From the NCBI GenBank assembly GCA_013426015.1, contig CP058998.1, positions 724,071 through 788,070 on the forward strand: a stretch of DNA of 64,000 bases, written 5' to 3'. This document shows, piece after piece, positions 1 to 64,000 of this stretch. Within the stretch, counting starts at the first letter, position 1, and each line of letters starts with the position of its first letter. Under the pieces are notes generated by a model. That model had not been told where the DNA came from. It ran no database searches and saw only the letters and a program-made list of their open reading frames with translations. This DNA comes from Candidatus Fermentimicrarchaeum limneticum (GTDB lineage Archaea; Micrarchaeota; Micrarchaeia; Burarchaeales; Fermentimicrarchaeaceae). The position numbers were made by a program, and so were the translations under genes.

Positions 1-677
1 CAGGTGAAATAATCAAGATAGCGCATGAGCGCGGTTCGCTGGTGATGCTTGACGGCGCGCAGTCAGCCCCGCACAAGCAGGTGGATGTAAGGAAGCTGGA
101 TGCGGACTTCTTCGCGTTTTCTGGCCACAAGATGCTCGGCCCGTCAGGGACTGGCGCCTTGTACGCAAAGTACGATCTGCTCGAGAGGATGAACCCATTT
201 ATGGTTGGGGGGGACACCGTACAGAATTCTACATATGAGTCGCACGTCCTGCTGAAACCTCCCGAGAAGTTTGAGGCTGGGCTGCAGAATTACGCCGGTT
301 GCATAGGGTTCGGTGAGGCTGCACGCTACCTTGACAGGATTGGTAGGGATAGGGTTGAGAAGCATGAGATTGATCTGAACAAGGTTATAAGCGAAAGGCT
401 CCTCCAGATTAAAGGAATGAGCATAATCGGGCCGGAGCAGCCTAAGCTGAGGGGCGGGATTATATCGTTTAATATCAAGGGGCTGGACCACCATGATGTT
501 GCGATAATGCTTGATGAGAAGGACATTATGGTGCGCTCGGGCCAGCACTGCGTGCACTCCTGGTTCAACGCCCATAAGATGCCGGGGTGCGTGAGAGCAT
601 CTTTATATTTGTACAACACAAAAGAGGAAGCAGAGAAATTCGTGGATGCAGTTGCAGAAATTTCAAAGCTGAGGTGA
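1..677 (+). CDS. Cysteine desulfurase / class V aminotransferase (SufS/NifS-like), C-terminal part; 5' end lies outside the window
   Basis: Frame open from window edge (GEIIKIAHERGSLVMLDGAQ...); FSGHKMLGP PLP-lysine motif; C-terminal HCVHSWF... typical of SufS/NifS. Confidence 0.8.
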   Translation, partial: GEIIKIAHERGSLVMLDGAQSAPHKQVDVRKLDADFFAFSGHKMLGPSGTGALYAKYDLLERMNPFMVGGDTVQNSTYESHVLLKPPEKFEAGLQNYAGCIGFGEAARYLDRIGRDRVEKHEIDLNKVISERLLQIKGMSIIGPEQPKLRGGIISFNIKGLDHHDVAIMLDEKDIMVRSGQHCVHSWFNAHKMPGCVRASLYLYNTKEEAEKFVDAVAEISKLR

Positions 678-681
678 TCTG

Positions 682-1341
682 ATGATTTTATGTCTGGTTG
701 CATTGGTAGTTTTCGGTATTCTCGGGATATTCTCGGCAAAATACAGAGAGCTGGCAAAGGAGGCTTTCGGCTGCTTCTTCAAGACAATCCAACTGAAGCC
801 ATGCGACAGCAAGCTGGACCAAAGGATCAAATCCAAGCTTGTGGCGAAGATCATGAAATTCTCCCCGAGGTTGGCCAAGCTGACGTATAAGAATTTCACG
901 GTCTTCTCGTGGGTTTTCACAATAATATTCTTTGCAAGCATGGGTTACTCCGCATATTCTGTATACAATCTTGTCGTTTACGGGACATGCAACCCGGGAG
1001 GCTTCTGCATATTCAACCCCGGAGGGACGAATGCGACGCAAGACAATGTCTGCAACATAACCGGCAGGTTTGTTGAGTTCTATGGCGAGGGATGCCCGCA
1101 CTGCAACAAGATGGTTCCGATAGTCGCGCAGGTTGAGAATAATACCGGAGTGCAGTTTGAAAAAATGGAGATATGGTATAACGATACAAACAAGGCATTC
1201 TATAGGGATTATCAGGACTACATAACAAGGGACTGTGGATTTCTTGGCGTGCCGACTTTCCTAAGCTTGAAAACAAATAGGTCGATTTGCGGAGAGAAAA
1301 GCGCTGACGAGCTGGAGAGGTTCATCATTGAGAACGGCTAG
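682..1341 (+). CDS. Membrane-anchored thioredoxin-fold thiol:disulfide oxidoreductase (DsbA-like CPHC active site)
   Basis: Two hydrophobic N-terminal helices followed by EFYGEGCPHCNKMVP thioredoxin-like motif; ATG start. Confidence 0.6.
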   Translation: MILCLVALVVFGILGIFSAKYRELAKEAFGCFFKTIQLKPCDSKLDQRIKSKLVAKIMKFSPRLAKLTYKNFTVFSWVFTIIFFASMGYSAYSVYNLVVYGTCNPGGFCIFNPGGTNATQDNVCNITGRFVEFYGEGCPHCNKMVPIVAQVENNTGVQFEKMEIWYNDTNKAFYRDYQDYITRDCGFLGVPTFLSLKTNRSICGEKSADELERFIIENG

Positions 1342-1784
1342 GTTTCAACCTTTCTTGACATTATGTAGATGCTCTCGCCGCTTTCCCCCCGTTCCTTGCT
1401 GAAGACAAATCCCTGCGTCTCATACATTTTTATAGCCCGGATATTGCTCTGTTTTACTTCTAGGTACACTGAATTTTTGCCCTGCGTCCTTGCAAACTCC
1501 AGTGCCTTGTTGAGAAGAGCGCTGCCGATTCCTCGCCCTTGGAACTCGTCCTCAACAACAAGCCCCATCAGTTTTGCCCTCCCCTCCCGTAACAGTATAT
1601 CCACAAACCCCACCACCGAACCATCGACAGTTGCGACGAAGTAGTAGAAGCCCTTGGAAAGCCTACGCGTTATCCTAGAGGCAGTCATGTCCATTTGAGG
1701 AAAATGCCGGTTGGTCATCTCCGCAACTGCTTCGAAATCTTTTTGCTCAATTCTTCTGATTAAAGGTTGTTGAAACTCATCCAT
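1338..1784 (-). CDS. GNAT family N-acetyltransferase
   Basis: C-terminal 148 aa of ORF 1338..2006 has GNAT motifs (LVVEDEFQGRGIGSALL); start set at internal ATG (MDEFQQ) because the upstream extension overlaps the VIT gene. Confidence 0.7.
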   Translation of the reverse strand: MDEFQQPLIRRIEQKDFEAVAEMTNRHFPQMDMTASRITRRLSKGFYYFVATVDGSVVGFVDILLREGRAKLMGLVVEDEFQGRGIGSALLNKALEFARTQGKNSVYLEVKQSNIRAIKMYETQGFVFSKERGESGESIYIMSRKVET

Positions 1785-1848
1785 GGGAAGATGCCCCCAG
1801 CAATAATCTTTTAAGGATGTACTTAAAAAGAATGGTAGTGGTCTGAGT

Positions 1849-2409
1849 ATGGAAATAAGAGATCTATTCCAAGGAATAGCAATGGGTTTAATGGATGGTC
1901 TGATTACTCTGCTCGGCATTATCGTTGGGGTTGGAACGGCAACAAATGATTCGAGGGTAGTTATAATCTCAGGTCTGATTGGAGGGATTTCGAACAGTTT
2001 TGGCACTTCAATAGGCTTTTACACTTCAGAGAATGCGGAGAGGGGGCAGCAGATAGCATTCTACAAAAATAAAAAAGGCACCCGAAAGGAAGGGAGGTAC
2101 ATCCACTCACATTCCGAGATAATCGGCAGCACGCTTTTGAGTTTCAGTGCCGGCGTCTTGGCTCTGGTCTTCCCCATCGTTCCGTTCTTCTTATCCGCGG
2201 ATATAACAGTAAGCATGGTTGGTTCGTTGATTGTTTGCACCGCTCTGCTATTCCTGCTGGGGTATTACATCGGTAAGATTAACGAAAGCGATAGGCTGAG
2301 AAGCGGAGTTAAATATGTTTTTTTGGGGATTATGAGCGCAGCCGTTGCCTTTGTTTTAGGGGGGCTACTCAAGCACATAATTATCGGGGGCACATTGGAG
2401 ATTCTTTAG
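1849..2409 (+). CDS. VIT1/CCC1-family membrane protein (putative Fe/Mn transporter)
   Basis: 186 aa, Gly-rich TM helices (GLMDGLITLLGIIVGVG...), family resemblance. Confidence 0.6.
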   Translation: MEIRDLFQGIAMGLMDGLITLLGIIVGVGTATNDSRVVIISGLIGGISNSFGTSIGFYTSENAERGQQIAFYKNKKGTRKEGRYIHSHSEIIGSTLLSFSAGVLALVFPIVPFFLSADITVSMVGSLIVCTALLFLLGYYIGKINESDRLRSGVKYVFLGIMSAAVAFVLGGLLKHIIIGGTLEIL

Positions 2410-2503
2410 AAATACGCAGCTGGCCTTTCTAGAATTTCTGCAGGCGGGGATTCCACAAGCTGCTTAACAATAAGTTTTTAATACGTATGCATAAAACTAT
2501 TGC

Positions 2504-3058
2504 ATGGAAAATTTTGTACCGAAAAAAATGTTTTTGACCAAAGGCGTTGGGAAGGACAGGGATCCTTTGTCCTCTTTTGAGCGTGCTTTGAAGGATGCTG
2601 GAATTGAAAAATGCAATCTGGTCAATGTCTCGAGCATACTTCCTCCCGGCTGCGAGATATTACCGAGAGATAAGGGAACCGGACTGCTTAAGCCAGGTCA
2701 GATAACCTTTGTTGTGATGAGCAGGAACTCCTCAAATGAATCGAACAGGCTCATCGCATCATCAATAGGGGTTGCAATTCCGGCGGACAAGTCGATGTAC
2801 GGCTACCTGAGCGAGTACCATTGTTTTGGCGAGACGGATGAGGAGGCTGGGGAGATGGCTGAGGATTTGGCCGCGTGCATGCTTGCATCGACATTGGGCA
2901 TAGACTTTGACGTTAACCAGAGCTGGGATGAGAAGGAGCAGCTCTTCAAGCTCAGCGGAAAGATAGTCAAGACGAGGAATGTAGCCCAGTCGGCGATTGT
3001 GGACAAGGATGGGATGTGGATGACGGTCATTGCGGCTGCAGTTCTGCTTCTTGAGTAA
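2504..3058 (+). CDS. pdaD: Pyruvoyl-dependent arginine decarboxylase
   Basis: [12 protein letters not shown]...[11 protein letters not shown] signature of PdaD proenzyme; 184 aa. Confidence 0.85.
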
Positions 3059-3061
3059 TAG

Positions 3062-4594
3062 TTATTTCCTGTTGAGGGAGGAGATTCCTATCATCTCTAT
3101 CGGGCAGAAGTCGTCCGTGAGAATTGGTTCTGACGACAGGTATACGGGCCTGTCGTAGTAGGATGAGGCGAAACTGATGGTTTCAGAATTGTTTGTCAAA
3201 TTACTTATCCTCTCCACGAATTTTTCTTTAGTTCCGTAGTCGACGTCTGTTGCAAGCAGCACAATGTTGGTAGACCTGCTGTAATTGCTGTCGTCAGATG
3301 GGAATACGTAGACGTTTTTGAACTGGCTTCTGTATGTACTGAATATGGCCTTGAACATCCCTGACCTGCTGCCCTCAAGGGCAGATCCGATATTCACAAA
3401 AACTATCCCTCCTGGATTCAGGTGCTTCCTCAATTCCTCAACAAACTCGTAAGTGGTGAGGTGGAAAGGAGGCAGAGGGATTATGTAAGCATCCACCACT
3501 ATATAGTCGTAAGTCTCCTTTGATTTTGAAAGGAAGAAACGCCCGTCGCCAGTCTCAACCCTCATCCTGGCATCCTCGGAGAAGTTGAAGAAATCTTTGG
3601 CAATCTGCACGACTGCGGGGTCTATCTCCACAATGGTTATATCCGCATCCGTTCTTTCATGCATGTTCCTGGGCATCGCCCCGCCTCCCAGCCCTATGAA
3701 CAGCGCTTTTCTGGCATCCGGCTTTAATAGGTATACCAATTCCTGGTATTGCGTATAGGTGGAAGTCAGATTAGTTGAATTCAAGAATATTTGAGTCTGA
3801 CCGCCCACCCCTGTTGAGAGAGTGCGCGTGCCATCTGCTCTGTCAATAACGCGCAGGTACTGGTAAGGCGAGTAGGTCTCGTATACAACTGCGTTTTTTG
3901 CAGATGATTTGAAGTTTGCCGGCTGAGGAACCGCGTAATTGAGGAGCAGGCAAGCCGCAACCAGCAATAACCCCTTTCTGCCGAGGAATAACGCTCCGTT
4001 TGCAGCCAGAACAATGCTAAGCGAGAATATTGCCGCTTTAACTCCCATGTTGGGTATTATCACGTAGCCTGTCAGCAACGTCCCGGCTATGCTGCCAACG
4101 GTTGACACCGCGTAGATATTGCCGGAAACCTCGCCCAGCCTGCTCAGCTTTTTCGAACTCCGCTTGACCAGGTATGGGGACACCATGGCTAGCAGTATGC
4201 TGGGAACCGAGAATAGGATTGCCGACGCAACAAAAGGACCGTACATTATGCCGAAGGAGGCCGAGAAGTTCAATACGTCGTAGGAGAACAGTGGGATGAG
4301 GGCTACTGAAACAGCTGAGAGGACGAAAATCCAGCCAATGTAGGTGTAACGCGGGTTCCTGTCAGCAATCCTGCCACCGAGGAAGTAGCCGAGGCTGAGG
4401 GAGATGAGCATCACGGACAGCACACCTATCCATGTGAAAATTGAGTTGGTGAGGAAAGGTTCGAGTATCCTTGTCGCGATTATCTCCAGCACCATGACCG
4501 CCGCACCGGCAACGAAGGCCGAGATGTAGTTTTCTAGAAGCGGAGAGTCTTCCCTTGCCATATAACTGACCTGGATATGTTTATCAGTATGCAT
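3062..4594 (-). CDS. Spermidine synthase-like aminopropyltransferase fused to an N-terminal multi-pass membrane domain
   Basis: N-terminal ~200 aa hydrophobic; C-terminal LFIGLGGGAMPRNM...IVEIDPAVV...YDYIVVDAY SAM/aminopropyltransferase motifs. Confidence 0.7.
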   Translation of the reverse strand: MHTDKHIQVSYMAREDSPLLENYISAFVAGAAVMVLEIIATRILEPFLTNSIFTWIGVLSVMLISLSLGYFLGGRIADRNPRYTYIGWIFVLSAVSVALIPLFSYDVLNFSASFGIMYGPFVASAILFSVPSILLAMVSPYLVKRSSKKLSRLGEVSGNIYAVSTVGSIAGTLLTGYVIIPNMGVKAAIFSLSIVLAANGALFLGRKGLLLVAACLLLNYAVPQPANFKSSAKNAVVYETYSPYQYLRVIDRADGTRTLSTGVGGQTQIFLNSTNLTSTYTQYQELVYLLKPDARKALFIGLGGGAMPRNMHERTDADITIVEIDPAVVQIAKDFFNFSEDARMRVETGDGRFFLSKSKETYDYIVVDAYIIPLPPFHLTTYEFVEELRKHLNPGGIVFVNIGSALEGSRSGMFKAIFSTYRSQFKNVYVFPSDDSNYSRSTNIVLLATDVDYGTKEKFVERISNLTNNSETISFASSYYDRPVYLSSEPILTDDFCPIEMIGISSLNRK

Positions 4595-4626
4595 CTGATT
4601 TAAAGGTTGCCATTCTGGGTGCGCGC

Positions 4627-6816
4627 CTAATCCATGAAGTCCTGCGGTGTGGGCGGCTCCTTCTTGTCCCCCTTCCTCTCCCTTATCTGCCCCACAATCT
4701 TGTCCTGCAGGTCCTTTGGAAGCCTCTCAAAACCAGCGTATTCGTAGTACCACAGCGCCCTGCCCTGCGTGGCTCCCCTTATGTCATCCGAGAAGCCGAA
4801 CATGTCCGCAACAGGGACCTTTGCGGTGAGCGTTACAATCTCCTCCTCCTGCTTTATGTCAAGAACCTGCCCTCTTCTAGCCTGAATCCTTGATATTATC
4901 GACCCCAGGTACTCCTGCGGAGCCTGCACAAGCAGCTTCTGCTTTGGCTCGAGCAGAACAGTTCCTGCAATGAGCATTGCAGCGTAGATAGGCCTCTTTA
5001 TCGCGGGTATTATCTGCGCAGGACCCCTGTGCACCGGGTCCTCATGGATCGTTGCATCAGTAATCTTCACCTTTACTCCGGTCACCTTCTCCTTTGCAAG
5101 CGGACCCAGATTGACAGCTTCCTCAAAACCCTGGATGAGCAACTCCATCACTTCATGCATGTACTGTATTCCCCTTGTCATGTCTATGAGAATGCACTTG
5201 TTGCACACATCCTTGACATTCTTCGCCTCATCTCTGTCCATGCCGCCTTCGATGAATACGTCAACAAGCTTCTTGCCCTTGGGCTTGCCATCGGGGATCT
5301 CCCCCTCAACCATCTTCTTGTATACACCTTCCTCAACTGGCTCGATGACAATCTTGAATTTGGTGTGCTTGTTGGGCGATTTTCCTTCGACGGGACCTAC
5401 TGAACCAGTTATTGTCTCCCTGTATACCACAATAGGCTTGGAAGTCTCTATCTCGATTTTGCCTTCCTTCAGAATCTTGTATTCGATTATCTCAAGATGC
5501 AGCTCTCCCATGCCTGAGATGAGATGCTCACCTGTCTCCTGGTTTATCTCCACTCTCATCGTCGGGTCCTCCTTTGCAAGCCTCCTGAGAACCTCGACAA
5601 GCTTCACCAGATCCTTAGTATTCTTACCCTCTATCGATTTTGTGACAACCGGCTCGGAATAGTGCTTAATCTGCTCGAACGGCTCTATCTTGTCTTCGCT
5701 TACCGTCTCCCCAACATACAAATCATGAAGCCCTACAATCGCGGCAATGTTTCCTGCCGGCACCTCCTCAACTATCACCCTGTCCGGCCCCATGTACACC
5801 CCGACCTGCTGAATTTTCTCCGTTTTGAGCGTCGAGGCGACTGTCACCTCAACCCCTTTCTTCACAGTTCCGGAGAAGAGCCTTCCAATGCCTACCTCTC
5901 CAGCATGCTCGTCCATGACGATCCCGAAAATAACCATGCACACCTTTGCCTTGGGGTCGCAGTTTATCATTCCCTTCCCAGTCGGGCTCTCAATATCACC
6001 CTTCCACAGAATTGGAACCCTGTATCTCTGCGCAACTGCAGGGTTTGGAAGATGACTCACAGCCATCTCGAGCAGAACCTCCTCAAGAGGCGCCTTCTCC
6101 ACGAGGGATTTGTGGTCCTCCACGCTGCAGTACTGGTATATATCCTTGAAAGTCATATTCGTCTTCTGTATGAACGGGAAGCTCAAACCCCACTTGTTGT
6201 AGGCAGAGCCGAAGGCTACATTGCCTTTCTCAACCTGTATCAGCCATTCCTCCTTGAACTCCTTGTAAGCATAACGGTGTATCAAATCATTTACAGACTT
6301 AATTATCTTCACCAGCCGCTCCTGCATGTCATCCGGCCCCAGCTTCAGCTCGTTTATCAGCCTGTCAATCTTGTTGATGAACAGGACGGGCTTCGCCTTC
6401 TCCTTCAGCGCCTGCCTAAGAACAGTTTCTGTCTGCGGCATCACTCCTTCAACCGAATCAATGACAAGCACAACTCCGTCAACCGCCCTCATTGCCCTTG
6501 TGACATGCCCTCCGAAGTCAATGTGTCCAGGAGTGTCTATCAGATTCACCAGGTAATCCTTCCCCCCATGGTGGAACCCGAGCGAAATGTCCGATGCCTT
6601 TATCGTCATGCTCCTCTGCTGCTCTATCTCCTCGCTGTCCATCACCTTCAGTTCGCCTGCGAGCTCCTTTGAGATCAAGCCCGCACCTGCAACCAATGTA
6701 TCCGTAAGAGTTGTCTTTCCATGGTCCACATGCGCGATTATCGCTATGTTCCTTATGTGCTCTGGCTGGTACATGAGCTTCTGCACTTCCGCAACGACAA
6801 ACTCCTTCTTAACCAT
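4627..6816 (-). CDS. fusA: Translation elongation factor 2 (aEF-2)
   Basis: AHVDHGKTTLTD G-domain; 729 aa; gene order EF-2/S7/S12. Confidence 0.95.
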   Translation of the reverse strand: MVKKEFVVAEVQKLMYQPEHIRNIAIIAHVDHGKTTLTDTLVAGAGLISKELAGELKVMDSEEIEQQRSMTIKASDISLGFHHGGKDYLVNLIDTPGHIDFGGHVTRAMRAVDGVVLVIDSVEGVMPQTETVLRQALKEKAKPVLFINKIDRLINELKLGPDDMQERLVKIIKSVNDLIHRYAYKEFKEEWLIQVEKGNVAFGSAYNKWGLSFPFIQKTNMTFKDIYQYCSVEDHKSLVEKAPLEEVLLEMAVSHLPNPAVAQRYRVPILWKGDIESPTGKGMINCDPKAKVCMVIFGIVMDEHAGEVGIGRLFSGTVKKGVEVTVASTLKTEKIQQVGVYMGPDRVIVEEVPAGNIAAIVGLHDLYVGETVSEDKIEPFEQIKHYSEPVVTKSIEGKNTKDLVKLVEVLRRLAKEDPTMRVEINQETGEHLISGMGELHLEIIEYKILKEGKIEIETSKPIVVYRETITGSVGPVEGKSPNKHTKFKIVIEPVEEGVYKKMVEGEIPDGKPKGKKLVDVFIEGGMDRDEAKNVKDVCNKCILIDMTRGIQYMHEVMELLIQGFEEAVNLGPLAKEKVTGVKVKITDATIHEDPVHRGPAQIIPAIKRPIYAAMLIAGTVLLEPKQKLLVQAPQEYLGSIISRIQARRGQVLDIKQEEEIVTLTAKVPVADMFGFSDDIRGATQGRALWYYEYAGFERLPKDLQDKIVGQIRERKGDKKEPPTPQDFMD

Positions 6817-6833
6817 CGAATCACCAAAAAGGA

Positions 6834-7436
6834 TTACCTCGCGCTTCTTGCCATTCTCTCCGTTTCATCCCTCTTCTTTATTGCGTAGCTGTTCGGGTCG
6901 TTCTTCGCGGCGAGCATAATCTCATCCGCCAAAGCCTGAGAAAGAGTCTTCTTCTTGTCAAACGCACCTATAATCGCAGCCAAGCCGATGTTCCTCAGCG
7001 CCATGTCCAGCCTCCTGCTGGCCGAGACGTCAACCGCAACCTGATAAGAAACTCCTCCATACTGAACCCGGGTTGTGTCCTCCCTGGGCGCAGTGTTCTG
7101 CAGCGCATCGACAAAAACCTGCAGCGGGTTCGCCTTCGTGCTCTTTGCTATTGAGTCAAAGGCTTCCTCCACAATCTTCATTGCCTTGAATTTCTTCCCC
7201 TGCAGCCTCCCGTGTGTTCTTATCACCTTGCCTGAGGTCTTCTCACCAGTCCCTCCTCTCATGAGCTTGTTCACAAGCCTCTCAACAATGTTCACTCTCA
7301 TCTTCTCAAACTGTTTTTTGCCGTGCCTTCCGTGTGAGTGCGGTATCGTGACAGGGCTGATGTCCAGATATTTCTTCAGGCTGGGGTCAGCTACTTGCAC
7401 TTCAGAGACATCATACCTGTCGAAAATCTTTTCCAT
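6834..7436 (-). CDS. rps7: 30S ribosomal protein S7
   Basis: Translation matches uS7; ATG at 7434-7436 (ORF track starts 3 nt upstream at TTG). Confidence 0.93.
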   Translation of the reverse strand: MEKIFDRYDVSEVQVADPSLKKYLDISPVTIPHSHGRHGKKQFEKMRVNIVERLVNKLMRGGTGEKTSGKVIRTHGRLQGKKFKAMKIVEEAFDSIAKSTKANPLQVFVDALQNTAPREDTTRVQYGGVSYQVAVDVSASRRLDMALRNIGLAAIIGAFDKKKTLSQALADEIMLAAKNDPNSYAIKKRDETERMARSAR

Positions 7437-7441
7437 CAAAA

Positions 7442-7870
7442 TTACCTCTTCGGCTTCTCCTTCTTGCCCACTCTAACATCCTCAAGCGGTACTCCGTTCA
7501 CTGCGACGACCTTGTGTCTAACCCCTGGGATTGAACCCATCTGCCCCCTCTGCGAGCCCCCCAGCCCCTCCACAGTTACCTCATCATGCTCGTCTATGAA
7601 GCTGATTGCACCGTCTTTCGGGGCGAATGCGGTTATAACAACGCCGTTCTTTATGAGCTGGACCCTGACGCACTTTATCAAACCTGAATGGGGTTGCTTC
7701 TGCTCCAATGCCTTCTTCTCAAGCACAATGCCCTTGCCCTGAGGTGCTCCTTCCAGAGGGTCGAACTTCTCCTTAAGCCTGAGTTTCTTCCTCTTCCATA
7801 GTTTCTTCAACCATCGCATCTTCTTTCTTCTCCTTTGCATATCCCTTCCGGCGAATTCTCCTCTTCCCAT
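7442..7870 (-). CDS. rps12: 30S ribosomal protein S12
   Basis: [16 protein letters not shown]...[19 protein letters not shown] uS12 signature. Confidence 0.95.
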
Positions 7871-7878
7871 ACAAGCAC

Positions 7879-8295
7879 CTAGAACAATTTCACGTCCATT
7901 TCAAAATATCTCTGCATGAGCATCCTGGCCATCTTCACCCTGTCGCCGTTCCTGCCTATTGCCATACCTCGGTCACGTGGGTCAACGGTGACATAGATGA
8001 CCTTCCCTCCCGGATTCTCATCAATTTTGAGGTTCTTTATTTCGACAGCGGAGAATATATTCCTTACGAATCTCTCCGGGTCTTCTGCATGCTCCACTAC
8101 CTCAATCCTCCTTCTGAATGCGTCCTTCACGCGCATTATCGCGCTTCCTCCTTTCCCAATCGCCCTTCCCAGCTCCCCTTCGCTCACAACGAAAACCGCG
8201 CTGTCCTTGTCTATCACGCAGTCCCTCACTGACGCGCCAGTAAGCTGCTGGAAAAGCGAGATGCACTTTATCTCATCATTGGTCAGCTTCACCAA
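7879..8295 (-). CDS. nusA: Transcription termination/antitermination factor NusA (archaeal KH-domain type)
   Basis: Two KH motifs ([18 protein letters not shown]); non-ATG start (TTG/GTG) in ORF track. Confidence 0.85.
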
Positions 8296-8299
8296 GCAA

Positions 8300-8599
8300 T
8301 CACTTCACAAGCTCCAGCACGTTTGAGTTCCCTGGGTCGTGTATGTTCAACGCAGAAACGGGAAACGGCTTTCCGCACAAAGAGCCTAACTCCATCGATG
8401 TCCCATCGAACTCATACACAATCGTTTTTGACAGGTTAGAATAATATGCAATATCCTGTTTAAATTTCTTTGGGCAGTTCTTTGAAACAACTATCAGCCT
8501 CACCTCCCCGCTACGCGCGAGGCGAAGCGCGCTCTTCGCTCCGAACTCCACCTTGCCGGTGTCCACGGCCATTCTTATTGCTTTGCCAATATCCGCCAT
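8300..8599 (-). CDS. rpl30e: 50S ribosomal protein L30e
   Basis: 99 aa, L30e-like sequence, conserved position next to nusA. Confidence 0.9.
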   Translation of the reverse strand: MADIGKAIRMAVDTGKVEFGAKSALRLARSGEVRLIVVSKNCPKKFKQDIAYYSNLSKTIVYEFDGTSMELGSLCGKPFPVSALNIHDPGNSNVLELVK

Positions 8600-8603
8600 A
8601 ACA

Positions 8604-12158
<3,555 letters not shown>

Positions 12159-12162
<4 letters not shown>

Positions 12163-13985
12163 GCCTTGTCCTTCAGCATTATTCTCGGGAACACGCCGAT
12201 TGCCTTTATCTCATCCAGCAGAAGCTTGAATGCGTAGCTTATCTCAATATGGTACAATTCGTCGGCTTCTCCGCACAGCGGGCAGTAGCTCTTGTTTCTT
12301 ATGTGGTCTGTGACTGCAACAGAACCGCACTTGGAGCAGATCAGCTCAGTAGTTTTATCGGACTCCTCCAGCATCCTTTCCTTCAAAAGCATGCTTGCCC
12401 CGTGTCCTATCAGACAGTCCCTTTCCATCTCTCCGAACCTGAGGCCTCCTTCCCTTGCCCTGCCCTCGGTTGGCTGGTGAGTGAGCAGCTGCACAGGGCC
12501 CCTGCTTCTCACATGCATCTTGTTTGAAACCAGATGATGCAGCTTCTGGTAGTAAACAACGCCTACAAATATCTCTGCTTCTATCGCCTCACCGCTTATT
12601 CCATCATACAATCTTTCCTTGCCATCGCTCTTGAAGCCGTAGCTTTCAAGTATTTTGGAGAAGGTCTCCTCCTTGTCGCCGTTGAAAGCCGTTCCGTCCA
12701 TTATTTTTCCGTGCATGGAAGCTGCCTTGCCGCCCAGCATCTCAAGGATGTGGCCGGCAGTCATTCTTGATGGGATTGCATGCGGGTTGATTATCAGGTC
12801 AGGCACGACACCGTGCTCTGTGAAAGGCAAGTCCTCCTGGTTTGCCAGCAGGCCTATAACCCCCTTCTGCCCGTGCCTTGAGGCGAATTTGTCACCAGTC
12901 TCCGGTATCTTGACGCTCCTCACCTTCACTTTTACAAGCTTGTTTCCCGATGGGCTTTCTGTGAGAAGAACAGAGTCAACAAAACCCTCCTCCCCCTCCT
13001 TCAGAACGCTTGAGTTCTCCCTCTTCTTCTCCTCAGCAATTCCGAAGCCGCTTACCTCCTCAAGGAACCTCGGGGGGGACGTCTTTCCGACAAGCACGTC
13101 CTTTGCCTGCACCTCTGCCTCCGGGAATATTATCCCATCCTCACCGAGCTTGGCGTACATCGCTTCCTCCCTGTAGCCGGCAACTGTTGGCTGCGGGATT
13201 TCGAACTTGTCCTTCTGCCCTCCGGGGTATCTCCTTTCCTCTGTTTCATAGGTTTTGTAGAATACGGACCTTGCAAGGGCCCGGTCAATCGCATTCCTGT
13301 TTATGACAATCGCGTCTCCCATGTTGTATCCGTAATAAGTGGCAACCGCGACAACAAAGTTCTGACCGCAGGGCCTCTTTGAGAATTTCAGAGTCCTGTA
13401 AGGCCTTGTCTGCACAAGCGGAACCTGCGGGTAGTAGAGAAGATGGGCTCTGGAGTCCATCCTTATGTTGAAGTTGCTTGCGTAATGGCCAAGGGACTGC
13501 TTGCTCATGGCGCATGCCATCGTGATCCTTGGAGAGGAGTTGTACTCTGGGAATGGCAGCTGCGCCACAGTAACCCCCACTATTGAGACTGGATCGATCT
13601 CGAGGTGAGTGTGTTCGTCAGTCAGCTCCTCCTCCCTTGTGGCAACGAATGCGTTCTCCTCCTCCTCGGCATCCAGATATTCGATTATTCCATTTGTGAT
13701 GAGGTAATCCCAAGAAACCTCCTTCTTCCTCAGCTTCTCGCCTACTTCAGGTGCGAGCCTGCTCTTGCCCTTATCAACAACAATGTACGGTCTCCTTGCC
13801 CTTCCGCTATCCGTGTTTATGTAAAGCGATCTCTCCCTTGGGAAGTAAGCGAAGTTGGACTGTCTGCTTATTATGCCGCTCCTCCTCTTCTCCCGTAGAG
13901 ATGCGGTAAGTGCACTTCCGTCCTCGTGGAACCCCACGAGCCTTCCGTTCAGATACACTGCGGTCTTTTCCTTTGACTTCTCCAT
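12159..13985 (-). CDS. rpoB1: DNA-directed RNA polymerase subunit B' (C-terminal half of split RpoB)
   Basis: GDKFASRHGQKGVIG motif; start set at ATG 13985 (MEKSKEK), 5 nt downstream of rpoB'' stop. Confidence 0.93.
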
Positions 13986-13990
13986 AAGAA

Positions 13991-15454
13991 TCACTCGATT
14001 TTGACATTCATCTTTTTCAGAATGTTCTCCATGTTTCCCTCGTTGTCGCCGGTGGATATGTCGCAGAGCAGCGCCATGTTCTTCACCAGTGCGCATGACG
14101 GGCCTTCTGGGGATTCGTTCGGACACAGCTTTCCCCAGTGTGTCCCATGCAGGTCCCTTGCCTTGAAGTGCGGGTGCCTCCTGCTGAGGGGGGAGATTAT
14201 CCTCCTCAGATGCGAGACGGTGGAAAGGTAGTTCGTCCTGTCAAGCAGCTGCGAGACACCTGTCTGGCCCGCAATCCAGTTGCCCGTTGCCATGGAATAC
14301 CTGATCCTCTCAGTCAAGGCATCTGGCCTGACCAACGTCTGAATCACAAGCTTCCTTCCCCTTGCAGAAGCCCTCTCAACCTGATAGGCAATATCCTTAA
14401 TCAGGAATTGGAATGCATACCTGAACAGCTCTTCCATCAGATTCCCCGCGAGCTTTATCCTCTTGTTGGCATAATGGTCCTTGTCATCTGAAACTGTCTT
14501 GTCATACGCAACGTCTATCGCCTTCTCAGTCATCTTGCAGAGGTAATACGCCTTTGCAAGCCTCAGGTTGGGATCAACTCCTATGTGGGGGAGTAGGTAG
14601 TTGTCCAGGAGTATTTCCGCTCTCTTCAACTGGTATACCTTAGCCTGGCCAACAGCTGCCTTCTTGCCAATTGCCTCCAGCGCATTCTGCGTGTTGGTCG
14701 TCTGGTCGATCTCCATGTTGAGGAGCAGGTCATTCTGCACTTCCAGTTCACTGGCGAATGAATTTAGTATTGTCTGGTTGGGATGCAGGCCAAGCGCCCT
14801 CAGGACAGTAATGAGGTTCAGATCCTTGGGAGCAGCCGGGAACACCACTCTCAGCTCGCCATTCGTGGTTCTCTCGACAACACACCTTGCCCTGAAACCG
14901 AAGCGCGTTGAGAACACTTTTGAAGTGACAAGCGCTCCGTCCTTCTCCTTTGATACCATTATCCTGTTGGGAGCAAGGTCCTCTATGCTTACTAGGACCC
15001 TCTCACTTCCGTTTATCACGAAGTAACCGCCGGGGTCATTCGGGTCCTCTCCTGCCTCAATCAGCTCATCATCTGTCATGTTATCCAGATGGCACAGTTT
15101 TGATTTCAACATTACCGGCAGCTCGCCTATGAATACTTCCTGTGGGTATCTCCTCTCCACCCCGCCGATTATCTGTATGAATTCAAGGAAGACCGGTGCG
15201 GCGTACGTAAGGTTCCTCAGCCTCGCCTCTGCAGGGAGTATCTGCCTCCTGGAACCGTCAGCTTCAACTATTGCGGGCTTGTCCAGCCTCACCGCACCGA
15301 ATTTCAGCTTGTAGTTCTCGACATTCGGCTCTATTGCACCTATGCTGTTTATTATGTTCTGAATTCCGGATTCAACGAACTTGTTATACGAGTCCAGGTG
15401 CTGCAGGACTAGTTTATTATCCCTGAAATACTCGTCTACCAAGTCCCATTTCAT
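13991..15454 (-). CDS. rpoB2: DNA-directed RNA polymerase subunit B'' (N-terminal half of split RpoB)
   Basis: 487 aa, RpoB N-terminal domains; immediately upstream of rpoB'. Confidence 0.93.
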   Translation of the reverse strand: MKWDLVDEYFRDNKLVLQHLDSYNKFVESGIQNIINSIGAIEPNVENYKLKFGAVRLDKPAIVEADGSRRQILPAEARLRNLTYAAPVFLEFIQIIGGVERRYPQEVFIGELPVMLKSKLCHLDNMTDDELIEAGEDPNDPGGYFVINGSERVLVSIEDLAPNRIMVSKEKDGALVTSKVFSTRFGFRARCVVERTTNGELRVVFPAAPKDLNLITVLRALGLHPNQTILNSFASELEVQNDLLLNMEIDQTTNTQNALEAIGKKAAVGQAKVYQLKRAEILLDNYLLPHIGVDPNLRLAKAYYLCKMTEKAIDVAYDKTVSDDKDHYANKRIKLAGNLMEELFRYAFQFLIKDIAYQVERASARGRKLVIQTLVRPDALTERIRYSMATGNWIAGQTGVSQLLDRTNYLSTVSHLRRIISPLSRRHPHFKARDLHGTHWGKLCPNESPEGPSCALVKNMALLCDISTGDNEGNMENILKKMNVKIE

Positions 15455-15470
15455 ATTATCCCTTCAAAAA

Positions 15471-15707
15471 CTACTTCACAACTAGGCGGTAGTAAGTGTT
15501 CTCCCTTGTGGGATCCTTCCTAGTTATCTTTATTATGTCACCCACTTTCGCATCAAGCAGCTTCACCTGCGGGTCTGTAATTTTTATCTTCGGAAGCTTG
15601 TTTTCGTCCACTCCGAGAGATGAGAGCAGTTCCTCACGTCTGGATTTTGCCAGAACGTCGTGCTTCGGAACAAGAAAATGAGATAGACGAAAATCGGCAA
15701 GACCCAA
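15471..15707 (-). CDS. rpoH: DNA-directed RNA polymerase subunit H
   Basis: 78 aa, ...HFLVPKH... Rpb5-like; first gene of rpoH-B-A cluster; non-ATG start in ORF track. Confidence 0.85.
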   Translation of the reverse strand: MGLADFRLSHFLVPKHDVLAKSRREELLSSLGVDENKLPKIKITDPQVKLLDAKVGDIIKITRKDPTRENTYYRLVVK

Positions 15708-16044
15708 TCTACCACCTAACCAGAGCAGAGTTAACCTAGTATTTAGGTCGCCAAGCTTTTTAAAGTTATCGTTAGAAAAGCTACGCTAACAGCACTCTAC
15801 GGAAAATGAACACCTTTTCTACTCAAGCTTCAACCTTTTGTTTTGGAGTTTAGTTGCTCCTTGTATGTGACATGCCCACTTTCGTAGGCTTCCTGCTTCA
15901 TTGACGCTGCCTCTGCAGTATCTCTCTCCGTTTCGGAATTGCAGGCGTTACTTCCCGAGTGCCCCTCGGTAGTGAGTGTGATTTGCTCGAGGATGTATTT
16001 AAAGATAACTACGATAGATGACGAGTGTTATTTTTTATAGCTGA

Positions 16045-16401
16045 GTGTCCACAATGAATGCGATGGAGAAAGAGATTAAGAAAGAGGATGCTGTCAATAC
16101 AAAAACCAACCGCTACTCATTTAAGGACGAGAGGTACTTCTACTATCTTGTAAAGAATAGGTTTCATGAGGAGGAGCTGGAAGCTTGGATGGAGATAGGG
16201 AAGGAGATTAAGGAGAAGGGAAGCATAAGCAGGGTTGACGCCGAATTGATATTTCTTGAAAAGGTTAAGGATGACCCTGAAACTCTGAAGAGGAACTTCC
16301 CGAAAAGAATGAAGTATCTGGCAGAGAATAATGCTTTAGAGGAAAAGCCTTCTTGGGAGATGATCCCGAAGAAGAAGCTGATGAAGCTCAGGCTGGACTG
16401 A
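16045..16401 (+). CDS. Hypothetical small charged protein
   Basis: 118-aa ORF (GTG at 16045, ATG at 16054), Lys/Glu-rich, no recognisable motif. Confidence 0.4.
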   Translation: MSTMNAMEKEIKKEDAVNTKTNRYSFKDERYFYYLVKNRFHEEELEAWMEIGKEIKEKGSISRVDAELIFLEKVKDDPETLKRNFPKRMKYLAENNALEEKPSWEMIPKKKLMKLRLD

Positions 16402-16409
16402 TTTTAAAA

Positions 16410-16527
16410 CGCCGGGGGCGGGATTCGAACCCACGAGGACCTTTTGGGCCCAACAGCTTAGCAGGCTGCCGCCATTTAGTGCCGTACTCCTTTTTTAGAA
16501 GTTAGGGAACCACTAGGCGACCCCGGC
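16410..16527 (-). tRNA. tRNA-Ser (anticodon GCU) with ~32-nt intron inside the D-loop region
   Basis: Hand-fold: acceptor GCCGGGG/CCCCGGC+G73, anticodon arm GCAGC-CTGCTAA-GCTGT, long variable arm (GGGCC/GGTCC), T-arm GTGGG-TTCGAAT-CCCGC; 118 nt. Confidence 0.7.
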
Positions 16528-16553
16528 AGGTTGCAATATTATTTGTGCGTTGT

Positions 16554-16566
16554 ATTTAAATAAAAT
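16554..16566 (-). promoter_or_regulatory. TATA-box-like element upstream of tRNA-Ser(GCU)
   Basis: TTTATTTAAATA ~27-35 bp upstream of tRNA 5' end. Confidence 0.35.
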
Positions 16567-16676
16567 GATGTGCATAAATTTAGTGGTGGAGAATGGAAGT
16601 CACTGTAAAGGAAGCAGAAGAATTTAAAGTGTCCAAAGCAGTGATAGACCGAAACTAGCCACTATTATACTATAGT

Positions 16677-16980
16677 GCGGTGAGCTTCACCGGAATTGAT
16701 GGGGGCCCTCTCGCCCGGTTGTTCAGACATGGGCTGGACTTTGTGGCTTGCTAGCATGGACAATTCCACCCAGAGAGCGGATGCTCCCGTGATTTGTGTT
16801 TAGGGTTGCTCCTTCCGGCCTGGCCCGGTTCCCACGACCTTCCATCCAGCAAGGCAAAGCTTCAACGCTTGCGCCTGAGCCGAAGTGAGATGGCTCGAAC
16901 CTCTTCCAGCTTTTCGGTCTCACCGTGAAGGGGGTTTGTGATTACAGGAGACCCCTAACCTCCCGACCTATCTCACCGCA
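16677..16980 (-). ncRNA. Signal recognition particle RNA (7S/SRP RNA)
   Basis: Minus-strand CAGGCCGGAAGGAGCAACCCUAA resembles the conserved SRP RNA helix-8 motif; 5' GCGGUGAG pairs with 3' CUCACCGC; ~300 nt; no ORF. Confidence 0.6.
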
Positions 16981-17001
16981 GTTAGTATTATTCCTCGGAA
17001 G

Positions 17002-17010
17002 TTTAAATAG
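17002..17010 (-). promoter_or_regulatory. TATA-box-like element upstream of SRP RNA
   Basis: CTATTTAAAC ~25 bp upstream of inferred SRP RNA 5' end. Confidence 0.35.
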
Positions 17011-17070
17011 CTATTCGAAAGAAAAATAAGTCTCAAGAACGACGGCAGAAGTTCAAAAATAGGGAAAGGC

Positions 17071-17079
17071 TTTTAAATA
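17071..17079 (+). promoter_or_regulatory. TATA-box-like element upstream of the L3 ribosomal protein operon
   Basis: TTTTAAATA ~80 bp upstream of rpl3 ATG. Confidence 0.3.
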
Positions 17080-17157
17080 TCTCCTGCATAAGATTATTCC
17101 ACTCTTTTCTATGACTGAAGTCTGGGGTTTCCCGGCCCCCGTTCTAGAGGTCTTATT

Positions 17158-18147
17158 ATGGGAAAAGTGATTAAGCCAAGAAGCGGGTCTCGCGCGTTCA
17201 GACCGAGGAAAAGGGCGAGCAGGCAAAACGCTCGCATCACTAGCTGGCCGGAGTTTGAGGAGACAAAGCTTCTGGGTTTTGCAGGCTTTAAGGCAGGCAT
17301 GACGCACATCATCATGGTTGACGATTACGAGGGTTCACCGACAAAGGGTCACGAGGTTTCTGTGCCTGTGACTGTGGTTGAGACCCCTTCTCTTCTTGTT
17401 CTTGGTCTGAGGGCTTATTCTTCTGATGTTTACGGCCTGAAGTCTTTTTCTGATGTCTACGCGAACAACATCGACAAAAAAATTGCGGAGAGAATAAACC
17501 TCAAGAAGAATAATTTTGATGAAGTGATGAAGAAGGTTGAGGGAACTATTGATGCAATAAAGGACGTGAGGGTTCTGGCGCTTACTTCTCCTGAGAGGAC
17601 TGGTTTTGGAAGGAAGAATCCTGATGTGGTTGAGATTGCGGTCGGTGGAAAAACTCCAAAAGAGAAGTGGGAGTTCTGCAAGAGCATTCTCGGCAAGGAA
17701 GTCAAAGTGAGTGAAGTTTTCAGCGATGGCGAGTATGTTGATGCAATAAGCGTGACAAAGGGAAAAGGATGGCAGGGGGCAGTGAAGAGATTCGGAGTTC
17801 ACCTGCAGAGAAGGAAGGCAACAGGGAGGAGGAGGCACGTCGGCACGCTAGGCCCGTGGCATCCTGCTAGGGTGATGTACACCACCCCGATGGCGGGGCA
17901 GATGGGCTACCACAAGAGGACCGAGCTCAACAAGAGGATATTGAAAATCGGCGGGAAGGACGAGGCAAACCCAAAGGGGGGCTTCCTGAACTATGGAGTT
18001 GTGATGAACGACTGCGTACTCATAAAGGGTTCTGTCGGAGGCCCTTGCAAGAGGATGATAAAGCTGAGGAAGAGTATAAGAAAGAGCGTGAAGCCGGCAA
18101 AGCTGGAGATAAAATACATCTCGAAGAATTCAAAACAGGGTGCTTGA
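17158..18147 (+). CDS. rpl3: 50S ribosomal protein L3
   Basis: FAGFKAGMTHI... uL3 signature. Confidence 0.95.
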   Translation: MGKVIKPRSGSRAFRPRKRASRQNARITSWPEFEETKLLGFAGFKAGMTHIIMVDDYEGSPTKGHEVSVPVTVVETPSLLVLGLRAYSSDVYGLKSFSDVYANNIDKKIAERINLKKNNFDEVMKKVEGTIDAIKDVRVLALTSPERTGFGRKNPDVVEIAVGGKTPKEKWEFCKSILGKEVKVSEVFSDGEYVDAISVTKGKGWQGAVKRFGVHLQRRKATGRRRHVGTLGPWHPARVMYTTPMAGQMGYHKRTELNKRILKIGGKDEANPKGGFLNYGVVMNDCVLIKGSVGGPCKRMIKLRKSIRKSVKPAKLEIKYISKNSKQGA

Positions 18148-18148
18148 A

Positions 18149-18943
18149 ATGAAAGCTCACGTTTACTCAATTGACGGCAATCAGATGGAGGAGATAGAAC
18201 TGCCGCAGCATTTCAGCGAGGAGATAAGGGAGGAAGTGATAAGGAGGGCTGTGCTTGCCGAGCAGAGCAGGAAGTACCAGCCAAAGGGAGCGTTCAAGCT
18301 TGCAGGTTTGCAGACCAGTGCGGAGTATAGAGGCAGGAAGGAGGCATATGGAACCATAAAGAATAAAGGTATCTCAAGGCTGCCCAGGGAGAAGTTTCCC
18401 AAAGGAAGGTTCGGCAGAGTGAGGATAGTGCCGTTCTCAGCAAAAGGAAGGAGGGCCCACCCGCCCAACCCGAATGAGGTTCTGGTTGAGAGGATAAACA
18501 AGAAGGAGTACGAGAAGGCGATGAGGAGCGCCATAGCCGCAACTGCAAGGAAGGAGATTGTTGAGGCAAGAGGCCACAGGGTGAAGGGAGTGAAGGAGGT
18601 TCCGCTCATCGTTGAGAACAGGTTTGAGGAGCTTGACAAGACCAAGAATGTTCTTGCATGCCTCAAAGCTCTTGGAGTTGAGGACGAGCTTGAGAGGGCG
18701 AGGAGAAAGAAGAAAGTGAGCGGCGTCAGGGAGGGAAGGAAAGGCGGAAACATCAGACCAAAATCACTGCTCATAGTTGTTGGAAATGGAAGCAAGGTTG
18801 CGAGGGCGGCAAGGAACCTTGCTGGTGTTGACGTGAGAGGAGTTAATGACTTGGATGTGAGTTCGCTTGCTCCAGGAACGCACATGGGAAGATTGACCCT
18901 GTGGAGCAAGAGGGCTATTGAGGAACTTGGGAAGGTGAAATGA
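18149..18943 (+). CDS. rpl4: 50S ribosomal protein L4
   Basis: uL4 (L1e-type); ATG at 18149 (ORF track starts at GTG 18140). Confidence 0.93.
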   Translation: MKAHVYSIDGNQMEEIELPQHFSEEIREEVIRRAVLAEQSRKYQPKGAFKLAGLQTSAEYRGRKEAYGTIKNKGISRLPREKFPKGRFGRVRIVPFSAKGRRAHPPNPNEVLVERINKKEYEKAMRSAIAATARKEIVEARGHRVKGVKEVPLIVENRFEELDKTKNVLACLKALGVEDELERARRKKKVSGVREGRKGGNIRPKSLLIVVGNGSKVARAARNLAGVDVRGVNDLDVSSLAPGTHMGRLTLWSKRAIEELGKVK

Positions 18944-19191
18944 TGGTTTTGATTCACCCGATTGCAACGGAAAAGGCAATTGCGCTGATAGAGAAGGAGA
19001 ACAAGATGGTTTTCATAGTTGAGAAGAATTCAACCAAGAAGGAAATTGCTGACGAGGTTGAGAAGTCCTACGGTGTCAAGGTTGAGAAAGTGAACGTCCT
19101 TGTAACCGCAGACGGGAGGAAGAAGGCGTACGTGAAGCTGCAGAAAGGCTTTTCTGCAGATGAGCTCGCAGCCAAGTTGAAGATTATTTAG
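18940..19191 (+). CDS. rpl23: 50S ribosomal protein L23
   Basis: 83 aa uL23; 4-nt overlap with rpl4. Confidence 0.93.
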   Translation: MMVLIHPIATEKAIALIEKENKMVFIVEKNSTKKEIADEVEKSYGVKVEKVNVLVTADGRKKAYVKLQKGFSADELAAKLKII

Positions 19192-19200
19192 GTGGGATGA

Positions 19201-19956
19201 ATGGGAAAGAAACTTATACAGCAGAGACTTGGAAAGGGCTCTCCCAGTTTCAGGAGGCCATCAAGCAGATGCAAGGCTGATGTCGAGTACAGAAGTCTTG
19301 ATGAGTTCGAGAAGAGCGGGAAATTGAGCGGAGAGGTAATAGGCTTTGTTGATGATCCTGCAAGAAGTGCATTGCTCATGGAAGTCAAATTTGAGAACAA
19401 CGAGAGCAACATGCTCATAGCGCCAGAGGGCGCCATGATTGGAGATAGGATAGAAGTTGGAGCAGTGGCAGAGGTGCGAGCTGGAAATGTTCTCCCCCTA
19501 AACTCAATTCCAGATGGAATGCCAGTTTACGACATTGAGATAACTCCTGGAGATGGAGGCAAACTCGTTAGGAGCAGCGGAACTACTGCATTTGTTGTTT
19601 CTCATGAGGAAAGGCTTGTAACGGTTAGACTTCCTTCAAAGAAGCTGAAGGTGCTTGATGGAAGGTGCAGAGCAGAGGTAGGGGTGATATGCGGAGGGGG
19701 CAGGCTGGAGAAACCTTTCCTGAAGGCCGGCAAGAGGTTCTATGCAATGGGTGCAATGAACAGAAGATGGCCCAATGTGAGAGGTGTTGCAATGAACCCA
19801 TACAACCATCCATTTGGAGGAAAGGAGCACCACAAGGGAAGACCTTCCCCGGTTTCAAGAAGCACTCCGCCAGGAAGAAAGGTTGGGCATCTAGCCTCAA
19901 GGAGGACTGGAAGGAGAAGGGGAAAGAGCAGCGAGGATAGAGGTACGGGTGAGTAG
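19201..19956 (+). CDS. rpl2: 50S ribosomal protein L2
   Basis: uL2 motifs (...GRNxxG..., NPYNHPFGGKEHH). Confidence 0.95.
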   Translation: MGKKLIQQRLGKGSPSFRRPSSRCKADVEYRSLDEFEKSGKLSGEVIGFVDDPARSALLMEVKFENNESNMLIAPEGAMIGDRIEVGAVAEVRAGNVLPLNSIPDGMPVYDIEITPGDGGKLVRSSGTTAFVVSHEERLVTVRLPSKKLKVLDGRCRAEVGVICGGGRLEKPFLKAGKRFYAMGAMNRRWPNVRGVAMNPYNHPFGGKEHHKGRPSPVSRSTPPGRKVGHLASRRTGRRRGKSSEDRGTGE

Positions 19957-20352
19957 ATGGCGAAGAAGGTTCAATACAGAGGAAAGACTCTTGAGGATTT
20001 GAGGCAACTGACTGCTGACGAATTCTCAAAGCTACTCAAGTCAAGGGCGAGGAGAGCGCTGCGAAGAGCTTCAGTGCGCTACAGGAATCTGCTTGAGAAG
20101 GTGAAGAAAGTCGGGGGAGGGGAGAAGAACGACAAGGTTATAAAGACGCACGTGAGAGACGCAGTCATCCTGCCGGACTGGGTTGGTTTGAAATTTGGAG
20201 TTCATAATGGTAAAGAATTCAAACCTGTGGAGATAAAGATGGAGATGATAGGGCACAGACTTGGTGAGTTCTCCCACACTACGGGAAGAGTTGCTCACTC
20301 AGGTCCAGGAGTGGGAGCAACAAGAGGTTCCAAGTTTATACCATTGAAGTAA
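19957..20352 (+). CDS. rps19: 30S ribosomal protein S19
   Basis: uS19 sequence and operon position. Confidence 0.93.
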   Translation: MAKKVQYRGKTLEDLRQLTADEFSKLLKSRARRALRRASVRYRNLLEKVKKVGGGEKNDKVIKTHVRDAVILPDWVGLKFGVHNGKEFKPVEIKMEMIGHRLGEFSHTTGRVAHSGPGVGATRGSKFIPLK

Positions 20353-20358
20353 GGTGCG

Positions 20359-20805
20359 ATGATGAAGTACAGTTACCAATTCAAGGAAGGGGTTCGTGCG
20401 GCTAGGGCACAGGGGCATGATGTTGATGCATCATTCAAAGACTTAAGCCAGGTGTGTAGGAGCATAAATGGCAAGGAAATCTCAAAAGCAGTGCAATTGC
20501 TTGAGAGCGCAAAGCTTGGCGAGATTCCAATACTGTTCAAAAAATTCAACAAGAAGTGCGGCCACAGGAAGGAGCTCGGCGGAAGGAGGGGAAGGTATCC
20601 CAAGAAGAGCGCAAGGTTGGTTCTTGAGGTGCTGAGGAATGCGATGGCAAACGCGCGCAATATCGGGCTTGGCGAGAAGCTCGTTGTGAGGCACGCTTCT
20701 GCAAACAAGCAGAACATCTACCCGAGGATTGCATCTAAGGGAAGGGCGATGCGGGCGAATTACGAAACAGCCAAACTGGAGATAGTGCTTGAGGAGTTGA
20801 AGTGA
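20359..20805 (+). CDS. rpl22: 50S ribosomal protein L22
   Basis: uL22 sequence and operon position. Confidence 0.93.
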   Translation: MMKYSYQFKEGVRAARAQGHDVDASFKDLSQVCRSINGKEISKAVQLLESAKLGEIPILFKKFNKKCGHRKELGGRRGRYPKKSARLVLEVLRNAMANARNIGLGEKLVVRHASANKQNIYPRIASKGRAMRANYETAKLEIVLEELK

Positions 20806-20806
20806 T

Positions 20807-21475
20807 ATGGCAGTTGAAAGAAAATTCATAGAGGATTCAATAAGCAGGTACAAGCTTGCCAAGTACCTGGAGAAGGAGCTGGACAGGGCAGGCTTCTCCA
20901 AGGTGGAGATACAGAGGACTCCGATGGTGACTAGGATAAACGTTGACGTGACAAAGCCGGGCAAGGTGATAGGCAGGAAAGGGAAGACAATAAAGGATCT
21001 GACGGAATTCATACAGAATAACTTCGGAGTGGATAATCCGCAGATAAGCGTCTCTGAAGTGACTAATGAAAACCTAGAGCCGAGGCTTGTTGCAAAGAGG
21101 GTTGTGAGGTCGATAGAGAGAGGAGGGAATGTCAGAAGAATACTGCACTTTACGCTCAAAACGATAATGGATACGGGCGCTATGGGAGCTGAGATAATCG
21201 CAAGTGGAAAAATTGCCGCAAAGGGAGCGAGGGCGAGGCGCCTCAGGGTGGGGGCAGGATACCTGCCCAAGTCCGGCGAGCCTTCAAGACTTGTGAGGGT
21301 TGCCCATGTTACCGCATACCCGAAATTCGGTGCGATTGGTGTGCGGGTGAAGATAGTTCCCCCGGGAACAGTATTCCCAGACAAGGAGAAGGCGAAGCCC
21401 GTGGAGCTTCCGAGAGTGATAAAGGAGGCTGCCGCGGAAGAGAGTGAGGTAGATGGCGGTAGTGAGAGTAAGTGA
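20807..21475 (+). CDS. rps3: 30S ribosomal protein S3
   Basis: KH domain GRKGKTIKDL; uS3. Confidence 0.95.
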   Translation: MAVERKFIEDSISRYKLAKYLEKELDRAGFSKVEIQRTPMVTRINVDVTKPGKVIGRKGKTIKDLTEFIQNNFGVDNPQISVSEVTNENLEPRLVAKRVVRSIERGGNVRRILHFTLKTIMDTGAMGAEIIASGKIAAKGARARRLRVGAGYLPKSGEPSRLVRVAHVTAYPKFGAIGVRVKIVPPGTVFPDKEKAKPVELPRVIKEAAAEESEVDGGSESK

Positions 21476-21659
21476 ACTTAGGCAGATGGACGCAGAAATG
21501 CTGAAGGGCAAGCTAGCTGAGCTAAGGAACGAGCTGAGGGTGGACAAGGGACATATTGCAGGAGGAGGTAAAGCTACAAACCCCGGCAGGATTAAGGAGA
21601 TGAGGAGAAGCATCGCGAGGATATTGACGATTCTTAAGGAGAAAGGAGTCAAAATTTGA
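21453..21659 (+). CDS. rpl29: 50S ribosomal protein L29
   Basis: 68 aa uL29, overlaps rps3 3' end. Confidence 0.9.
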   Translation: MAVVRVSELRQMDAEMLKGKLAELRNELRVDKGHIAGGGKATNPGRIKEMRRSIARILTILKEKGVKI

Positions 21660-21677
21660 TAGAGGTGAGAGATTAAG

Positions 21678-21983
21678 ATGGGAGAGATATGCCACAAGTG
21701 CGGGCTTCCGAAGGAGATATGCGCGTGCGAAGCCCTTGAGAGAGAGGGAGCTAAGAGGATAAAGGTCTACAGCACGAAGAAGAAGTTCGGCAAGCTTGTG
21801 ACATTAATCGAAGGGTTGGAGGAAAGCGAGCTGGACAAGATAACGAAAGAGCTGAAGAGGGGTCTTGCCTGCGGAGGAACGTCAAAGGATGGCATCATCT
21901 TCCTGCAGGGCGAGCACAGGGAAAAGATTAAGGGGTTGCTTAAGAGGATGGGATACCCGGAAGATAGTATAGATGTGGTATAA
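21678..21983 (+). CDS. Translation initiation factor SUI1 (aSUI1/eIF1 homologue)
   Basis: CxxC...CxC Zn-ribbon then SUI1 domain (LACGGTSKDGIIFLQGEHREKI). Confidence 0.9.
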   Translation: MGEICHKCGLPKEICACEALEREGAKRIKVYSTKKKFGKLVTLIEGLEESELDKITKELKRGLACGGTSKDGIIFLQGEHREKIKGLLKRMGYPEDSIDVV

Positions 21984-22273
21984 TGATTGACGCTAACAAC
22001 ATATTGATTCATGAATTCATTGGATTGGAAGTTGAGGTAGCAAAGAGTACATGCAAGAATCTTATAGGCAAGAAGGGAAAGGTTGTAGATGAGACAAAGA
22101 ATACGATTGAAATAGAGAGGGCAGGTGTCACAAAGGTAATTCCCAAGAGAATGAGCACGTTCAGATTCCATTTGCCAAGCGGGGGCAGCGTTGATGTTGA
22201 TGGAAAAACAATTGGATACAAACCTGAGGATAGACCCAGGAGATTGTTGAAATACGTCAAGAAGGTGGGATGA
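21983..22273 (+). CDS. rnp1: Ribonuclease P protein component 1 (Rpp29/Pop4)
   Basis: HEFIGLEVEV...GKKGKVVDETKNTIEI Rpp29 signature; conserved position between L29 and S17. Confidence 0.88.
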   Translation: MIDANNILIHEFIGLEVEVAKSTCKNLIGKKGKVVDETKNTIEIERAGVTKVIPKRMSTFRFHLPSGGSVDVDGKTIGYKPEDRPRRLLKYVKKVG

Positions 22274-22578
22274 TGGCCGAATGTAAGGATGAGAAATGTT
22301 TCAGGCATGGAAGTGTCAAAATCAGAGGAGGCACTCTGGAGGGATTGGTCGTGAGCGACAAAGGGAAGAGGACTGTAATAGTGGAGAGGCCTCTGACGAA
22401 ATTCATCCCGAAATACCAGAGATCCGCAAGGACACACTCCAAGGTTGCAGCACATAACCCGGACTGCATCGGTGCAAAGGAAGGGGATCTTGTGAGAATT
22501 GCTGAGTGCAGGAAGCTGAGCAGGACAAAGGCATGGAGCGTTGTTGAGGTAATAAAGAAAGCCGAGAGGGGTAGTTGA
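22270..22578 (+). CDS. rps17: 30S ribosomal protein S17
   Basis: uS17 sequence and position. Confidence 0.93.
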   Translation: MMAECKDEKCFRHGSVKIRGGTLEGLVVSDKGKRTVIVERPLTKFIPKYQRSARTHSKVAAHNPDCIGAKEGDLVRIAECRKLSRTKAWSVVEVIKKAERGS

Positions 22579-22579
22579 A

Positions 22580-22978
22580 ATGAGAGGGTTACAGAGCAGG
22601 GTAACAAAGGGGCTGACCATAGGCTCACGTATGCTGTGTGATGACAACAGCGGGGCGAAAATTGTTCAGATAATAGGAGTGAAGGGAAGTCATTCAAAGA
22701 GAACAAGGACTCCTTCGGTGGGAATAGGTGACATAGTGATAGTTGCAGTTAAGAAAGGTGTTCCGCAGATGAAGAAGAAGGTTGAGAAGGCAGTCATAAT
22801 ACGCCAGAGGAGAAGCTTCAGGAGGGCTGGCGGAACGAGGGTTGAATTTGAGGATAACGCAGCTGTGCTTATAGATGACCAGGGTCTTCCAAAAGGAACC
22901 GAGATAAAAGGTGCGATAGCGAGGGAAGTCGTTGACAGGTTTCCGAAAGTTGCTGGCATAGCCAGTGCGGTGGTATGA
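22580..22978 (+). CDS. rpl14: 50S ribosomal protein L14
   Basis: uL14 sequence. Confidence 0.95.
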   Translation: MRGLQSRVTKGLTIGSRMLCDDNSGAKIVQIIGVKGSHSKRTRTPSVGIGDIVIVAVKKGVPQMKKKVEKAVIIRQRRSFRRAGGTRVEFEDNAAVLIDDQGLPKGTEIKGAIAREVVDRFPKVAGIASAVV

Positions 22979-23358
22979 TGGGTCTCACCTCTTCAAAACA
23001 GCCAAGAAAGCAGAGAAAGGCTAGATATGAAGCTCCCATGCACATGAAGCAGCATTTCATGGCAGTCCACCTTGCAAAGGAGCTGAGGGAGAGGCTGAAA
23101 ACAAAAAGAAGAAGCCTGCTGGTGAGGGAAGGAGACAAAGTGAAAATCATGCGGGGGGAATTCGGCGGGCATAGTGGCAAAGTTGCAAGGGTTGATATGA
23201 AGAGGGGGAAGGTTTACGTTGAGGGAATTGTCAGGAAAAGGGGGAAGGGAGGGGAGTCCCTTGTTCCAATTGAACCTTCAAAGCTCTTGATGGTTGATGC
23301 TAACGTATCCGACAAGATGAGAGGAAGGATACTTGAGAGGTCAAAGAAGATTGAGTGA
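22975..23358 (+). CDS. rpl24: 50S ribosomal protein L24
   Basis: uL24 KOW domain. Confidence 0.93.
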   Translation: MMGLTSSKQPRKQRKARYEAPMHMKQHFMAVHLAKELRERLKTKRRSLLVREGDKVKIMRGEFGGHSGKVARVDMKRGKVYVEGIVRKRGKGGESLVPIEPSKLLMVDANVSDKMRGRILERSKKIE

Positions 23359-23368
23359 GGTAGGTCGA

Positions 23369-24079
23369 ATGGCTAAAAAAGGCGGTTCATCACACTTGAA
23401 GAGGATTGCTTCACCGAAGTACATTCCGGTAGCCAGGAAAGGGAAGAAGTGGTTGACAAAGCCATCTGCAGGGCCGCACGGTCTTGAACGTTCAATAGCT
23501 CTCGGGGTTGTCCTAAGAGATGAGCTTCACGTGGCGGACTCGCTGAGAGAGGTAAAGAAGATTCTCACTGATGGAAGCGTGCTTGTGGATGGTCGCTTCG
23601 TTAGGGAGAAGAAATTCCCCATCGGTCTCATGGACATAGTGAGCATACCAAAGCTCAAGAAGAGCTACTGGGTGGGGGTTGACACGAAAGGAAGGTTCAG
23701 AATGATTGAGGTTGATGCTGAGAAAGCGAAATCCAAGCTGTGCAGGGTTGAGGGAAAAAGAAGCATCCGAGGTGGGAAATTCCAGATCTCCCTACATGAC
23801 GGCAGGACGATGGTTGGGGGCAAGGAGTTCACAATCGGAGACACAGTCAGGATAACAGTACCTGAGCAGAAGGTCTTGTCGGTCATTAAGCTTGAGGCTA
23901 ATACGAATTGCTTGATAACAAGCGGCAGGCATGCAGGGGAGGTTGCAATCATTGATGAGCTGTACCACAAGAAGGGAGCAAGAAGGGCAGAGGCAAAGCT
24001 GCATTCCGATTCAGAGAGTTTCATAACAGTGAGGGATTACCTTTTCGTTGTTGGTGATGACGCGCAGGTGTTCAAATGA
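23369..24079 (+). CDS. rps4e: 30S ribosomal protein S4e
   Basis: eS4; ATG at 23369 (MAKKGGSSHLKR...), ORF track begins at TTG 23333. Confidence 0.93.
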   Translation: MAKKGGSSHLKRIASPKYIPVARKGKKWLTKPSAGPHGLERSIALGVVLRDELHVADSLREVKKILTDGSVLVDGRFVREKKFPIGLMDIVSIPKLKKSYWVGVDTKGRFRMIEVDAEKAKSKLCRVEGKRSIRGGKFQISLHDGRTMVGGKEFTIGDTVRITVPEQKVLSVIKLEANTNCLITSGRHAGEVAIIDELYHKKGARRAEAKLHSDSESFITVRDYLFVVGDDAQVFK

Positions 24080-24582
24080 ACAAGATGAGGGAGGTACAGA
24101 TAGAGAAAGTGACTGTGAACATAGGGCTAGGTGAGGGAGGGGAGAAGCTGCAGAGCTGCCTGAACCTGATAAGCAAGATGAGCGGGAGGAAGGCTGTCAA
24201 GACAGCTGCGAGAGTGAGGAACCTCGTCTTCAAGATAAAGAAGGGCGACCCTATAGGAGCTAAAGTCACGCTGAGAAAGAAGGATAGCGAGGAGTTTCTG
24301 AGGAAGGCCCTTGAGGCAGTTGACAAGAAAGTCAGCTCGGGAGCGTTTGACAGGTATGGAAACTTCTCATTCGGGGTGAGAGAGTACATAGATTTCCCGG
24401 GCATCAAGTACGACCCCAAGCTTGGAATTGTCGGATTTGACGTTTGCGTCACCCTAAAGAGGAGGGGATGGAGAGTCAAGGACAGGAGAAGGGGCAGGAA
24501 TAGGATTGGGAGGAAGCACAGAATAACAAAGGATGAAGGGATCGCATTTGCAAAGGATATTCTTGGAGTTGAAATAGGGTGA
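24076..24582 (+). CDS. rpl5: 50S ribosomal protein L5
   Basis: uL5 sequence. Confidence 0.95.
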   Translation: MNKMREVQIEKVTVNIGLGEGGEKLQSCLNLISKMSGRKAVKTAARVRNLVFKIKKGDPIGAKVTLRKKDSEEFLRKALEAVDKKVSSGAFDRYGNFSFGVREYIDFPGIKYDPKLGIVGFDVCVTLKRRGWRVKDRRRGRNRIGRKHRITKDEGIAFAKDILGVEIG

Positions 24583-24591
24583 GTTGGTTGA

Positions 24592-24768
24592 ATGGTTAGG
24601 AAGAAAGTTTCTGAAGAGAAAAAACTGAGGCTGAAGTTCAAGGGAAAGGGACTTAGGAAGTGCAGGTTCTGCGGAAACCCAAGAGGAGTGATAAGGTTGT
24701 ACAAGCTGTACATCTGTAGGAGGTGCTTCAGGGAAGTCGGCGAGAGCATAGGCTTCAGGAAGTTTTAG
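24592..24768 (+). CDS. rps14: 30S ribosomal protein S14 (zinc-binding type)
   Basis: 58-aa ORF below the ORF-track size cutoff: MVRKKVSEEKKLRLKFKGKGLRKCRFCGNPRGVIRLYKLYICRRCFREVGESIGFRKF; CxxC...CxxC; expected slot between rpl5 and rps8. Confidence 0.9.
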   Translation: MVRKKVSEEKKLRLKFKGKGLRKCRFCGNPRGVIRLYKLYICRRCFREVGESIGFRKF

Positions 24769-24776
24769 GTGATTTG

Positions 24777-25166
24777 ATGACGAACGACCCGCTTGCGGAT
24801 GCGGTTAACACGATAAAAACGCACGAGATGTTAGGAAGGTCATCGTGCGTCATAACGCCAGCCTCAAAGCTGATAAAAGAGGTTTTGATGATTTTCCAGC
24901 AGCATAAGTACATCGGAGAATTCGAGTACGTGGATGACGGGAAGTCAGGTTCATTCAAGGTTCAGCTGAACGGAAACATAAACGACTGCAAGGTTATAAA
25001 ACCCCGTTTTGCCGTGAAGAAGGATGAATGGGCGAAATGGGAGCAGAGGTACGTGCCAGGGCCGGATTTCGGCATACTGGTGGTTTCAACTCCCCAAGGA
25101 CTGATGACAAATGCTGACGCAAGGGGGAAAAAGATTGGGGGAAGGCTCGTAGCGTACATTTACTAG
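24777..25166 (+). CDS. rps8: 30S ribosomal protein S8
   Basis: uS8; start at ATG 24777 (MTNDPLADAVN...). Confidence 0.93.
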   Translation: MTNDPLADAVNTIKTHEMLGRSSCVITPASKLIKEVLMIFQQHKYIGEFEYVDDGKSGSFKVQLNGNINDCKVIKPRFAVKKDEWAKWEQRYVPGPDFGILVVSTPQGLMTNADARGKKIGGRLVAYIY

Positions 25167-25175
25167 AGTGATGTT

Positions 25176-25670
25176 ATGATGGAGATACCGAAGGACGTTG
25201 AGATTGAGGTGAACGGTAGCTCAATTGTGGTTAAAGGAAAGAATGGGAAGATCGAGAGAAGCTTCTCGGGAAGAGGTTTGAAGATTGAAAGGAAGGGGGA
25301 TAAGATTGAAGTGACTGGAGGAGATGGCGGGAACATGCTTGCGAGGACAGTTGAAGCGCACATCAAGAACATGTTCCGTGGAGTTACGGAAGGGTTCTCA
25401 CGGAAGCTCCAGGTCGTCCACTCGCACTTCCCGATAAGCGTTGAGGTAAAGGGAGACAAGGTGTTCATAAAGAACTTCATAGGGGAGAAGAGGCCGCGCG
25501 TTGCAAAGATAGTCAAGGACACCAAGGTTGAGGTGAAAGGCGTCGAAGTTTTTGTTTCCGGACCAGACAAGGAAGCTGTGGGGCAAACAGCTGCAAACAT
25601 ATACTCTGCAACCAAAATACGCGGCAAGGACTGCAGGGTATTCCAGGATGGGATATACTTGATTGAGTGA
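25176..25670 (+). CDS. rpl6: 50S ribosomal protein L6
   Basis: uL6 sequence. Confidence 0.95.
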   Translation: MMEIPKDVEIEVNGSSIVVKGKNGKIERSFSGRGLKIERKGDKIEVTGGDGGNMLARTVEAHIKNMFRGVTEGFSRKLQVVHSHFPISVEVKGDKVFIKNFIGEKRPRVAKIVKDTKVEVKGVEVFVSGPDKEAVGQTAANIYSATKIRGKDCRVFQDGIYLIE

Positions 25671-26020
25671 TGATTATGGTAAGAAAGAGGAAACACCCGA
25701 AATTCTTCAGGCAGAACTACGGCAGGACTGACATGAAAAGGATTGCCGAGGGATGGAAGAGGCCAAGGGGCCATGATAACAAGAAGAGGGCAAAGCACAG
25801 CTTCGCAGGTGCCGAGCCGAATATCGGGTGGAGGAATCCACATGCGTTGCGCGATTTGCATCCGTCCGGGGCAGCAGAGGCTCTGGTGAACAACGTGAAG
25901 GAAGTCGGGAATGTCAAAAAAGGCAGAGTGGTGAGGATAGCCAGAGGCGTTGGAAGAAAGAAGAGGAATGAGATTGTTGCTAAGGCAAAGGAAATGGGAT
26001 TGAGAGTTTTGAACGAGTGA
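25670..26020 (+). CDS. rpl32e: 50S ribosomal protein L32e
   Basis: eL32; ATG at 25670. Confidence 0.92.
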   Translation: MIMVRKRKHPKFFRQNYGRTDMKRIAEGWKRPRGHDNKKRAKHSFAGAEPNIGWRNPHALRDLHPSGAAEALVNNVKEVGNVKKGRVVRIARGVGRKKRNEIVAKAKEMGLRVLNE

Positions 26021-26024
26021 TACT

Positions 26025-26471
26025 ATGGGAATGGCAACTGTGAGAAGGATTGCTGCTGAACTGCTCGGTGTTGGCGAGAGCAGGGTTAGGATAGACCCCG
26101 CCAATTACAAGAAGGCCGAGGAGGCATTGACAAGGGATGATATCCGCTCGCTGATATCCCAGCACGTCATCTACGCGCTGAGGAAGAAGGGAGTTTCCAG
26201 AGCAAGAGGAAGGGAGAAGCAGAGAAAGAAGAAGGCAGGAAGAAGAAGGGGGACTGGAAGCAGGAAAGGCACGAAATACTCCATCATCCCGAGGAAGAGG
26301 ATATGGATAAATCGCGTGAGGGCGCAGAGAGCTCTGCTGAGGGAACTGGCACTTGAGAAGAAACTGCAGAAGGATGTTTATAGGAAGGTTTACAGGATGA
26401 TAAAGGGAGGGGCTTTCAAGAGTAGGGCAAACCTGCTCAGCCACCTGAAAGACAACGGAATGATGAAGTGA
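26025..26471 (+). CDS. rpl19e: 50S ribosomal protein L19e
   Basis: eL19 basic sequence. Confidence 0.93.
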   Translation: MGMATVRRIAAELLGVGESRVRIDPANYKKAEEALTRDDIRSLISQHVIYALRKKGVSRARGREKQRKKKAGRRRGTGSRKGTKYSIIPRKRIWINRVRAQRALLRELALEKKLQKDVYRKVYRMIKGGAFKSRANLLSHLKDNGMMK

Positions 26472-26475
26472 TTGT

Positions 26476-27057
26476 ATGGGAAAAGCAAACGGACCGACAT
26501 ATGTCGTTCCCTTCAGAAGAAGGAGGGAGAACCTCACTAACTACAGAAAGAGGCTGGCTTTGCTGAAGTCAATGAAATCTAGGATGGTTGTGAGGAGGAG
26601 CAACAGGAATGTCATTGTGCAGTTTATCAACTACTCCGAAAAAGGAGACGTGACAGTTGCTGCTGTGAACTCAAAAGAACTCGTGAAGATGGGCTGGCAG
26701 AGCAGGAGCAACACACCGACTGCATATCTCACCGCATTGCTGGCAGGAACCCGTGCTAAGGGGAAGGGGGTGAGCGAATTCGTGCTTGATATAGGCCTTG
26801 CAACGCCTTCAAAGGGTGCAATTATTTTCGCTGCAATTAAGGGAGCTGTTGATGCTGGCTTGAAGACGAAGTACGATGAAAGCATTGTGGGCGAGGGGAG
26901 GATAAAGGGGGAGCACATAGCCAAATACGCGGAGAGCCTGAAAGGCAAGCCGGAGCACGACAGAATTTTCTCTTCGTATATAAAGGCAAACGTTCAGCCG
27001 GAAAAGATTCCGGAGATTTTTGACAGAGTGAAGGAGGCAATAATCAAGAGCGGGTGA
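26476..27057 (+). CDS. rpl18: 50S ribosomal protein L18
   Basis: uL18 sequence. Confidence 0.93.
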   Translation: MGKANGPTYVVPFRRRRENLTNYRKRLALLKSMKSRMVVRRSNRNVIVQFINYSEKGDVTVAAVNSKELVKMGWQSRSNTPTAYLTALLAGTRAKGKGVSEFVLDIGLATPSKGAIIFAAIKGAVDAGLKTKYDESIVGEGRIKGEHIAKYAESLKGKPEHDRIFSSYIKANVQPEKIPEIFDRVKEAIIKSG

Positions 27058-27063
27058 TAATTG

Positions 27064-27780
27064 ATGGGTAGAGCTAGAAGACCGTTCAGGAGGGAGGAGA
27101 AGAGGGTATTCAACATTGACGAATGGAACCCCAAAAGTGATATTGGCAGGAAGGTTAAGAACAAGGAGATAACCTCCATAGAGCAGATATTTGAGATGGG
27201 CAAGCCTATTATTGAGGATGAGATTGTCGATGCGCTGCTCCCTGACCTGAGGGAGGAAGTGCTTAACATTTCCATGACGCAGAGGATGAGTGACAACGGA
27301 AGGAAGTCGCAGTTTAGGGCAATTGCCGTAGTCGGAGACAGCCATGGTCACATCGGGGTTGGCGCAGGAAAGGCTGAGGAGGCAAAGCCCTCGATAGAGA
27401 CAGCGGTGAAGGATGCGAAGAGGAACATAATAAGCGTTCCCCTGGGATGCGGTTCCTGGGAGTGCGGATGCAAGCAGAAGCACACGATTCCGATAAAGGT
27501 GGTGGGAAAGAACGGTGGCGTTATAGTCACTCTTAAACCTGCCCCGAGAGGAGTTGGAATTGCCGCTCACGAGGTTGTGAGGAAAGTGCTGGGCATGGCA
27601 GGAGTGAAGGACAGCTGGGGTTTTGCAAGGGGCAGAACAAGAAGTGTTTACAACACGGCAATGGCGTCATATGATGCGCTGAACAGCCTGAACAGGATGA
27701 AGTTCCACAAGGAGTGGGACACGCTGCTTGGAACGGAATGCAAGGAGGTTGAAAAGAATGAAAAGAGTGGCAGTAGTTAG
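27064..27780 (+). CDS. rps5: 30S ribosomal protein S5
   Basis: uS5; ATG 27064. Confidence 0.95.
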   Translation: MGRARRPFRREEKRVFNIDEWNPKSDIGRKVKNKEITSIEQIFEMGKPIIEDEIVDALLPDLREEVLNISMTQRMSDNGRKSQFRAIAVVGDSHGHIGVGAGKAEEAKPSIETAVKDAKRNIISVPLGCGSWECGCKQKHTIPIKVVGKNGGVIVTLKPAPRGVGIAAHEVVRKVLGMAGVKDSWGFARGRTRSVYNTAMASYDALNSLNRMKFHKEWDTLLGTECKEVEKNEKSGSS

Positions 27781-28219
27781 AGTGAGGGGCAAGGTTGGCA
27801 CAAGGGAACCGGTAGAGGAAACTATGAGAAAGCTCAGGCTGACAAGGGTTAACCACTGCGTTGTTATTGATGATTCTCCACAGAATATGGGCATGGTAAA
27901 GAAATGCTGTGATTATATTACGTGGGGTGAGATAGATGCCGGCACTCTTGCGCTTCTTGTGATGAAGAGGGGCAGGACGCCCGGCAACAGGAGAGTCGGG
28001 GAGGAGGAGCTTGGCGGGAGCGGTTTTGACTCGTTTGAAAGTTTCGCCGAGAAAGTCTTCAAGTTCGAATGCAAGCTTTCGGCTCTAAAGAATCTCAAGC
28101 CTGTTTTCAGGCTTCACCCACCCAGCGGAGGGCACAGACACATTAAGAAGCCCTACCCCGCGGGGGCGCTGGGTTACAGAGGGATTAAGATAAATGAACT
28201 TTTGAGAAGGATGGTGTGA
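27758..28219 (+). CDS. rpl30: 50S ribosomal protein L30
   Basis: uL30; ATG 27758 (MKRVAVVRVRG...). Confidence 0.9.
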   Translation: MKRVAVVRVRGKVGTREPVEETMRKLRLTRVNHCVVIDDSPQNMGMVKKCCDYITWGEIDAGTLALLVMKRGRTPGNRRVGEEELGGSGFDSFESFAEKVFKFECKLSALKNLKPVFRLHPPSGGHRHIKKPYPAGALGYRGIKINELLRRMV

Positions 28220-28221
28220 AC

Positions 28222-28638
28222 ATGGCGAGAAGGCACAGGAAGAAAAGCAAGAAGTACCTCGGTTCAAGGAGCTGGGGGGCTGGGAACATAAAGAACAGGA
28301 GGAACAAGGGAAGCAAGGGGGGAAAGGGTTACGCCGGTTCGCACAAGCACAAATGGTCCTACATAGTAAAGTACGAGCCGGATCATTTCGGAAAGAGCGG
28401 TTTCGTGCCTCCAAGAAGGGAGAGACTGAAAGAAATAAATCTCTGGGGGATAAACAAAATGATACAGGGCGGTAAATTCAGCAAGGACGGCTCGGGAAAA
28501 TTCGTAGTTGAACTGAAAGGATACAAGATCCTGGGAAGCGGTAAGCTTGACTTCCCGGCATTCATAAAGGCTAGCGCGTTCTCCAAGTGCGCTGCAGGGA
28601 AGATAAAGAGTTTTGGTGGTGATGCTAAGCTAGAGTGA
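28222..28638 (+). CDS. rpl15: 50S ribosomal protein L15
   Basis: uL15; ATG 28222. Confidence 0.93.
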   Translation: MARRHRKKSKKYLGSRSWGAGNIKNRRNKGSKGGKGYAGSHKHKWSYIVKYEPDHFGKSGFVPPRRERLKEINLWGINKMIQGGKFSKDGSGKFVVELKGYKILGSGKLDFPAFIKASAFSKCAAGKIKSFGGDAKLE

Positions 28639-28642
28639 TGCC

Positions 28643-30091
28643 ATGGCGTTGGAATTTCTGAAGCCAATAATCCGCCTCCTTCCTGAGGTGAAAGCGCCTG
28701 ACAGGGCGCCTCCACTAAGAGAGAAGATTTACTGGACTGCCGCGGTTCTGATAATATTCTTTGTAATGTACCACATCTATCCAATCGGCAGGTATCCCAT
28801 CCAAGAGGGGTTTAATTTCGTACAGATGATAACAGCAAGCAGGATTGGAAGCCTGATAACGGCAGGTATCGGCCCCATTGTGCTTGCCTCCATATTCCTT
28901 CAGCTATTCATTGGCTCAAAAATAATCGAGATGGATCTGAACGACAAGGAGCAGAAGAGGATTTTCCAAGGGGCCCAGAAGCTCCTGGCAATCATTCTTT
29001 CCTTCTTTGAGGCAGCCATTTATGTATACACCAAGGCCGTCCCAGTGATGGGGGTGGGCGTTCCCGCGGGGAATGTAATCCCCTTCTTTGGCAGCCTGTT
29101 CATGACAGAAATTTTTGTGATATTGCAGCTTGCCATGGGCTCGATAATACTTCTGTATCTTGACGAGATAGTCGCAAAATACGGAATCGGTTCGGGCATA
29201 AGCCTGTTCATAGCTGCCGGAGTATCGCTGGCAGTCGTGCAGGGTACGTTCGGAGTTCTCATCCCAAGCGCGATGGGCTACCTTGCCGAAGGAGGGGCAA
29301 CTGCAGTCCCACTAGCTATTCTGGCAATGCTGCCTCTTGCGTTCGCATTCATAGTGTTCATTACATGCTCCTACGCCGAAGGGATGAGGGTGGAGGTGCC
29401 GCTTGTTTTTGAGAGGGTGAGGGGGGTTGGGGGCAGGTACCCAATAAAATTTCTTTATGTCTCAAACATTCCAGTGATTCTTGCAGCTGCTCTCATGATG
29501 AACTTCCAGCTCATTGCAAGGACGATAGGCACCTCTTCATTTTATATCGGTGGTGTGAACATCGTCAGCTTCATAGCAGTTGTGGACAGCAGCGGGAGGC
29601 TTTCGGATGGACTGCTGTACTTCATGACGCCGAGCTTTCCCAACCCGGTCGTCGCAGGCTATGGGACGTATGTGGATTTCCTGCTTCATTCATCTACGCA
29701 GTTCTTTTACATACCGGAATTCTTCCATGTGATTGCATATATCCTTTCCATGGTCATCCTGTGCGTGATATTCGGAACATTTTGGATAGAGACTACGGGA
29801 ATGGGGGCGGCGGATATCGCGGCGCAGCTTAAGGATTCTGGGCTGCTCGTTCCTGGCTTCAGGAGGGACCCGAGAGTGATTGAGAAGGTGCTTGACAAAT
29901 ACATCCCGATGATAACAATACTCGGAAGCATATTTGTAGGACTTCTTGCTGCATTTGCGGATTTGACGGGCGCTCTGGGGACGGGGACGGGGATACTGCT
30001 TACTGTCAGCATACTGAACAACATGTACGAGACACTGAAGAGGGAGCAGATGTTTGAGACGTATCCTGCTCTGAGGAATCTCGTGGGTTGA
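28643..30091 (+). CDS. secY: Preprotein translocase subunit SecY
   Basis: 482 aa, ~10 TM helices, SecY sequence; follows rpl15. Confidence 0.95.
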   Translation: MALEFLKPIIRLLPEVKAPDRAPPLREKIYWTAAVLIIFFVMYHIYPIGRYPIQEGFNFVQMITASRIGSLITAGIGPIVLASIFLQLFIGSKIIEMDLNDKEQKRIFQGAQKLLAIILSFFEAAIYVYTKAVPVMGVGVPAGNVIPFFGSLFMTEIFVILQLAMGSIILLYLDEIVAKYGIGSGISLFIAAGVSLAVVQGTFGVLIPSAMGYLAEGGATAVPLAILAMLPLAFAFIVFITCSYAEGMRVEVPLVFERVRGVGGRYPIKFLYVSNIPVILAAALMMNFQLIARTIGTSSFYIGGVNIVSFIAVVDSSGRLSDGLLYFMTPSFPNPVVAGYGTYVDFLLHSSTQFFYIPEFFHVIAYILSMVILCVIFGTFWIETTGMGAADIAAQLKDSGLLVPGFRRDPRVIEKVLDKYIPMITILGSIFVGLLAAFADLTGALGTGTGILLTVSILNNMYETLKREQMFETYPALRNLVG

Positions 30092-30101
30092 TGGTGGTTA
30101 A

Positions 30102-30665
30102 ATGATAGTTGTTATGGGTTTGCCTGGCGCAGGGAAAACGACCGTGTTGCAAGGTGCTATGGCAGGAGCCAGCGGATGGAAAATCCTGAACTACGGTGAC
30201 TTGATGTTTGAGATAGCAAAAGGGGAGGGGCTTGTCAGCGACAGGGATGAGATGAGGAAGCTGCCTGTAAAGCAACAGAAGAGGGTTCAGGACGAGGTCG
30301 GCGATAAACTTGCTGGGATGAAGGGCAGGATAATTCTGGACACGCACTGCTCAGTCCACACCCCGACGGGCTACATGCCTGGTCTGCCGTTTGACCAGCT
30401 CAGAAAGCTTGATATTGATTATCTGGTGTTCGTGTCCGCGCCCGCCAAGGACATAGTGGGCAGGAGAAAGAGAGACGCGACAAGGAAAAGGGATAGTATC
30501 AGCATTGAGGAGATAGAGAGCGACAGCCGCGTGAATATCTCGTACCTTTGCGCGTATTCCGCCCTGAGCGGTGCAACAGCCAGCATAATAATGAATGCGG
30601 ACGGCAAACTGGAGGAAGCAGTTGGAAAGCTCAGGGAGATTATCAAAAAGGTAGAGGAGGCATGA
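30102..30665 (+). CDS. adkA: Adenylate kinase (archaeal type)
   Basis: P-loop GLPGAGKTT; archaeal AdkA-like; follows secY. Confidence 0.88.
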   Translation: MIVVMGLPGAGKTTVLQGAMAGASGWKILNYGDLMFEIAKGEGLVSDRDEMRKLPVKQQKRVQDEVGDKLAGMKGRIILDTHCSVHTPTGYMPGLPFDQLRKLDIDYLVFVSAPAKDIVGRRKRDATRKRDSISIEEIESDSRVNISYLCAYSALSGATASIIMNADGKLEEAVGKLREIIKKVEEA

Positions 30666-30666
30666 A

Positions 30667-31146
30667 ATGGAGGATCCCACTGTTGCGTTCTTTGTGATAA
30701 CTGTGACGGCATTGCTTTATTCCGCTATGTCGCTACACATAAGCAAAACAATAGGTAACAGGAGGAGGGTGAAGGAGATTCAGGATGAGATGAACAGGAT
30801 AAGCGCGAAGCTGAGGAAATTGGACCACAACAGCGAGTCGGGGAAGAAGGAAGCCGAGGCTGAGCAGGGCAAGATACCGGAACTTATGTCGGAGAGCATG
30901 ATGCTTCAGTTCAAGCCTCTTATAATAATGATCCCGATATTCCTGCTGCTGAGCTACGTGGTGAAGAATGTCTTCCCGAATTTCACAATAAAACTGGTAT
31001 TCGCACTTCCGATATTCATACAGAATCTGGACAGATTCCCAAACTGGAGGGATGAATTCGGGCCGTTGGGATGGTTCGTGCTGTGCCTCCTGTTGTCGGG
31101 GATAATGATGCAGTTCATAATCGACAAAACAACAAAAAAGAAGTGA
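30667..31146 (+). CDS. DUF106-family membrane protein (Oxa1/EMC3-like)
   Basis: 159 aa, 3 TM segments with charged loop; conserved slot between adk and cmk. Confidence 0.6.
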   Translation: MEDPTVAFFVITVTALLYSAMSLHISKTIGNRRRVKEIQDEMNRISAKLRKLDHNSESGKKEAEAEQGKIPELMSESMMLQFKPLIIMIPIFLLLSYVVKNVFPNFTIKLVFALPIFIQNLDRFPNWRDEFGPLGWFVLCLLLSGIMMQFIIDKTTKKK

Positions 31147-31679
31147 TGAAAATGATAATATGCATCTCGGGACTGGCAGGCTCTGGAAAGAACACTGTTG
31201 GCGAGATAGTCGCCAAGAAGCTGAATCTGAAAGAGGTGAAGCTGTCCTTCAAGGACGAAGCTGAAGAGGAGGGAGTTGAGCTCATGAAGGTGCAGAGGAA
31301 GGCCGACCAGAATGAGAGCTACGACAGGAAGCTGGATAGGGAGATAGCGAGAAGAGCCAAGAAGGGGGATTGCGTTGTCATGACATGGCTCGGCCCGTGG
31401 ATGGTGAAGAATGCTAATCTGAGGGTGTGGCTCAACGTCAGCGAGAAGGAGAGAGCAAGAAGAGTTGCGAAAAGGGATGGGATGATCCTGAAGAAAGCCC
31501 TCGCGCACATAAGGAAGAGGGACAGGGACAACATAAGAAGGTACAAGAAGTACTATGGGATAGACATCTGCGACCACAGCATATTTGACCTGGAGATAAA
31601 TTCCGATATTTTCAACCCCCAGCAGATAGCAGGAATAGTGCTGAAGGCTGCTGAGGCGAAGAGGGCTTCAAGGAGGTGA
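31146..31679 (+). CDS. cmk: Cytidylate kinase (archaeal type)
   Basis: P-loop ISGLAGSGKNTVG; start ATG 31146 overlapping the preceding stop. Confidence 0.88.
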   Translation: MKMIICISGLAGSGKNTVGEIVAKKLNLKEVKLSFKDEAEEEGVELMKVQRKADQNESYDRKLDREIARRAKKGDCVVMTWLGPWMVKNANLRVWLNVSEKERARRVAKRDGMILKKALAHIRKRDRDNIRRYKKYYGIDICDHSIFDLEINSDIFNPQQIAGIVLKAAEAKRASRR

Positions 31680-31683
31680 ACAC

Positions 31684-31908
31684 ATGGCTGCGATTGTTGT
31701 TGGCAGTGTCTGCAGGAAAAACCGCGGAAGGGATTCAAGGAAGAAATGCGTTGTCGTAAACCTTGTGGATGCTAACTACGTGGAGATCATCTGCATCGGC
31801 AGGAAGAAGAGGAGGAGATGCAACATTAAGCATCTGGAGCCTCTTGGCGGAAAGATTGAGCTGAAGGGAAGCGACGATGAGATTAGGAAGGCGCTTGAGA
31901 GTGCATGA
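31684..31908 (+). CDS. rpl14e: 50S ribosomal protein L14e
   Basis: 74-aa KOW-like basic protein in conserved position after cmk. Confidence 0.8.
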   Translation: MAAIVVGSVCRKNRGRDSRKKCVVVNLVDANYVEIICIGRKKRRRCNIKHLEPLGGKIELKGSDDEIRKALESA

Positions 31909-32861
31909 TTATGGGTTCCATGACGAAGTCTGAAGAGGAAACCGATTCGAAGTATGGAAAACTCCCTGAGGAGAGGAGCATTGCCGAGCTTATGGATTCG
32001 GGAGTCGTCATCGCGAACAAGCCGCAGGGCCCGTCCAGCCACGAGGTTACCTCCTGGGTGAAGAAGATGCTGGATGCGTCCAGAGCGGGCCATGCAGGCA
32101 CTTTGGATCCGAACGTGAGCGGAGTGCTTCCAATAGGGCTGAACAGAGCTACAAGAGTCATGGGATTGATGCTGAAAGGATCTAAGGAATATGTGGGGAT
32201 AGTGAAATTCCACTGCGATGTTGAGAAGGATGCTGTTGAAGGCATATTCCAAAAATTCACTGGTGAGGTGGAGCAGATTCCGCCCGTAAAATCCGCCGTG
32301 AAAAGGGCGTTGAGAAAGAGAAAGGTTTATTACCTTGAACCTATAGAATTTAATGGACGGGAGGTCCTCTTTAGAGTCGGATGCGAAGCGGGAACCTATA
32401 TCAGGAAGCTCTGCTTTGACATGGGGGAGGAATTAGGATGCGGAGCTAACATGCTCGAACTCAGGAGGACGAAAGCCGGGAAACTTGAGGAGGGCCGCGC
32501 ATCGAAGCTACAGGACGTCAAGGATGCATACTGGCTCTGGGAGCAGAAAGGTGATGAGAAGGAGCTCAGGAGAGTCATCCTGAACGTTGAAGATGCATTG
32601 GATTTGAAAAGGATATGGCTGAGGGATTCCGCAGTGGAGGCCGTGTGCTCCGGAGCTGTTCTGGCTGCGCCCGGCGTTGCAAGGCTGGATGAGGGAATCA
32701 TTGCTGGAGATACGGTTGCGCTCATGAGTCTGAAGGACGAGCTCGTCTCAGTTGCAGTTGCGGAGGCGAGCTCTGATGAGATAATGAAAATGGAAAGGGG
32801 TGTCGTTGCAAAAACAATGAGGGTGATGATGAAGAAAGGGACGTATCCAAAATGCTGGTGA
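31905..32861 (+). CDS. truB: tRNA/rRNA pseudouridine synthase Cbf5 (TruB family, with PUA domain)
   Basis: GHAGTLDP catalytic Asp motif; C-terminal PUA-like domain. Confidence 0.92.
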   Translation: MIMGSMTKSEEETDSKYGKLPEERSIAELMDSGVVIANKPQGPSSHEVTSWVKKMLDASRAGHAGTLDPNVSGVLPIGLNRATRVMGLMLKGSKEYVGIVKFHCDVEKDAVEGIFQKFTGEVEQIPPVKSAVKRALRKRKVYYLEPIEFNGREVLFRVGCEAGTYIRKLCFDMGEELGCGANMLELRRTKAGKLEEGRASKLQDVKDAYWLWEQKGDEKELRRVILNVEDALDLKRIWLRDSAVEAVCSGAVLAAPGVARLDEGIIAGDTVALMSLKDELVSVAVAEASSDEIMKMERGVVAKTMRVMMKKGTYPKCW

Positions 32862-32867
32862 TGAGAT

Positions 32868-32967
32868 GCCGGGGTGACGGAATCTGGTCAACGTGTACGC
32901 CTGGAATATCGTCCCGGCAAGCGTATGGCCTTTACGGGCCTTATGGGTTCAAATCCCATCCCCGGCG
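32868..32967 (+). tRNA. tRNA-Ser (anticodon GGA) with 13-nt intron at the canonical 37/38 position
   Basis: Hand-fold: acceptor GCCGGGG/CCCCGGC+G73, anticodon stem TACGC/GCGTA enclosing CTGGAA+intron+A, long variable arm, T-arm ATGGG-TTCAAAT-CCCAT; 100 nt. Confidence 0.75.
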
Positions 32968-32987
32968 TTTATCAAAAGAGTGGTGAT

Positions 32988-33608
32988 ATGAGCAGGAAGA
33001 CAGAAAAAGTTGAAGGAATGGCAGAGGTAGCTCCAACGAAGGAGATAAGGGGAATTGTCAGAATTGCGGGCAGGGACATAAAAGGTGAGACGAGGCTGCG
33101 CAAGGCACTGATACAGGTAAAAGGGATTGGAGTGACGCTTGACACTGTTCTGACAAAGATCATCTCAGCCAAGCTCGGCATCTCTAGGAATGCGATGATT
33201 GGGGAGCTGAGCGATGAGCAGATGGACATGCTTGACGATATAATAAACAATCCCCACAAATACGGGGTGCCCGAGAGGATGCTGAACAGGCAGAGGGATG
33301 CCGACACCAACCAGAGCATGCATATTATAGGAACCGACCTCACGTTCAGGGTGAAGCAGGATATAACAAACGCAAAGGATATGAACACCTGGAAGGGTTA
33401 CAGGCACACATACGGCCAAAAGGTGAGGGGCCAGAGAACCAGGACGACAGGAAGGACGGGCATGACTGTTGGAGTGCTGAGAAAAGTCATGCTTGCGAAA
33501 GCCGCTGCAGCAAGGGGGGCTGAGGCCAAGGGAGCAGCACCGGCCGCTACAGAGGAAAAGAAGTCTGCAGAGGAAAAGAAGCCTGTAGAGGAAGCGAAGA
33601 AGGAGTGA
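32988..33608 (+). CDS. rps13: 30S ribosomal protein S13
   Basis: uS13 (...IVRIAGRDIKG...); start set at ATG 32988 after the tRNA; ORF track starts upstream inside the tRNA. Confidence 0.9.
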   Translation: MSRKTEKVEGMAEVAPTKEIRGIVRIAGRDIKGETRLRKALIQVKGIGVTLDTVLTKIISAKLGISRNAMIGELSDEQMDMLDDIINNPHKYGVPERMLNRQRDADTNQSMHIIGTDLTFRVKQDITNAKDMNTWKGYRHTYGQKVRGQRTRTTGRTGMTVGVLRKVMLAKAAAARGAEAKGAAPAATEEKKSAEEKKPVEEAKKE

Positions 33609-33614
33609 TGAGCT

Positions 33615-34175
33615 ATGGGAGACCCGAAGAAACTCAAGAGGAAGTATGAGTCCCCTAGGAAAATCTGGGATAAGACAAGAATTGAGGAGGAGCAGAAACT
33701 TCTCACGGAATTTGGGCTTAAGAACATGCGGGAGCTCCGAGTCACGCAGATGGAGCTTAAGAGGATAAGAAGGGAGGCGAGGAGACTGCTGTCACTAGGT
33801 GATGTCGGCAAGGAGAGGGGAAAGCCACTGCTGGGCAAGGCGGTGAGGCTGGGAATAGCAAAGCCTGAAACTTCTCTTGAGGATTTGCTCTCTCTCACAA
33901 TCAGGGATGTTCTTGATAGGAGACTGCAGACAAGAGTTTTCAAAAAGGGGCTTGCCAGGTCGATGGAGCAGAGCAGGCAGCTCATTGCCCACGGACACAT
34001 AGCCGTGGACGGCAGGAGGATGTCCGCTCCGGGCTACCTGGTGCCTGTCAGTGAGGAGGACAAGGTAGGTTATTACAAGACTGTTGATTTCATTCCTATT
34101 GTCGTAAGCAAAGCAGAGGAGAAAATGGAGGGTGAGAAAGTTGGCGGAGAAGGAGGAAGTGGAAAAGAAGAGTGA
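33615..34175 (+). CDS. rps4: 30S ribosomal protein S4
   Basis: uS4 sequence. Confidence 0.93.
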
Positions 34176-34200
34176 AGCAGTTGCCGAGACAGAGGATAGG

Positions 34201-34599
34201 ATGAGAAGGAGGAAAGAAGAGATATGGGGAGTGGCACACATATACTCCTCCAAGAATGACACGATAATAACGATAACTGATGTGAGCGGCGCTGAAACAA
34301 TAGCCGTTGGAAGCGGTGGGATGATAGTGAAGGCTGACAGGGAGGAAGGTTCGCCCTATGCGGCAATGCAGGCGGCTTTCAGGGCTGCAGGCAAGGCGAA
34401 GGAGAGGGGGATAACCGCTGTTCACATACAGATACGCGCACCTGGTGGACACGGGAGCAAGACTCCTGGCCCGGGGGCACAGGCGGTTGTAAGGGCGCTT
34501 GCCAGATCCGGCCTGAGGATAGGCAGGATACAGGATGTGACACCAATTCCGACAGACACGACAAAGAGGCCGGGTGGAAGGAGAGGAAGAAGGGTATAG
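34201..34599 (+). CDS. rps11: 30S ribosomal protein S11
   Basis: uS11 (...WGVAHIYSS...); start placed at ATG 34201 to avoid 44-nt overlap; alternative start 34132. Confidence 0.9.
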
Positions 34600-34602
34600 A
34601 AG

Positions 34603-35190
34603 GTGATTCCCTTGAAAATTGAAGTGCTTAACTCAAAAGGGAATGAGATGGAGTTTGTGCTAAAGGATGCCACGGTTGGGTTTGCCAATGCGATAAGGAG
34701 GATGGGCATGTCGCAGGTTCCAGTGTTTGCTATAGACAAGGTGATATTCTATGAGAACAGCTCGGGGATATTCGACGAGTACATTGCAAACAGACTGGGA
34801 CTGGTTCCGCTGACAAGCGAGGGATCTCACAAGCCTGATGAAGAGGTGCTCTTCACACTTGATGAAAGTGAGCTCGGAGTGGTTTATTCCAAGAAGCTGA
34901 AGACTACCGACCCGAAGGTGAAGTGCGTTTACGATACGATACCAATCATAAAACTGGGTGAGAACAGGGAGATAAGGCTTGAAGCCAAGGCAAGGATAGG
35001 AAACGGAAGGGAGCACGCCAGATTCCAAGCGGGCATAATCTCATACGGATATGATAAGAATGACAAAAAGAATTTCAGGTTTAGGGTTGAGTCATTTGGA
35101 CAGGTAAGCCCTAGAACAATGCTGCTAAAGGCAGCAGGGGGATTGAAGGAGAAATGCGAGGAGATGAGCTCGCAGCTCAAAGAGGTATGA
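34603..35190 (+). CDS. rpoD: DNA-directed RNA polymerase subunit D (short form, no Fe-S domain)
   Basis: GFANAIRR motif; 195 aa with only 2 Cys; GTG start. Confidence 0.85.
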   Translation: MIPLKIEVLNSKGNEMEFVLKDATVGFANAIRRMGMSQVPVFAIDKVIFYENSSGIFDEYIANRLGLVPLTSEGSHKPDEEVLFTLDESELGVVYSKKLKTTDPKVKCVYDTIPIIKLGENREIRLEAKARIGNGREHARFQAGIISYGYDKNDKKNFRFRVESFGQVSPRTMLLKAAGGLKEKCEEMSSQLKEV

Positions 35191-35191
35191 C

Positions 35192-35297
35192 GCGGGGGTG
35201 GCAGAGTCAGGTCAAATGCGCAGGACTGAGGCTCCTGTGCCTTTAGTGGCTGCGTGGGTTCAAACCGAAAGGTTGCCCAAAAATCCCATCCCCCGCA
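35192..35297 (+). tRNA. tRNA-Leu (anticodon GAG) with ~19-nt intron inside the T-loop
   Basis: Hand-fold: acceptor GCGGGGG/CCCCCGC+A73, anticodon arm CAGGA-CTGAGGC-TCCTG, long variable arm, T-stem GTGGG...CCCAT with TTCAAA[insert]AT loop; 106 nt. Confidence 0.7.
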
Positions 35298-35311
35298 TTT
35301 TTGGTGATTGA

Positions 35312-35671
35312 ATGAAAAGAGGTCCGGAAAGCAAAAGAACATTGGAACTCATAAATCTGCTGAGGAAGAAGGCAGTGGAAAACGACGCGGGTATATGGAA
35401 GAAGGTTGCCGAGCGTCTCGGGCAGTCTGCGAGGAGGGGGGCTGAGGTGAACCTATACACAATAGACAGGAACAGCAAGGATGGCGAGGTAATTGTCGTC
35501 CCGGGAAAGGTTCTCTCAAGCGGTTCGATAAATCACAAGGTGACTGTTGCCGCGCACAGCTTCTCCGCAGCTGCAGCAGACAAGATAAGGAAGGCCGGCG
35601 GGAACTGCATGCGCCTAGATGAGGTTGTCGAGCACAACCCGAAAGGTAGCGGAATAATCTTGATGGAGTGA
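35312..35671 (+). CDS. rpl18e: 50S ribosomal protein L18e
   Basis: eL18 sequence. Confidence 0.9.
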   Translation: MKRGPESKRTLELINLLRKKAVENDAGIWKKVAERLGQSARRGAEVNLYTIDRNSKDGEVIVVPGKVLSSGSINHKVTVAAHSFSAAAADKIRKAGGNCMRLDEVVEHNPKGSGIILME

Positions 35672-35676
35672 GCAGG

Positions 35677-36105
35677 ATGAAACTCATAGACGGAACGAAT
35701 CTCTCGGTTGGAAGAGTAGGAGCAAAGGTTGCGAAATACCTTCTGAATGGAGAGGAAGTTGTAATTGTGAACGCGGAGAAGATGGCGATAGCTGGAAGGC
35801 TGGACAAGATTGTTGGGAAATACCACGAAAGAAGGACGAGGAAGGACAAGGCAACCCCGGAGAATTCGGCAAAGACTCCCAGAAGACCAGACCTGTTCGT
35901 GAAAAGAGTGGTAAGGGGCATGCTGCCATTCAAAAGCGGGAGGGGGAGGAGCGCTTTCAAGAGGCTGAGGGTGTACATGGGAGAACCTTCCCAGTTAAAG
36001 GATGCTGCAAGAGAGGATTTATCAAACCTGAGCTGCACAGTAAAGAGCAGGTATGTAAGCATCGGAAAAATCTGCGAGCGGCTGGGTTACAACAAAGGTG
36101 TTTAG
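35677..36105 (+). CDS. rpl13: 50S ribosomal protein L13
   Basis: uL13; ATG 35677. Confidence 0.93.
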   Translation: MKLIDGTNLSVGRVGAKVAKYLLNGEEVVIVNAEKMAIAGRLDKIVGKYHERRTRKDKATPENSAKTPRRPDLFVKRVVRGMLPFKSGRGRSAFKRLRVYMGEPSQLKDAAREDLSNLSCTVKSRYVSIGKICERLGYNKGV

Positions 36106-36573
36106 ATGGTGAAAGCCAAGACCACAAAGAAAAAAACTTCTAAGGCAAAGCAGAAGAAGCCTGCAGAGAAGAAGCTCAAGGTGATAGCTACCAGAGGAAA
36201 GAGGAAGGAGAGCATCGCGAGGGCATATGTGCATGAGGGCAAAGGAATTGTAAGGATAAACAGCATCTCGCTTGAAGGGATGCCCAATGGTTACTTGAAA
36301 AGCATAATAATGGAGCCTCTCCTTATGGCAGAGGACAAGGCTAAGAACCTGGACATAAGGGTGATTGTGAGGGGCGGCGGAGTCATGGGGCAGGCAGAGG
36401 CTGTCAGGACAGCAATCGCCCGGGGGATAGTTGATTTCACTGCCGACGAGAGTTTGAGAGAGAGTATGGACAAGAGGGACAGATTCATGCTTCTGGAGGA
36501 TTCAAGAAGAGTGGAGCCGAAGAAGTACAAGGGTCCTAAAGCAAGGGCCAGGTTCCAGAAGTCGTACAGGTGA
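36106..36573 (+). CDS. rps9: 30S ribosomal protein S9
   Basis: uS9, C-terminal ...KSYR. Confidence 0.93.
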
Positions 36574-36577
36574 TCGT

Positions 36578-36772
36578 ATGATGATTCCAGTAAGGTGTTT
36601 CACTTGCGGTGCAGTCATTGCACACAAGTACGATGATTATGTGAAAAAGGTGAAGGAGGGAGAGAACCCCGAGAAGGTGCTGGACAAGCTGGGGTTCAAG
36701 AGGTATTGCTGCAGGAGGATGTTCCTGAGCCATGTGGATACAATAGATGAGATAATAAAGTACGGAAGGTAG
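36578..36772 (+). CDS. rpoN: DNA-directed RNA polymerase subunit N
   Basis: 64 aa; [10 protein letters not shown]...YCCRRM Rpb10 Zn-bundle. Confidence 0.92.
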
Positions 36773-36779
36773 ACTTAGA

Positions 36780-36907
36780 GGGGCCGTGTGCTAGCCTGGC
36801 ATGCTTCCGGCTTCAGAGCAAAACTCTGCCGGAATGGGGTGCCGGCGACCCGAGGAGCTTCCTGAGTAACATCAGGTTGAATGGGAATTCAAATCTCGGC
36901 GGCCCCA
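36780..36907 (+). tRNA. Intron-containing tRNA, identity unresolved (best guess tRNA-Pro, anticodon GGG), apparently with two inserts
   Basis: Acceptor GGGGCCG/CGGCCCC+A73 and T-loop TTCAAAT + CTCGG are clear; ~33-nt insert between T-stem 5' strand CCGAG and T-loop; a second ~26-nt hairpin insert near the anticodon arm; 128 nt. Confidence 0.55.
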
Positions 36908-36927
36908 TTTTGCTAAGGGGGATTTGC

Positions 36928-37536
36928 ATGGGTGAACTTTTGATTCAGCAGGAAAAGTATTTGGAAGCTGGCATACATATCGGTACGAAGATAAAGACGC
37001 CCGACATGAACCAGTTCATATACAAAGCAAGGCAGGACAGGCTGTATGTGCTTGATTTGAAGAAAGTTGATGAGAGGATAAGAGTTGCTGCAAAATTCAT
37101 CCCTCACTACAAGCCCGAGGAAATGCTGATTGTTGCCTCAAGATTGTATGCGAGCAGCTCCGCCAAGAAGTTCTGCGAAGCGGTGGGATGCAGGGTTGTT
37201 GAAGGCAGGTTTATTCCAGGAATGCTGACAAACCCCGCAAGAGGGGATTACTGGGAACCGAAGCTGCTGTTCATATGCGACCCGAAGAATGAGAGGCAGG
37301 CAATAAAGGAAGCAAATTCGACAGGCATACCTGTGATTGCACTGTGCGACACGGACAACTCCACGAAATTCGTGGATTGGATAATCCCGTGCAACAACAA
37401 AGGCAGGAAGTCGCTTGCATTAATTTTCTATCTTCTTGCAAGGGAAATCAAGAAGCTTAAGGGAGATGAGGAGTTCAAGCTAAAGCCGGAGGACTTTGAA
37501 GGAATGAGAGACGAGGAGGAAGAGCCCTCAGCTTGA
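36928..37536 (+). CDS. rps2: 30S ribosomal protein S2
   Basis: uS2; start ATG 36928 ([19 protein letters not shown]...) just after the tRNA. Confidence 0.92.
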
Positions 37537-38781
37537 TTCCCTTATGCAGTTGTTCTTGACAAACGGGTCAGTTATGCTCTGGCATACTGTTGAGTTCTTG
37601 CTGTTTATTGCAAGCTGCTTGAAACATTCATCCTCCCAGTTCTGATGGATGATGGTCGCGCATGAGGAGAACGTGTAATTCTGGTTGTATATTATAGACG
37701 AGTAGCACGTGTTCATCGTGTAGGTGTTCTCTATTTTCGAGCAGAAGGACGGGTTGCTAGCGCTTTTTGCAATATTTAGATGGCACGAATCCTTCTTCAT
37801 AGGTTCGGATATCCTGTTGCATAGCGAGATGTTGCCCGTGACATTTGCAACGCCGTAATAGCAGTTATCCTTGTCCGTTATGCACTCGTAGCAGATTATC
37901 CTGGAGCATATGTCCGCATTCCTGCTTTTCACAGCTATGTTTGTGTAGCACTTGTCCTGGTAGAGGTGGGTGCTTATGTTCGAGCATAGCGAGTAGTTCG
38001 TGCTGTCGCTTGCAAAAACCTCAATGCACGAATCTATCTGCAGGTAATCCGGAAGTTCGTTGCAGAGAGAGTAATTTCCGGTGAGCTTCGTGAGGCACAG
38101 GTATTTCGTGTATAGATTGGAAATGCTGCTGCAGAGCGAGGAATTGCTGTTGAGATATGCAAAGTAGCGGTAGCAGTCGCCCCTCACCCCTGCTCCCGCA
38201 GGCAATGCGCATATGGAATAGTCATTCTTGTTCTTTGCAAATTCAACATAACACATGTCGGTAAGGGACTGGTTTTGGATTTCCGCACATATCGACTCAT
38301 TGTTTCTTGCCTTTGCCATGCAGAGATGGAAGTCGTAACCGTCAGTCATTTCCTCGCAGAGCACGGTATCGTCACCCAAGTCCAGGCGGCACTGCTTTCT
38401 CAGAATTGCATTCTCAATTTTTTTGCATGTGACAACTCCCACAACCGGTGCCAAGGTATGGTAGCAGTCGTCCCTCGTCTCCATGCTGAGTATTCTTCCG
38501 CAGAGTGTCGAGTCATTCAGATTTATTGCAAACCTGAGGTTGCAGGCATCCCTGAGAGAGTCTGAGAAGATGAACGAGCATGCGGTCAGGTTGTTCTTGG
38601 AGATTGCATCGTTGTAGTAGCATCTGTCTCCCTCTGCGCGGTCGGTTATTTCAGCGCACTGCAATTCCACAGGCGGCGGGGTTACTGTACCGTTATTTTT
38701 CGGTCCTTCAGGAAGCTGATATGAGACGCATCCAAAGAGCAATAAGAAAAATACCGTGAACAAGGCTATTTTGACGTTCAT
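37528..38781 (-). CDS. Cys-rich tandem-repeat lipoprotein (predicted secreted, N-glycosylated surface protein)
   Basis: Signal peptide plus lipobox-like [18 protein letters not shown]; ~15 repeats of ~26 aa with pattern C-x2-I-x5-7-[RD]-x-C-[YF]; ~30 Cys; many N-x-S/T sequons. Confidence 0.6.
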
Positions 38782-38886
38782 GAATAGATTTAAGCTGCAT
38801 CTATTTATTAACATTTCTTTAAGGTCAGCTTACCCTCTTGTCTTCATCTGGCTTTCGCCATCAGGAATACCTCGTATCATCACTAA

Positions 38887-38979
38887 TAGCCCCGGTCGGA
38901 TTCGAACCGACGTGAGCGGGTCCAAAGCCCGCTATCTTACCAGGTTTCACCAACCTCTTGGCCACTAGATGACGGGGCT
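38887..38979 (-). tRNA. tRNA-Gln (anticodon UUG) with ~19-nt intron in the D-arm
   Basis: Hand-fold: acceptor AGCCCCG/CGGGGCT+A73, anticodon arm GCGGG-CTTTGGA-CCCGC, T-arm GTCGG-TTCGAAT-CCGAC; D-stem ATCT/AGAT encloses 29 nt (loop + insert); 93 nt. Confidence 0.7.
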
Positions 38980-39004
38980 GCTTTTAAGAATTTGGATTTG
39001 ATGG

Positions 39005-40441
39005 TTAATATGCTTTGCCCACATAGACTTGTTGGCTGGCCTTCTTCCCGCACCGGATGCAGCTTCCCTTCGCCTTCTCCTCCTTCCCCAGAGGAGCGCC
39101 GCGTATGTTTCCGCCAAGAGTCTCCGCCTTTATGTGATCGGCGCATTCCGTGGAGCCGCACCAGCTGATTCTAACAAGCCCTCCCTTCTCGCTGAGAATC
39201 TGCTTGAGCTTGTCTATGCTGTCCGCTTCGGAAATGTGCTCCTTGAAGAATTTCTCAGCCCTTGCGACAAGATTTTGCTGTATCTCCTCCGACAATTTCC
39301 TGACTTTTTCCACTACCTCGTTCTCCTTCACTGTCATCTTCTCTCCGGTATCCCTTCTAACAAGCACTAGCTGTTTCTTCTCGATGTCCTTGGGACCAAC
39401 CTCAATTCTTACCGGAACTCCCTTCAGCTCCCAGTAGTTGTACTTCCAGCCGGGCGTGTGCTCCTTTCTCTCATCAACCTTTGCGGGTATGCAGCTGCTT
39501 TCAAGAAGCTCCTTTACTAAGCGTGCTTTTTTGATTACGGCTTTATCGGAGCCCTTGAAGTATACCGGAACTACTATGGCTGTAAGAGGTGCAATTGCAG
39601 GCGGTATTATCAGTCCCTTGTCATCCCCGTGGATTGCGACGAGCACACCGAAAATCCTCCAGACCGCAGGACCATAGCAGGTCTGCCAGCCGTATCTCTC
39701 CTTGCCCTCCCTATCCACGAACTTTATGTTGAATGCTTTTGAGAAGTTCTGCCCCAGGAAATGGGTTGAAGGCAGCTGTATCACCTTTCCGTCAGGCATT
39801 ATGCTGTCCGCTGCATAGGTGCTTACGGCACCTTTGAACTTGTCGTGCTCCGGCCTCTTGAAGAAGATGAACGGTATGGCGAACTGCTTCAGCACGTTTC
39901 CGGTGATCTCCATGTCCTCCTCAACCTGCTTCAGCGCCTCCTCCTCTGTCTCAAAAACATCGTGCGCCTCTGTCCAGTAGAACTCCCTTCCCCGTATGAA
40001 CGGCTTTGTTGACTTTCCTTCGAACCTCCACACCTGGCAGCTCTGGTATATCTTGTAAGGCAGGTCCCGCCATGTCCTGATCCACATGGAGAACATTGAA
40101 TACATCGCAGTTTCCGAGGTAGGCCTGAGGGCAAGCCTCTCTGAGAACTTTACATTGTCGCTTCCGCCCTCTGTAACCCAGAAGACGTCTGCCGAGAAAC
40201 CCTCTGCGTGCTCTGCTTCCTTCTTGAAGTATGATTCAGGGATGAGCGCAGGGAACCACGCCGGCTCATGACCTTTTTTTTCAAGCTCGGCTTCAAGGAT
40301 GCGGTACATATTCTTCATAGTTCTGACGGACCACGGCATGTGCGCCAGAAATCCCTTCACATTGTACCGTATGTCCGCTAGCTCCGCTTCCTGTATGACT
40401 TCAGTGTACCATTCTGAGAACTTGTTTTTCGGGTTTTTCAT
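39005..40441 (-). CDS. proS: Prolyl-tRNA synthetase (archaeal/eukaryotic type)
   Basis: Class II aaRS motifs; C-terminal Zn-binding CGSTEC...CIRCG; start at ATG 40441 (ORF track start 40477). Confidence 0.92.
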   Translation of the reverse strand: MKNPKNKFSEWYTEVIQEAELADIRYNVKGFLAHMPWSVRTMKNMYRILEAELEKKGHEPAWFPALIPESYFKKEAEHAEGFSADVFWVTEGGSDNVKFSERLALRPTSETAMYSMFSMWIRTWRDLPYKIYQSCQVWRFEGKSTKPFIRGREFYWTEAHDVFETEEEALKQVEEDMEITGNVLKQFAIPFIFFKRPEHDKFKGAVSTYAADSIMPDGKVIQLPSTHFLGQNFSKAFNIKFVDREGKERYGWQTCYGPAVWRIFGVLVAIHGDDKGLIIPPAIAPLTAIVVPVYFKGSDKAVIKKARLVKELLESSCIPAKVDERKEHTPGWKYNYWELKGVPVRIEVGPKDIEKKQLVLVRRDTGEKMTVKENEVVEKVRKLSEEIQQNLVARAEKFFKEHISEADSIDKLKQILSEKGGLVRISWCGSTECADHIKAETLGGNIRGAPLGKEEKAKGSCIRCGKKASQQVYVGKAY

Positions 40442-40537
40442 TGAATCACTCTTATCCCACTGCAGGATAATAAACATTTCTATATTTTGAGAAAGGATTT
40501 TATATAGCGTAAGGGAAAGGCTATAGGGGCTGTCGGT

Positions 40538-41143
40538 ATGCCGGTATTCATAGACTCAAGGATTTGCGATAATCAGGATGTATGCGACGTTAAGAAGATC
40601 TGCCCGAGTAATGCAGTCTCGCTTGACAAAAAGGAAGGGATGATAATTGACAGTGCGAAATGCACAGGGTGCCTGCTCTGCCTGAAGGCTTGCCCTTACC
40701 TTGCCGTGAAGCTTGCCAAGGATGAGAATGAGCTTGCTGAGTTCAGGAAGAAGCTGAAAAGAGCCAAGCTGGACAGAAGGGCGCATATCGCAAAAATCTA
40801 CGGGACAAAGCTCGGCAGGGTCGGGAGGGTACAGCTTAAAGATTCTAATTTCAGGAAGAAGGTTGACTCGAAAGTGCCAACGTTGGTCGTTTTCTGGGGG
40901 GCCCATAGCGGGGTCATGGCTCCTCTGCTGAGGGAGGCTGGCAGAAGGCACAGGAACAAGCTGAGGGTAGCATACGTAAAATTTGCTGACAACCCAAAAA
41001 CTAGCAAGAAATACGCAATAGCCACCACCCCCACCCTTGTGCTTTTCAGGGAGGGGAAGGAGATCGGAAGGCTGGATGGGATAAGACACCGGGAGACTCT
41101 GAGGGTGTGGATTGAGACGAAACTGAAGCCTAGTCCTTCTTGA
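40538..41143 (+). CDS. 4Fe-4S ferredoxin domain fused to a thioredoxin-fold domain lacking the CxxC active site
   Basis: N-terminal CTGCLLCLKACP motif; C-terminal thioredoxin-like region with WGAHSG in place of WCxxC. Confidence 0.55.
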   Translation: MPVFIDSRICDNQDVCDVKKICPSNAVSLDKKEGMIIDSAKCTGCLLCLKACPYLAVKLAKDENELAEFRKKLKRAKLDRRAHIAKIYGTKLGRVGRVQLKDSNFRKKVDSKVPTLVVFWGAHSGVMAPLLREAGRRHRNKLRVAYVKFADNPKTSKKYAIATTPTLVLFREGKEIGRLDGIRHRETLRVWIETKLKPSPS

Positions 41144-42083
41144 ATCTCTTGCGCAGCTTTGACGCAACAATGAGGAGCAGTATAAGCACTACTGTTACAA
41201 GCGCGGACTGTTCTATTCTGAACGACTTTTCAAAACCCAGAAGTATAGCAAGTATGAGCACCGGGTAGTTTAGCACAAATACCAACAGGGCGGACTTCCC
41301 AAAATCCTCAAGGATGCCTGAGGAGATTCCTTTTAGCTCAACGACCCAGTAAACCAGGACAAGGAATAGGACGCAGAATCCTGATGAGAGCAGCACATAA
41401 GGCAGCGTGCCTACGTTTCGGTCATACTCAATAAATCTGCTGAGCAGGAATCCTGCTAGCGTGAGGAGGATGCCCAGCTTGGCGAAGGATGGCAGGGCGT
41501 TCTTCTTCCTCTTCATAAAATACTCCCCGCTCATATAGCCTATGAGCACGATGGAGCTGAGCGAGATTGAACCCAAAAGACCTCCGTTGGGGAAAGAAGA
41601 GAGGAGGGCATACGCCGCAGGGATGGAAGTCAGATACGAATAGCACAGCCCCACTACTAGTATCGCAAGTATTTTCATATTATCTGAAAAGCAGATGAAG
41701 AACATTGCAAAGAGTCCAGACATGCTTATTGCTTCCAACACCCACCAGATCCTTTGCACAGAAGCTATGAGCACTATGTCAAGCAAAAAACCAAGGGCAA
41801 AAATCTTTGAGTACCTGATTAGGACATGCTTTATTGCATCCTCCTCGCTGACCCCTCCCTTTTTTCTGTTGTAGATTGATACGCAGATGGATACTCCTGA
41901 GATGAACAAGAACAACGCAATGGCCATATCTCCTATTGAGATAACACTTCTTACACTGTATACGAGAAGCGGAAGCGGGTCTGAGGGGAAGATGTTCACA
42001 AAAAAGTGAAGTAGGACCATGAAAAGGACCGCTATGCCTCTGTAGACATCAACCCAGCGGTATCTCATGAGGATGATAGGCAT
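41130..42083 (-). CDS. Multi-pass membrane protein of unknown function
   Basis: 317 aa, ~9 hydrophobic segments; family assignment uncertain. Confidence 0.5.
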   Translation of the reverse strand: MPIILMRYRWVDVYRGIAVLFMVLLHFFVNIFPSDPLPLLVYSVRSVISIGDMAIALFLFISGVSICVSIYNRKKGGVSEEDAIKHVLIRYSKIFALGFLLDIVLIASVQRIWWVLEAISMSGLFAMFFICFSDNMKILAILVVGLCYSYLTSIPAAYALLSSFPNGGLLGSISLSSIVLIGYMSGEYFMKRKKNALPSFAKLGILLTLAGFLLSRFIEYDRNVGTLPYVLLSSGFCVLFLVLVYWVVELKGISSGILEDFGKSALLVFVLNYPVLILAILLGFEKSFRIEQSALVTVVLILLLIVASKLRKRFKKD

Positions 42084-42102
42084 TGCAGGTTATTAATATT
42101 TG

Positions 42103-42150
42103 ATGGGGCCAGAGTGCATTAAACTTCAAGTTTTTGGATTGGGCCATAGG
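42103..42150. repeat. att-like repeat A: partial copy of the tRNA-Trp 3' end plus shared ~45-bp motif
   Basis: ATGGGGCCAGAG 12-mer identical to the plus-strand image of the tRNA-Trp 3' end at 45555-45566; ~85% identical to repeat B. Confidence 0.6.
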
Positions 42151-42232
42151 ATTTTTAAGAAATTAATAAGAAAGTAATTAATTCTAAGACAAGCTCCTTC
42201 TGGCTATTCTAGTCCTGTCAAGTAGATGACAA

Positions 42233-44743
42233 CTATTTTATTACAAAAACAGTTGCAGTCTTCTCATCCTCATCTGGCAGAGCATCTGAGTAAATCTCTC
42301 CCTTAAAAGTATGAATTTTTAAAAGCTCAACATTTCCTTTTTCGAACTTTTCTTCTGCGTATGGAGTTGCATCACTATAGGTGGTTCCCAGAATGACTTT
42401 CTTGAAGCCAGCCTTCTCTGCTAAATCCTTGACAAAACCGATCGAGGCTTCGTATATCTCATTCGTATTCTTGTAAGAGCTTGTTATGTTTATGGAATCT
42501 ATTATCAGAGTGGATTCACCCCCGATCTTGCCTGCGAAGAGCCATGCCTGCCCGATTCTCTGTTCTTTTCCTTCTTTTGTTATGGATATCTCGGCTATTT
42601 GAGTCGCAGCATCCATCATGTAGATAGGTAGAGTCCACCTGTTACCTCCATTAAAAGCAACACAGCAACCCGAATCGTTCCCGTTTGTCAAGGCAGTCAA
42701 CGGGTTTTTATCACTCAATTTCACCGAGATTATAATCTCCCCTGCTTCGCCTTTCATCGGCTTCACAGGCATGCCGAGCAATCTTTCAATCTCCTGAACA
42801 TGGAATAGGGCAGTTCTAGCCTCGCCTTTAATCTCCTCTGAGTCTACTACCATCGAACCAGGCGTTCCTGTGGTCTTTAGATACTTCTCAAGCACCGACA
42901 CTGCTTCCTTTGACCATTTTTTATCATTTGACAGCATCATCTCAATTATTGCCTTTGCTCTCTCCTCTGGGGTTTTGTAGTCCCGTGCATCAAGAGAGGT
43001 CAGTTCCGCAAATACCTTTCCCGGCTTCTTGAAAACCTCCCCTTTCGGGTTGCTGAAAAGCTGCATCACCACATCCTGGAACGTATCATTGATGTGCTCC
43101 TCTCCTGCCTCCAGCTTCTCAATTCCTGTTAATGTTTTCTTGAAGACTACTTTGTCAATCCCCTTGTAGTAGACGTAGACATCGGTATTTATTCCAAGCT
43201 TGTTCATTTCTGTGAGTGCTTGCTTATTCTCTTCTAGTGAGTCGTAGTACTTTTGGAAGGTGTTTTCAAGCCCGTACTTTATGAGTATCCTTACTTCCTC
43301 GTTTTTTTCAATAAAATCTAAACCAGATATCATTTTGATAAGATATTCCTTCTGGTCTTGGGCTATTTTTTCAAATGGGAATTTCACATCTTCCGCTATT
43401 TTCTTAGCGCCTAGGTCAATAAGCTGTGCAGAGAAGTCCTGCAGCTTGAGCCGGGAGAGCTCTTCTTTTGAGAAATTGGGTATATAACTAATAAGACGGG
43501 GATTTTTCAACAGACTAGTCACAGCAGAACTTAAATCTTGCATTGTTAATCTTTTTCCCTCTGTTTGTGTTAACAGCGCACCTAACACCTTTTCTCTCTC
43601 TCCCCAAGATTCAATAAACCCCTCCTCTTTTAGTTTTTCGTTTAACAAGTCTTCTAATTTTTTAATTTCTGATATCCACCCACTCATTTCTTCTTTGGTT
43701 TTTATGATTCCCTCCATTGCTAGATTTACAAGATTCCCTCTAATTTCAAAATCATAAAAGATATCGCAGGCTACATCTGCCACCTTTGCCCTTTTTTCAA
43801 TCTCTGGCACCCAGTCTCTCAGTTCCTCAACGGTTTTTGCCACTCCTGTTTTTACTAGTGAATCCAAATACTTCGAGCCTATTTGCCGCGTGGATGAATT
43901 AGCAGAAATAAGTTTGAAGTCTAACTCATCGTATACGCGGTCTAATCTTTTTATATGGCGTACGTCGGATTCATATAATTTCACTAGTTTTTTAAGGTCT
44001 TCTGAGGATTTTACCATGTCTTTTTTTACCAATTCGGGTAGATGGTTGCGGCATACGTACTTACCCCATAAATCATTAAACTTGAAGTCTCTCAATAGGT
44101 CTGCTTTTGCTAGGTTTGGGAAAACAAAGGATATGGGCAACCCACCGAGCTCTCTTCCATGATATTCTGCGTCCCGTGTTAATTCATGTAGTTTGACTAT
44201 TGCGTGTAAGTCATTCGGGGATTTTATCACTCCCTTATCCAACATAAGTTGTAGACTGTCTCCCCACATGATATTGCTGATAGTGATTAGTTCTAAACCG
44301 CAGCACCCTAAGTCATTCGGGGATTTTATCACTTCTTTCTTTCCTAGTTTCGAAATAAATTCATCCAGATCTATCGGTCCAACTGAGATTCCTTGATGCT
44401 CGGAAAGATATTTATGCAATCCGATCAGCTTTTTTCCATACCTTTCCAAATCTTCCGTGTCTTTTATCAGACCACTCTCTCCAAGCAGTAGGAAACCTCT
44501 TTCGAAATTCATCCAGTAACGTCCAGGTTCTGATAACTCGTATAATTTATGCAGGGCTGTAATGTTTTCAGGTGTGACCTTAAGGCGCATTCCTTTCAGT
44601 ATTCTCTCGTGAATCTCTCTTTCATAGGAGGGGATTTTCGCCAGCTCCCTCTTCATTCTCTGCTCAGGGATTTCAGGCTTTATGCGCTCTGTTTCTACTG
44701 GCTGCTCGGCAGGCGCTTCAATGGGTTTCAGCTTCTCTGGCAT
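42233..44743 (-). CDS. Large hypothetical protein (836 aa) with internal tandem repeat
   Basis: No recognisable catalytic motif; 105-bp direct DNA repeat (~44207 and ~44312) encodes duplicated (V)IKSPNDL segment; no signal peptide. Confidence 0.5.
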   Translation of the reverse strand: MPEKLKPIEAPAEQPVETERIKPEIPEQRMKRELAKIPSYEREIHERILKGMRLKVTPENITALHKLYELSEPGRYWMNFERGFLLLGESGLIKDTEDLERYGKKLIGLHKYLSEHQGISVGPIDLDEFISKLGKKEVIKSPNDLGCCGLELITISNIMWGDSLQLMLDKGVIKSPNDLHAIVKLHELTRDAEYHGRELGGLPISFVFPNLAKADLLRDFKFNDLWGKYVCRNHLPELVKKDMVKSSEDLKKLVKLYESDVRHIKRLDRVYDELDFKLISANSSTRQIGSKYLDSLVKTGVAKTVEELRDWVPEIEKRAKVADVACDIFYDFEIRGNLVNLAMEGIIKTKEEMSGWISEIKKLEDLLNEKLKEEGFIESWGEREKVLGALLTQTEGKRLTMQDLSSAVTSLLKNPRLISYIPNFSKEELSRLKLQDFSAQLIDLGAKKIAEDVKFPFEKIAQDQKEYLIKMISGLDFIEKNEEVRILIKYGLENTFQKYYDSLEENKQALTEMNKLGINTDVYVYYKGIDKVVFKKTLTGIEKLEAGEEHINDTFQDVVMQLFSNPKGEVFKKPGKVFAELTSLDARDYKTPEERAKAIIEMMLSNDKKWSKEAVSVLEKYLKTTGTPGSMVVDSEEIKGEARTALFHVQEIERLLGMPVKPMKGEAGEIIISVKLSDKNPLTALTNGNDSGCCVAFNGGNRWTLPIYMMDAATQIAEISITKEGKEQRIGQAWLFAGKIGGESTLIIDSINITSSYKNTNEIYEASIGFVKDLAEKAGFKKVILGTTYSDATPYAEEKFEKGNVELLKIHTFKGEIYSDALPDEDEKTATVFVIK

Positions 44744-44791
44744 GGTTGAATTATGCCCTTTCTAGCTATTAAAATTATGCTAAAATCAGGA

Positions 44792-44840
44792 GTGGGGCCA
44801 GAGCCGATTAAATTTCAGGTTTTTCATTTGGGCCCATAAA
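44792..44840. repeat. att-like repeat B: partial copy of the tRNA-Trp 3' end plus shared motif
   Basis: TGGGGCCAGAG 11-mer identical to tRNA-Trp 3' end; ~85% identical to repeat A. Confidence 0.6.
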
Positions 44841-44877
44841 TTCCCGCTTTGAGGTATGCAAAATAAAAAAAATTAGA

Positions 44878-45477
44878 CTACTGGCAGCAGTGGAAAGGTT
44901 TGCTGGTGTAGGATGGATCGGCAACTCTATTTGCACCACACTCGTCTGGCAGGTTTTGGACTACAATTGGCATTATTTGACCGCCAGGACTAAGCCACTC
45001 GTTGGACCACTCGCCTCCGGTTGGGATGGTGATTGCTCCAGCATGGCATGCGCCATAAAGTTGCGGTATGTCACACAAAGTCTTGTTTTCACTCTGGCAT
45101 TGCGCCATAGAATCATCTATTGACTTTGCACTATTTGAAGAGGTGTCTATGCAGAAAGCTCCTGCCCTTGTCATATCAGTAGGACATGGAAGTTGGGCTA
45201 TAGTTACTGCTGGACCAGGATTTCCTTGGGATCCTTGCGGTCCGGCTGGCCCAGTATCTCCTTCTGGACCTTGGGGTCCCACCGAACCTGTATCGCCTTT
45301 AGATCCCTGAGGTCCTACATCACCTCTTGAACCTTGGGGTCCTATTGGACCAGTATCGCCCTTCGGACCCTGCTGTCCGGTATCACCCTTCGCTCCTTGC
45401 GGTCCTGCGGGACCTACCTGTGTGCAACCGGCAAAAAACAGCGCTACAATCAATAAGACAATTAAGAGCCTTCTCAT
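44878..45477 (-). CDS. Collagen-like (Gly-X-Y repeat) lipoprotein with Cys-rich C-terminal domain
   Basis: Signal peptide plus lipobox-like [18 protein letters not shown]; ~25 uninterrupted G-X-Y triplets; C-terminal ~110 aa with 8 Cys. Confidence 0.65.
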
Positions 45478-45555
45478 TACCTTCACCCCCAATTATTTAG
45501 TTAGGGCTTTTTAATATATGCATTAGTCAAGATAATCCTTTATAAGATAAATGTA

Positions 45556-45722
45556 TGGGGCCAGAGGGATTTGAACCCTCATTAACAGGTGTCTCATAAA
45601 GCATCTCATCCTTTGTCAATGCTCCAATTCTAAATCATCCCCGAAGGTCATTCCACCTGTAACAATGCTCCTCTACAAAAGGAACTGGAGCCTGTTGTTC
45701 TGCCAAGTTATACCATGGCCCC
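45556..45722 (-). tRNA. tRNA-Trp (anticodon CCA) with ~90-nt intron at or near the canonical position
   Basis: Hand-fold: acceptor GGGGCCA/TGGCCCC+A73, anticodon stem ACAGG/CCTGT with loop CTCCAG..., T-arm GAGGG-TTCAAAT-CCCTC; 167 nt precursor. Confidence 0.7.
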
Positions 45723-45753
45723 TTGCAGAGTTATTTTGAAAAATCAGATTTAA

Positions 45754-46911
45754 TTACTTTGCTATCTTTTCCACTTTCTTGACTATCTCCTCCAGAACCA
45801 TCTTGTCAAATCCCTGATTCACTCTCAGCCCGGCAGCTACGTCATGCCCTCCTCCGCTGTCAATCGCACCTTTCATCTCGCTTTTCAACTCTGAGATAAG
45901 CTGGTTTGCATTGAATCCTGCTTCCTTCGCTTTTCTGTTCGCCCTAAAGTGCATCATCCGCTCCCCGTATCCGACAGTAACAAGCGGCGCATTTAATTTC
46001 TTGTCAAAGTCATCGTGGACCTCGCCGGTTATCTTGCCCCTTCCAGGAAACTCGCCAGACCTGAACTTGTCAAGCCTAAGCAGCACCAGCTTGAAACCAT
46101 TATCGAATTCCTTCAGCTTCGAGTATCTGGCCGCATCCTTCTTCACACGCTCTATCTTCTTCATTGCTCGTTTGTAGATTGACTCCATCTTATTCTGGTC
46201 CTTGAGTATTGAATAGTATAACTCAAGGCTCTCCGCAAAATCCGAGCTTGATGCTACAAAATCAAGCACAAGTGCTTTGTGGTTCAGCTCACCTTCTGGC
46301 AGCTGGATGAGCCTGCTCTTGTCACCTATCAGGGCGATTTTCTGGAACTCTTCAAGTTCGGAGGAGTAATCAATCTTCTTGGCTATCTCCCCCGCAATAA
46401 AGCCGGCGGAATAGTCTGAATTGCCGCCGTGCAGCCATGGCGATACAAGCAGGTCCGCTGCCCGGGTGACTTCTTCCTGCAGCGGGTGATGGTCTGCTAT
46501 GAGCAGCTTGAAGTTGGAGTTCTTCAACGCCTTCATCGAGTCTAGGCTCTCGGAGTTCACAGAGAAATCCAGCAGAATCGCCAGCGGAGGCTGTGAAGGT
46601 TGCATATTCCTTATGAGCTCTATATCATCCACAACAGCACCAAGCCCGTATATGGCGGAGGGATTTTTGAAAATGAGCGTCCGTCTCCTCTGTCCCTCCC
46701 AAGCCTTGTTGCCGACCAGCCCCTTAATTGAGAAGTAGATGGACAGCGCGGCGCATATCCCATCGCAATCCCCGTGGTATCTCATAAGAATGGGGCTTGC
46801 TGCGTTCACTGCGGTCTTTATAATCTCTGCAGCACTTTCAAAATCCGTTCTCATCCTATTCAGGACTTCGTCTGAGTTGATAAAGGCGGCTATGTCATCT
46901 GTGTTGGGCAT
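45754..46911 (-). CDS. DHH-family phosphoesterase (RecJ-like / NrnA-like)
   Basis: HGDCDG and DHH motifs; DHHA1-like GGGH near C-terminus; ATG at 46911. Confidence 0.75.
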   Translation of the reverse strand: MPNTDDIAAFINSDEVLNRMRTDFESAAEIIKTAVNAASPILMRYHGDCDGICAALSIYFSIKGLVGNKAWEGQRRRTLIFKNPSAIYGLGAVVDDIELIRNMQPSQPPLAILLDFSVNSESLDSMKALKNSNFKLLIADHHPLQEEVTRAADLLVSPWLHGGNSDYSAGFIAGEIAKKIDYSSELEEFQKIALIGDKSRLIQLPEGELNHKALVLDFVASSSDFAESLELYYSILKDQNKMESIYKRAMKKIERVKKDAARYSKLKEFDNGFKLVLLRLDKFRSGEFPGRGKITGEVHDDFDKKLNAPLVTVGYGERMMHFRANRKAKEAGFNANQLISELKSEMKGAIDSGGGHDVAAGLRVNQGFDKMVLEEIVKKVEKIAK

Positions 46912-46969
46912 GATATGATTACGCAAAGGGATATTAATATTTGAGGAGTAATGGTTTAAGGTGATTGAG

Positions 46970-47227
46970 ATGGATGCGAGGGTAGTAAACTACAGGAGGG
47001 GTAAGCACAACGAATACACCAACCAGTATGTAGTTGCCATAGACGGCATGACAAGCAAGGATGAGGCCCTCAAGTATGTTGGCAAGAAAGTCGTATGGAA
47101 GACACCAAGCGGAAATGAGATAGTTGGCAAGATCACAAACACCCATGGGAATGGCGGGGCCATGCTTGCGAGGTTTGGTAAGGGGCTGCCCGGCCAGGTA
47201 TTGGGAAGCATTTTGAGTGTGGAGTGA
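46970..47227 (+). CDS. rpl35ae: 50S ribosomal protein L35Ae
   Basis: ~85 aa, eL33/L35Ae-like; ATG 46970. Confidence 0.75.
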   Translation: MDARVVNYRRGKHNEYTNQYVVAIDGMTSKDEALKYVGKKVVWKTPSGNEIVGKITNTHGNGGAMLARFGKGLPGQVLGSILSVE

Positions 47228-47230
47228 GGG

Positions 47231-47587
47231 ATGTTGATGGAGGCACCTGCCAAACCCGAAGTGATTAGGGACATGGCGGAGAAGCTCAAGGATACCCACA
47301 GATTGATGGCGATATCCGGGATTGACGAGGGCGGCAGCATAACGCTCTGCTATCATTTCTGGAGCATCTCCAGCAATGAGATAATGAACTTGAGAGTAAA
47401 GCTTGGAAAGAGCAATATACGAACCATATCGGACATCATACCAAACGCTCTGTATTACGAGAGGGAAATCCACGATTTGCTGGGAGTTGAGTTCGGAGGA
47501 GCAAAGCTGCACCCGCTGCTCGTCCCTAAGGGGTATAAGAAATATCCCCTGAGAAAGGCTCTTGAGGGGAAGAAGCTCAGCCCTTGA
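47231..47587 (+). CDS. NuoC-like (30-kDa subunit family) component of a [NiFe] hydrogenase / complex I-like module
   Basis: YYEREIHDLLGVEF motif characteristic of NuoC/EchD-type subunits; 118 aa. Confidence 0.65.
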   Translation: MLMEAPAKPEVIRDMAEKLKDTHRLMAISGIDEGGSITLCYHFWSISSNEIMNLRVKLGKSNIRTISDIIPNALYYEREIHDLLGVEFGGAKLHPLLVPKGYKKYPLRKALEGKKLSP

Positions 47588-48431
47588 CTATCTGCATACA
47601 CTGGTCCCTCAAGAGTTCTGTTGCGATGTATGTGCACAGAGTAGGGTTATTCGTGTCCTTTGCTACCTGCGTGTAGCAGCTGTCCCTCAGTGATGCAGAC
47701 GGCAGGTTTTTGCATGCATCGGGGTTCTTGGAGTATACCGCAGCCACATACAGGCAGGCCTGCTTGCCTTGCGATTCAGTTATCTGGTTGCACAAGGCAG
47801 GATCTATGCTTCCTGTCTTGCATAGGTCTTTTGAGAATGGGTTTACTATCTGGTTGCAGAGCGTCGTATCATTGAGCTCCTCTGCCACTGAGAATACGCA
47901 CCTGTCCACGGCATCCTGCTGCGATTCTGGGTTATCGGTCACAATCAGCTTGCAGAAAGCAGTATCCCTGTTCTGTATGGCAAGGTTGGGGTATATCTGG
48001 TTCTTGCAGGTATTCCTTGATATGTTGAGGGATATGCCGTCGCAGATTTCGGGCCTTTCCATAGCAATCGCTATTCCTGAGAGGCAGCTGTCCCGCTGGT
48101 AGCTGGAGTTGATACGCATGCACATGGAAGTGTCATTGCTGCTTGCAGCCAGCCTGCCAAAACACTCGTCCATCAAGTTGCCGGACAGTTTGGCGCACGT
48201 TGAAGAGTTTACGGGGAGATCTGCACCTATGAGCAGCGCATAGCACTTCTCTGAAAGGCTGCTCACAGTTATCTCATCGCATTTTGACATGTTCTTTGTT
48301 TCGACTGCAACTAAGACAAGGCAGTTGTCCTTCTGTGACGGATCCCAGAGGTGGTAACATCTGTCAGGGGACCTATTCTCTAGAATACAGCCAGAGAGAA
48401 ACACAAGCAGTAGCAGCAGCTGTTTCCTCAT
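47577..48431 (-). CDS. Cys-rich tandem-repeat lipoprotein, paralogue of the 37528..38781 protein
   Basis: MRKQLLLLLVFLSGC signal/lipobox; same ~26-aa Cys-pair repeat architecture and N-x-S/T sequons; embedded antisense within the hydrogenase gene cluster. Confidence 0.6.
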   Translation of the reverse strand: MRKQLLLLLVFLSGCILENRSPDRCYHLWDPSQKDNCLVLVAVETKNMSKCDEITVSSLSEKCYALLIGADLPVNSSTCAKLSGNLMDECFGRLAASSNDTSMCMRINSSYQRDSCLSGIAIAMERPEICDGISLNISRNTCKNQIYPNLAIQNRDTAFCKLIVTDNPESQQDAVDRCVFSVAEELNDTTLCNQIVNPFSKDLCKTGSIDPALCNQITESQGKQACLYVAAVYSKNPDACKNLPSASLRDSCYTQVAKDTNNPTLCTYIATELLRDQCMQIVKG

Positions 48432-48522
48432 ATAAGTGATTTATATACGTTACGCAATATAAATTTTTCTAGGAAGCAGCTTTACATAGCCACTTTATGA
48501 GGGTTTACCAAGCGGTGGAACA

Positions 48523-49653
48523 ATGCATGATTCGAAATTGGTAATTGGCCCCTCCCATCCGATGCTAGTTGAGCCTGCAAGACTGGTATTCGGAATCAAG
48601 GATGGGAGAATCAAAAGCGTCGATATTGACCTAGGCTACACCCACAAGGGGATAGAAAAAATGCTTGAGACGAAGAACTACACCCAAGCAGTGCCATTCG
48701 TTGAAAGAATATGCGGGATATGCTCGCACTGCCACGCCTCTAATTTCTGCTACGCTGTTGAGAAGCTCAGTGGGATTGAGATTCCAGAAAGGGCTAAGTA
48801 CATAAGGACGATTGCTGCCGAGCTTGAGAGGGTACACAGTCACCTGCTGGTTCTCTCCCTGACCATGGAGGATATAGGGCAGAGGAAGCTTATGCTGGAA
48901 ACACTGGACAGAAGAGAGAGGATAGTCGATGCATTTGAGGAGTTCACCGGAGGCAGAGTGCACCACTCTATAAATGTAATAGGGGGAACGCGACTGGATA
49001 TTGACAAGGATGCGGCTGGGATGATACGGACTGCCGTAGACGAGGCTACGGAGTACTCCAAGAAGCTTGCCGAAACGATACTCAAAAACGATTCTGTAAG
49101 GAAGCAACTGGAGGGAAATGGCGTGCTGAGCAGAGAGAAGGCAAAGCAACTGGGCGTCGTAGGCCCTGTTGGCAGAGGCTCCGGCATAGATTACGATGTC
49201 AGGAAGGCGAAATCGTATGGAAAGTATTCTGAGATGGACTTTAGCATACCCTTGCACGATGAGGGAGATAGCCTGGCGAGGACACTTGTGAGGGTTGAGG
49301 AGATACCAGAGTCCGCCAGGATAATAAAGGAATGCTTCAGCAGGATGCAGCCAGGGGAGTTGAGGGTGAGATGGGACGGCAAGCCACCTGCCGGTGAGCA
49401 GATACACCTGGTAGAGGCTCCTCGAGGGGAGAATCTGCACTACGTAATTTCAAGGGGAGAGAGGACCCCCTACAGGGTCAGGATAAGGCCGCCCTCTTTT
49501 GCAAACCTGCAATGCGCTGCTACGATATTGGAAGGTGCAAGCGTGTCCGATATACCGGCAGCAGTGATAAGCCTTGACCCATGCATAAGCTGTACCGAGA
49601 GGACCGCGTATATCGACAGGGGAGGCATAGTATATGTTGAGTACAGGGGCTGA
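48523..49653 (+). CDS. [NiFe] hydrogenase large (catalytic) subunit, group-4 (Ech/Mbh-like)
   Basis: N-terminal RICGICSHCH (RxCGxCxxxH-type) and C-terminal DPCISCTER (DPCxxCxxR-type) motifs; 376 aa. Confidence 0.8.
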   Translation: MHDSKLVIGPSHPMLVEPARLVFGIKDGRIKSVDIDLGYTHKGIEKMLETKNYTQAVPFVERICGICSHCHASNFCYAVEKLSGIEIPERAKYIRTIAAELERVHSHLLVLSLTMEDIGQRKLMLETLDRRERIVDAFEEFTGGRVHHSINVIGGTRLDIDKDAAGMIRTAVDEATEYSKKLAETILKNDSVRKQLEGNGVLSREKAKQLGVVGPVGRGSGIDYDVRKAKSYGKYSEMDFSIPLHDEGDSLARTLVRVEEIPESARIIKECFSRMQPGELRVRWDGKPPAGEQIHLVEAPRGENLHYVISRGERTPYRVRIRPPSFANLQCAATILEGASVSDIPAAVISLDPCISCTERTAYIDRGGIVYVEYRG

Positions 49654-50317
49654 GGACACTGTCAAAAAATTCCCAAAGGTCTATCCGCTGGCACTAGCAG
49701 GCTGCAATGGATGCGACATAGAGATAATCGCAACGCTTGGCCCAAGATTCGACCAGGATAGACTCGGGATAGAGGTTGTGAATTCTCCGAAGGATGCACA
49801 TATACTCATGGTTAATGGAACGGTCAACAGGAAGCTCAAGAAGCATCTGAATGGCATATACAAGCAGATGGCCGACCCGAGGATTGTTGTTGCGGTCGGT
49901 TCCTGCGCGATATCAAATGGGCCTTTTAGGGAATGCTACAATATGTGCTGCAGGGTTGATGAGGTTGTGCCCGTTTCAGTTTACATACCGGGCTGCCCCC
50001 CGAGACCGCGAGCTATATTGTACGGGCTGAGGAGGACTCTTGAAAAGTGCCCACCGAATCTCGCTCCCGCTCCACTGAAGACAAGGTCGCGCCTCACCAG
50101 GGACAGGAAGATATGCATAAACTGTGGGGCATGCACGCTGGTATGCCCGTCAAAGGCGTGTTACTTCGTGCAGGACAAGGAGAAGAGGAGGGTGGATTTC
50201 AACCTGGCTTACTGCACATTCTGCGGGCAGTGCGTTGAGGTGTGCCCTGTCAAATGCCTGAAGATGGTGAATGAGTATGAGCTGGCTACGTCCAACAAGG
50301 ATGAGCTAATGATTTGA
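49634..50317 (+). CDS. Hydrogenase small subunit (NuoB-like) fused to a 2x[4Fe-4S] ferredoxin domain
   Basis: NuoB-type Cys (AGCNGCD...GSCAISNGPF...GCPPRP) followed by two CxxCxxCxxxCP motifs. Confidence 0.8.
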   Translation: MLSTGAEDTVKKFPKVYPLALAGCNGCDIEIIATLGPRFDQDRLGIEVVNSPKDAHILMVNGTVNRKLKKHLNGIYKQMADPRIVVAVGSCAISNGPFRECYNMCCRVDEVVPVSVYIPGCPPRPRAILYGLRRTLEKCPPNLAPAPLKTRSRLTRDRKICINCGACTLVCPSKACYFVQDKEKRRVDFNLAYCTFCGQCVEVCPVKCLKMVNEYELATSNKDELMI

Positions 50318-50862
50318 TGAAACTTGTAAAAGACCGTGGAATTGTCCTGATAAGCGTATTCTTCCTTCTCTTGGGAGCATACAACATCATCTACGCGAAG
50401 ATTCTGCTCACGGCATTAAATGAAGTTTCCTGTTTTGGAATGGACTGCATGACACTAGGATTCCTGAGGATGATGGCTTGGATTCTGGGAGCTATAGGCG
50501 TATGCTATATTATAACCGCAATTGTGATACGCCTGCATGAAGTGGGTTGCTATCTTGCAATTGTTGCATCGTGCTTCAACATACTGCTGATGGTAGCATA
50601 CCTGACAAAACTTTCAGTGATGCCAATCTGGATGACCTTCATCCTCCCAGTGAGGATTATTCTCACACAAAGCATCAGCTACTCTCCCTCGCAGGCAAGG
50701 GATCTCCCCTCGATTATGGGAAGTTCTCTGGAAATTCTGATCATCCTGCTCAACATTGGGATTATAGCGTATCTTTTCAAATGTCTTAGAAGAGATGCGT
50801 GGGGTCCAGCGGATAGAAAGCCTAAGCTAGGCGGGTTGGATGAAGAAGAAATAGAGGAATAG
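50317..50862 (+). CDS. Small integral membrane protein, possible anchor of the hydrogenase module
   Basis: ~180 aa, 5 hydrophobic segments, acidic C-terminus; translationally coupled to the small-subunit gene. Confidence 0.45.
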   Translation: MKLVKDRGIVLISVFFLLLGAYNIIYAKILLTALNEVSCFGMDCMTLGFLRMMAWILGAIGVCYIITAIVIRLHEVGCYLAIVASCFNILLMVAYLTKLSVMPIWMTFILPVRIILTQSISYSPSQARDLPSIMGSSLEILIILLNIGIIAYLFKCLRRDAWGPADRKPKLGGLDEEEIEE

Positions 50863-50929
50863 CCGAGCCTGAGTGGGTGGTGGATTTAATTAGAAGGCCC
50901 GGCCATTCGAACGTGAATTGATAATGGCC

Positions 50930-53900
50930 GTGAGTTTTGGAAAGGCTACAGCTCCTTTTAGCAAGTGCAGAGAAGGCTGTTAGTAGTGGACGGGCTCACG
51001 GATCGCTTACGCTTTCCATCTACACCCCCACTCTATCAACAGGATCTGCTATCCTGGCCTTGAACTGCCTCGTTTTGAGAATGGTTTCGACCTTAGATGC
51101 TTTCAGGTCTTATCCTTTGGCGCGTGGCTGCCCGGCGATGCTTGACACAACCGGTATACTAGAGGCGCCGGTTCCCCGTTCCTCTCGTACTCGGGGAGCC
51201 ATACTCTCAAGCAGTCAACACTCCTAGGAGATACTACCGAACTGTCTCGCGACGTTCTGAACCCAGCTCGTGTAAGTCTTTAATGGATGAACAACCCAAC
51301 CCTTGGTGGCTCCTGCACCACCAGGATGACTTAGGCCGACAGCGATGTACCAAACCGCAAGGTCGATATGTACTCTCGCCTGCGACGAGCCTGTTACCCC
51401 CGGGGTAGCTTGTCTGTCAGCTTGGACCCTCAACAAAAGGGATTCCAAGGTTCGTTAAGCCCCTCTTTCGAGTCTGAATCCCACGCTTTTAAGGATTCAG
51501 TCAGCCATGCATTTGTCTTTAACCCTTACCAGCGGATTTCTGACCCGCTTAAGCATAGCATTGGGCGCCCTTGTTTCCTTATCGAGGGCGTACCGCCCCA
51601 GCCAAACTATCCATCTGCCGATGTTCCCTTACAGGTGAGGAACACAGCAACTGAAGAGCAGTGTTTCACTTTCGCATTCATACCCCCCGCAAGGGGCATT
51701 TCGACGCTCCTGCTTACGCTGTGCAACAACCACCGTATTCCAACGACAGACTATAGTAAAGCTCCACGGGGTCTTCGTTTCCCCCTAGAAGTCCTCGGCA
51801 TCTTCACCGAGTAGTGAGTTCACCAGGTCCCAGGTAGGGACAGCGGGACGCTCGTTATGCCATTCATGCAAGCCACCAATTAAGCGGCGAGGTATTACGC
51901 TACCTTAAGAGGGTCAGAGTTACCCCCGCTCTTTGCTGGTGCTTTGCTCCATTGAACTGGAGTTTGACATACCAGTAGTGAGCAGGCATCGCCCCCTATA
52001 CTAAGCCTTTCGACTTTGCAGGGAGCTGTGTTTTTGATATACAGTCGACGTCCCCTTGTCACTGCGACCTGCGATTGCAGCTTGCGCCACAATTGCAGGC
52101 ATGGCTTCTTCCTAAGTTACGCCACTGGATTGCCGAGTTCCCTTACCTGAGTTTTCCTGACACGCCTTGGCTTTCTCTGCCAGCAGCACCTGTACTAGTT
52201 CTAGGTACGATCTCGCGGAATCGCTGCCAGCTTCCTTTTCACGGGCTCAAGGAATCAACGGAACCACCTTGCGGCGGCCTTCCCAGAGTTAGACTGCTTC
52301 TCCTCATAACGAGTCTCTGCAGTCCTGCAGAGGTTAGATGAGCTCTCGCTCACTCCACCTATCCCCAAGCGTCAGAAGTGGCCTTGTGTCACCACGTCTA
52401 CCCACGAGGCACTGGGATCTTAACCAGTTTCCCGTTTGCTCTCGAGTAATTAGCTGAGAGCTTAGGATCGGCTTACTCTTAACTGACGAACATTGTTAAG
52501 AAAACCGTGTGCTATCCGGCGTCCAGGATTCTCACCTGGATTCGCTGTTACTAACACCAAGATATTTATTTCTGACAGGTCCATTGGAGCTCACGCCCCA
52601 ACTTCTACCCAGCCAGAACACCCCCCTACCAGATGATGCTTGTGGCATCCTCCGGGGTCTCGGCACCTGACTTAGCCCCGGTAATCTTCGGAGCCTGCAC
52701 TCTCGACTGGTCCGCTGTTACGCGTTGTTTAAAGGATGGCTGCTTCTGAGCCTACCTTCCAGCTGTTTAAGAATGGGGACTCCTTTGTGATTAGCACTCA
52801 GTCAGGATTTAGGGGCCTTAACCTCGGTCTCGGTCGTTCCCGTCCCGGCACACCAGCTTACCCGGTGCGCCCGACTCCCATCTTCTATGGTGATTATGAA
52901 TTCGGAGTTTGAGAAGACAGTGGAGCCTTTCGGCTCCGTTCTGCCTGATCAGTGCTCTACCTCATAATCAACCTCTGATGGGGCTATCCTACAGGATACT
53001 TCGGGGGGGACCCGCTATCGCCAAGTTCGATAGGACTATCACCCCTACACGCAAGTCACCCGAGCAGATATACTAGCACCGGTTGCGGGCCTCCACCAAT
53101 CGGAGGATCGGCTTCGCCCTGCTCGCGTGTAGATCACATTGGCTTCGGGTCTGCAGGAAGTGATTCATGGCACTTTCGTACCACCTGCCTCACACCTTGC
53201 GGTGCTGCGCAGTCTCGCTTTCGCTCAGCCTTTCGGCTCACCACTTCCAGCAACTCCTTGGCTCTTGCTTCAAGAAGAACGATACAACCCTGCTCAATCT
53301 CCCGTCGCTTTATATATTTCTACATATCGCTTCTGGGAGACCGCATTCCTTTCGGGCTGTACCCTCTGTAGCCACTCAGTTTCAGGTTCTTTTAACTCCC
53401 CTTTCGGGGTGCTTTTCAGCGTTCGCTCGCGCTACTTTACGCTATCGGTCTCAGGTTATATTTAGAGTTGGGAGTTGTTGCTCCCGTGTTCGCGCCCAAT
53501 ACTCGATGGACGCTACTCTGCACATCCCCTCACCCTCCGCTTTTCGCATACGAGGCTGTCACTCTCTTTGGCAGCGCTTTCCAGTGCACTTCAGCTAGAC
53601 GGAAGGAGAATGGAATGAATCACATCTCCTGCAAGTTGCCCTGCAGGATTCGAATTGCCTCTGTGGGGCGTTCAATCGCCTTTACTGACCCCATACCAGT
53701 TGGTTTCTTTTCCTGGGGGTACTAAGATGTTTCAATTCCCCCCGTGCTCCTTCGCCTCTTTTGGAGGTGAATTATTCGGCAATCCCAGGTTCAATGGCTG
53801 CCTGCGCCTACCCTGGGCTTATCGCAGCTTGCTACGGCCTTCATCGCTACCTGAGCCAAGCCATCCCCTGAATGGCATACTCACTGCACTCGTTTTTGCC
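50930..53900 (-). rRNA. 23S ribosomal RNA (boundaries approximate, +/-50 nt)
   Basis: Minus strand contains AGUACGAGAGGAAC sarcin-ricin loop, CUGAAAGCAUCUAAG near 3' end, and 5'-region GGAUGGCUUGGC...GAUGAAGGCCGUAGCAAGCUGCGAUAAGCC. Confidence 0.9.
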
Positions 53901-53991
53901 AGGAACTATAGCTTCTATTCCACTCACGGCCTCATCAATATCAGCCACTTCATTCAGGAAATTTTCCTGAATTGCATATGACGTACGGAAA

Positions 53992-54086
53992 TGGACTCGG
54001 CGAGATGTTCAGCAGTTTGGAAACTACTTTTGAACTCGCGGCCTCCTCCTCGCAAAGGAGGCGCTCTACCACTGAGCTACGAGCCC
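53992..54086 (-). tRNA. tRNA-Ala (anticodon UGC) in the 16S-23S spacer, with ~23-nt intron in the T-loop
   Basis: Hand-fold: acceptor GGGCUCG/CGAGUCC+A73, D-arm GCUC-AGUGGUA-GAGC, anticodon arm CCUCC-UUUGCGA-GGAGG, T-stem GCGAG...CUCGC with TTCAAA[insert]T loop; 95 nt. Confidence 0.75.
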
Positions 54087-54595
54087 ATCGGCTTCAAGAA
54101 CTATTAGGAGTGAGCGTATTGATGTTCGCTTACCTTGCACTCACACTTTTTCATTCTCGTATCATGGAACGAAAATTTAAGGAGGTGATCTATCCGCAGG
54201 TTCCCCTACGGATACCTTGTTACGACTTAGCCCCTCTCATGACGAATTAGCTCGACGAGATCCGAAGGGATCCCGCCTCACTAAAACTTCATTTGAGTGA
54301 CTTGACGGGCGGTGTGTGCAAGGAGCGGGGACGTATTCACCGCTCGATGTTGACAAGCGATTACTAGGGATTCCAGCTTCATGAGGGCGAGTTTCAGCCC
54401 TCAATCCGAACCTAGGCCGAGTTTGGGGATTAGCTCCTCCTCTCGGAGTGGCAACCCATTGTCTCGACCATTGTATGCCACGTGTAGCCCGGGAGATTCA
54501 GGGCATACTGACCTACCGTTGCCGTCTCCTTCCTCCTGTTTAACACAGGCAGTCCCAACAGAGTGCTTCATCTCCGGAGAGATGAATAGCAACTG

Positions 54596-55105
54596 TCAGC
54601 GACGGTCTCGCTCGTTTCCGGACCGCATGAGTGCTTTTTTTACTTCGGAGTGCTTCATAGAATCCTTGACAAAAACAATGAATTCCCTTGGAGTCATTAT
54701 TGCCAGCCTTCCTTTGATGAATCTGGTTCTGAAGCCCAGAAGCTCAAGTAGCATCTGGTCCTTGTACGAAGCACGCGCCAGGTAAGGCGTGTCCCCCTCT
54801 ACCCCGCCGCAGGAATCGAACATCCCTGCAACGTATGAGGAGGAGTATCTGTTCCTTTTCCTGAAAACATCTATTTGATTCTTCTCAGCTCCCTCAAAGA
54901 ATGTCCTGTACGCTGAATGATAGAAGTACACGTCCCTGTCAGTCATCTGTATCTTCTCTGGAGGAATCTTCAGCGTCTTCATTATTTCTTTCAGGAAAAT
55001 CTCCCTGATCTCTCCGCTGCCTCGTATTCCGATTCCACTGGGAACCCTCCTTCCTTTCCATAAACCTATTAGGTATGCCAGTTCAGGCGTCATTTTAATT
55101 CTCAT
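54596..55105 (-). CDS. LAGLIDADG-like homing endonuclease ORF encoded in the 16S rRNA intron (motif 1 degenerate)
   Basis: Two LAGLIDADG-type motifs (LAYLIGLWKG lacking acidic residues; YVAGMFDSCGGV); ORF 3' end runs ~22 nt into the downstream exon. Confidence 0.6.
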   Translation of the reverse strand: MRIKMTPELAYLIGLWKGRRVPSGIGIRGSGEIREIFLKEIMKTLKIPPEKIQMTDRDVYFYHSAYRTFFEGAEKNQIDVFRKRNRYSSSYVAGMFDSCGGVEGDTPYLARASYKDQMLLELLGFRTRFIKGRLAIMTPREFIVFVKDSMKHSEVKKALMRSGNERDRR

Positions 55106-55147
55106 TCTCTCACTCCAAAACGGATGCACTCATGCGATTTACCGGAC
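54618..55147 (-). mobile_element. 16S rRNA intron (archaeal bulge-helix-bulge type) carrying an endonuclease-like ORF
   Basis: Insertion between GGUUAAGUCCGG and AACGAGCGAGACC; flanks GCAUGAGUGC / GCACUCAUGC can pair; GUCCGG duplicated at both junctions. Confidence 0.8.
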
Positions 55148-55287
55148 TTAACCGGACACTTCACAGCACGAGCTGACGATGGCCATGCACCACCTCTCGG
55201 CTCGTCAGGTAAGATCTTCAGTCTGACCTTCATACTGCCGTCGCTCCCGGTGATATTCCCGGCGTTGAATCCAATTAAACCGCAGCA

Positions 55288-55330
<43 letters not shown>

Positions 55331-56415
55331 ACCTTGCGGCCGTACTCCCCAGGCGGCAGACTTAACACTTACGCTACGGCACTGCCACAGCACTAAGCTA
55401 TGGCAACACCACAGTCTGCATAATTTACTGCTAGGGCTACTCGGGTATCTAATCCGATTCGTTCTCCTAGCCTTCGTCCCTCACTGTCGGACGCGTTTTG
55501 GCCAAGCGCCTTCGCCACTGGGAGTCCTCACAGGATTAACGGATTTTACCCCTACCCCGTGAGTACTCTTGGCCTCCCCCGCTCCCAAGCCCGTCAGTAT
55601 TCTCTGCACTCCTTCAAGTTGAGCTTGAAGATTTCACAGAGAACTTAGCGGGCCAGCTACGGACTCTTTAAGCCCAATATTCGTGGATACCACTCGAGCT
55701 GCCGGTGTTACCGCGGCGGCTGTCACCGGTCTTGCCCAGCTCTTATTCCGCAAGCTCCTTAAGCTTACGAAAAGATGCTCGCGTGGAGCATCACTCAGAA
55801 TCCCCTCGTCACGCTTTCGCGCATTGCGAAGGTTTCGCGCCTGCTGCATCCCGTAGGACTGGAGCCCTTGTCTCAGTGCTCCTCTGGGGGCGCCAACTCC
55901 CATTGCCCCCACCGATTATCGGCTTGGTGGGCCGTTACCCCACCAACTACCTAATCGGAAGCAGTCTCATCCTAAGGCAGACATGGCTGCATTTCGCCAC
56001 GCTGTTTGGGCTATGAAGCTTTCCAGCATCCATAACCTATGTGGTATTAGCCTCAGTTTCCCGAGGTTATCCCCCTCCTTAGGGCAGATTGACCACTCGC
56101 TACTCAGCCGTATGCCACCCCTCCTTGCAGAAGGGGTAGACTTGCATGGCTTAGTCGAATTCTGATAGCAGTACCCTCCAGCAGGATCAACTGGAATTAG
56201 AGCACACTATTCTTCCGCAAGTTCGGCGAAAAGACACCACTATCGCTCACTTCTCCTGTTCTTGAAGCCAGAGTCAAATCCAAACAAGCTTGGATTTCCA
56301 TCGATATTATGCGCTATAGAGGAAGGGTATATCTCACAGCACGAAATAGAATTCGCGCTCCATTTACGCCGTAATCTACAGCGTCCGCACGGCGAAAGAA
56401 GATTATGCACTCTCT

Positions 56416-56425
56416 TATTTAAATA
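56416..56425 (-). promoter_or_regulatory. TATA-box-like element upstream of the rRNA operon
   Basis: TATTTAAATA ~220 bp upstream of 16S 5' end, consistent with a processed leader. Confidence 0.3.
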
Positions 56426-56501
56426 CTTTACGGTAGAAACACCGACGGAAAGATTCCTGGAATTTCCATGTAGTTTTGGTTTTTTTTATTTATGAATATT
56501 C

Positions 56502-56882
56502 CTACAGATTACCGACGAGCATGTATTTGAATTCTCCCCCTTTACTGCATCTGTATGCCCCGTAGAGCGCATATAGGGAGAGGAGTGTGTACACAACAAA
56601 CTCGATTTCCTTTACTAGCAAATCGTCAACTTTCTGCACTCTTCCATCTGCAGCCGGGGAGAGCAGAATTATAAATTCTCCTCCGAATGAAATGACAAGA
56701 ATGAGAAGCAAAGCAAATATCTGGTAGTATGTTGCCTGTCTTGCCTGCCCCTCCGAGTATTTGGAATGCTTCATGGTTTTCCAGATAAGCAAAGGGAGAA
56801 TGAAAGAGTAGCGGAAGAAGAAGCCAACCAGTATGCTGGCATGCGCGATTAAAGAAATCTGAACGGAGCGTCTGTCAACCAT
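56502..56882 (-). CDS. Hypothetical membrane protein
   Basis: 126 aa, 3 hydrophobic segments, ATG start. Confidence 0.45.
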   Translation of the reverse strand: MVDRRSVQISLIAHASILVGFFFRYSFILPLLIWKTMKHSKYSEGQARQATYYQIFALLLILVISFGGEFIILLSPAADGRVQKVDDLLVKEIEFVVYTLLSLYALYGAYRCSKGGEFKYMLVGNL

Positions 56883-56890
56883 CCTCTCAG

Positions 56891-57277
56891 CTACAGGTAA
56901 TCCTTGAGGATTTCAACCGCCTTGTCTGGTTTGTTCACCTTTACGGCGAAGAGACCCTTGCTTTCCTCCTTCCTCAGGAAGAGGACGCTTCTTATGTTCA
57001 CCCCTGCCTCGGCAAGGGTCAGCGCCACTTTGGCAAGCTCTCCGGGCTGGTCGTCTATTTTCAGAACAATCACATCAGAAGCAGTCACCTTGAAGCCTGC
57101 ATCCTCAAGCAGCTTGGTGGCCTCATTCTCTCTGGATGCAACCAGATGTATTATCGCATCCTTCCCAAGAGTTTCAACTGAGACAGAATCTATGTTTATG
57201 TTCTTGTCACCTAGAATCTTTGATATCTGGGCTAGAAGGCCAACGCGGTCCTTCGCGACTACTATAAGTTCCCTCAT
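56891..57277 (-). CDS. ACT-domain protein (tandem ACT, putative small-molecule sensor)
   Basis: Two repeats of the ACT-like pattern (GLLAQISKILGDKNINI..., GELAKVALTLAEAGVNI...). Confidence 0.65.
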   Translation of the reverse strand: MRELIVVAKDRVGLLAQISKILGDKNINIDSVSVETLGKDAIIHLVASRENEATKLLEDAGFKVTASDVIVLKIDDQPGELAKVALTLAEAGVNIRSVLFLRKEESKGLFAVKVNKPDKAVEILKDYL

Positions 57278-57330
57278 TATTCCACCAGAAGCAGATTTGT
57301 GAGGGGAGGTTTATAAAATATGTGGAGTGA

Positions 57331-57402
57331 AGCCCCAGGCGAGGATTGAACTCGCGGCCTTTTGCTTACCATGCAAACGCTCTACCACTGAGCTACTGGG
57401 GC
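57331..57402 (-). tRNA. tRNA-Thr (anticodon GGU), no intron
   Basis: Hand-fold: acceptor GCCCCAG/CTGGGGC, D-arm GCTC-AGTGGTA-GAGC, anticodon arm TTTGC-ATGGTAA-GCAAA, T-arm GCGAG-TTCAATC-CTCGC; 72 nt. Confidence 0.8.
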
Positions 57403-57409
57403 GTGCAGT

Positions 57410-58738
<1,329 letters not shown>

Positions 58739-58743
58739 TTATT

Positions 58744-58878
58744 CCCTTTAAATTAAAATAGTGGTGGTTGCTAATAGTGGTGGTTGCTTCTTCTTAGTAT
58801 GTTAAGGGAGGGAAGCAATTCTCTTCATAACCTATCATGTTTACGAGAATTGGGATAAAAGTTGCAACCACTATTAAA
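58744..58878. repeat. Short inverted-repeat element (~19-bp arms with an adjacent tandem copy) upstream of purA
   Basis: TTAAAATAGTGGTGGTTGC at 58744-58762, tandem ATAGTGGTGGTTGC at 58771-58785, inverted copy GCAACCACTATTAAAAT at 58862-58878. Confidence 0.5.
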
Positions 58879-59202
58879 ATCACTCCTGCAATAAGAAGTG
58901 TTATAGCCCAGAATTGAATTTTATCTCTCGTTTTAGAAGTAAATTTTAAACTGCCTAAGTATACCAAAACGGCAAGAAACTAGTATACAAGAGCAACTGT
59001 TGGGAAAATTCCGGAAAAAATAATTCTGAAACAGGTTAATTTGAAGGTGAAGGCGGTTAAAATCCAGAGGTATACAATACCCAAGACTACGCCGATTATC
59101 GCAAGCATAGAGCTTGCAAGCATAACTTTTGCATATTCTACAATCTTGTTGTTCATAATTTGAGGATATAGATCGTGGTGTATATTAAGATTGTCATAGC
59201 TA

Positions 59203-59817
59203 ATGAAATCTGAAGCAATAATAAACTATTACTTCCAAAATGAATCAGGTGGTTTGTTGAGGTTTCCGCCCATAATGCGCAATTTGAAGAGAGGTCCGCA
59301 GGTTGTGCTACCGAAGGATTTCGGGATGGTTGCCGCTTTCACAGGAATTGGCAAGAAAAGCACTGTTGTGGATGCAGGCACAGGAAGCGGGTTCCTTGCA
59401 ATAGCGCTTGGTAATATAGTAAAGAGCGTTGTCACCTATGAGAAGAGGGAGGACTTTGTGAAGCTTGCGGAGAGGAACATCAAGGCAAGCGGGTTGAGGA
59501 ATGTCAAAATAAAAAGGAAAGATGTCTTCAAGGGAATAAGTGAAAGGGATGTGGATTTGGTGACGCTGGACTTGGCAGATTCCGAGAAGGCCATCAGACA
59601 TGCAAAGAGAGCATTGAAGGATGGGGGGTATGCTGTTGGCTTCCTGCCAAACATGGAGCAGGTGAAGGAGTTTGTGAGGGAGCTGGAGAAGAACAAATTC
59701 TCAGAAGTTTTCACGATGGAATGCATAACAAGAGAAATTCTTGTCAGGGAACAGGGAGTGAGACCTGAGAACATGGGGCTGATGCACACGGTGTATCTTA
59801 CTTTCGGGAGAAAGTAG
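59203..59817 (+). CDS. trmI: SAM-dependent tRNA methyltransferase, TrmI-like (tRNA m1A)
   Basis: VVDAGTGSGFLAIAL SAM-binding motif; C-terminal ...RPENMGLMHTVYLTFGRK resembles TrmI/Gcd14. Confidence 0.65.
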   Translation: MKSEAIINYYFQNESGGLLRFPPIMRNLKRGPQVVLPKDFGMVAAFTGIGKKSTVVDAGTGSGFLAIALGNIVKSVVTYEKREDFVKLAERNIKASGLRNVKIKRKDVFKGISERDVDLVTLDLADSEKAIRHAKRALKDGGYAVGFLPNMEQVKEFVRELEKNKFSEVFTMECITREILVREQGVRPENMGLMHTVYLTFGRK

Positions 59818-60351
59818 TCAGATAAGCTTCTTCTCATAGACATTCTCATAAACCGGTCCTTTGGGAGTCAGGGTGCTCTTCTTGAGAAGAATCCTGTCAA
59901 CCGTGCAGTCTCCGAGTTCAGTCTCGGCGTTCGTCTCAAGGAATTCAATCAGCTTTGTTTTGTCTTTCAGGAATTTCACCCTCGCCAGCGTTATATGGGG
60001 CGAGAAATCTTCTTTCTTGAAACCAAGCCTTGCAAGCTCCCCTCCAAGTTGGTCGTGGATACTCTTCAGCTCAGGTGCGTCAACACCGACCCAGATAACT
60101 CGTATGTAATTCCTGTTGGGGAATGCCCCGGCACAGTTGCAGCTCATCTCAAACTTTCTGCAGTTCACCTTTTCCATTGCCTGGGTTACCTTGCCCTTCA
60201 TGGTGTCGTCTATCTCTCCTAGGAAGTGCATGGTTAGATGCAGGTTCTCCTTCTCAACAAGCTTCACTCCGTCAATGGAGAGCTGCTTCTGCAGTTCTGC
60301 CATCTTCTCCCTTAGCCGTTCGTCCACTTCAACTGCAATGAAAGTTCGCAT
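59818..60351 (-). CDS. thpR: RNA 2',3'-cyclic phosphodiesterase (2H phosphoesterase, ThpR/LigT family)
   Basis: Two H-x-T-x motifs (HLTMHFLG, PHITLARV); 177 aa from ATG 60351. Confidence 0.8.
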   Translation of the reverse strand: MRTFIAVEVDERLREKMAELQKQLSIDGVKLVEKENLHLTMHFLGEIDDTMKGKVTQAMEKVNCRKFEMSCNCAGAFPNRNYIRVIWVGVDAPELKSIHDQLGGELARLGFKKEDFSPHITLARVKFLKDKTKLIEFLETNAETELGDCTVDRILLKKSTLTPKGPVYENVYEKKLI

Positions 60352-60363
60352 ATGGTAATTTAA

Positions 60364-60939
60364 ATGAAAGCCAGATATAAGAGTTTTATGATTGTGATTG
60401 GCGTTGCAGGGCTGAGAGCAGCTGGCAAGAGCATTGCCAACGAAGTTGCAAAGGAGTTTGGGGTTAATTCGGTAGAAATGAGAAGCATAGTAGTTGACAT
60501 GATGAAGGAGAAGAGGATCGCGGTAACCAACAGGAGCCTTAGGGAATTCGCAGACGAATTGAGGAAGAAGGAAGGTTATGATGTTGTTGCGAGAAAGGTT
60601 ATTGAGAAGATCAAGAAGATGAATGAGAAGGCGCTTGTAGTGAACGGAATAAGAGGTTATGAGGAACTGAAGCGTTTCAGGGAGGCTTTCGGCGACAAGT
60701 TTATCCTCATAGGAGTTTTCGCTCCTCAGAAAATGAGATTTGAGAGGGTGATTAAGAGGAATCTGCCGGAGGATCCGAAGAGCTGGGAGGAGTTCGTGTG
60801 GGCTGACGAGAAGGAGCTGGGGTGGGGCACAGCGGACTCCTTCGCGTTCTCTGATCACATAATTGTGAATGCGGAGACGAAGGAGGAGATGAGGGAAGAG
60901 GTGCAAAAACTGCTGAAGAAGCTGCTTGCAAAAGGATAG
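60364..60939 (+). CDS. P-loop nucleotide kinase-like protein (archaeal dephospho-CoA kinase/UPF0200-like)
   Basis: Walker A GLRAAGKS; 191 aa; family assignment tentative. Confidence 0.55.
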   Translation: MKARYKSFMIVIGVAGLRAAGKSIANEVAKEFGVNSVEMRSIVVDMMKEKRIAVTNRSLREFADELRKKEGYDVVARKVIEKIKKMNEKALVVNGIRGYEELKRFREAFGDKFILIGVFAPQKMRFERVIKRNLPEDPKSWEEFVWADEKELGWGTADSFAFSDHIIVNAETKEEMREEVQKLLKKLLAKG

Positions 60940-60976
60940 ATTTTTATTGAACTTCTGAGATATCTGTGTGGTTAGA

Positions 60977-61816
60977 ATGAGAAAATTGTTTTGGGTGCTC
61001 ATCTTTGCGGCAGTGGCAGTTAACGCCACATACGTGAACATAAAGGAGCCCTTCCCATCAAGCGGTTTGGTTGAGAACAGCAGCATCTACATGGGCAAGG
61101 CGGCTCCTGGGCAGACGGTTTATATAGTTGCCGAGAGAGCAACGATAGACGCGGCTGGCGGGAGTATGATCTACATGGGGTGGGACAAGCTGGCGATTGA
61201 GGATTTGCCGGAAGGCTGGACCGCGGAGGACAGCCCGTGGTATGAGACCCCCATGAAGGCTAAGATAAGGATATCCCCTGACGCGAAGAACGGTACGAGA
61301 TATTATTTCAAGGCCAAGGCTGTGGATGAGGGGAACCTCAACGGCCTGGGAAATCTGACGATAAACGTTTCCATTGACGTGAGCGATGATGTTTTCAAGA
61401 TAGATGTCAGCCCGCCGGAAGTTGAAACGGGGGTTGGACAGCCGGCAATTTATTACATAGACATAGAGAACGAGGGGGCTGCAAGCGATACGTTCAGCAT
61501 CACCTCAAGAGGAGTGCCGGCATGGAAATTCAAGAAGGACGTATTCGTGCCGCATGCGATTGACGTCACTCTGCAGGCAAAGAAGACTGTTCCCTATGAG
61601 GTCGTGAGCAACGAGCAGAATGAGATGGACATATACATAAACGTTACATCCCTCTCAAGCGACCAGATAAGCAGGGAGGTTAGGGTGACGCTTAAAGCGA
61701 GACCCTCCCTGATTTCGGATTACAGGGCAACCGGCCATGGTTTGCTGGTGTTCCCGCTCATAGAGAGCCCTATATACTCGCTCATAGCGTTCTTCTCAAA
61801 TTCCTTCTTTAGGTAG
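60977..61816 (+). CDS. Secreted/cell-surface protein of unknown function with C-terminal membrane anchor
   Basis: N-terminal signal peptide (MRKLFWVLIFAAVAVNA), several N-x-S/T sequons, C-terminal hydrophobic segment. Confidence 0.5.
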   Translation: MRKLFWVLIFAAVAVNATYVNIKEPFPSSGLVENSSIYMGKAAPGQTVYIVAERATIDAAGGSMIYMGWDKLAIEDLPEGWTAEDSPWYETPMKAKIRISPDAKNGTRYYFKAKAVDEGNLNGLGNLTINVSIDVSDDVFKIDVSPPEVETGVGQPAIYYIDIENEGAASDTFSITSRGVPAWKFKKDVFVPHAIDVTLQAKKTVPYEVVSNEQNEMDIYINVTSLSSDQISREVRVTLKARPSLISDYRATGHGLLVFPLIESPIYSLIAFFSNSFFR

Positions 61817-61821
61817 AATGA

Positions 61822-63408
61822 ATGAAAAAACAAAACATGAGCGATAGTATTGAGAAGGCTAGCGAGGAGGTTGCACAACTCATTCTCAAAGACAGGATAA
61901 GAAACAGGATGGGGCTGTGGGATGCAAAGATTCGCGCCAGCGAGAAATACGGTATTGCTGGTGTGATACGAAATTCTGACGTACTGCGGTGCATACCTGA
62001 GGGAAAAAGGAGAAAGTTCGCTGAGCTTCTTAGAATACGACCGATGAGGACGATTTCTGGCGTGAATGTGATAGCAGTTATGACAAGGGGCGAGTGCCCT
62101 GGCAGGTGCATATACTGCCCGAGAGGGGAGAATGCGCCTAAGAGCTACACTGGCAGGGAGCCGGCTGCCATGAGGGCGATACAGAACGAGTATGATCCTT
62201 TGAGGCAGGTGGATTCCAGAGTGAGGCAACTCGAGGAGATAGGGCACAAGGTGAGCAAGTGCGAGCTCATCATAATGGGCGGGACGTTCAACTCCATGCC
62301 GCAGGAGTACCAGCAGTGGTTTGTCAAGAGATGTTTTGACGCACTGAACGGGGTTGAGTCAAAAACTCTTGAGGAAGCGCAGCTTGCAAACGAGAACGCC
62401 GTGAGGAGGATGGTCGGGCTGACGATAGAGACGAGGCCGGACTGGGCCGGAAGGAAGGAGGTTGACGAACTGCTGCGCTACGGAACAACAAGGATTGAGC
62501 TGGGTGTGCAGACGCTTGACGATGAGGTTTACAGGAAGGTGAAGAGAGGACACGGAGTGAAGGAGGTCGCTGAGGCGACAAGAGTATGCAAGGATTCCCT
62601 CCTGAAAGTCTTATACCACATGATGCCTGGCTTGTTTGCGGAGAAGAAGGACGATATTAGGAATTTCAAAACTCTTTTTGAGGATAGAAGGTTCATGCCT
62701 GACATGCTGAAGATATATCCCTGCCTTGTCATGGAGGGAACCGAGCTGCACAGACTGTGGAGGGATGGGAAGTTCAAACCATATTCAACAGAGGAAGCGG
62801 CGGAGGTAATTGCGGAAGCAATGAAATTCGTGCCACGCTATGTGAGAGTTATGAGGGTGCAGAGGGACATTCCCTCCCATCTGATTGCTGATGGAGTGAG
62901 GAAGAGCAACCTGAGACAACTGGTTGAACAGAAGCTGGTTAAGGATGGAAGAAGGTGCGAGTGCATACGCTGCAGGGAGATAGGCTACAGGATTATGAAG
63001 GATGGGATAGAACCTGAGTTGGACAGCATCAAGCTGAACAGGATGGATTACGATGCTTCCGAAGGGAAGGAAATCTTCCTAAGCTTTGATGAGATGAAGC
63101 ATGATGCGCTGCTGGGGTTACTGAGGCTGAGGATTCCGTCTGAGAAGACTCACAGGAAGGAACTGAAGGGAGCCGCAGGTGTTAGGGAGCTGCACGTTTA
63201 CGGGGAGATGCTGCCCGTTGGTGAGAAAAGGGTTAAGGAGTTCCAGCACATGGGTCTGGGAACGAAATTGCTGAAGGAAGCTGAAAAAATAGCAAAAGAG
63301 GAGTTCGACTGCAGGAAGCTTGCAGTCATAAGTGGAGTTGGGGCTAGGGAATACTACTTCAAGCTCGGGTATAAAAGGGATGGTCCCTACGTTTCAAAAA
63401 TGCTATAG
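61822..63408 (+). CDS. elp3: Elongator protein 3 homologue (radical-SAM + GNAT tRNA-modifying enzyme)
   Basis: Radical SAM CPGRCIYCP cluster motif; C-terminal GNAT domain; 528 aa. Confidence 0.9.
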   Translation: MKKQNMSDSIEKASEEVAQLILKDRIRNRMGLWDAKIRASEKYGIAGVIRNSDVLRCIPEGKRRKFAELLRIRPMRTISGVNVIAVMTRGECPGRCIYCPRGENAPKSYTGREPAAMRAIQNEYDPLRQVDSRVRQLEEIGHKVSKCELIIMGGTFNSMPQEYQQWFVKRCFDALNGVESKTLEEAQLANENAVRRMVGLTIETRPDWAGRKEVDELLRYGTTRIELGVQTLDDEVYRKVKRGHGVKEVAEATRVCKDSLLKVLYHMMPGLFAEKKDDIRNFKTLFEDRRFMPDMLKIYPCLVMEGTELHRLWRDGKFKPYSTEEAAEVIAEAMKFVPRYVRVMRVQRDIPSHLIADGVRKSNLRQLVEQKLVKDGRRCECIRCREIGYRIMKDGIEPELDSIKLNRMDYDASEGKEIFLSFDEMKHDALLGLLRLRIPSEKTHRKELKGAAGVRELHVYGEMLPVGEKRVKEFQHMGLGTKLLKEAEKIAKEEFDCRKLAVISGVGAREYYFKLGYKRDGPYVSKML

Positions 63409-64000
63409 GTCATAGACCACTCCCGGTACTTTGGGGAAGAGCTGTGTTTCCCCCAAATGCTGCACTCCTGCTATCCAGCCTACAAGTCTTTCAATTCCAA
63501 TCCCTGCCCCCGCTGATGGCTTCATTCTGCGTTCCTTGGCCAGTTTCAGCAATAGGGCGTAGTTCTCCTTCTTTATGCCGTTGTCTCTCTCCATTTTTCT
63601 TATTATTTTATCGTGCTCCCACTCCCTCCTTGCACCGGAGAGCACCTCTCCGTATTGGGGCAGGAAAAGGTCATAGTTATCCCACACACCAGTTTCAAAA
63701 TCCTCAAAGTCGTAGAACTCGCGGGGTATGTCTGTAACCCACACCGGGTCGCGTATTTCAGATACCAAGCGGCGCTCCCAGCCAGTCCCGTATTTTTTTT
63801 CAAGCTCCCTCCTTGGATATTCCCTGAATGGCATCTTGGGTACTCTCAGGGAGTGGTACCTTCCAAGATAGGTGAGCTCCTCCCTCAGCTCTCTCTTCAG
63901 GTTACCAATCAGTCCAGAAAGCACTGTCTCAACAAGTCTTCTGATCTCTTTTGAGGTTGCGTCCCTGACTTCAAAATCCAGCTGGGTGAACTCGTAGACA
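63403..64000 (-). CDS. Class II aminoacyl-tRNA synthetase-like catalytic domain (AsnA/AsxRS-type), C-terminal part; 5' end lies outside the window
   Basis: Frame open to window edge (…VYEFTQLDFEVRD… motif-2-like); motif 3 GAGIGIERLV. Confidence 0.6.
   Translation of the reverse strand, partial: VYEFTQLDFEVRDATSKEIRRLVETVLSGLIGNLKRELREELTYLGRYHSLRVPKMPFREYPRRELEKKYGTGWERRLVSEIRDPVWVTDIPREFYDFEDFETGVWDNYDLFLPQYGEVLSGARREWEHDKIIRKMERDNGIKKENYALLLKLAKERRMKPSAGAGIGIERLVGWIAGVQHLGETQLFPKVPGVVYDL

Follow-up and report, generated by a model that had tools for sequence, protein, structure and literature searches.

Probable BHB introns, most at non-canonical positions, interrupt seven of eight tRNA genes in a 64-kb stretch of an archaeal genome

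Two tRNA genes in this stretch of DNA, tRNA-Ser(GCU) and tRNA-Gln(UUG), hold inserts in the D-arm that have to be removed before a cloverleaf can form. What are these inserts, exactly where do they begin and end, and are they peculiar to the two genes? We addressed these questions across the whole 64-kb stretch (hereafter the window), combining gene-by-gene splicing, a scan for BHB motifs and comparison with homologous loci from other assemblies. The inserts are very probably archaeal, protein-spliced BHB pre-tRNA introns in a Micrarchaeota genome.

The window has a G+C content of 49%, and ribosomal-protein and RNA-polymerase genes of the conserved archaeal cluster take up much of it. Rfam identifies an archaeal rRNA operon with 16S and 23S genes (Table 1), as well as an SRP RNA whose match falls slightly under threshold. 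Ribosomal protein L3 is 79–83% identical to its counterparts in six Candidatus Micrarchaeota/Micrarchaeia MAGs, but at most 62% identical to that of any other group outside those six; among the species representatives searched, the closest L3 reached 83%. The homologues of S9 are likewise labelled Micrarchaeia or Micrarchaeota. With L3 and S9 both matching Micrarchaeota, the organism is placed in that phylum and, as judged by these proteins, is a Micrarchaeote (DPANN).

tRNA gene set of the window and its detection

The window contains eight tRNA genes, seven of which are interrupted by a total of eight introns, six of them non-canonical (Table 1). Only tRNA-Pro(GGG) carries two introns. Each of the eight genes occupies one contiguous, colinear stretch, with none split or permuted. 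An earlier note on this DNA had proposed that seven of the eight tRNAs carry introns and that tRNA-Thr is the sole exception; gene-by-gene splicing and the BHB scan confirmed every one of these structures, and tRNA-Thr(GGU) is indeed uninterrupted. The introns that it had put at the canonical position in tRNA-Ser(GGA) and tRNA-Trp both lie at 37/38, those that it had assigned to T-loops were found in tRNA-Leu(GAG) and tRNA-Ala(UGC), and its two-insert tRNA at 36780 proved to be tRNA-Pro(GGG), with introns at 32/33 and 53/54. Folding models giving other anticodons or boundaries, the outcome it had named as contrary to its reading, did not arise.

Table 1. Coordinates of the tRNA genes, their predicted introns and the reference genes of the window
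Feature	Coordinates	Strand	Intron site and length	Further details
tRNA-Ser(GCU) gene	16410..16527	-		class II; precursor 118 nt, mature 85 nt; exon 1 16509-16527, exon 2 16410-16475
tRNA-Ser(GCU) intron	16476..16508	-	20/21, D-loop; 33 nt	placed by intron-less homologues and BHB
Ribosomal protein L3	17158-18147
tRNA-Ser(GGA)	32868-32967; intron 32907-32919	+	37/38; 13 nt	Rfam 46.1 bits; mature ARAGORN 116.3
tRNA-Leu(GAG)	35192-35297; intron 35262-35280	+	T-loop; 19 nt	acceptor/T-stem scan; mature ARAGORN 118.0
tRNA-Pro(GGG)	36780-36907; introns 36813-36834 and 36855-36887	+	32/33; 22 nt and 53/54; 33 nt	mature 73 nt, ARAGORN 114.0
tRNA-Gln(UUG) gene	38887..38979	-		precursor 93 nt, mature 73 nt; exon 1 38957-38979, exon 2 38887-38936
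tRNA-Gln(UUG) intron	38937..38956	-	22/23, D-arm; 20 nt	placed by BHB scan and intron-less orthologues
tRNA-Trp(CCA)	45556-45722; intron 45591-45684	-	37/38; 94 nt	Rfam 43.6 bits, ARAGORN -i; mature ARAGORN 121.2
23S rRNA	50962-53892	-		Rfam
tRNA-Ala(UGC)	53992-54086; intron 54006-54028	-	59/60, T-loop; 23 nt	16S-23S spacer; mature ARAGORN 120.9
16S rRNA	54180-56197	-		Rfam
tRNA-Thr(GGU)	57331-57402	-	no intron	Rfam 71.6 bits, ARAGORN 116.9

Standard tRNA annotation, which had been called unreliable here, recovers only a minority of these genes. Default ARAGORN reports two of the eight (Ala and Thr only) and places the 3' end of Ala wrongly at 54004, and the Rfam tRNA model reports three of the eight at gathering score; a lax Rfam threshold adds Ser(GGA) and a partial match to Gln. 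Allowing introns in the anticodon loop (ARAGORN -i) adds Trp and Ser(GGA), the latter miscalled as Ala(GGC). A scan for a 7-bp acceptor stem with an adjacent T-stem yielded 205 candidates, eight of them tRNA-like; the gene at 36780, Leu and Ser(GCU) were among these eight. No further tRNA genes emerged when single deletions were tried exhaustively in 13 other intergenic gaps of the window. Once spliced, all seven interrupted genes score 114–121 in ARAGORN, against 116.9 for the intron-free Thr, and the unspliced precursors go undetected for six of the eight genes. Default finders thus miss five to six of the eight genes here and mis-end or misname others. Where BHB-aware tools are not applied, Micrarchaeota MAGs will yield wrong figures for codon usage, completeness and tRNA complement.

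D-arm junctions of tRNA-Ser(GCU) and tRNA-Gln(UUG)

For the two D-arm genes, the gene coordinates in the earlier note were correct, both on the minus strand, and so was the presence of an insert in each. Its insert lengths (about 32 and 19 nt) need a minor correction, the introns measuring 33 and 20 nt, and so does its placing of the Gln insert in the D-loop region, as that site lies at the border between D-stem and loop.

In the Ser(GCU) precursor, GCCGGGG-UC-GCC-(42 nt)-GGC-G precedes an anticodon arm of normal form (CUGCUAA), after which come a variable arm of 5 bp, the T-arm and the acceptor strand. ARAGORN does not detect the gene unspliced and gives the spliced form a score of 118.0. A metagenome scan for both exon blocks with a short gap between them returned seven intron-less homologues, all with the D-arm GCC-TAGTGGTA(G/T)-GGC (in RNA form, GCC-UAGUGGUA(G/U)-GGC), which align to the window gene with one clean gap. 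Because the D-loop of these homologues, UAGUGGUAU, can be obtained only by removing 16476-16508, the junction T20|A21 is unique. In the BHB at this junction, the bulges GU|U and AA|A flank the central helix AGUG/CACU, and the inner helix begins at the second intron nucleotide. Between the bulges of the precursor, five pairs in a row (UAGUG/CACUA) could form, the 4-bp register corresponding to one pair opened, and the unconstrained MFE fold favours a symmetric 3x3 internal loop.

Syntenic orthologues of this gene upstream of L3 (loci L001-L006) carry six introns of 30–34 nt at the same site. Their exons are near-identical and their insert sequences have diverged, with the inner helix kept by compensatory changes across the six loci. 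In the more distant Micrarchaeota loci (L007-L049), no tRNA-Ser(GCU) was found near L3.

In the Gln precursor, 29 nt separate the two strands of the D-stem, and the intron site is located just inside the 3' strand of that stem, between G22 and G23, rather than in the loop proper. The unspliced gene is not detected by ARAGORN and gives only a partial Rfam match of 28.4 bits, below threshold; the spliced form scores 119.0. An exhaustive BHB scan returned a single tRNA-compatible solution, the removal of 38937-38956, with a relaxed BHB composed of the central helix GCCA/UGGU, the bulges AG|A and AA|G and the inner helix GGUU/AACC, the outer helix being absent. Several registers built by hand had failed; the register from the exhaustive scan was then confirmed by orthologues. 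S9-anchored loci place tRNA-Gln beside ProRS in seven relatives. L081 has the identical gene, intron included; the intron is absent in the other six (L082, L083, L084, L092, L093 and L094), whose syntenic genes read ATCT-AGTGGCCAA-GGAT or a near variant. Deleting the 20 nt from the window gene gives AUCU-AGUGGCCAA-GGAU, the exact D-arm of these intron-less orthologues. For covariation of the Gln intron, the identical copy in L081 is the only one to compare.

The introns might be real and yet differ from this description in boundaries or identities, for example through a 35-nt Ser(GCU) intron or a Gln junction shifted by one nucleotide. The 35-nt candidate has some appeal, in that its register (central helix UAGU/ACUA, bulges GG|U and AA|U) also attains four of four central pairs with a longer outer helix, and ARAGORN scores do not discriminate between D-loop lengths. 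It would, however, leave the D-loop UAGUGGU, whereas TAGTGGTAT or TAGTGGTAG stands in the intron-less homologues in place of TAGTGGT; these homologues require A21, which excludes this candidate and leaves only T20|A21. Shifting the Gln junction to A22 reduces the central helix to 0–1 pairs, and the orthologues have G22. We therefore consider other boundaries very improbable and retain the junctions of Table 1. The BHB rule, applied independently, selects the same junctions in Ser(GCU) and Gln as the homologues do, and the intron-less homologues make both D-arm junctions exact to the nucleotide. Intron-less orthologues were found for these two genes only, with none found for the other five interrupted genes.

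BHB geometry, conservation and the proposed splicing route

A central helix with four of four pairs, flanked by 3-nt bulges, is present at seven of the eight junctions, against a background of 2.7% of arbitrary (site, length) pairs; this background was computed on the same tRNA sequences, and the junctions themselves were set by tRNA structure or homologues. Chance falls far short of explaining the BHB signal, even if each gene is granted a few equivalent junctions. The motif is strict in Ala and in Pro intron 1, and one flanking helix is absent in Gln, Leu, Pro intron 2 and Ser(GGA). The exception to the full central helix is Trp, with only three of four pairs.

Among the five genes interrupted outside the D-arm, Ala has a strict hBHBh' (central helix UUCA/UGAA, outer helix of 5 bp, inner helix of 6 bp), and its G3:U70 identity pair is present. 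Ser(GGA) combines the central helix CUGG/CCGG with a 7-bp outer helix, and its orthologous introns span 12–14 nt. In Leu (central helix GGGU/GCCC, inner helix AACC/GGUU), the intron is assigned to 56/57 by the BHB rule, an A-run leaving 56/57 to 59/60 equivalent by sequence alone; gene and intron are conserved in seven relatives, the gene being invariant. The two Pro introns have the central helices CCGG/CCGG (intron 1) and CCCG/UGGG (intron 2). In L082, L083 and L092-L094, covariation is seen in the inner helix of each of the two. Helix variants among the orthologous introns include CAGAG/CUCUG, CGGAG/CUCCG, CAGAA/UUCUG and CAGGG/CCCUG for intron 1, and CCUGA/UCAGG, CUUGA/UCAGG and AGCUUGA/UCAAGCU for intron 2.

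The Pro D-arm, UGCU-AGCCUGGCA-UGCU, forms only the pairs G11-C24 and C12-G23 with U.U mismatches on either side, and this weak D-stem of two Watson-Crick pairs is conserved in seven relatives. A further Pro intron in the D-arm, which would create a perfect UGCU/AGCA stem, was rejected: with it, no acceptable anticodon arm remains, and the relatives conserve the weak stem.

That weak stem, together with the rejection of the unspliced sequences by standard detectors, could also be taken to mean that the inserts are retained and that the genes are either pseudogenes or tRNAs with enlarged D- or T-loops. We give this reading little credence. A D-loop of 42 nt or a T-loop of 30 nt is incompatible with the known tertiary fold of tRNA. 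The BHB bounds each insert exactly at the junction that restores the cloverleaf, and the genes occupy conserved sites within ribosomal-protein and rRNA operons. Moreover, the exons are near-invariant in relatives at 70–95% protein identity, whereas the introns drift with compensatory changes; invariant exons with compensating introns are the pattern expected of functional genes bearing a structured, spliced insert.

An origin of the inserts in assembly errors or chimeras of a MAG deserves attention insofar as the window is probably MAG-derived: the best S9 match in the protein collection is 95% identical, and the exact proteins are absent there. The interrupted genes nevertheless recur in assemblies of independent origin (JGI, Logan and NCBI; different samples), where the tRNA genes keep their syntenic positions (upstream of L3 and in the gaps TruB|S13, RpoD|L18e, RpoN|S2 and ProRS). 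L081, the closest relative, has identical introns, and in others the introns are homologous but have diverged. The independent assemblies effectively refute an artefact, which we regard as scarcely credible.

Self-splicing (group I or II) introns or remnants of mobile elements are a further conceivable source of the inserts. Archaeal rRNA genes can contain group I introns (PMC6125680), and the 16S rRNA gene of the window holds a 524-nt insert with an ORF that bears two LAGLIDADG-like motifs (no match to this ORF in Pfam, NCBIfam or PDB). At 13–94 nt, the tRNA inserts are much too small to be ribozyme introns; in the whole window, Rfam matches neither a group I nor a group II intron, whether at gathering score or with E relaxed to 10; and BHB geometry fits all junctions. 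Intron paralogues were absent from the window and from about 1.4 Mb of fetched loci, giving no evidence for transposition. This origin is extremely unlikely, and protein-spliced BHB introns remain the preferred reading. The 524-nt insert of the 16S rRNA gene is itself bounded by a textbook BHB, so that BHB splicing would be required in this organism anyway.

On this basis, we infer cleavage, ligation and enzyme type for the window genes as follows. Each gene would be transcribed into one colinear precursor, whose exon-intron junctions would fold into a BHB or a relaxed form of it, that is, two 3-nt bulges on opposite strands with a 4-bp helix between them. A splicing endonuclease would cut each bulge after its second nucleotide, and an RtcB-type ligase would join the exons, releasing normal tRNAs of 72–87 nt with the anticodons GCU, UUG, GGA, GAG, GGG, CCA and UGC. 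Relaxed or non-canonical BHBs require a broad-specificity enzyme of the (alpha-beta)2 or epsilon2 type (PMC3239211, PMC5829648). Since about half of the motifs in the window are relaxed and most lie at non-canonical positions, an endonuclease of broad specificity would be needed here, most likely a three-unit epsilon2 EndA as in the Micrarchaeote ARMAN-2; structures of the ARMAN-2 enzyme have been described (PMC3488258, PMC12397907). Pfam scans of about 44 ORFs revealed no endonuclease or RtcB gene in the window, nor did the fetched loci contain one, and tblastn for EndA in the window and the fetched loci was negative with a possibly imperfect M. jannaschii EndA sequence as query.

Comparison with known systems and intron turnover

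Highly disrupted tRNA genes and an epsilon2 endonuclease have been known for Micrarchaeota since the 2011 report on ARMAN-2, and the window adds no new mechanism. [quoted passage not shown] 2011, PMC3239211). The earlier note had regarded such intron density and positional diversity as characteristic of a few archaeal lineages, a view borne out here by Micrarchaeota and the ARMAN-2 precedent. The share of seven in eight is not significantly above the 56% of ARMAN-2 (binomial P ~0.07) and refers to the 64-kb window only.

The likeness extends to detail. Interrupted tRNA genes make up a high share in ARMAN-2 as in these 64 kb, and both members of the phylum have non-canonical introns with strict as well as relaxed BHBs. 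tRNA-Pro(GGG) has two T-loop introns in ARMAN-2 (PMC3239211) and two introns in the window, one of them at 53/54; the second lies at 32/33 in the window but at 59/60 in ARMAN-2. A degenerate D-stem in tRNA-Pro is also common to both, with two pairs in the window and a single Watson-Crick pair in the D-arm of ARMAN-2 tRNA-Pro(CGG/UGG) (PMC3239211). The 59/60 T-loop intron is of a type cut in vitro by the ARMAN-2 enzyme, as recombinant epsilon2 EndA cleaves both a strict BHB at the canonical position and a relaxed one at 59/60 (PMC3239211). Unlike ARMAN-2, the window belongs to a distant lineage whose L3 is no more than 79–83% identical even to that of the nearest MAGs, and the D-arm introns of Ser(GCU) and Gln do not appear among the main-text examples in PMC3239211.

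Non-canonical or multiple tRNA introns are also known from Thermoproteales, other Crenarchaeota, Nanoarchaeota and Korarchaeota (Marck & Grosjean 2003; Sugahara et al. 2007, 2008; PMC4090602), where genes have up to three introns, BHBs may be relaxed, and introns have been gained or lost between closely related genomes (PMC4090602). The non-canonical sites reviewed for archaea include 20/21, 22/23, 25/26, 29/30, 30/31, 45/46, 53/54, 56/57 and 59/60 (PMC4090602), and the window sites 20/21, 22/23, 53/54, 56/57 and 59/60 are all in that list. In contrast to those lineages, the window shows neither split nor permuted tRNA genes, nor any intron paralogues suggestive of transposition.

The Trp intron invites a separate comparison. 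In Euryarchaeota, the tRNA-Trp intron contains a nested box C/D guide RNA that targets C34 and position 39 (Clouet d'Orval et al. 2001; PMC4090602). The window intron is likewise long and canonical, and has two stretches complementary to the exons together with box C/D-like guide elements. The fifth nucleotide upstream of each D-like box pairs with C34 or position 39, the N+5 rule meeting C34 through the guide at intron positions 58–64 (box UUGA) and C39 through the guide at 25–30 (box AUGA). The boxes deviate from consensus: the D boxes are AUGA and UUGA instead of CUGA, and the C-like boxes read AUGAUUU and AUGAGAU where the consensus has RUGAUGA. At position 39 the window has C and not U, and the putative guide has no Rfam match.

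What the window contributes is a distant, non-acidophilic branch of the phylum that joins ARMAN-2 in having highly disrupted tRNA genes, with nucleotide-exact, homologue-backed junctions for two D-arm introns. Modestly new is the turnover of introns visible among close relatives, in the Gln intron and in an extra 16-nt intron at 37/38 in the tRNA-Leu of L082. Six relatives lack the Gln intron, and by S9 identity some of them are closer and some more distant, so that parsimony favours a recent gain in the lineage of the window and L081, its 95%-identical relative. Such presence/absence polymorphism bears on how BHB introns are gained. Rather more doubtful is the wider picture of a lineage from sediment or groundwater in which about 85–90% of tRNA genes are interrupted genome-wide and introns are still turning over. 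If true, that share would exceed the 56% of ARMAN-2 and equal the Thermoproteales maximum of 87%, and the clade would be a natural system in which to catch BHB-intron gain in a mesophilic DPANN archaeon.

The surroundings of tRNA-Gln hold one further small RNA gene, a canonical box C/D sRNA that lies 3 nt downstream of the tRNA.

Introns and arm structure of the tRNA genes

Intron presence varies between close relatives, as seen for tRNA-Leu and tRNA-Gln. The tRNA-Gln intron at position 22/23 is confined to the window and its closest relative (L081), being missing from the other six syntenic loci (L082–L084 and L092–L094), while tRNA-Leu(GAG) of L082 (5068–5189) carries an additional 16-nt intron at the canonical 37/38 position besides the common T-loop intron.

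The tRNA-Trp intron contains two stretches complementary to its own exons (Table). As read from the window sequence alone, intron nucleotides 58–64 are complementary to tRNA positions 31–37 and nucleotides 25–30 to positions 38–43, and, counting upstream from the D-like boxes UUGA and AUGA, the fifth nucleotide pairs with C34 and C39, respectively. Positions 34 and 39 are the two at which a nested box C/D guide directs methylation in Haloferax tRNA-Trp (PMC4090602); the boxes of the window intron are degenerate.

The D-stem of tRNA-Pro(GGG) comprises only two Watson–Crick pairs (G11–C24 and C12–G23), flanked by U10·U25 and U13·U22, and is kept in this two-pair form in seven relatives. It echoes the tRNA-Pro(CGG/UGG) of the Micrarchaeote ARMAN-2, whose D-arm has a single pair (PMC3239211).

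Features of the window, in order of position
Feature	Position	Strand	Remark
Archaeal SRP RNA	16678–16978	-	adjoins tRNA-Ser(GCU)
D-arm of tRNA-Pro(GGG)	36789–36804	+	
428-aa ORF	37528–38814	-	in synteny in all relatives
Box C/D sRNA, canonical	38825–38883	-	3 nt downstream of tRNA-Gln
836-aa ORF	42233–44743	-	
204-aa ORF, collagen triple-helix repeats	44878–45492	-	adjoins tRNA-Trp
tRNA-Trp intron, 94 nt	45591–45684	-	two exon-complementary stretches
177-aa ORF	54599–55129		occupies most of 16S insert
16S rRNA insert, 524 nt	54616–55139	-	inside 16S rRNA gene (54180–56197); BHB-bounded
GCD14/Trm61-like tRNA methyltransferase	59203–59817	+	
422-aa protein with RNA 2',3'-cyclic phosphodiesterase (LigT/ThpR) part	59818–61086	-	
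ELP3-like radical-SAM/GNAT protein	61822–63408	+	

The 16S rRNA insert and RNA-processing genes

[quoted passage not shown] The ORF within it harbors two LAGLIDADG-like motifs, LAYLIGLWKG and YVAGMFDSCGG. Since searches of Pfam, NCBIfam and PDB returned no match, its sequence may represent a degenerate homing endonuclease. The 428-aa and 836-aa ORFs likewise matched nothing in Pfam or NCBIfam.

RNA-processing genes are clustered at 59203–63408. In the 422-aa protein, LigT/ThpR constitutes the C-terminal 175 aa, and the N-terminal ~245 aa, to which it is fused, form an uncharacterised domain. The splicing endonuclease leaves 2',3'-cyclic phosphate ends, and ends of this kind are the substrate of this 2H phosphoesterase.

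Box C/D sRNA and SRP RNA

The sRNA beside tRNA-Gln is organized as GUGAUGA, a 12-nt guide, CUGA, the hairpin spacer GGCGAAAGCC, AUGAAGA, a second 12-nt guide and CUGA. Boxes and guides are kept in L084 and L092–L094, where the spacer covaries. The D' guide forms a 9-nt pairing with the window's 23S rRNA (23S positions 1997–2005), from which A2000 is the predicted target; a search within the window for a target of the D guide found none. PNP and phosphoribosyltransferase genes sit between the sRNA and tRNA-Gln in relatives; in the window the two adjoin, so their co-transcription is possible. The SRP RNA match scores 87.2 bits, below the Rfam gathering score of 96.5, and would therefore be overlooked by default Rfam annotation.

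Follow-up and report, generated by a model that had tools for sequence, protein, structure and literature searches.

Predicted protein-spliced T-loop introns in the tRNA-Leu(GAG) and tRNA-Ala(UGC) genes of a Micrarchaeota archaeon

Results

Genomic setting of two interrupted tRNA genes

The window (the whole 64,000-nucleotide stretch of DNA analysed) carries a minus-strand rRNA operon (23S rRNA, 50962-53892; 16S rRNA, 54180-56197) and a long cluster of ribosomal-protein and RNA-polymerase genes. Two tRNA genes with inserts in their T-loops are found here: tRNA-Leu(GAG) lies directly 3′ of rpoD, in the conserved gene order S13-S4-S11-rpoD-tRNALeu-...-S9, and tRNA-Ala(UGC) is housed in the 16S-23S spacer. 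Their predicted exons and introns are listed below.

35192-35297 (+): tRNA-Leu(GAG), with a T-loop intron
35192..35261 (+): tRNA-Leu(GAG) 5′ exon, positions 1-56, ending ...GCGTGGGTTC; from the BHB-aware scan, ARAGORN on the spliced sequence and the covariance model
35262..35280 (+): tRNA-Leu intron, 19 nt, AAACCGAAAGGTTGCCCAA; placed at 56/57 by BHB geometry
35281..35297 (+): tRNA-Leu(GAG) 3′ exon, AAATCCCATCCCCCGCA; from in-silico splicing
54086-53992 (-): tRNA-Ala(UGC), with a T-loop intron
54029..54086 (-): tRNA-Ala(UGC) 5′ exon, positions 1-59; from the BHB scan and ARAGORN on the spliced sequence
54006..54028 (-): tRNA-Ala intron, 23 nt, AGTAGTTTCCAAACTGCTGAACA; at 59/60, strict hBHBh′ motif
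53992..54005 (-): tRNA-Ala(UGC) 3′ exon, TCTCGCCGAGTCCA; from in-silico splicing

The closest homologue of the RpoD encoded in the window is found on a 2-kb JGI contig (95% identity), followed by others at 73-79%; identities are 69-95% within its own clade and 35-59% to most of the homologues listed. Nearly all homologues with a named source are from Micrarchaeota or Micrarchaeia.

Removal of the inserts restores canonical cloverleaves

ARAGORN called nothing in the unspliced tRNA-Leu gene and a mis-folded 83-nt tRNA in the unspliced tRNA-Ala gene, and the alignment of the Rfam generic tRNA model was limited to the 5′ two thirds of both genes, with the acceptor mis-paired. Because both methods fail or mis-fold here, ARAGORN at default settings and the generic Rfam model are unable to place the inserts; in their place we used in-silico splicing, a scan for BHB motifs and a covariance model specific to the lineage. 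Removal of 19 nt from the T-loop of tRNA-Leu gave a perfect 87-nt tRNA-Leu(GAG) in ARAGORN, and removal of 23 nt from that of tRNA-Ala gave a perfect 72-nt tRNA-Ala(UGC) with G3:U70 intact. The spliced T-loop reads TTCAAAT in both, within a canonical cloverleaf of standard loop sizes, bearing out the proposal of the initial annotation that a clean cloverleaf is obtained only without some 19-23 nt of the T-loop. The predicted exon-exon junctions after splicing are GGGUUCAAAUCCC for tRNA-Leu and GAGUUCAAAUCUC for tRNA-Ala.

The covariance model, built on 31 distinct uninterrupted Micrarchaeota tRNA-Leu(GAG) orthologues, matched tRNA-Leu at 35193-35295 (76.7 bits, E ~5e-17). All four stems were kept in the alignment, and the surplus bases fell within the T-loop and not in the variable arm, the alternative location against which the initial annotation had wished its proposal to be checked. 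The spliced tRNA-Leu differs from an uninterrupted orthologue (L023) at three D-arm positions only. As a control for chance, the combined BHB and ARAGORN pipeline was run on three dinucleotide-preserving shuffles of the window, where it returned 0, 0 and 1 calls. The T-loop inserts of tRNA-Leu and tRNA-Ala are confirmed as real and well above chance.

Splice-site geometry of the two introns

The 5′ strand of a BHB was defined as an outer helix, a 4-bp central helix, a 3-nt bulge and an inner helix, with a symmetric 3′ strand, and the cut was placed after bulge nucleotide 2 (marked ↓ below). This rule gave the correct mature sequence in seven cases in the window (tRNA-Ala, tRNA-Leu, tRNA-Gln, both tRNA-Ser, tRNA-Trp and 16S rRNA); as an internal check, it recovered the conserved 16S junction GTTAAGTCCGGTA↓ACGAGCG and, at 37/38, those of tRNA-Ser(GGA) and tRNA-Trp.

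The tRNA-Ala intron at 59/60 forms a strict hBHBh′ structure with central, inner and outer helices of 4, 7 and 5 bp. The T-stem (GCGAG/CTCGC) serves as the outer helix, and the central helix is formed by T54-A57 (TTCA) with TGAA at the 3′ end of the intron. A58 A59↓A and C A↓T60 form the bulges, and GTAGTT/AACTGC the inner helix. An alternative register at 58/59 (GTTC/GAAC, 25-nt intron) is also allowed by the BHB rule; it was rejected because the T-loop would be reduced to 5 nt.

For tRNA-Leu, removal of the insert at 56/57, 57/58, 58/59 or 59/60 gives TTCAAAT in every case, and the placement is ambiguous by sequence because of the A-run. The four candidate inserts are circular permutations of a single 19-mer. 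The sole placement accepted by the BHB scan was 56/57, with central, inner and outer helices of 4, 4 and 1 bp. Here G51-T54 (GGGT) pairs with GCCC at all four positions, with T55 C56↓A as the 5′ bulge and AACC-GAAA-GGTT as the inner hairpin, and the 3′ site AA↓A lies in the single-stranded run AAAAAU. The intron belongs to the relaxed class only, since the outer helix is 1 bp at 56/57 and 2/4 central pairs form at 59/60, where a BHB was therefore rejected. The relaxed HBh′ motif is present, with central helix GGGU/GCCC, bulge UC↓A, inner helix AACC/GGUU and an unclosed second splice site. In the minimum-free-energy fold GGGU is likewise paired with GCCC (-10.4 kcal/mol, vs. -8.3 kcal/mol for the form that contains the T-stem).

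Other interrupted RNA genes in the window

Both strands were searched with a BHB-aware scan, the check suggested by the initial annotation. It recovered the two T-loop introns together with three hidden tRNAs, Gln(UUG), Ser(GCU) and Ser(GGA), all absent from the ARAGORN and Rfam calls. Of the seven tRNA genes in the window, tRNA-Thr alone is uninterrupted; four of the other six have introns at non-canonical positions. ARAGORN and Rfam combined called four of the seven, one of these mis-folded. The further interrupted genes are as follows.

16410..16527 (-): tRNA-Ser(GCU), 33-nt intron at 16508..16476, D-loop, ~20/21
32868..32967 (+): tRNA-Ser(GGA), 13-nt intron at 32907..32919, canonical 37/38
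38887..38979 (-): tRNA-Gln(UUG), 20-nt intron at 38956..38937, D-arm, 22/23
45556..45722 (-): tRNA-Trp(CCA), 94-nt intron at 45684..45591, 37/38
54616..55139 (-): 16S rRNA BHB intron, 524 nt, interrupting the conserved GTTAAGTCCGG..AACGAGCG

In the tRNA-Gln intron, GCCA/TGGT, the bulges AG↓a and aa↓G and the inner helix GGTT/AACC make up an HBh′ motif; this intron shares the minimal HBh′ architecture of the tRNA-Leu intron, namely 1 nt, a 4-bp hairpin, a 4-nt central strand and 2 nt. The junction given for tRNA-Ser(GCU) is approximate, as registers 19/20 and 18/19 pass a loose BHB test too; the gene sits in an otherwise ORF-poor stretch (15454-17158). The tRNA-Ser(GGA) intron has a central helix (CTGG/CCGG) and a 7-bp outer helix and is devoid of an inner helix. 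This gene is located between cbf5/truB and the S13 gene, and the long GTG-start S13 ORF call that overlaps it (32874..) probably starts too early.

The tRNA-Trp intron, judged by eye, looks like a euryarchaeal box C/D guide RNA. Within it, UUGGAGC, followed by A and UUGA, can pair with positions 31-37, placing C34 five nucleotides from the D-like box, and ACAGGU, followed by GGA and AUGA, can pair with positions 38-43, with C39 at the fifth position; in Rfam the sole match in favour of such an assignment is to SNORD26, and is weak (E 0.5). An ORF of 204 aa (44878-45492, -) adjoins tRNA-Trp and contains collagen triple-helix (G-X-Y) repeats, a feature unusual in an archaeon; two large ORFs nearby (42233-44743, 836 aa; 37528-38814, 428 aa) are without a Pfam match.

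The 16S intron has a CCGG/CCGG central helix, bulges TA↓A and AA↓A, and a 13-bp inner helix. It contains an ORF of 177 aa with LAGLIDADG-like motifs (LAYLIGLWKG and YVAGMFDSCGG), for which there was no Pfam match at E<=0.001. An assignment of this insert as a group I intron was rejected, given its clear BHB and the lack of an Rfam match.

Conservation of the T-loop introns among relatives

Searching metagenome contigs by exact pattern with the tRNA-Ala 5′ body gave 11 loci, and the T-loop intron is present in all of them (11/11). The exons are identical across the 11 loci, while the introns are 20-27 nt long with variable interiors. The distal inner helix and the loop vary among these relatives (GTT/AAC, GCT/AGC, GC/GC, GT/AC), and a U-A pair of the central helix becomes U-G in one of them. 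Over nine distinct sequences, 97.8% of the cells in the tRNA-Ala BHB are paired, compared with 26-46% once the pairing partners are shifted out of register. Compensatory double changes are seen at one pair, and four pairs change to wobble only; covariation in this BHB is modest because the exons are invariant and double changes occur at one pair only.

The sequence immediately 3′ of tRNA-Ala (53940-53990, -; ATGCAATTCAGGAAAATTTCCTGAATGAAG) is kept in all of these relatives (L081-L091), and its hairpin shows compensatory changes among them. This conserved stretch probably contributes to the processing stem of the 23S rRNA.

For tRNA-Leu, we compared 80 syntenic rpoD loci, nearly all titled as Micrarchaeota MAGs. 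In 52 of the 80, the tRNA-Leu(GAG) that ARAGORN found after rpoD is uninterrupted and matches the pattern of the predicted spliced sequence, and about two thirds of the lineages have no intron in this gene. Many of the isotype calls that ARAGORN made in intron mode on orthologues with several introns were spurious, and these were disregarded. The six closest genomes (L001-L006) have the 19-20-nt intron in common, with loop variants GAAA, TTAA, GAGA and CATAA and one A-U to G-U change; two of them (L002 and L005) carry an extra 37/38 intron. Three other loci (L029, L038 and L080) have tRNA-Leu introns of 48-61 nt, whose interiors are long and unrelated. Their junctions (TTC↓G, TTC↓A and TTC↓T ... 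AA↓AAAT) fit 56/57 only, and all three retain the GGGT/GCCY central helix and the TC↓N bulge, with an inner helix that is different in sequence and still paired. T-loop introns also occur in tRNA-Leu at 58/59 (L014, L019 and L039; helix GTTC/GRAC) and at 59/60 (L021 and L024; helix TTCA/TGAA). In these eight loci the interrupted gene begins some 30-300 nt downstream of rpoD. The rpoD-linked tRNA-Leu(GAG) is hence interrupted at three adjacent T-loop positions across Micrarchaeota, each with a matching shifted central helix, and the T-loop is a recurrent intron target in this phylum. Elsewhere in this gene, a 37/38 intron alone is found in L044-L046, L058, L063, L064, L067 and L072, and D-loop introns in L057 and L038.

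At two further loci, L007 (~2358-2685) and L015 (2644-2812), a large insert is found at 37/38 of the rpoD-linked tRNA-Leu. The T-loop of both is 12 nt long (TTCAAACGAAAT, 5 extra nt), and no acceptor 3′ strand directly follows the T-stem. These genes may contain a further intron or may be split.

Position of the tRNA-Leu intron

From BHB geometry and the orthologues together, we place the tRNA-Leu intron at 56/57. The initial annotation had put both introns at about 59/60 and regarded them as occupying the same site in two unrelated tRNAs. For tRNA-Ala the position holds; for tRNA-Leu, ambiguous by sequence, BHB geometry points to 56/57, so that a strict motif at 59/60 in the one tRNA stands beside a relaxed motif at 56/57 in the other, and the claim of a shared site is not upheld. 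A tRNA-Leu intron at 59/60, with one T-loop site reused across tRNAs, nevertheless has some points to commend it: removal of CCGAAAGGTTGCCCAAAAA yields a mature tRNA identical to that from removal at 56/57, the orthologous tRNA-Leu of L021 and L024 is interrupted at 59/60, and the same site has been reported in ARMAN-2 (PMC3239211). We consider it unlikely all the same. With the T-stem formed, the central helix that it requires (UUCA with CAAA) has only 2/4 pairs, against 4/4 at 56/57, and the 5′ cut would land within the AACC/GGTT hairpin. The BHB scan accepted 56/57 alone, the GGGU-GCCC fold is favoured by free energy, and the junctions of L029, L038 and L080, which share the central helix of the tRNA-Leu intron, are compatible with 56/57 alone.

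Search for the splicing enzymes

The initial annotation had further deduced a splicing endonuclease with relaxed specificity from the position of the introns. This deduction is sound insofar as the relaxed HBh′ structures of tRNA-Leu, tRNA-Gln and tRNA-Ser(GCU) need a broad-specificity enzyme, but it does not follow from intron position as such. No EndA was detected in the window, either by phmmer with Methanocaldococcus jannaschii EndA against all six-frame ORFs or by Pfam on 28 ORFs, nor by tblastn in the 91 fetched loci, and no tRNA ligase gene was found in the window or the fetched loci.

The EndA of ARMAN-2 is a three-unit epsilon2 enzyme that cleaves relaxed BHBs (Fujishima et al. 2011, PMC3239211), and its structure (PDB 4fz2) and a loop lysine behind the broad specificity have been described (Hirata et al. 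2012, PMC3488258; PMC6379350). Using the recovered parts of the PDB 4fz2 sequence as the query, we retrieved 1406 proteins homologous to the epsilon2-type EndA. The 120 matches listed are ~368-406 aa long and cover 97-100% of the query length, and the source names among these 120 are mostly Micrarchaeota.

The window also encodes a 422-aa protein (59818-61086, -), the C-terminal half of which is a LigT/2H phosphoesterase (2′,5′-RNA-ligase-like) domain and the N-terminal ~250 aa of which have no Pfam match. It may have a role in RNA end healing, and is not the expected RtcB-type tRNA ligase.

Discussion

Proposed splicing of the two tRNAs

We interpret both inserts, with a probability of about 0.9, as archaeal protein-spliced (BHB) T-loop tRNA introns of a Micrarchaeota (DPANN) archaeon. 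This agrees with the view of the initial annotation that the inserts are tRNA introns in the T-loop and not coincidence: independent assemblies share them, and there the exons stay constant while the intron interiors vary. Excision and the order of events would proceed as follows. In the precursor, the intron would pair with nucleotides of the T-arm to form a BHB recognised by EndA, presumably a broad-specificity enzyme of the epsilon2 type, which would cut past the second nucleotide of each 3-nt bulge. The exons would then be joined by an RNA ligase, probably of the RtcB type, restoring the 7-nt T-loop UUCAAAU, and the intron would be circularised. The tRNA-Ala, within the rRNA spacer, would be co-transcribed and its strict 59/60 BHB processed by EndA. 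The tRNA-Leu precursor would present a minimal 19-nt intron with its 3′ site in an unclosed A-run, and its T-stem would be unable to form before splicing because G51-U54 are taken up by the central helix of the BHB.

Could the inserts instead be retained, the genes being either decaying pseudogenes or tRNAs with an expanded T-loop? That standard finders miss these genes would fit such a view, which we nonetheless regard as very improbable. The exons are 100% conserved in 11 (tRNA-Ala) and 6 (tRNA-Leu) independent assemblies while the intron interiors drift, identity elements such as G3:U70 are intact, and synteny is conserved both behind rpoD and within the rRNA spacer. In every case the intron keeps the BHB, and the predicted spliced pattern is found exactly in the 52 uninterrupted tRNA-Leu orthologues. 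Still less credible are assembly or chimera artefacts, given inserts of identical type in many independent metagenome assemblies, and self-splicing group I or II elements, which at 19 nt (Leu) and 23 nt (Ala) would be far below ribozyme size and lack a catalytic core; group I introns are known from rRNA genes of Micrarchaeota (PMC6125680), an observation with nothing specific to these inserts, and Rfam at the gathering threshold found no intron families in the window (rRNA and tRNA only).

Significance

As protein-spliced introns, the tRNA-Leu and tRNA-Ala inserts reveal no new mechanism, and no new biology follows from the enzyme that they would require, since the epsilon2 EndA is already characterised in Micrarchaeota. 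Their main value is for annotation: most tRNA genes of this lineage are missed by standard tRNA finders, and claims about codon tables or 'missing tRNAs' in DPANN MAGs therefore need BHB-aware searches. The window adds a second Micrarchaeota lineage that fits the reported association of a broad-specificity EndA with tRNA genes that are heavily interrupted. It would also yield one rRNA primary transcript containing both a 16S intron and a T-loop-interrupted tRNA-Ala, each presumably dependent on the same endonuclease.

The orthologues provide material for tracing the gain or sliding of T-loop introns across Micrarchaeota. The three adjacent positions in tRNA-Leu could conceivably reflect intron sliding or repeated targeted gain, which would make the T-loop a phylum-wide intron hot spot with traceable dynamics, a suggestion we offer tentatively. 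If it were true, gain in the T-loop might be selected, for example by destroying T-arm attachment sites of integrating elements, and the 19-20-nt HBh′ mini-introns of tRNA-Leu and tRNA-Gln could be the minimal unit of the process.

Comparison with known systems

Work on ARMAN-2 in 2011 had already shown that Micrarchaeota have T-loop introns as well as an enzyme capable of their removal, and the present case is real but ordinary. In ARMAN-2 (Candidatus Micrarchaeum acidiphilum), pre-tRNA-Cys(GCA) has a 59/60 intron with an hBH motif, pre-tRNA-Pro(GGG) has strict introns at 53/54 and 59/60, and 56% of the tRNA genes are interrupted (PMC3239211). The two systems share the phylum, the T-loop region, the 59/60 site (tRNA-Ala here), a mix of strict and relaxed BHBs, and a high proportion of interrupted tRNA genes (6/7 in this window). 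They differ in the tRNAs concerned, which here are Leu(GAG) and the rRNA-spacer Ala(UGC), in the 56/57 position and HBh′ motif of the tRNA-Leu intron, and in lineage, the present archaeon belonging to a different branch of Micrarchaeota as judged by RpoD identity.

To our knowledge, Crenarchaeota (Thermoproteales) and Nanoarchaeota have no tRNA-Ala in the rRNA spacer. Non-canonical tRNA introns of these groups were reportedly described by Marck and Grosjean in 2003 and by Sugahara et al. in 2008. The catalogued archaeal tRNA intron positions include 20/21, 22/23, 53/54, 56/57 and 59/60 (PMC4090602), and both this catalogue and the relaxed HBh′ and hBH motifs are shared between those groups and the introns described here (PMC4090602); in both, splicing obeys BHB rules and not position rules. 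The phylum differs, as probably does the endonuclease architecture, which is a heterotetrameric (alpha-beta)2 EndA in Crenarchaeota and Nanoarchaeota.

Compared with a canonical 37/38 intron, the tRNA-Ala intron at 59/60 is a structural copy moved to the T-arm. A 5-bp stem serves as its outer helix, loop nucleotides 1-4 form the central helix, and the cut falls between loop positions 6 and 7; the tRNA-Ser(GGA) and tRNA-Trp introns of the window obey the identical cutting rule. What distinguishes the tRNA-Ala intron is its location in the T-loop, because of which the T-loop/D-loop tertiary core would be unable to form before splicing.

Follow-up and report, generated by a model that had tools for sequence, protein, structure and literature searches.

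The 128 nt at positions 36780-36907 of the window (the whole stretch of DNA analysed here, 64,000 nucleotides long) very probably form a tRNA-Pro(GGG) gene of a Micrarchaeota (DPANN) archaeon that is interrupted by two BHB introns, and we put the probability of this reading at about 93%. The initial annotation had described a tRNA with two inserts in this place, and that description is borne out: all the strings it quoted are present, and the element is conserved in 13 of 14 related loci. It had also considered the anticodon ambiguous. However, the anticodon is GGG without ambiguity, and the apparent ambiguity came from a misplaced intron; intron-less orthologs in the same position are tRNA-Pro(GGG) genes that match the predicted splice product.

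The gene starts 7 nt past the rpoN stop (36772) and ends 20 nt ahead of the rps2 start (36928), within the operon order S13-S4-S11-RpoD-L18e-L13-S9-RpoN-tRNA-Pro-S2. An archaeal rRNA operon is also present in the 64-kb window. The acceptor stem is formed by GGGGCCG (36780-36786) and CGGCCCC (36900-36906), followed by A73 at 36907, and the T arm by CCGAG (36850-36854) and CUCGG (36895-36899) with the loop UUCAAAU (36888-36894), so that the acceptor, discriminator and T-loop are as previously described. No CCA is encoded, and TTTTG directly follows the gene. Exon 1 runs from the acceptor 5’ strand through U8, G9, the D-stem, the D-loop AGCCUGGCA and U26 to the anticodon-stem 5’ strand CCGGC and U32. 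The D-stem UGCU/UGCU has Watson-Crick pairs only at G11-C24 and C12-G23, with U10.U25 and U13.U22 as the rest. Exon 2 contains U33, the GGG anticodon (36836-36838), G37, U38, the anticodon-stem 3’ strand GCCGG, the variable loop CGAC and the T-stem strand CCGAG. The coordinates of all features are collected in Table 1.

Table 1. Predicted parts of the tRNA-Pro(GGG) gene and other features of the window (positions are those of the window).
Feature	Position	Strand	Remarks
Whole tRNA-Pro(GGG) gene	36780..36907	+	128 nt: 3 exons and 2 introns
Exon 1, tRNA positions 1-32	36780..36812	+	Spliced alignment to orthologs
Intron 1, between positions 32/33	36813..36834	+	22 nt, UCAGAGCAAAACUCUGCCGGAA; the gene has no other full hBHBh’ motif
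BHB motif of intron 1	36804..36838	+	Scan: p=28, q=50, h=3, h’=5
Exon 2, positions 33-53	36835..36854	+	Spliced alignment
Intron 2, between positions 53/54	36855..36887	+	33 nt, GAGCUUCCUGAGUAACAUCAGGUUGAAUGGGAA; unique excision restoring CCGAG-UUCAAAU-CUCGG
Relaxed (hBH-type) BHB motif of intron 2	36847..36890	+	BHB scan and folding
Exon 3, positions 54-73	36888..36907	+	T-loop UUCAAAU, CUCGG, CGGCCCC, discriminator A73
tRNA-Ser(GGA), hidden, just upstream of S13	32868-32967	+	13-nt intron at canonical 37/38 (H=4, h=7)
tRNA-Leu(GAG), hidden, between rpoD and L18e	35192-35297	+	19-nt T-loop intron
tRNA-Gln(UUG), hidden	38887-38979	-	20-nt D-loop intron, 38937-38956
tRNA-Ser(GCU)-like gene, hidden	16410-16527	-	118 nt; D-loop insert of ~33-35 nt, approximate boundaries
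tRNA-Trp(CCA)	45556-45722	-	94-nt intron at canonical site
tRNA-Ala(UGC), 16S-23S spacer	53992-54086	-	23-nt intron at 59/60, 54006-54028
Insertion in 16S rRNA gene (54180-56197)	54616-55139	-	~524 nt; Rfam model position ~1033
428-aa cysteine-rich repetitive ORF	37528-38814	-	Between tRNA-Pro gene and 490-aa ORF; no Pfam match
422-aa ORF	59818-61086	-	Residues 253-409: LigT-like 2H phosphoesterase / 2’-5’ RNA ligase domain

The 128 nt were scanned without bias for BHB motifs, that is, a 4-bp helix between two 3-nt bulges with the cut placed after the second bulge base. Such BHB-aware folding had been recommended as a check in the initial annotation, and it returned a strict motif for intron 1 and a relaxed one for intron 2. 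Intron 1 has an outer helix of 3 bp (36804-36806 with 36836-36838), a 4-bp central helix (CCGG 36807-36810 with CCGG 36829-36832), the bulges CUU (5’, 36811-36813) and AAU (3’, 36833-36835), and an inner helix of CAGAG (36814-36818) with CUCUG (36824-36828), which is the textbook 3-4-3 geometry of a strict hBHBh’ motif (h=3, H=4, h’=5). The second hairpin that had been noted near the anticodon arm (TTCCGG-CTT-CAGAG-CAAAA-CTCTG-CCGGAA) is present at 36805-36834, but it is actually this BHB motif. Intron 2 fits the relaxed class of archaeal BHB introns (H=4, h=2): its outer helix has 2 bp (36847-36848 with 36889-36890), its central helix pairs CCCG (36849-36852) with UGGG (36882-36885), and its 3’ bulge AAU (36886-36888) is clean, while the 5’ splice site AG/G (36853-36855) lies within an internal loop and not in a clean 3-nt bulge. 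A further hairpin (CCUGA 36861-36865 with UCAGG 36872-36876) is found inside intron 2, and the insert between the T-stem 5’ strand and the T-loop, earlier estimated at about 33 nt, is exactly that long. From these motifs and the comparison below we infer splicing with the exact junctions 36812/36835 and 36854/36888. Shifting the cut pair of intron 1 by one base (36813/36836) leaves an identical product, whereas intron 2 has no equivalent slide.

Excision of both introns yields the 73-nt sequence GGGGCCGUGUGCUAGCCUGGCAUGCUUCCGGCU-UGGGGUGCCGGCGACCCGAG-UUCAAAUCUCGGCGGCCCCA, which is identified as tRNA-Pro(ggg) by ARAGORN. The predicted product reads CCGGCUUGGGGUGCCGG across the first junction and CCGAGUUCAAAUCUCGG across the second. 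The anticodon stem of this product (CCGGC/GCCGG) is perfect and carries the loop UUGGGGU; a 4-nt variable loop, the T arm CCGAG-UUCAAAU-CUCGG and A73 follow, and the features of a tRNA (cloverleaf, U8, A14, G18G19, U33 and the T-loop UUCRANY) come together only when both introns are removed. Proline identity in archaeal ProRS recognition lies in an NGG anticodon in a 7-nt loop, G37, A73 and G1-C72. All of these elements are found in the predicted product, with GGG in UUGGGGU, G37, A73 and G1-C72.

The BHB motifs by themselves are weak evidence and not statistically compelling. Although the 128 nt folded better than each of 200 dinucleotide shuffles (z = -3.6), 4.2% of such shuffles contain a strict motif as good as that of intron 1, the window has about one per 2.2 kb, and the relaxed type turned up in 100% of the shuffles. 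Thermodynamics alone was also insufficient to solve the gene, because the MFE structure of the precursor shows neither canonical BHB. In that structure the intron 1 motif is shifted by one register, and forcing the BHB conformer costs 6.3 kcal/mol; the central helix of intron 2 is replaced by UUGAAU/AUUCAA, and the BHB conformer costs 3.4 kcal/mol. For the spliced RNA, too, the MFE structure differs from a cloverleaf.

Gene-finding programs were of similarly limited use. Neither ARAGORN nor the Rfam tRNA model called the unspliced gene, permissive settings included: Rfam at E <= 10 returned nothing on 291 nt around the gene, and ARAGORN, run with its intron options switched on and its thresholds lowered, produced nothing but nonsense calls from the opposite strand of the region. 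When 436,158 two-intron excisions were enumerated and scored by ARAGORN, 615 pairs were accepted, with anticodons for Pro, Leu, Ser, Arg, Glu, Gly, Ala, ‘SeC’ and others. Because so many anticodons pass, ARAGORN acceptance cannot choose between models. The accepted excisions include those from 28-49 to 32-53 combined with 76-108, called tRNA-Pro(ggg), which correspond to a first intron located between the D arm and the anticodon stem (~36807-36828). The anticodon arm would then be CCGGA-AUGGGGU-GCCGG with an A31.G39 mismatch and A32, and the mature tRNA would read CCGGAAUGGGGUGCCGG where the 32/33 placement gives CCGGCUUGGGGUGCCGG. We consider this placement very unlikely, as ARAGORN does not discriminate among the 615 pairs, the scan found no BHB motif with such boundaries, and all orthologs that are intron-free in this region read CC(G/A/U)GC-UUGGGGU, with positions 31 and 39 paired and U32 in place. 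The proline fold of the initial annotation was thus correct in its GGG anticodon, but its A31.G39 mismatch reflects misplaced splice sites, the orthologs having C31-G39 and U32.

Since motifs and program calls were insufficient, the structure with introns at 32/33 and 53/54 was decided by comparison with relatives. The sample consisted of the 14 closest S2 orthologs of the genome collection (L001-L014), all from Micrarchaeota (DPANN) bins, with S2 identities of 58-88%. The same tRNA adjoins rps2 in 13 of these loci with 0-3 introns per gene, and it lies between rpoN and rps2 in 12 of them (the contig of L009 stops short of rpoN), so the conserved rpoN-rps2 slot was correctly recognised in the initial annotation. 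The tRNA-Pro gene of L012 lies ~500 nt upstream of rps2, against the usual ~20. Two genes, in L013 and L014, have no introns; they are called tRNA-Pro(GGG) by ARAGORN and score 53.6 bits with Rfam, and their sequence is GGGGCCA...CCAGC-UUGGGGU-GCUGG...CCGAG-UUCAAAU-CUCGG...A. Intron 1 is missing from L006-L009, L011, L013 and L014, and the sequence found there is that of the predicted splice product. Indeed, L008 contains the exact exon 1 and exon 2 sequence of the window without interruption. The 53/54 site is occupied in L001-L004, L006, L007, L010 and L012.

Introns of the orthologs were placed by a spliced-alignment dynamic program, and the spliced alignment of all orthologs gave one mature sequence family. 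Of the 20 distinct junctions inferred, 17 have a single slide position with a perfect 4-bp central helix and 3-nt bulges; the 59/60 junctions of L005, L006 and L007 fit the BHB rule poorly, and those of L006 and L007 have no strict BHB (H=1). Because most junctions allow a single slide position, the BHB rule predicts the same products as the intron-less genes show, and for the tRNA-Pro(GGG) gene cutting after the second bulge base reproduces the intron-less ortholog sequence. Over the seven distinct spliced sequences, 93.2% of the cloverleaf cells are paired, compared with 32-51% in slid controls. Covariation backs all four cloverleaf helices in these sequences, with compensatory double changes at 7-66, 12-23 and 29-41. 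The comparison of orthologous sequences established the predicted exon-intron architecture, the alternative pairings and the mature sequence.

The exons and introns of the gene also differ in how they change. Among the four distinct two-intron genes (those of the window, L002, L003 and L004), variation affects one of 74 exon columns but 19 of the 57 intron columns (Fisher p = 2.4e-7). The one variable exon column is a D-loop indel: exon 1 is identical in the window, L001, L003, L004 and L010, and L002 has one additional A in the D-loop. In the same four genes both predicted introns vary at their first base, and the exon bases that adjoin the junctions are invariant. Interior positions of intron 1 vary and covary among relatives, and in its inner helix G39-C45 becomes A-U in L002 and L004 with the pairing kept. 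In intron 2, 11 of 33 positions are variable among close relatives. The 53/54 central helix covaries from CCCG/UGGG in the window to UCUG/CGGA in L012, where the 53/54 intron forms a full strict hBHBh’ (h=3, h’=6). This substitution pattern, together with conservation in the same slot in the relatives, establishes that the element is real.

The same data bear on whether the gene could be a decaying, non-functional tRNA-Pro relic whose inserts are unspliced junk, as its rejection by standard tRNA finders and its weak D-stem with U10.U25 and U13.U22 might suggest. We regard this as highly improbable. The exons are invariant while the introns diverge among genomes with S2 proteins 85-88% identical, and the cloverleaf and BHB helices are kept by compensatory changes. 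The weak D-stem is common to all orthologs, including the intron-less ones that reach 53.6 bits, and is also a property of ARMAN-2 tRNA-Pro (PMC3239211); in the window clade the U10.U25 and U13.U22 oppositions are kept along with the two Watson-Crick pairs. Furthermore, the CCU and CCC codons that an intact tRNA-Pro(GGG) would serve are common.

A second anticodon, UCA, had been proposed from the TTCCGG/CCGGAA stem with a CUUCAGA loop, which would make the gene a tRNA that reads UGA, either as an opal suppressor or in the manner of a selenocysteine tRNA. Both the helix and the string CUUCAGA do exist, and ARAGORN labelled some artificial excisions ‘tRNA-SeC tca’, but of all the readings weighed here this is the one we find hardest to believe. 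The CUU and the CAGAG/CUCUG pairing coincide exactly with the 5’ bulge and the inner helix of the strict BHB, so that the supposed anticodon loop is the bulge plus one strand of the inner helix and would be removed with intron 1. The string is CUACAGA in L002, and the whole segment is missing from several orthologs. Such a fold would also leave over a 15-nt unstructured variable region and an 11-nt insert without a BHB, and the intron-less orthologs of the same slot are tRNA-Pro(GGG). Assignment to the tRNA-Sec or UGA suppressor classes failed on the 7-bp acceptor, the lack of a structured variable arm and the position of UCA inside the BHB. The suggested check for in-frame UGA codons gave no support either: TGA ends 6 of the 10 conserved neighbourhood genes and is internal in none, so UGA serves as a stop and no tRNA that reads it is required.

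For the tRNA-Pro(GGG) gene with two BHB introns, sequence and comparison indicate that both introns of the precursor pair through their 3’ ends with the exon just 5’ of their own 5’ splice sites, and that the resulting 4-bp central helices (CCGG/CCGG and CCCG/UGGG) temporarily stand in for the anticodon stem and the T-stem. By analogy, the archaeal splicing endonuclease would cleave after the second base of each bulge. A three-unit epsilon2 endonuclease that accepts strict and relaxed motifs is assumed from the lineage, as the relaxed 53/54 motif would need a permissive enzyme. An RtcB-type ligase would then join the three exons, the ends would be trimmed by RNase P and RNase Z, and CCA would be added. 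A Pfam scan of 15 ORFs in the window found neither a splicing endonuclease nor RtcB. The mature tRNA would decode CCC and CCU codons. Because these make up 42 of the 77 proline codons in the 10 conserved genes of the neighbourhood, a GGG anticodon is needed, and the earlier view that the gene is likely essential is plausible.

The multi-intron layout has already been described for the Micrarchaeota lineage, and the gene holds little biological surprise. Fujishima et al. described multi-intron tRNA genes of ARMAN-2 (Candidatus Micrarchaeum acidiphilum) in 2011 (PMC3239211). In the ARMAN-2 pre-tRNA-Pro(GGG) the introns lie at 53/54 and 59/60 (PMC3239211, Figure 1C), the tRNA-Pro species of that organism have very weak D-arms, and in vitro its three-unit epsilon2 EndA cuts relaxed as well as strict BHB motifs (PMC3239211); structures of epsilon2 endonucleases have been reported (PMC3488258, PMC12397907). 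The gene studied here shares with it the phylum, the isoacceptor, two BHB introns, the 53/54 site and the weak D-arm. Unlike ARMAN-2, however, it has its other intron in the anticodon loop (32/33) instead of the T-loop (59/60), and its 53/54 motif is a relaxed hBH whereas both ARMAN-2 motifs, compared here by their description, are strict hBHBh’. Thermoproteales and other Crenarchaeota carry 1-3 BHB introns per tRNA gene at the canonical site and at many non-canonical ones, among them 53/54 and 59/60, with relaxed hBH/HBh’ motifs and sites that vary between related species, and standard finders miss such genes (Sugahara 2007/2008 and Marck and Grosjean 2003, as reviewed in PMC4090602 and PMC8450103). 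Several introns per gene, a relaxed motif and failure of the standard finders are common to both, although the phylum is another and the endonuclease there is (alpha-beta)2, compared with epsilon2 in the Micrarchaeota lineage. Like the canonical archaeal strict-BHB intron at 37/38, intron 1 lies in the anticodon loop and has the 3-4-3 geometry, but it is placed five positions upstream. At 32/33 its central helix therefore comes from the anticodon-stem 5’ strand and not from anticodon-loop bases. This may be an insertion site that has rarely or never been reported.

Across 13 Micrarchaeota genomes the orthologous tRNA-Pro(GGG) genes have introns at five sites, 21/22, 32/33, 37/38, 53/54 and 59/60, and these introns are 12 to 167 nt long. 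Site 21/22 is occupied in L011, site 32/33 in the window clade and L005, site 37/38 in L005, L006, L007, L009 and L011, site 53/54 in the window clade, L006, L007 and L012, and site 59/60 in L005-L009 and L011. In the neighbouring tRNA-Gln gene, a 20-nt D-loop intron is present or absent between genomes that differ by ~12% in the S2 protein. It is conceivable, if somewhat doubtful, that BHB introns are being gained and lost at present in the Micrarchaeota phylum; if this is true, the rpoN-rps2 slot would be a natural series for how BHB introns move. The 167-nt intron of L011 consists of tandem repeats. The tRNA-Pro 3’ end is duplicated in L012 (L012:2386-2586), where another copy (TCTCGGTGGCCCCA) lies ~90 nt downstream of the gene; this copy and the ~500-nt distance to rps2 may be traces of the integration of an element into the tRNA gene.

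Introns are found in 7 of the 8 tRNA genes of the window, and ARAGORN and Rfam miss five of the eight genes and misplace the end of a sixth. The tRNA-Leu(GAG) gene was called by neither program in its unspliced form, and its spliced 87 nt are recognised as tRNA-Leu(gag); the best BHB position of its intron is 56/57, with the central helix GGGU/GCCC, and in relatives a tRNA-Leu(GAG) is called upstream of rps2, its distance from rps2 fitting the rpoD-L18e slot. The tRNA-Ser(GGA) gene and the S13 ORF overlap at the mechanically assigned GTG start of the latter, and the true S13 start is therefore probably further downstream. The tRNA-Gln insert is also present in L004 and L010, and the L001 ortholog (S2 88% identical) is intron-less and called by ARAGORN. 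The tRNA-Ala(UGC) intron has a strict BHB (TTCA/TGAA, h=5, h’=7). For this gene, the ARAGORN call at 54004-54086 and a truncated Rfam match were rejected as misfolds; the true 3’ end is at 53992, with a G3.U70 acceptor. The tRNA-Trp intron contains GAUGA-like strings and is a possible candidate for a box C/D guide RNA, such as is carried by other archaeal tRNA-Trp introns.

These results have practical more than conceptual value, as common tools miss most tRNA genes here. When prediction is not BHB-aware, the tRNA counts used to grade DPANN bins go wrong, and so do inferences of ‘missing’ isoacceptors or altered genetic codes. Indeed, a misplaced splice site can produce a false hint of a UGA-reading tRNA.

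The 16S rRNA gene is 2018 nt long because of a single insertion. Its junctions form an HBh’-type BHB with the central helix CCGG/CCGG, the bulges UAA and AAA and a 13-bp inner helix. A 177-aa ORF in the insertion (54596-55129) has two LAGLIDADG-like motifs (LAYLIGLWKG and SYVAGMFDSCGG) and no Pfam match, and we take the insertion to be a probable rRNA intron that carries a diverged homing endonuclease. In the 422-aa ORF, the N-terminal 250 residues had no Pfam match. LigT-like enzymes act on RNA ends with a 2’,3’-cyclic phosphate, such as the splicing endonuclease leaves behind. A 490-aa ORF (39005-40477, minus strand), which lies about 2 kb downstream of the tRNA-Pro gene, resembles an archaeal-type prolyl-tRNA synthetase in its translation.

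Follow-up and report, generated by a model that had tools for sequence, protein, structure and literature searches.

Two paralogous genes, here called A and B, lie on the minus strand of the Candidatus Fermentimicrarchaeum limneticum Sv326 (Micrarchaeota; a very small archaeon) genome within the window, the whole 64-kb stretch of DNA that was analysed. Gene A (37528..38781) encodes 417 aa plus a stop codon and has 16 orthologues of 414–418 aa; its product is a 100% match to Sv326_0855, annotated as 'hypothetical protein'. Gene B (47577..48431) encodes 284 aa plus a stop codon and has 17 orthologues of 280–285 aa. The two proteins share 25% identity and are alignable in many registers (BLASTP, E = 4e-21). 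A first, sequence-only reading had proposed a Cys-rich tandem-repeat lipoprotein family with two paralogues at this locus, and the open reading frames, the BLASTP score and the lipobox signals described below all bear it out. Two ATGs are candidate starts for A, at 38814 and 38781. All 16 orthologues begin at the Met of 38781, and a TATA-like box, TTAATAAATA (38802..38811, minus strand, 21–30 nt upstream of the ATG), sits between both ATGs. The start is therefore placed at 38781, and the 428-aa version beginning at 38814 is unlikely. The TTAATAAATA box is a putative promoter of A, and its position would imply a leaderless or short-leader transcript. Similarly, the TATA-like TTTATATT (48456..48463, minus strand), 25–32 nt upstream of the ATG of B, may serve as the promoter of that gene.

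Both proteins start with a Sec-type signal peptide consisting of a positive n-region, a hydrophobic h-region and an end resembling the lipobox consensus [L/V/I][A/S/T/V/I][G/A/S]C (PMC12462473). The signal sequence of B, MRKQLLLLLVFLSG (aa 1–14, 48390..48431, minus strand), has an MRKQ n-region and a poly-Leu h-region and ends in the canonical lipobox L-S-G, followed by Cys15 (48387..48389, minus strand). In A (aa 1–17, 38731..38781, minus strand), an n-region with Lys4 and a Leu/Phe-rich h-region lead to the lipobox L-F-G and to Cys18 (38728..38730, minus strand), the predicted lipid-attachment site and mature N-terminus. All 17 sequences of A share M1, G17 and C18, all 18 of B share G14 and C15, and the Gly-Cys of the lipobox is unchanged across the 35 orthologues of A and B together. 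Lipidation of Cys18 and Cys15 is suggested by these features. In the archaeal lipobox lipoproteins, for which Haloferax volcanii and the AliA/AliB pathway are the model, the signal peptide is likewise closed by a lipobox whose Cys is invariant; A differs from them, and from the strict consensus, by Phe/Leu at −2. The signals of A and B lack a twin-arginine motif, in line with predictions for non-halophilic archaea, DPANN among them; in DPANN, a high prevalence of Sec lipoproteins is predicted and AliA has been reported 'with some gaps' (PMC12462473). The papers found contained no experimental lipidation data for any DPANN protein. An N-terminal lipobox is present in 87 of 149 relatives and a hydrophobic anchor in 51, so that 138 of the 149 carry either. 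A third lipobox protein is encoded 3 kb from B. Behind the lipobox of A follows a Pro/Thr/Asn-rich linker (aa 19–41, 38659..38727, minus strand) that is predicted to be disordered (pLDDT < 50) and contains a sequon found in 12 of 17 orthologues. In B, the repeat array begins just 10 residues past the lipobox Cys.

The repeat arrays consist of helical-hairpin units of about 26 aa (23–29, modal 26), of which A has 15 (aa 42–417, 37531..38658, minus strand) and B has 10 (aa 25–284, 47580..48359, minus strand). Each unit of A is a short helix followed by a long helix with a Cys1-x11-Cys2 spacing. The unit motif is [N/D]-x-[S/T]-h-C-x2-I-x5-[K/R]-D-x-C-Y-x3-A, and the spacing of successive cysteines alternates between 12 and 14. 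The 10–15 copies of a two-Cys unit of about 26 aa that had been read from the sequence are thus confirmed, and the position profile recovers the motif given for them, C-x2-I...[RD]-x-C-[YF]-x3-A, and displays a core-type periodicity of Cys1/Ile+3 and Cys2/Ala+5. Past the lipobox, B has 20 Cys in its 10 units. A has 32, contributed by 14 canonical two-Cys units and one irregular four-Cys unit, C-x4-C-x2-C-x6-C (aa 292–307, 37861..37908, minus strand), which is invariant in the orthologues and places a CxxC at the N-terminus of a long helix. A has 20 Cys pairs at a lag of 25–27 residues, compared with 7.1 ± 2.5 and never more than 18 in 10,000 shuffles; B has 12, compared with 4.1 ± 1.9 in shuffles. 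Cysteine makes up about 8% of the residues, and every one (33 in A, 21 in B) is invariant across orthologues of 46–70% identity. The conserved residues are nearly all at structural-core positions and define no binding site.

The helical hairpin anticipated by the sequence-only reading is obtained in AF2 models of both proteins (pLDDT 88.5 for A and 87.6 for B). The models are all-α solenoids in which short and long helices alternate behind a disordered N-terminal tether, that is, α/α hairpin solenoids like those of the Sel1-like/Hcp family. Fold comparison returned generic α-solenoid matches only, and no Pfam, NCBIfam or PDB match was found for A or B, in line with the earlier remark that the repeat could not be placed in a named family. 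The known families that come closest differ in several ways. Sel1 (Pfam PF08238) matches neither A nor B at E ≤ 1 and none of 82 diverse relatives at E ≤ 0.01, and the units of 23–29 aa are shorter than Sel1-like repeats (~36–44 aa, or 30–36 in COA7). TPR repeats are 34 aa long and match TPR profiles, neither of which holds for A and B. The sole weak Pfam match is to the CHCH/CX9C family PF16860 (E = 0.46, 10.9 bits against a cut-off of 26.4 bits), whereas the spacing in A and B is Cx11C.

The repeat family to which A and B belong is large, widespread and unnamed. An exhaustive profile search retrieved 5,712 clusters, with members in archaea, which are mostly lipobox-anchored, and in bacterial contigs, which are TM-anchored. 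Named sources among the relatives are one Altiarchaeota, one Micrarchaeia and 'Euryarchaeota archaeon SM23-78', the last among the 6 matches of a profile made from a crude alignment of 82 sequences. The repeat keeps its regularity across very diverse organisms, bacteria included.

The closest known counterparts are HcpB and HcpC of Helicobacter (PDB 1KLX, 1OUV) and human COA7, which are, as predicted for A and B, α/α solenoids outside the cytoplasm. In these proteins a conserved Cys pair in each repeat bridges both helices of that repeat (PMC8892353). The A/B family departs from them in repeat length (26 aa, range 23–29, versus 30–44), in Cys separation (12 versus 8–11), in the number of units per array (10–34 versus 4–9), in having one helix of merely 6 residues and, for A and B, in the predicted lipid anchor. 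The bacterial TPR and TPR-like envelope lipoproteins (LpoP, NlpI, BamD, YfgM-type) are built of 34-aa rather than 26-aa repeats and, unlike A and B, neither carry two invariant Cys per unit nor escape TPR Pfam models; TM-scores of A and B against them are about 0.1–0.3, a likeness limited to local hairpin geometry. CHCH (CX9C) proteins also have a helical hairpin with inter-helix disulfides, as proposed here, but theirs stands alone, with two CX9C motifs and two disulfides, while A and B are tandem solenoids. The best reading is that A and B extend the Hcp/COA7-like kind to a lipid-anchored, disulfide-stapled α-solenoid that would act as an envelope scaffold.

A lies between ProRS and rpS2 and B beside a DHH gene; these positions are kept down to 42% ProRS identity, a distant Micrarchaeote included. 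The repeat number is constant in all orthologues, as their narrow length ranges reflect, and the dN/dS of B is 0.12, compared with 0.10–0.22 for neighbouring housekeeping genes. Nothing in the relatives and gene contexts examined, be it an operon partner, a fused domain or a signature of ligand binding, points to a specific partner. A functional link of B to the flanking [NiFe] hydrogenase genes was rejected, because these genes are absent beside B in L005, L008 and L010 and because the hydrogenase cassette is swapped between 95%-identical strains. A PMT_2 glycosyltransferase adjoins two bacterial relatives and none of three archaeal contexts.

Alternatively, A and B could be glycosylated repeat rods that project from the cell as adhesins and bind a host archaeon or another cell, as the proposal of cell-cell attachment had it. 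The surface location, the repeat architecture and the enrichment of sequons would suit such a function, as would the organism itself, a DPANN archaeon, since cultivated DPANN members are host-associated. The variable solenoid surface over a conserved core would suit it as well, as would the rate at which the two proteins evolve, somewhat above that of ribosomal proteins and ProRS. Nevertheless, the fixed repeat number, the deep synteny and a dN/dS of 0.12, which is at the level of the neighbouring housekeeping genes, argue against a diversifying adhesin. None of 82 relatives has a fused adhesin-type domain, and an array that starts 10 residues from the membrane anchor, as in B, can hardly reach beyond the S-layer. 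Attachment is thus not supported by the evolutionary behaviour of the genes, and we regard it as improbable.

The sequons call for a more divided judgement. A has 13 of them where 6.1 are expected from composition (P = 0.004) and B has 7 where 3.1 are expected (P = 0.02), corresponding to densities per 100 aa of 3.1 and 2.5, compared with 0.37 for eleven other proteins of the window. Most are located 4–6 residues ahead of the first Cys of a unit, so the claim that sequons are frequent at repeat boundaries holds, with an enrichment of about twofold. In A, 10 sequon columns are kept in at least 12 of 17 orthologues. The sequons occupy helix caps and turns, exposed positions as in archaeal N-glycoproteins, and most of them coincide with helix N-caps. 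However, at the cap −4/−2 from Cys1 in the superfamily, Ser/Thr follows Asp (51%) as often as Asn (52%). Because Asp and Asn are interchangeable at this cap, the sequon excess appears to be largely a helix-cap motif, and the sequons are probably in part a structural by-product of helix capping. Of the 'dense N-glycosylation' first read from the sequence, the enrichment and its conservation stand, while its interpretation as glycosylation is weakened.

In its strictest form, this reading takes N-x-S/T as purely structural caps that are never glycosylated; a related doubt is that the N-terminus carries no lipid anchor but an SPase-I signal or a signal anchor that stays uncleaved. The occurrence of Asn-Pro-Ser/Thr in the same position in some units, in addition to the equivalence of Asp and Asn, agrees with the former, and the plain hydrophobic anchor in 51 of 149 relatives and the off-consensus −2 residue of A agree with the latter. 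Several observations oppose them. At the second cap (+5/+7) of the superfamily, Ser/Thr favours Asn over Asp (29% versus 16%, p = 9e-5); A has shifted from Asp to Asn at the cap (Asn:Asp 89:32, where the superfamily has 289:659) and avoids a Pro behind the Asn; and the lipobox Gly-Cys is invariant in all 35 orthologues. There is accordingly a small chance that either doubt is right. N-glycosylation of A and B is suggested by the pattern of sequons, and a cultured Micrarchaeote expresses N-glycosylation genes. More generally, helix-capping motifs can inflate sequon counts in repeat proteins.

The regular Cys pairs, together with the precedent of COA7, HcpB and HcpC, each of which has one intra-repeat disulfide per α/α repeat (PMC8892353), suggest that the repeats are stabilised by disulfides. 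Of 88 lipobox relatives, 75 have an even number of cysteines in the mature protein (binomial p = 9e-12), and arrays open on a 12-residue gap in 93 and close on one in 113 of 149 relatives. These statistics are compatible with Cys pairs within a unit, although an even count also follows from whole two-Cys units. Co-loss of Cys pairs (38- versus 40-residue gaps) was uninformative as to the disulfide partners because Cys is almost never lost. No extracytoplasmic thiol oxidase was identified within the window. A Trx-fold gene near A (40538–41143) was rejected as a disulfide catalyst, being a cytoplasmic-type ferredoxin-Trx fusion without a signal peptide and without CxxC. The organism lives in anoxic water, which counts against the disulfide reading. 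That the cysteines are reduced, functional thiols, whether as ligands for metals or sulfur species or as a redox buffer or relay on the surface of an anaerobe, is quite unlikely: their abundance and invariance, the extra four-Cys unit with its CxxC, the lack of an oxidative-folding catalyst seen near A and B, the redox activity of COA7 as the closest structural analogue, and the hydrogenase of the window, classed as membrane-bound and O2-sensitive group 4e as fits an anaerobic, fermentative organism, would suit this role, yet each hairpin has exactly two, core-facing Cys, conserved His, Asp or Met partners are missing, the paired repeat Cys of COA7 and Hcp are structural disulfides, and the family is just as regular in very diverse organisms.

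We consider it about an even bet that A and B are vertically inherited paralogues of a large unnamed family that serve as membrane-tethered extracytoplasmic α-solenoids and conserved envelope scaffolds. According to this scaffold model, the signal peptide would direct export, and the lipid-modified N-terminal Cys would anchor the protein on the outer face of the cytoplasmic membrane. The mature protein would form a rod or superhelix of 26-residue helix-turn-helix units, each with a 6-residue helix bearing Cys1 and a 14-residue helix bearing Cys2. Both Cys would point toward the interface of the hairpin, where they most likely pair in a single disulfide staple within the unit; this would let an unusually short α/α repeat be stable outside the cell. 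Asn or Asp would cap each helix; where Asn is followed by Ser/Thr, an exposed sequon would result at the turn, and some of these are probably used. A and B may then act as conserved scaffolds or spacers between the membrane and the S-layer, with the variable solenoid surface available for partner binding, in the manner of bacterial TPR/Sel1 lipoproteins.

A bolder proposal, which we put forward tentatively, is that the Cys1-x11-Cys2 hairpin of 26 residues represents a distinct, undescribed class of α/α solenoid, shorter than any disulfide-stapled helical repeat now known. It would then be a major membrane-tethered envelope family in DPANN, in other uncultivated archaea and in bacteria with small-genome-like contexts, and the Micrarchaeota A and B would be core envelope components, for instance membrane-S-layer spacers or anchors, or conserved contact scaffolds. 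If there is indeed one disulfide per hairpin, the rare principle of Hcp and COA7 would be extended to a far shorter repeat, which would matter for protein design and for understanding how anaerobes fold proteins oxidatively outside their cells. The family has thousands of members and is covered by no curated library; its unit motif, confident fold model and predicted topology (lipid- or TM-anchored, extracytoplasmic) can directly seed a new family model. The envelopes of DPANN archaea consist largely of 'hypothetical' proteins, and it is their surface biology that underlies both the symbioses of these organisms and the difficulty of cultivating them.

Protein A (417 aa) is encoded by an open reading frame at 37528..38781 and protein B (284 aa) by one at 47577..48431, both on the minus strand and at the coordinates of the sequence-only reading. 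The A sequence matches Sv326_0855, annotated as a 'hypothetical protein' in Candidatus Fermentimicrarchaeum limneticum, at 100% identity, which places the window in a Micrarchaeota (DPANN) genome. A longer A frame from 38814 is conceivable on paper. It is disfavoured because the Met of 38781 is the start in all 16 A orthologues, this N-terminal Met is an invariant alignment column, and a TATA-like TTAATAAATA lies at 38802-38811 (-), between the ATGs of 38814 and 38781 and 21-30 nt upstream of the latter. TTTATATT occurs 25-32 nt before the ATG of B on the same strand. At their 3′ ends both genes overlap convergent neighbours: A overlaps rpS2 by 9 nt (37528-37536), which is retained in related genomes (L001), and B overlaps a NuoC-like gene by 11 nt (47577-47587).

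Past the lipobox Cys, the Cys gaps of both proteins alternate between 12 and 14 residues. A has 32 such Cys in 15 units, 14 of them canonical Cys1-x11-Cys2 and one a four-Cys unit at aa 292-307 (C-x4-C-x2-C-x6-C); the 10 units of B contain 20 Cys. At a lag of 25-27, A has 20 Cys pairs against 7.1 +/- 2.5 after shuffling (10,000 shuffles, maximum 18), and B has 12 against 4.1 +/- 1.9. The unit position profile, [N/D]-x-[S/T]-[L/I]-C1-x-x-[I/L]-x-[D/N]-x3-[K/R]-[D/N]-x-C2-[Y]-x-x-[V/I/L/F]-A, recovers the two-Cys motif described earlier. A and B share 25% identity and can be aligned in many registers (E = 4e-21), as expected of the paralogues they were taken to be. When every six-frame ORF of the 64-kb window was screened locally with an HMM, A and B were the sole members recovered. 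The tandem repeat of the two proteins is real and highly regular.

AlphaFold2 models were built on the orthologue alignments, and the five models per protein agree with one another. Both proteins are modelled confidently as all-alpha, with pLDDT of 88.5 for A and 87.6 for B. In each modelled unit, Cys1 sits on a 6-residue helix, which a 3-residue turn connects to a second helix of ~14 residues with Cys2 at its centre. Of the disulfide-bonded helical hairpin put forward earlier, the hairpin is thus predicted, and the disulfide we infer. Judging from helical periodicity, Cys1 and Cys2 would both point into the hairpin interface, because the other conserved small or hydrophobic residues (Ile, Ala) are their i/i+3 and i/i+5 partners. 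Residues 16-37 of A form a low-confidence tether rich in Pro, Thr and Asn, and the repeat array of B begins just 10 residues past the lipobox Cys.

Pfam and NCBIfam scans of A and B gave no significant match, the best weak Pfam match being CX9C (E = 0.46, 10.9 bits against a 26.4-bit cut-off). When 82 diverse relatives were compared with Pfam, the repeat was covered by no model, with only sporadic single-member matches to unrelated domains. A profile search of PDB sequences returned no match below E = 0.38, and Foldseek nothing at E <= 0.001 (TM-scores ~0.1-0.3). The fold belongs with the generic alpha/alpha solenoids, and the repeat is not recognisable as TPR, PPR or Sel1. The family lies outside every named family tested, in keeping with the earlier statement that it could not be placed in one. 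Conceptually, it comes closest to the Sel1-like repeat proteins HcpB, HcpC and human COA7, whose 30-36-residue alpha/alpha repeats contain one disulfide each, with the Cys 8-11 residues apart; according to the COA7 authors, a disulfide-bridged repeat is unusual for the Sel1-like family (PMC8892353).

An exhaustive HMMER search of 1.84 billion cluster representatives with the A profile yielded 5,712 matches at E <= 1e-3, 1,979 at E <= 1e-10 and 150 at E <= 1e-30. The best 149 of the 5,712 relatives are 176 to 1,034 aa long and contain as many as 69 Cys (~34 units), and their Cys gaps alternate, mostly between 14 (1,679 instances) and 12 residues (1,529 instances). A lipobox is present in 87 of these 149 and another N-terminal hydrophobic anchor in 51; the other 11 appear truncated or have a cytoplasmic zinc ribbon at the N-terminus. 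The few source names available are Micrarchaeota/Micrarchaeia, one Altiarchaeota MAG and 'Euryarchaeota archaeon SM23-78'. The contigs of two TM-anchored members carry Mur ligase, D-Ala-D-Ala ligase, MurA-type, MreB and DNA polymerase III delta-prime genes and are therefore bacterial. The repeat family is large and spans archaea and bacteria. No recurrent partner pointing to a specific biochemical function was found in the neighbourhoods and domain fusions of the relatives. In two bacterial contigs (L016 4530-7953 and L017 3126-7992), TM-anchored relatives adjoin genes for PMT_2 (GT-C type) membrane glycosyltransferases, with an 11-nt overlap in L016; this adjacency is seen in none of three archaeal contexts examined. 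A DsbD_TM/CcdA-type thiol-disulfide membrane protein gene (L012 1365-2075) lies 6 kb upstream of P0039, a 927-aa member with 69 Cys, a proximity that was seen once and may be coincidence.

Of 88 lipobox-bearing relatives, 75 have an even Cys count past the lipobox (binomial p = 9e-12), and the 12-residue gap opens the array in 93 and closes it in 113 of the 149 best relatives, a parity and boundary pattern equally expected from whole two-Cys units without any bond. Since arrays start and end on the 12-residue gap, the integral unit is Cys1-x11-Cys2. A single staple within each hairpin unit, of the COA7 and Hcp kind, would fit the parity and boundary data. Cys loss is nearly absent among the relatives, which leaves co-loss statistics uninformative. 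A also has an extra, invariant CxxC at the N-terminus of a long helix (aa 297-300). A thiol, metal or redox role of the A and B cysteines is a minority alternative to stapled hairpins.

The signals of both proteins have a basic n-region and a Leu-rich h-region, without a twin-arginine motif. The lipobox-like endings noticed earlier hold up, B being canonical (L-S-G-C) and A off-consensus at -2 (L-F-G-C), and from these we infer that both proteins are lipidated. Sec-type lipoproteins are predicted to be prevalent in DPANN, where the lipidation component AliA (arCOG02177) is present with gaps (PMC12462473). A third lipobox protein, of 204 aa, lies between A and B at 44878-45492 (-), in a lower-GC stretch. 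Its signal ends in LFFAGC and is accompanied by ~20 G-x-y triplets of collagen type (Pfam Collagen, E = 5e-14) and a C-terminal domain that contains Cys, making it an archaeal collagen-repeat lipoprotein.

Orthologues of A (n=16, 414-418 aa, 46-70% identity) and B (n=17, 280-285 aa, 53-95% identity) come, where named, from Micrarchaeota or Micrarchaeia MAGs. Every Cys (33 in A, 21 in B) and the lipobox Gly-Cys are invariant; beyond these, invariance is mostly confined to repeated core positions: the Tyr that follows Cys2 and the Ala at +5 from it, the Ile at +3 from Cys1, and the Asp preceding Cys2. A always lies downstream of ProRS and in convergent orientation to rpS2, where the ribosomal-protein/SecY cluster ends, and B adjoins a DHH-family gene and rpL35Ae. 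These positions are kept in the distant Micrarchaeote L010, at identities of 42% for ProRS, 29% for A and 30% for B. Both proteins diverge faster than rpS2, RpoN and ProRS, at about the rate of the DHH protein. The copy-number variation or positive selection envisaged earlier is not what the orthologues display: repeat number is constant, and dN/dS between the window and the 95%-identical strain L014 is 0.12 for B (DHH 0.145, rpL35Ae 0.10, NuoC-like 0.22), which is ordinary purifying selection.

The hydrogenase genes around B were considered as conserved context and rejected, since a different cassette is present there in that strain. Between flanks of ~95% nucleotide identity (window 48476-50076, L014 490-5412), the group-4 [NiFe] hydrogenase cassette is 1.6 kb in the window, with the large subunit and a NuoB-ferredoxin fusion only, and 4.9 kb in L014, with Mrp-type antiporter subunit, large subunit, NuoB, NuoH and ferredoxin genes. 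The large subunits are 75% identical (dS 2.1), and the cassette looks to have been swapped or reduced between near-identical strains. At 40538-41143 (+), a 4Fe-4S ferredoxin is fused to a thioredoxin fold in which WGAHSG replaces the WCxxC active site; the gene is kept near ProRS in a related genome (L001). An 836-aa ORF without a Pfam match or obvious signal peptide (42233-44743, -) lies in the lowest-GC part of the window (~41% vs ~50%) and so may be foreign or fast-evolving DNA.

Several RNA features accompany these genes. Between ProRS and gene A, a tRNA-like element at 38887-38965 (-) has the acceptor stem AGCCCCG/CGGGGCT, the T-arm GGTTCGAATCC, the anticodon stem-loop GCGGG-CTTTGGA-CCCGC (UUG, Gln) and ~20 additional nt between the D and anticodon arms. 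It was missed by ARAGORN and the Rfam gathering threshold, scored 28.4 bits in a sensitive scan (29-bit cut-off), and is probably a tRNA interrupted by a non-canonically placed intron. Another tRNA match (Rfam, 43.6 bits; 45556-45722, -), unreported by ARAGORN, spans 167 nt, which implies a long intron. The window contains an archaeal rRNA operon, in which the 16S rRNA match at 54180-56197 (-) extends over 2,018 nt against a 1,478-nt model. A 177-aa ORF on the same strand within it (54596-55129) has two LAGLIDADG-like motifs (LAYLIGLWKG, YVAGMFDSCGG), and this suggests a 16S rRNA intron with a homing endonuclease gene.

Sequons exceed the expectation from composition about twofold, with 13 against 6.1 in A (P = 0.004) and 7 against 3.1 in B (P = 0.02), and are ~7-8x as dense as in eleven other window proteins. 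A sequon occupies ten alignment columns in at least 12 of 17 orthologues of A and six columns in at least 15 of 18 of B. The sites are the N-cap positions of both helices, -4 and +5 from Cys1. Across the superfamily at -4/-2, Ser/Thr is equally common after Asp and Asn (51% vs 52%); [N/D]-x-[S/T] is therefore a structural capping motif, and an Asn cap yields a sequon. The dense N-glycosylation read earlier accordingly stands as sequon enrichment and conservation, and only partly as glycosylation. Some sequons may nonetheless be used: A favours Asn at the cap (Asn:Asp 89:32, against 289:659 in the superfamily) and avoids Pro after Asn (13% vs 44%, p = 8e-4, with orthologue columns non-independent), and at +5/+7 in the diverse superfamily Ser/Thr follows Asn more often than Asp (29% vs 16%, p = 9e-5), all of which favour real glycosylation sites. 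In a cultivated Micrarchaeote, the S-layer protein is glycosylated and N-glycosylation genes are expressed (bioRxiv 10.1101/2021.04.28.441871).

Taken together, the data support A and B being conserved, membrane-tethered, extracytoplasmic alpha-solenoids. Their most likely role would be structural or scaffolding in the envelope, as a spacer, anchor or partner-binding platform between membrane and S-layer. Such a role would parallel that of TPR/Sel1 lipoproteins, and A and B would work like the disulfide-bridged alpha/alpha repeat proteins Hcp and COA7 and like TPR-type envelope lipoproteins. Attachment to host cells, the cell-cell attachment suggested earlier, fits poorly with a repeat number that does not vary, deep synteny, purifying selection and a tether that is very short in B. 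A sizeable dark family is now cleanly defined, with a testable structural principle.

Follow-up and report, generated by a model that had tools for sequence, protein, structure and literature searches.

The locus described here lies within a 64-kb stretch of the genome of Candidatus Fermentimicrarchaeum limneticum Sv326 (Micrarchaeota, DPANN), hereafter "the window"; coordinates are counted from the first letter of the window, and all features placed below are on its minus strand (-). A tRNA-Trp(CCA) gene at 45556-45722 (-) was recovered with the Rfam tRNA model (43.6 bits) and with ARAGORN run with introns allowed (-i), having been missed by default ARAGORN because of a 94-nt intron (45591-45684) that follows position 38 and separates exon 1 (45685-45722) from exon 2 (45556-45590). 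The mature tRNA-Trp(cca) is 73 nt long, and the full cloverleaf predicted for it by both tools corresponds to an intact tRNA at the proximal junction of the array. Upstream, this putative target (attB/attL) adjoins a gene for a DHH/RecJ-like phosphoesterase, a neighbor that is also found in the related loci L006, L007, L009, L012, L013, and L020. Downstream, the gene order given in an earlier note on this DNA is correct: tRNA-Trp, a collagen-like lipoprotein gene, repeat B, a gene for an 836-aa protein, repeat A, and a membrane acyltransferase gene. The last of these (41130-42083 (-); Pfam Acyl_transf_3, 3e-11) and the promoter-like box TCAAATATTAATAACC together make up the presumed original chromosomal flank, that is, the right side of attB (41130-42103 (-)).

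The last 11 nt of tRNA-Trp, CTCTGGCCCCA, hereafter the core, are present in three exact copies on one strand within 3.5 kb. Core copy 1 (45556-45566 (-)), within tRNA-Trp at the candidate attL junction, spans the final 3 nt of the T-stem, the acceptor-stem 3' strand, and the discriminator A. Copy 2 (repeat B, 44793-44803 (-)) and copy 3 (repeat A, 42104-42114 (-), a 12-mer when the T at 42103 is included) stand at the putative attR junctions of insert 1 and insert 2, respectively, so that the inserts are bounded at both ends by direct repeats of a segment of the tRNA gene. The recurrence of the 12-mer ATGGGGCCAGAG, on which the earlier note was built, is real, with exact occurrences at 42103 and 45555, one mismatch at 44792, and the 11-mer exact at 44793. 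The chance expectation for the 12-mer with at most one mismatch is 0.47 in the 64-kb window, three or more matches occurred in 1 of 100 shuffles, and the 3'-terminal 11-mer of each of the two other tRNAs in the window has no second copy there. The identity common to the repeats and the tRNA spans only 11-12 nt. Two figures of the earlier note had to be revised: repeats A and B, given as about 85% identical over about 48 bp, are 81% identical over 42 nt without gaps, and, beyond the 11-nt core, the resemblance of both to the T-arm of the tRNA lacks statistical support, the arm profile aligning with the tRNA 3' half at E~0.9. A clear 19-nt identity with the tRNA was found only at a separate site in L009 (4999-5009).

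Insert 1, the collagen module (44804-45555 (-); 763 bp counting core B), carries a single gene (44878-45477 (-); Pfam Collagen, 5e-14) whose translation is a lipoprotein bearing a signal peptide, a lipobox, approximately 23 G-X-Y triplets, and a Cys-rich C-terminal domain. Comparison of this protein with PHROGs returned collagen-repeat matches only.

Insert 2 is a 2.7-kb module that begins with a stretch designated promoter X (CTCCTGATTTTAGCATAATTTTAATAGCTAGAAAGGGCATAATTCAACC, 44744-44792 (-)), which runs up to the ATG of the 836-aa gene (42233-44743 (-)). The junction table and blastn place the promoter X sequence after a tRNA-Trp-type core in L006, L007, L011, and L012, before different genes; it is a putative promoter, a TATA-like AT-rich box ~27 nt before the ATG being the one feature that suggests this function. 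The 836-aa protein has a conserved N-terminus (MPEKLK..RIKPEIPEQRMKRELAKIP), helical repeats of the form G-[VL]-IKSP-[NE]-DL, and a C-terminal domain predicted to adopt the GNAT fold, the sole domain that was confidently modelled. PADLOC yielded a marginal AbiEii match only (E 0.0055) and PHROGs was uninformative. The observation that homologs in L001 adjoin tRNA-Glu with a 29-nt perfect direct repeat raised the idea that this protein could be a new recombinase, which was rejected given that the only confidently modelled domain has the GNAT fold. A short inverted repeat, GTTGTCATCTACTTGACA (42216-42234 (-)), overlaps the stop codon and is kept after the homologs in L001 (where it belongs to repeat family D4), L003, L012, and L018; from its sequence and position, it might be a terminator.

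The foreign composition anticipated for the cargo is borne out, the two cargo genes having the two lowest GC3 values among the 52 genes of the window (0.40 for the lipoprotein gene and 0.44 for the 836-aa gene, vs 0.57+-0.06 for window genes). The 836-aa gene also has the lowest GC in the window (0.416, z -3.4). An exact-sequence look-up of two window proteins returned no record.

Each distal core copy is preceded by a related ~36-nt arm. The arm of repeat B, TATGGGCCCAAATGAAAAACCTGAAATTTAATCGG (44804-44839 (-); profile match with E 2.5e-14), which would be the element-side P arm, is 81% identical to arm A, and together with its right flank is 94% identical over 97 nt to the attR of an integrase-bearing element in L007. 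The extended arm of repeat A (CCAGAAGGAG..TGTCTTAGAATTAATTACTTTCTTATTAATTT..TATGGCCCAATCCAAAAACTTGAAGTTTAATGCA, 42115-42203 (-)) has blast matches in relatives: it is 86% identical over 102 nt to positions 5894-5991 of L009, where it follows an unrelated gene, and the A-type extended arm is also present in L010, L011, L012 (twice), L013, and L018. Conservation of the arms roughly matches that of coding DNA, which hints at a further function, for example, in termination or as an upstream promoter region. Arms A and B and those of L009 and L012, folded as DNA on both strands, gave no stable single-strand structure (z -0.57 to +1.16 vs shuffles), and the AAACTTGAAGTTT palindrome showed no covariation.

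Altogether, arm+core sites were identified at 10 places in 8 genomes, with different genes upstream (encoding proteins of 836, 1054, 337, 219(-), and 586 aa, and a GT2-HAD protein). Wherever the tRNA is in view (the window, L007/L018, L009, L012, and L013), the arm+core lies downstream of tRNA-Trp; the L010 and L011 sequences end before any tRNA and do not cover this relationship. A search with the arm profile recovered no further copy in the 64-kb window or in ~220 kb of related loci, a set that excludes L013-L020. All matches in these sequences are 3' of tRNA-Trp, which argues against the motif being a generic intergenic element, the possibility against which the earlier note had set its reading. 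A scan of 185,579 species genomes, a set without Sv326, found one arm site per genome in three Micrarchaeota MAGs, and a metagenome scan with the arm+core pattern found one locus, L013. Viral contigs gave zero matches for the arm+core, the collagen C-terminal domain, the 836-aa family, and the L007 integrase, and therefore provide no evidence that the elements are viruses; nor did the arm+core scan of these contigs reveal a free or circular attP form.

Comparison with related loci uncovered empty sites and variable occupants. The empty site predicted in the earlier note, with tRNA-Trp followed directly by the membrane protein gene, exists in a Micrarchaeia MAG (L020; NCBI GCA_038871515.1), where tRNA-Trp ends in ...CTCTGGCCCCA and continues straight into TTATTAAATATTAATAACC, the same flank that follows core A in the window, and the Acyl_transf_3 gene; the order tRNA-Trp core, TTATTAAATATTAATAACC, acyltransferase, Fer4-thioredoxin, ProRS matches the flanking order in the window. 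In L006, a relative with a 95% identical RecJ-like neighbor, exactly the 763-bp collagen module is missing, which makes this locus an empty site for insert 1: the homology blocks to the window are 46998..45556, 44803..44741, and 42102..41572, and the tRNA core is followed by the sequence that in the window follows core B. Behind the same left end, L006 has a different gene and no core A, and homology with both L006 and L013 restarts at 42102, directly past core A. The acyltransferase flank follows the arm+core in L013, L012, and L018. In L012, the promoter, first 9 codons, and 3' hairpin plus arm of the 836-aa gene surround an unrelated gene body, which, along with the different gene in L006, indicates that part of the variation must come from other recombination.

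Single-gene modules bounded by cores include the collagen module of the window, modules for proteins of 104 aa and 219 aa in L009, and one for a 337-aa protein in L012. The core is mutated in L009, L012, and L018, with no compensating change in the arm. Cargo varies between close relatives and, across the genomes compared, includes collagen-like and Cys-rich lipoproteins, small membrane proteins, a GNAT-domain protein, and a glycosyltransferase.

The statement in the earlier note that no integrase is visible holds: tblastn detected no integrase gene or fragment in the 64-kb window. The 72% relative L007, in contrast, contains, between tRNA-Trp and an arm+core near-identical to repeat B, an 8.5-kb element with a 423-aa tyrosine integrase (Phage_integrase), the gene of which starts 46 nt after the tRNA, along with an Mrr-like nuclease, SNase-LTD, and other genes. 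After the L007 arm+core comes a homolog (1054 aa) of the 836-aa gene, so that the integrase element stands in tandem with an integrase-less module of the 836 family; on the same contig, L018 shows the homolog, an A-type arm, a decayed core (CTCTGGCCCA), and the acyltransferase. The 836-aa module with its A-type arm, decayed core, and acyltransferase flank is thus also present in a relative with just 72% identity in the RecJ-like protein, which points to long vertical inheritance; this module is probably not a recent arrival and is not demonstrably mobile now. The L007 integrase has only a weak XerA-like NCBIfam match, integrases of its family sit directly after other tRNA genes, and an integrase-side arm, T(C/T)TAACCTCAAGTA, is common to L016 and L007. 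No distal repeats of the L014 and L016 integrase elements were found within the DNA examined, and none of the 24 integrase clusters listed at E<=1e-10 bears the Sv326 name. Given that an integrase is present in the L007 occupant of this site but nowhere in the window, the window inserts were classed as integrase-less remnants rather than complete elements.

Taken together, the occupied and empty sites of relatives, the occurrence of the arm motif only 3' of tRNA-Trp, and the low GC3 of the cargo lead us to read repeats A and B as junctions of the attR type that date from two site-specific integrations, one after the other, at the tRNA-Trp 3' end, a reading to which we assign a probability of about 0.85. 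The tandem integration advanced in the earlier note, for which every check suggested there gave a favorable outcome, is thereby supported by the L020 and L006 empty sites, the restriction of the motif to tRNA-Trp loci, the composition of the cargo, and the L007 integrase. The incoming element would carry an attP consisting of the conserved arm, ATGGGCC-N8-AAAAACYTGAARTTTAAT-N3, and then the 11-nt core identical to the tRNA-Trp end. A tyrosine integrase such as that carried by the 8.5-kb element of the relative would exchange strands within the core, regenerating the tRNA at the proximal junction and leaving the arm and a second core copy at the distal junction, beside the old chromosomal flank. 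With the tRNA end regenerated, a new element could enter beside the tRNA, so that, in the resulting tandem array, inserts would be older the farther they lie from the tRNA; the 2.7-kb module, which carries the 836-aa GNAT-domain gene, would accordingly be the older insert and the 0.76-kb collagen-like lipoprotein module the younger one, which is the probable order of events. The crossover presumably falls inside the 11 nt, and the L007 integrase family appears the likely maker of these particular junctions. We propose that the integrase was lost or acts in trans, and that the inserts resemble bacterial CIMEs in being decayed or dependent on functions supplied in trans.

The variation at this locus could also be explained, although we consider this possibility rather unlikely, by homologous recombination at a hypervariable locus, with homology arms formed by tRNA-Trp and promoter X at one end and by the A-type arm and acyltransferase at the other, and the core copies being old, irrelevant scars. 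The outer flanks of the window, L013, and L006 are indeed 92-97% identical with unrelated genes between them, and both the L012 arrangement and the lack of an integrase in the window fit this scenario, which nevertheless leaves unexplained the origin of the duplicated tRNA 3' ends, the location of the insert boundaries exactly at the cores, and the integrase-bearing occupant of L007. Homologous recombination is best seen as a second process operating on an array made by site-specific integration. Integron-like cassettes, that is, single-gene arm+core modules individually inserted and excised at the tRNA-Trp end by a trans-acting DPANN tyrosine recombinase and expressed from the tRNA-adjacent promoter, seem doubtful to us. 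Core-bounded single-gene modules do occur in several genomes (the window, L009, and L012), with the same A-type arm after at least 6 different genes and the same left-end promoter before different genes. The arms, however, adopt no attC-like or other stable single-strand structure on either strand (the z range given above), no integrase gene adjoins the window array, the single integrase observed is part of an ordinary 8.5-kb multi-gene element, the modules have promoter-like AT-rich boxes of their own, and no module was seen at two unrelated loci.

Two further explanations dispense with integration. That A and B represent a generic terminator or promoter motif containing a tRNA-like 11-mer by chance would agree with the location of both between a stop codon and the next promoter and with the coding-level conservation of the arms, but is made highly improbable by the lack of further copies in the window and the ~220 kb profiled, the single site per genome in three other MAGs, the position downstream of tRNA-Trp of all copies with a tRNA in view, and the empty sites, which show the motif coming and going with the inserts. 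We give next to no credence to small structured RNA or tRNA-like (mini-helix or tRNA half) genes 3' of tRNA-Trp: the GGGCC at the arm start can pair with GGCCC of the core and an AT-rich box lies ~25 nt upstream, but neither A nor B has an Rfam match at E<=1, the folding energies are no different from those of shuffles, and the core mutations in L009, L012, and L018 are uncompensated in the arm. At this cutoff, the Rfam matches in the window are the tRNA itself and one sub-threshold match to a snoRNA model inside the 836-aa coding region. Box C/D sRNA, tRNA half, and mini-helix readings of A and B were rejected by sequence reading, Rfam, and folding.

Site-specific integration at tRNA 3' ends has precedents. 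Archaeal integrases commonly target tRNA 3' ends (PMC8371274; PMC5861418), the targets known from Thaumarchaeota include tRNA genes with introns (PMC8371274), and the SNJ2 core at a tRNA 3' end is as short as 14 bp (PMC5861418; PMC8371274), compared with 11-12 bp here. As with non-split (pNOB8-/SNJ2-like) integrase elements, the inserts are flanked by tRNA 3'-distal repeats and the tRNA is reconstituted, and, in the intact relative L007, the integrase gene is beside the att site, as in archaeal tRNA-targeting elements. Unlike the elements covered in PMC8371274, a review in which "DPANN" occurs 0 times, those described here have a Micrarchaeota (DPANN) host; both window inserts, in contrast to classical archaeal integrative elements, lack an integrase, and strong conservation of the element-side arm (~36-90 nt) extends over at least 8 genomes. 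A close analogy to the window array, with its two inserts, three cores, and no integrase, is provided by CIMEs and by tandem accretion at the 3' end of a tRNA or gene, as in the ICESt1/ICESt3-related islands of Streptococcus (PMC5704250): integration and transfer genes are absent, att sites are kept, and the inserts are in tandem at one target. CIMEs are, however, a bacterial, conjugation-linked concept, whereas there are no known transfer functions here and cis mobilisation would be hypothetical. Integron arrays are similar in that mostly single-gene modules accumulate at one site, each ending in a related recombination-site-like repeat, with a tyrosine recombinase implicated and cargo highly variable between close relatives, but differ in that here there is no attC-type fold, no integrase gene adjoins the array, the repeat mimics the tRNA 3' end, and the modules seem to be equipped with promoters of their own.

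The genomes of DPANN archaea, the Micrarchaeota among them, are very small, and few mobile elements have been described from them; our search of the literature turned up neither an account of this locus nor one of tRNA-targeted elements in Micrarchaeota. Nothing in the locus overturns current understanding; the mechanism is familiar and is here documented in a little-studied lineage, with relatives supplying the matching empty site and the likely enzyme. The locus is a working-type site-specific integration hot spot in Micrarchaeota/DPANN, for which the parts in hand are attB (L020 and L006), the conserved arm, the 11-nt core, and a candidate tyrosine integrase family that is also found after other tRNAs. 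The att sequences and integrase are a possible starting point for DPANN genetic tools, and the arm+core motif marks island boundaries in MAGs. Because the cargo differs between close relatives, the tRNA-Trp site is likely a place where surface and defence traits are exchanged. Should the integron-like reading be true, these genome-reduced episymbionts would possess a system dedicated to the exchange of genes for envelope, surface, and defence functions.

On the 1,178,830-bp chromosome of Sv326, the Micrarchaeota (DPANN) genome that is the source of the window, the tRNA-Trp(CCA) gene (45556-45722, minus strand; Rfam, 43.6 bits) comprises 73 nt plus a 94-nt intron, as predicted by ARAGORN with introns allowed; it was not detected by default ARAGORN. 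From tRNA-Trp onward, the gene calls reproduce the order proposed in the earlier note, and every gene concerned lies on the minus strand. A DHH/RecJ-like gene (45754-46926) comes first, followed by tRNA-Trp, the gene for a collagen-repeat lipoprotein (44878-45477), repeat B, the gene for an 836-aa protein (42233-44743; 100% identical to Sv326_0859 of Candidatus Fermentimicrarchaeum limneticum), repeat A, and an Acyl_transf_3 membrane protein gene (41130-42083), beyond which lie a convergent ferredoxin-thioredoxin gene and then ProRS. The collagen-like protein carries a lipoprotein signal (…FFAGC), roughly 23 G-X-Y triplets and, at its C-terminus, a Cys-rich domain; its PHROG matches involve the collagen repeat in every case and are uninformative on origin. 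Within the 836-aa gene, a 30-nt repeat (44207-44236 and 44309-44338, 102 nt apart; exact over a core of 22-25 nt and 93% identical across its whole length) specifies the peptide VIKSPNDL twice, as part of a series of degenerate helical repeats whose number varies among homologs of 716-1054 aa. Among the 52 window ORFs of 150 aa or more, the composition check advised earlier singled out the cargo genes, which have the two lowest GC3 values (0.44 and 0.40 vs 0.57 ± 0.06), the 836-aa gene also being the lowest in GC (0.416, z -3.4). As claimed, neither an integrase nor an integrase fragment is present in the window inserts.

The tRNA-Trp intron (45591-45684, minus strand, 94 nt), conserved in every relative examined, contains two copies of GGAGCATTG, complementary by eye to the anticodon-loop GCUCCA; in archaeal tRNA-Trp introns, such complementarity is known as the arrangement of a box C/D guide RNA. 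Elsewhere in the window, the 16S rRNA gene (54180-56197, minus strand) measures 2018 nt against the 1478-nt Rfam model and thus contains an insertion of ~540 nt. An ORF within it (54596-55129, minus strand, 177 aa) has no Pfam match and carries LAGLIDADG-like motifs (LAYLIGLWKG and SYVAGMFDSCGG) recognized by eye. The insertion is probably an intron of the rRNA gene that encodes a homing endonuclease.

The 12-mer at the tRNA-Trp 3' end recurs much as described, exactly at 42103 and 45555 and with one mismatch at 44792, and the tRNA end, A and B each hold an exact copy of the 11-mer core CTCTGGCCCCA (minus strand). By chance, 0.47 such 12-mer matches are expected in 64 kb, and the 3' 11-mers of tRNA-Thr and tRNA-Ala each have a single occurrence in the window. 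The remaining similarities held up less well: A and B, thought to be ~85% identical over ~48 bp, measure somewhat lower, at 81% over 42 nt, and their supposed likeness to the tRNA T-arm beyond the 11-nt core is not significant, with the profile of the arm, the stretch preceding each core copy, aligning to the tRNA 3' half at E ~0.9. Strong matches (E ≤ 3e-10) to this profile, built from four arms, are confined to sites that follow tRNA-Trp in every case where the available sequence includes the tRNA; the profile matched nothing else in the window or across the ~220 kb of related loci searched, which did not include L013-L020. A scan of 185,579 species (one genome each; Sv326 not among them) for the exact pattern AAACYTGAARTTTAATNNNCTCTGRCCCCA matched only three genomes, all Micrarchaeota MAGs, at a single site apiece; the viral collection yielded no match to it and the metagenome collection one. 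An alignment of ten arm+core sites has four blocks in common (AATTAATTACTTTCTTATTAAT, ATGGGCC, AAAAACYTGAARTTTAAT and the core), and the upstream gene is different at nearly every one of them.

Syntenic loci were reached via homologs of the neighbouring RecJ-like protein, and in all those found the intron-containing tRNA-Trp adjoins the RecJ-like gene. The predicted empty site, with tRNA-Trp directly before the membrane protein gene, is present in L020 (NCBI GCA_038871515.1; RecJ-like protein 59% identical to that of the window), where the tRNA ends ...TCAAATCC CTCTGGCCCCA with TTATTAAATATTAATAACC directly after it; the acyltransferase gene comes next, ahead of ferredoxin-thioredoxin and ProRS. 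Since the window flank after core A, TCAAATATTAATAACC, is the same flank that abuts tRNA-Trp in L020, the 3,452 bp from the tRNA core to the end of core A (42104-45555) are a core-bounded insertion relative to L020. In L006 (RecJ-like protein 95% identical), homology with the window extends to 45556, resumes from 44803 with core B and its right flank as far as the ATG, and resumes again from 42102; the collagen module (763 bp) between tRNA-Trp and B is thus exactly absent, and where the window has the 836-aa gene and repeat A, L006 has a 224-aa SpeE-like methyltransferase gene.

An integrase-bearing occupant was found in a fairly distant relative (L007 and L018, on a single 84-kb contig; 72% identical). 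Here, a 423-aa tyrosine recombinase gene (Pfam Phage_integrase, weak XerA-like NCBIfam match) lies 46 nt after tRNA-Trp, in an element whose further genes include those for an SNase-LTD protein and an Mrr-type nuclease. Some 8.5 kb further on, ...GATGGGCCTTCTCCAGAAACTTGAAATTTAATCGG CTCTGGCCCCA CTCCTGATTTTAGCATAATTTTAATAGC... matches repeat B and its flank at 94% identity across 97 nt. Beyond this B-like arm+core lies a homolog of the 836-aa gene that encodes 1054 aa, and this homolog is succeeded by the stop-codon hairpin seen in the window, an A-type arm, a decayed core (CTCTGGCCCA) and, last, the acyltransferase gene. Same-family integrases directly follow other tRNA genes, such as tRNA-Arg(TCG) in locus L016 (anticodon read by eye), and the integrase-side arm T(C/T)TAACCTCAAGTA is common to L016 and L007. 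On a 730-kb Micrarchaeota-type contig (L014), an integrase-linked region after a tRNA (12448-21281) contains a dnd phosphorothioation cluster (DndB-E) and an AAA_13 ATPase, so elements of this integrase family do carry defence systems.

Cargo at the tRNA-Trp site varies further. In the close relative L013, genes for a 116-aa zinc-ribbon protein and for 407-aa and 586-aa proteins separate tRNA-Trp from the A-type arm, core and acyltransferase gene, and arrays of two or three core-bounded modules occupy L012 (MAG Sv174) and L009. In L009, the gene ahead of an A-type arm (86% identity to the window arm across 102 nt) is an unrelated lipoprotein gene in the opposite orientation. A 337-aa gene in L012 (4794-5807, minus strand) agrees with the 836-aa gene in its promoter, first nine codons (MPEKLKKPE), 3' hairpin and arm, but not in its body, which is unrelated; the gene interior has been replaced.

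In another Micrarchaeota lineage, homologs of the 836-aa family directly adjoin tRNA-Glu(CTC) at its 3' end. A perfect 29-nt direct repeat in locus L001 (6426-6454 and 12935-12963), which contains the last 12 nt of this tRNA and its trailer hairpin, encloses a 6.5-kb segment without an integrase; the 836-aa family is represented there by a 942-aa homolog, encoded along with a 342-aa protein, a B3_4 protein and an mTERF-like repeat protein. This repeat-bounded segment supports the view that the 836-aa family travels with tRNA-linked islands. A 66-nt module (hairpin and GACGCAGTCTTTATAAA) follows three L001 genes (7994-8059, 9923-9988 and 12826-12891). The tRNA-Val(CAC) and tRNA-Glu(CTC) genes, adjacent in L001, are separated in L003 by a 152-aa TPR-like gene (2823-3281, minus strand), a further case of one gene inserted beyond the 3' end of a tRNA.

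The analysis confirms the repeats and supports the reading of A and B as traces of integrated elements; it also shows directly the empty sites, an occupant with an integrase, cargo that varies and a foreign base composition. All this agrees with the classical model in which a tyrosine recombinase integrates DNA site-specifically into the 3' end of a tRNA gene. That the arms are instead attC-like sites or small structured RNAs is disfavoured because their single-strand structure is not significant (folding z -0.57 to +1.16), they have no Rfam match, and no compensatory changes were seen among the arm+core sites; an integron-like capture site for single-gene modules is, in our judgment, improbable. 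The arms are conserved roughly as well as coding DNA and may therefore have a second role, for example as a terminator or upstream promoter region.

Under tyrosine-recombinase integration, the element attP would combine an arm with an 11-nt core that matches the tRNA end exactly; exchange of strands within this core would restore the tRNA and leave the old flank with arm+core beside it, and a tandem array would grow by repeated entry at the restored tRNA end. The 836-aa module would then be the older insert of the window and the collagen module the younger, with predicted attB junctions tRNA-Trp|CTCCTGATTT and tRNA-Trp|TCAAATATT and predicted attP circle junctions arm+core|TACATTTATC, arm+core|CTCCTGATTT and arm+core|TTTAACCTCAAG. 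In this scheme we infer the identity of the enzyme, the position of the crossover and the order of events. Judging from its presence with the same flanks in the fairly distant relative, the 836-aa module is old, and it is not demonstrably mobile today. The gene replacements in L006 and L012 have borders away from the cores, so homologous or illegitimate recombination must also shape the locus.

Archaeal integration usually targets tRNA genes, including intron-bearing ones (PMC8371274), and the 14-bp core of SNJ2 at a tRNA 3' end provides an archaeal precedent for short cores (PMC5861418). Bacterial cis-mobilizable elements (CIMEs) retain att sites, have lost their recombination genes and often lie in tandem with a related element (PMC5704250); the window inserts, with att sites but no integrase, correspond to these. 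The locus represents a new DPANN archaeal example of a well-known kind of system.
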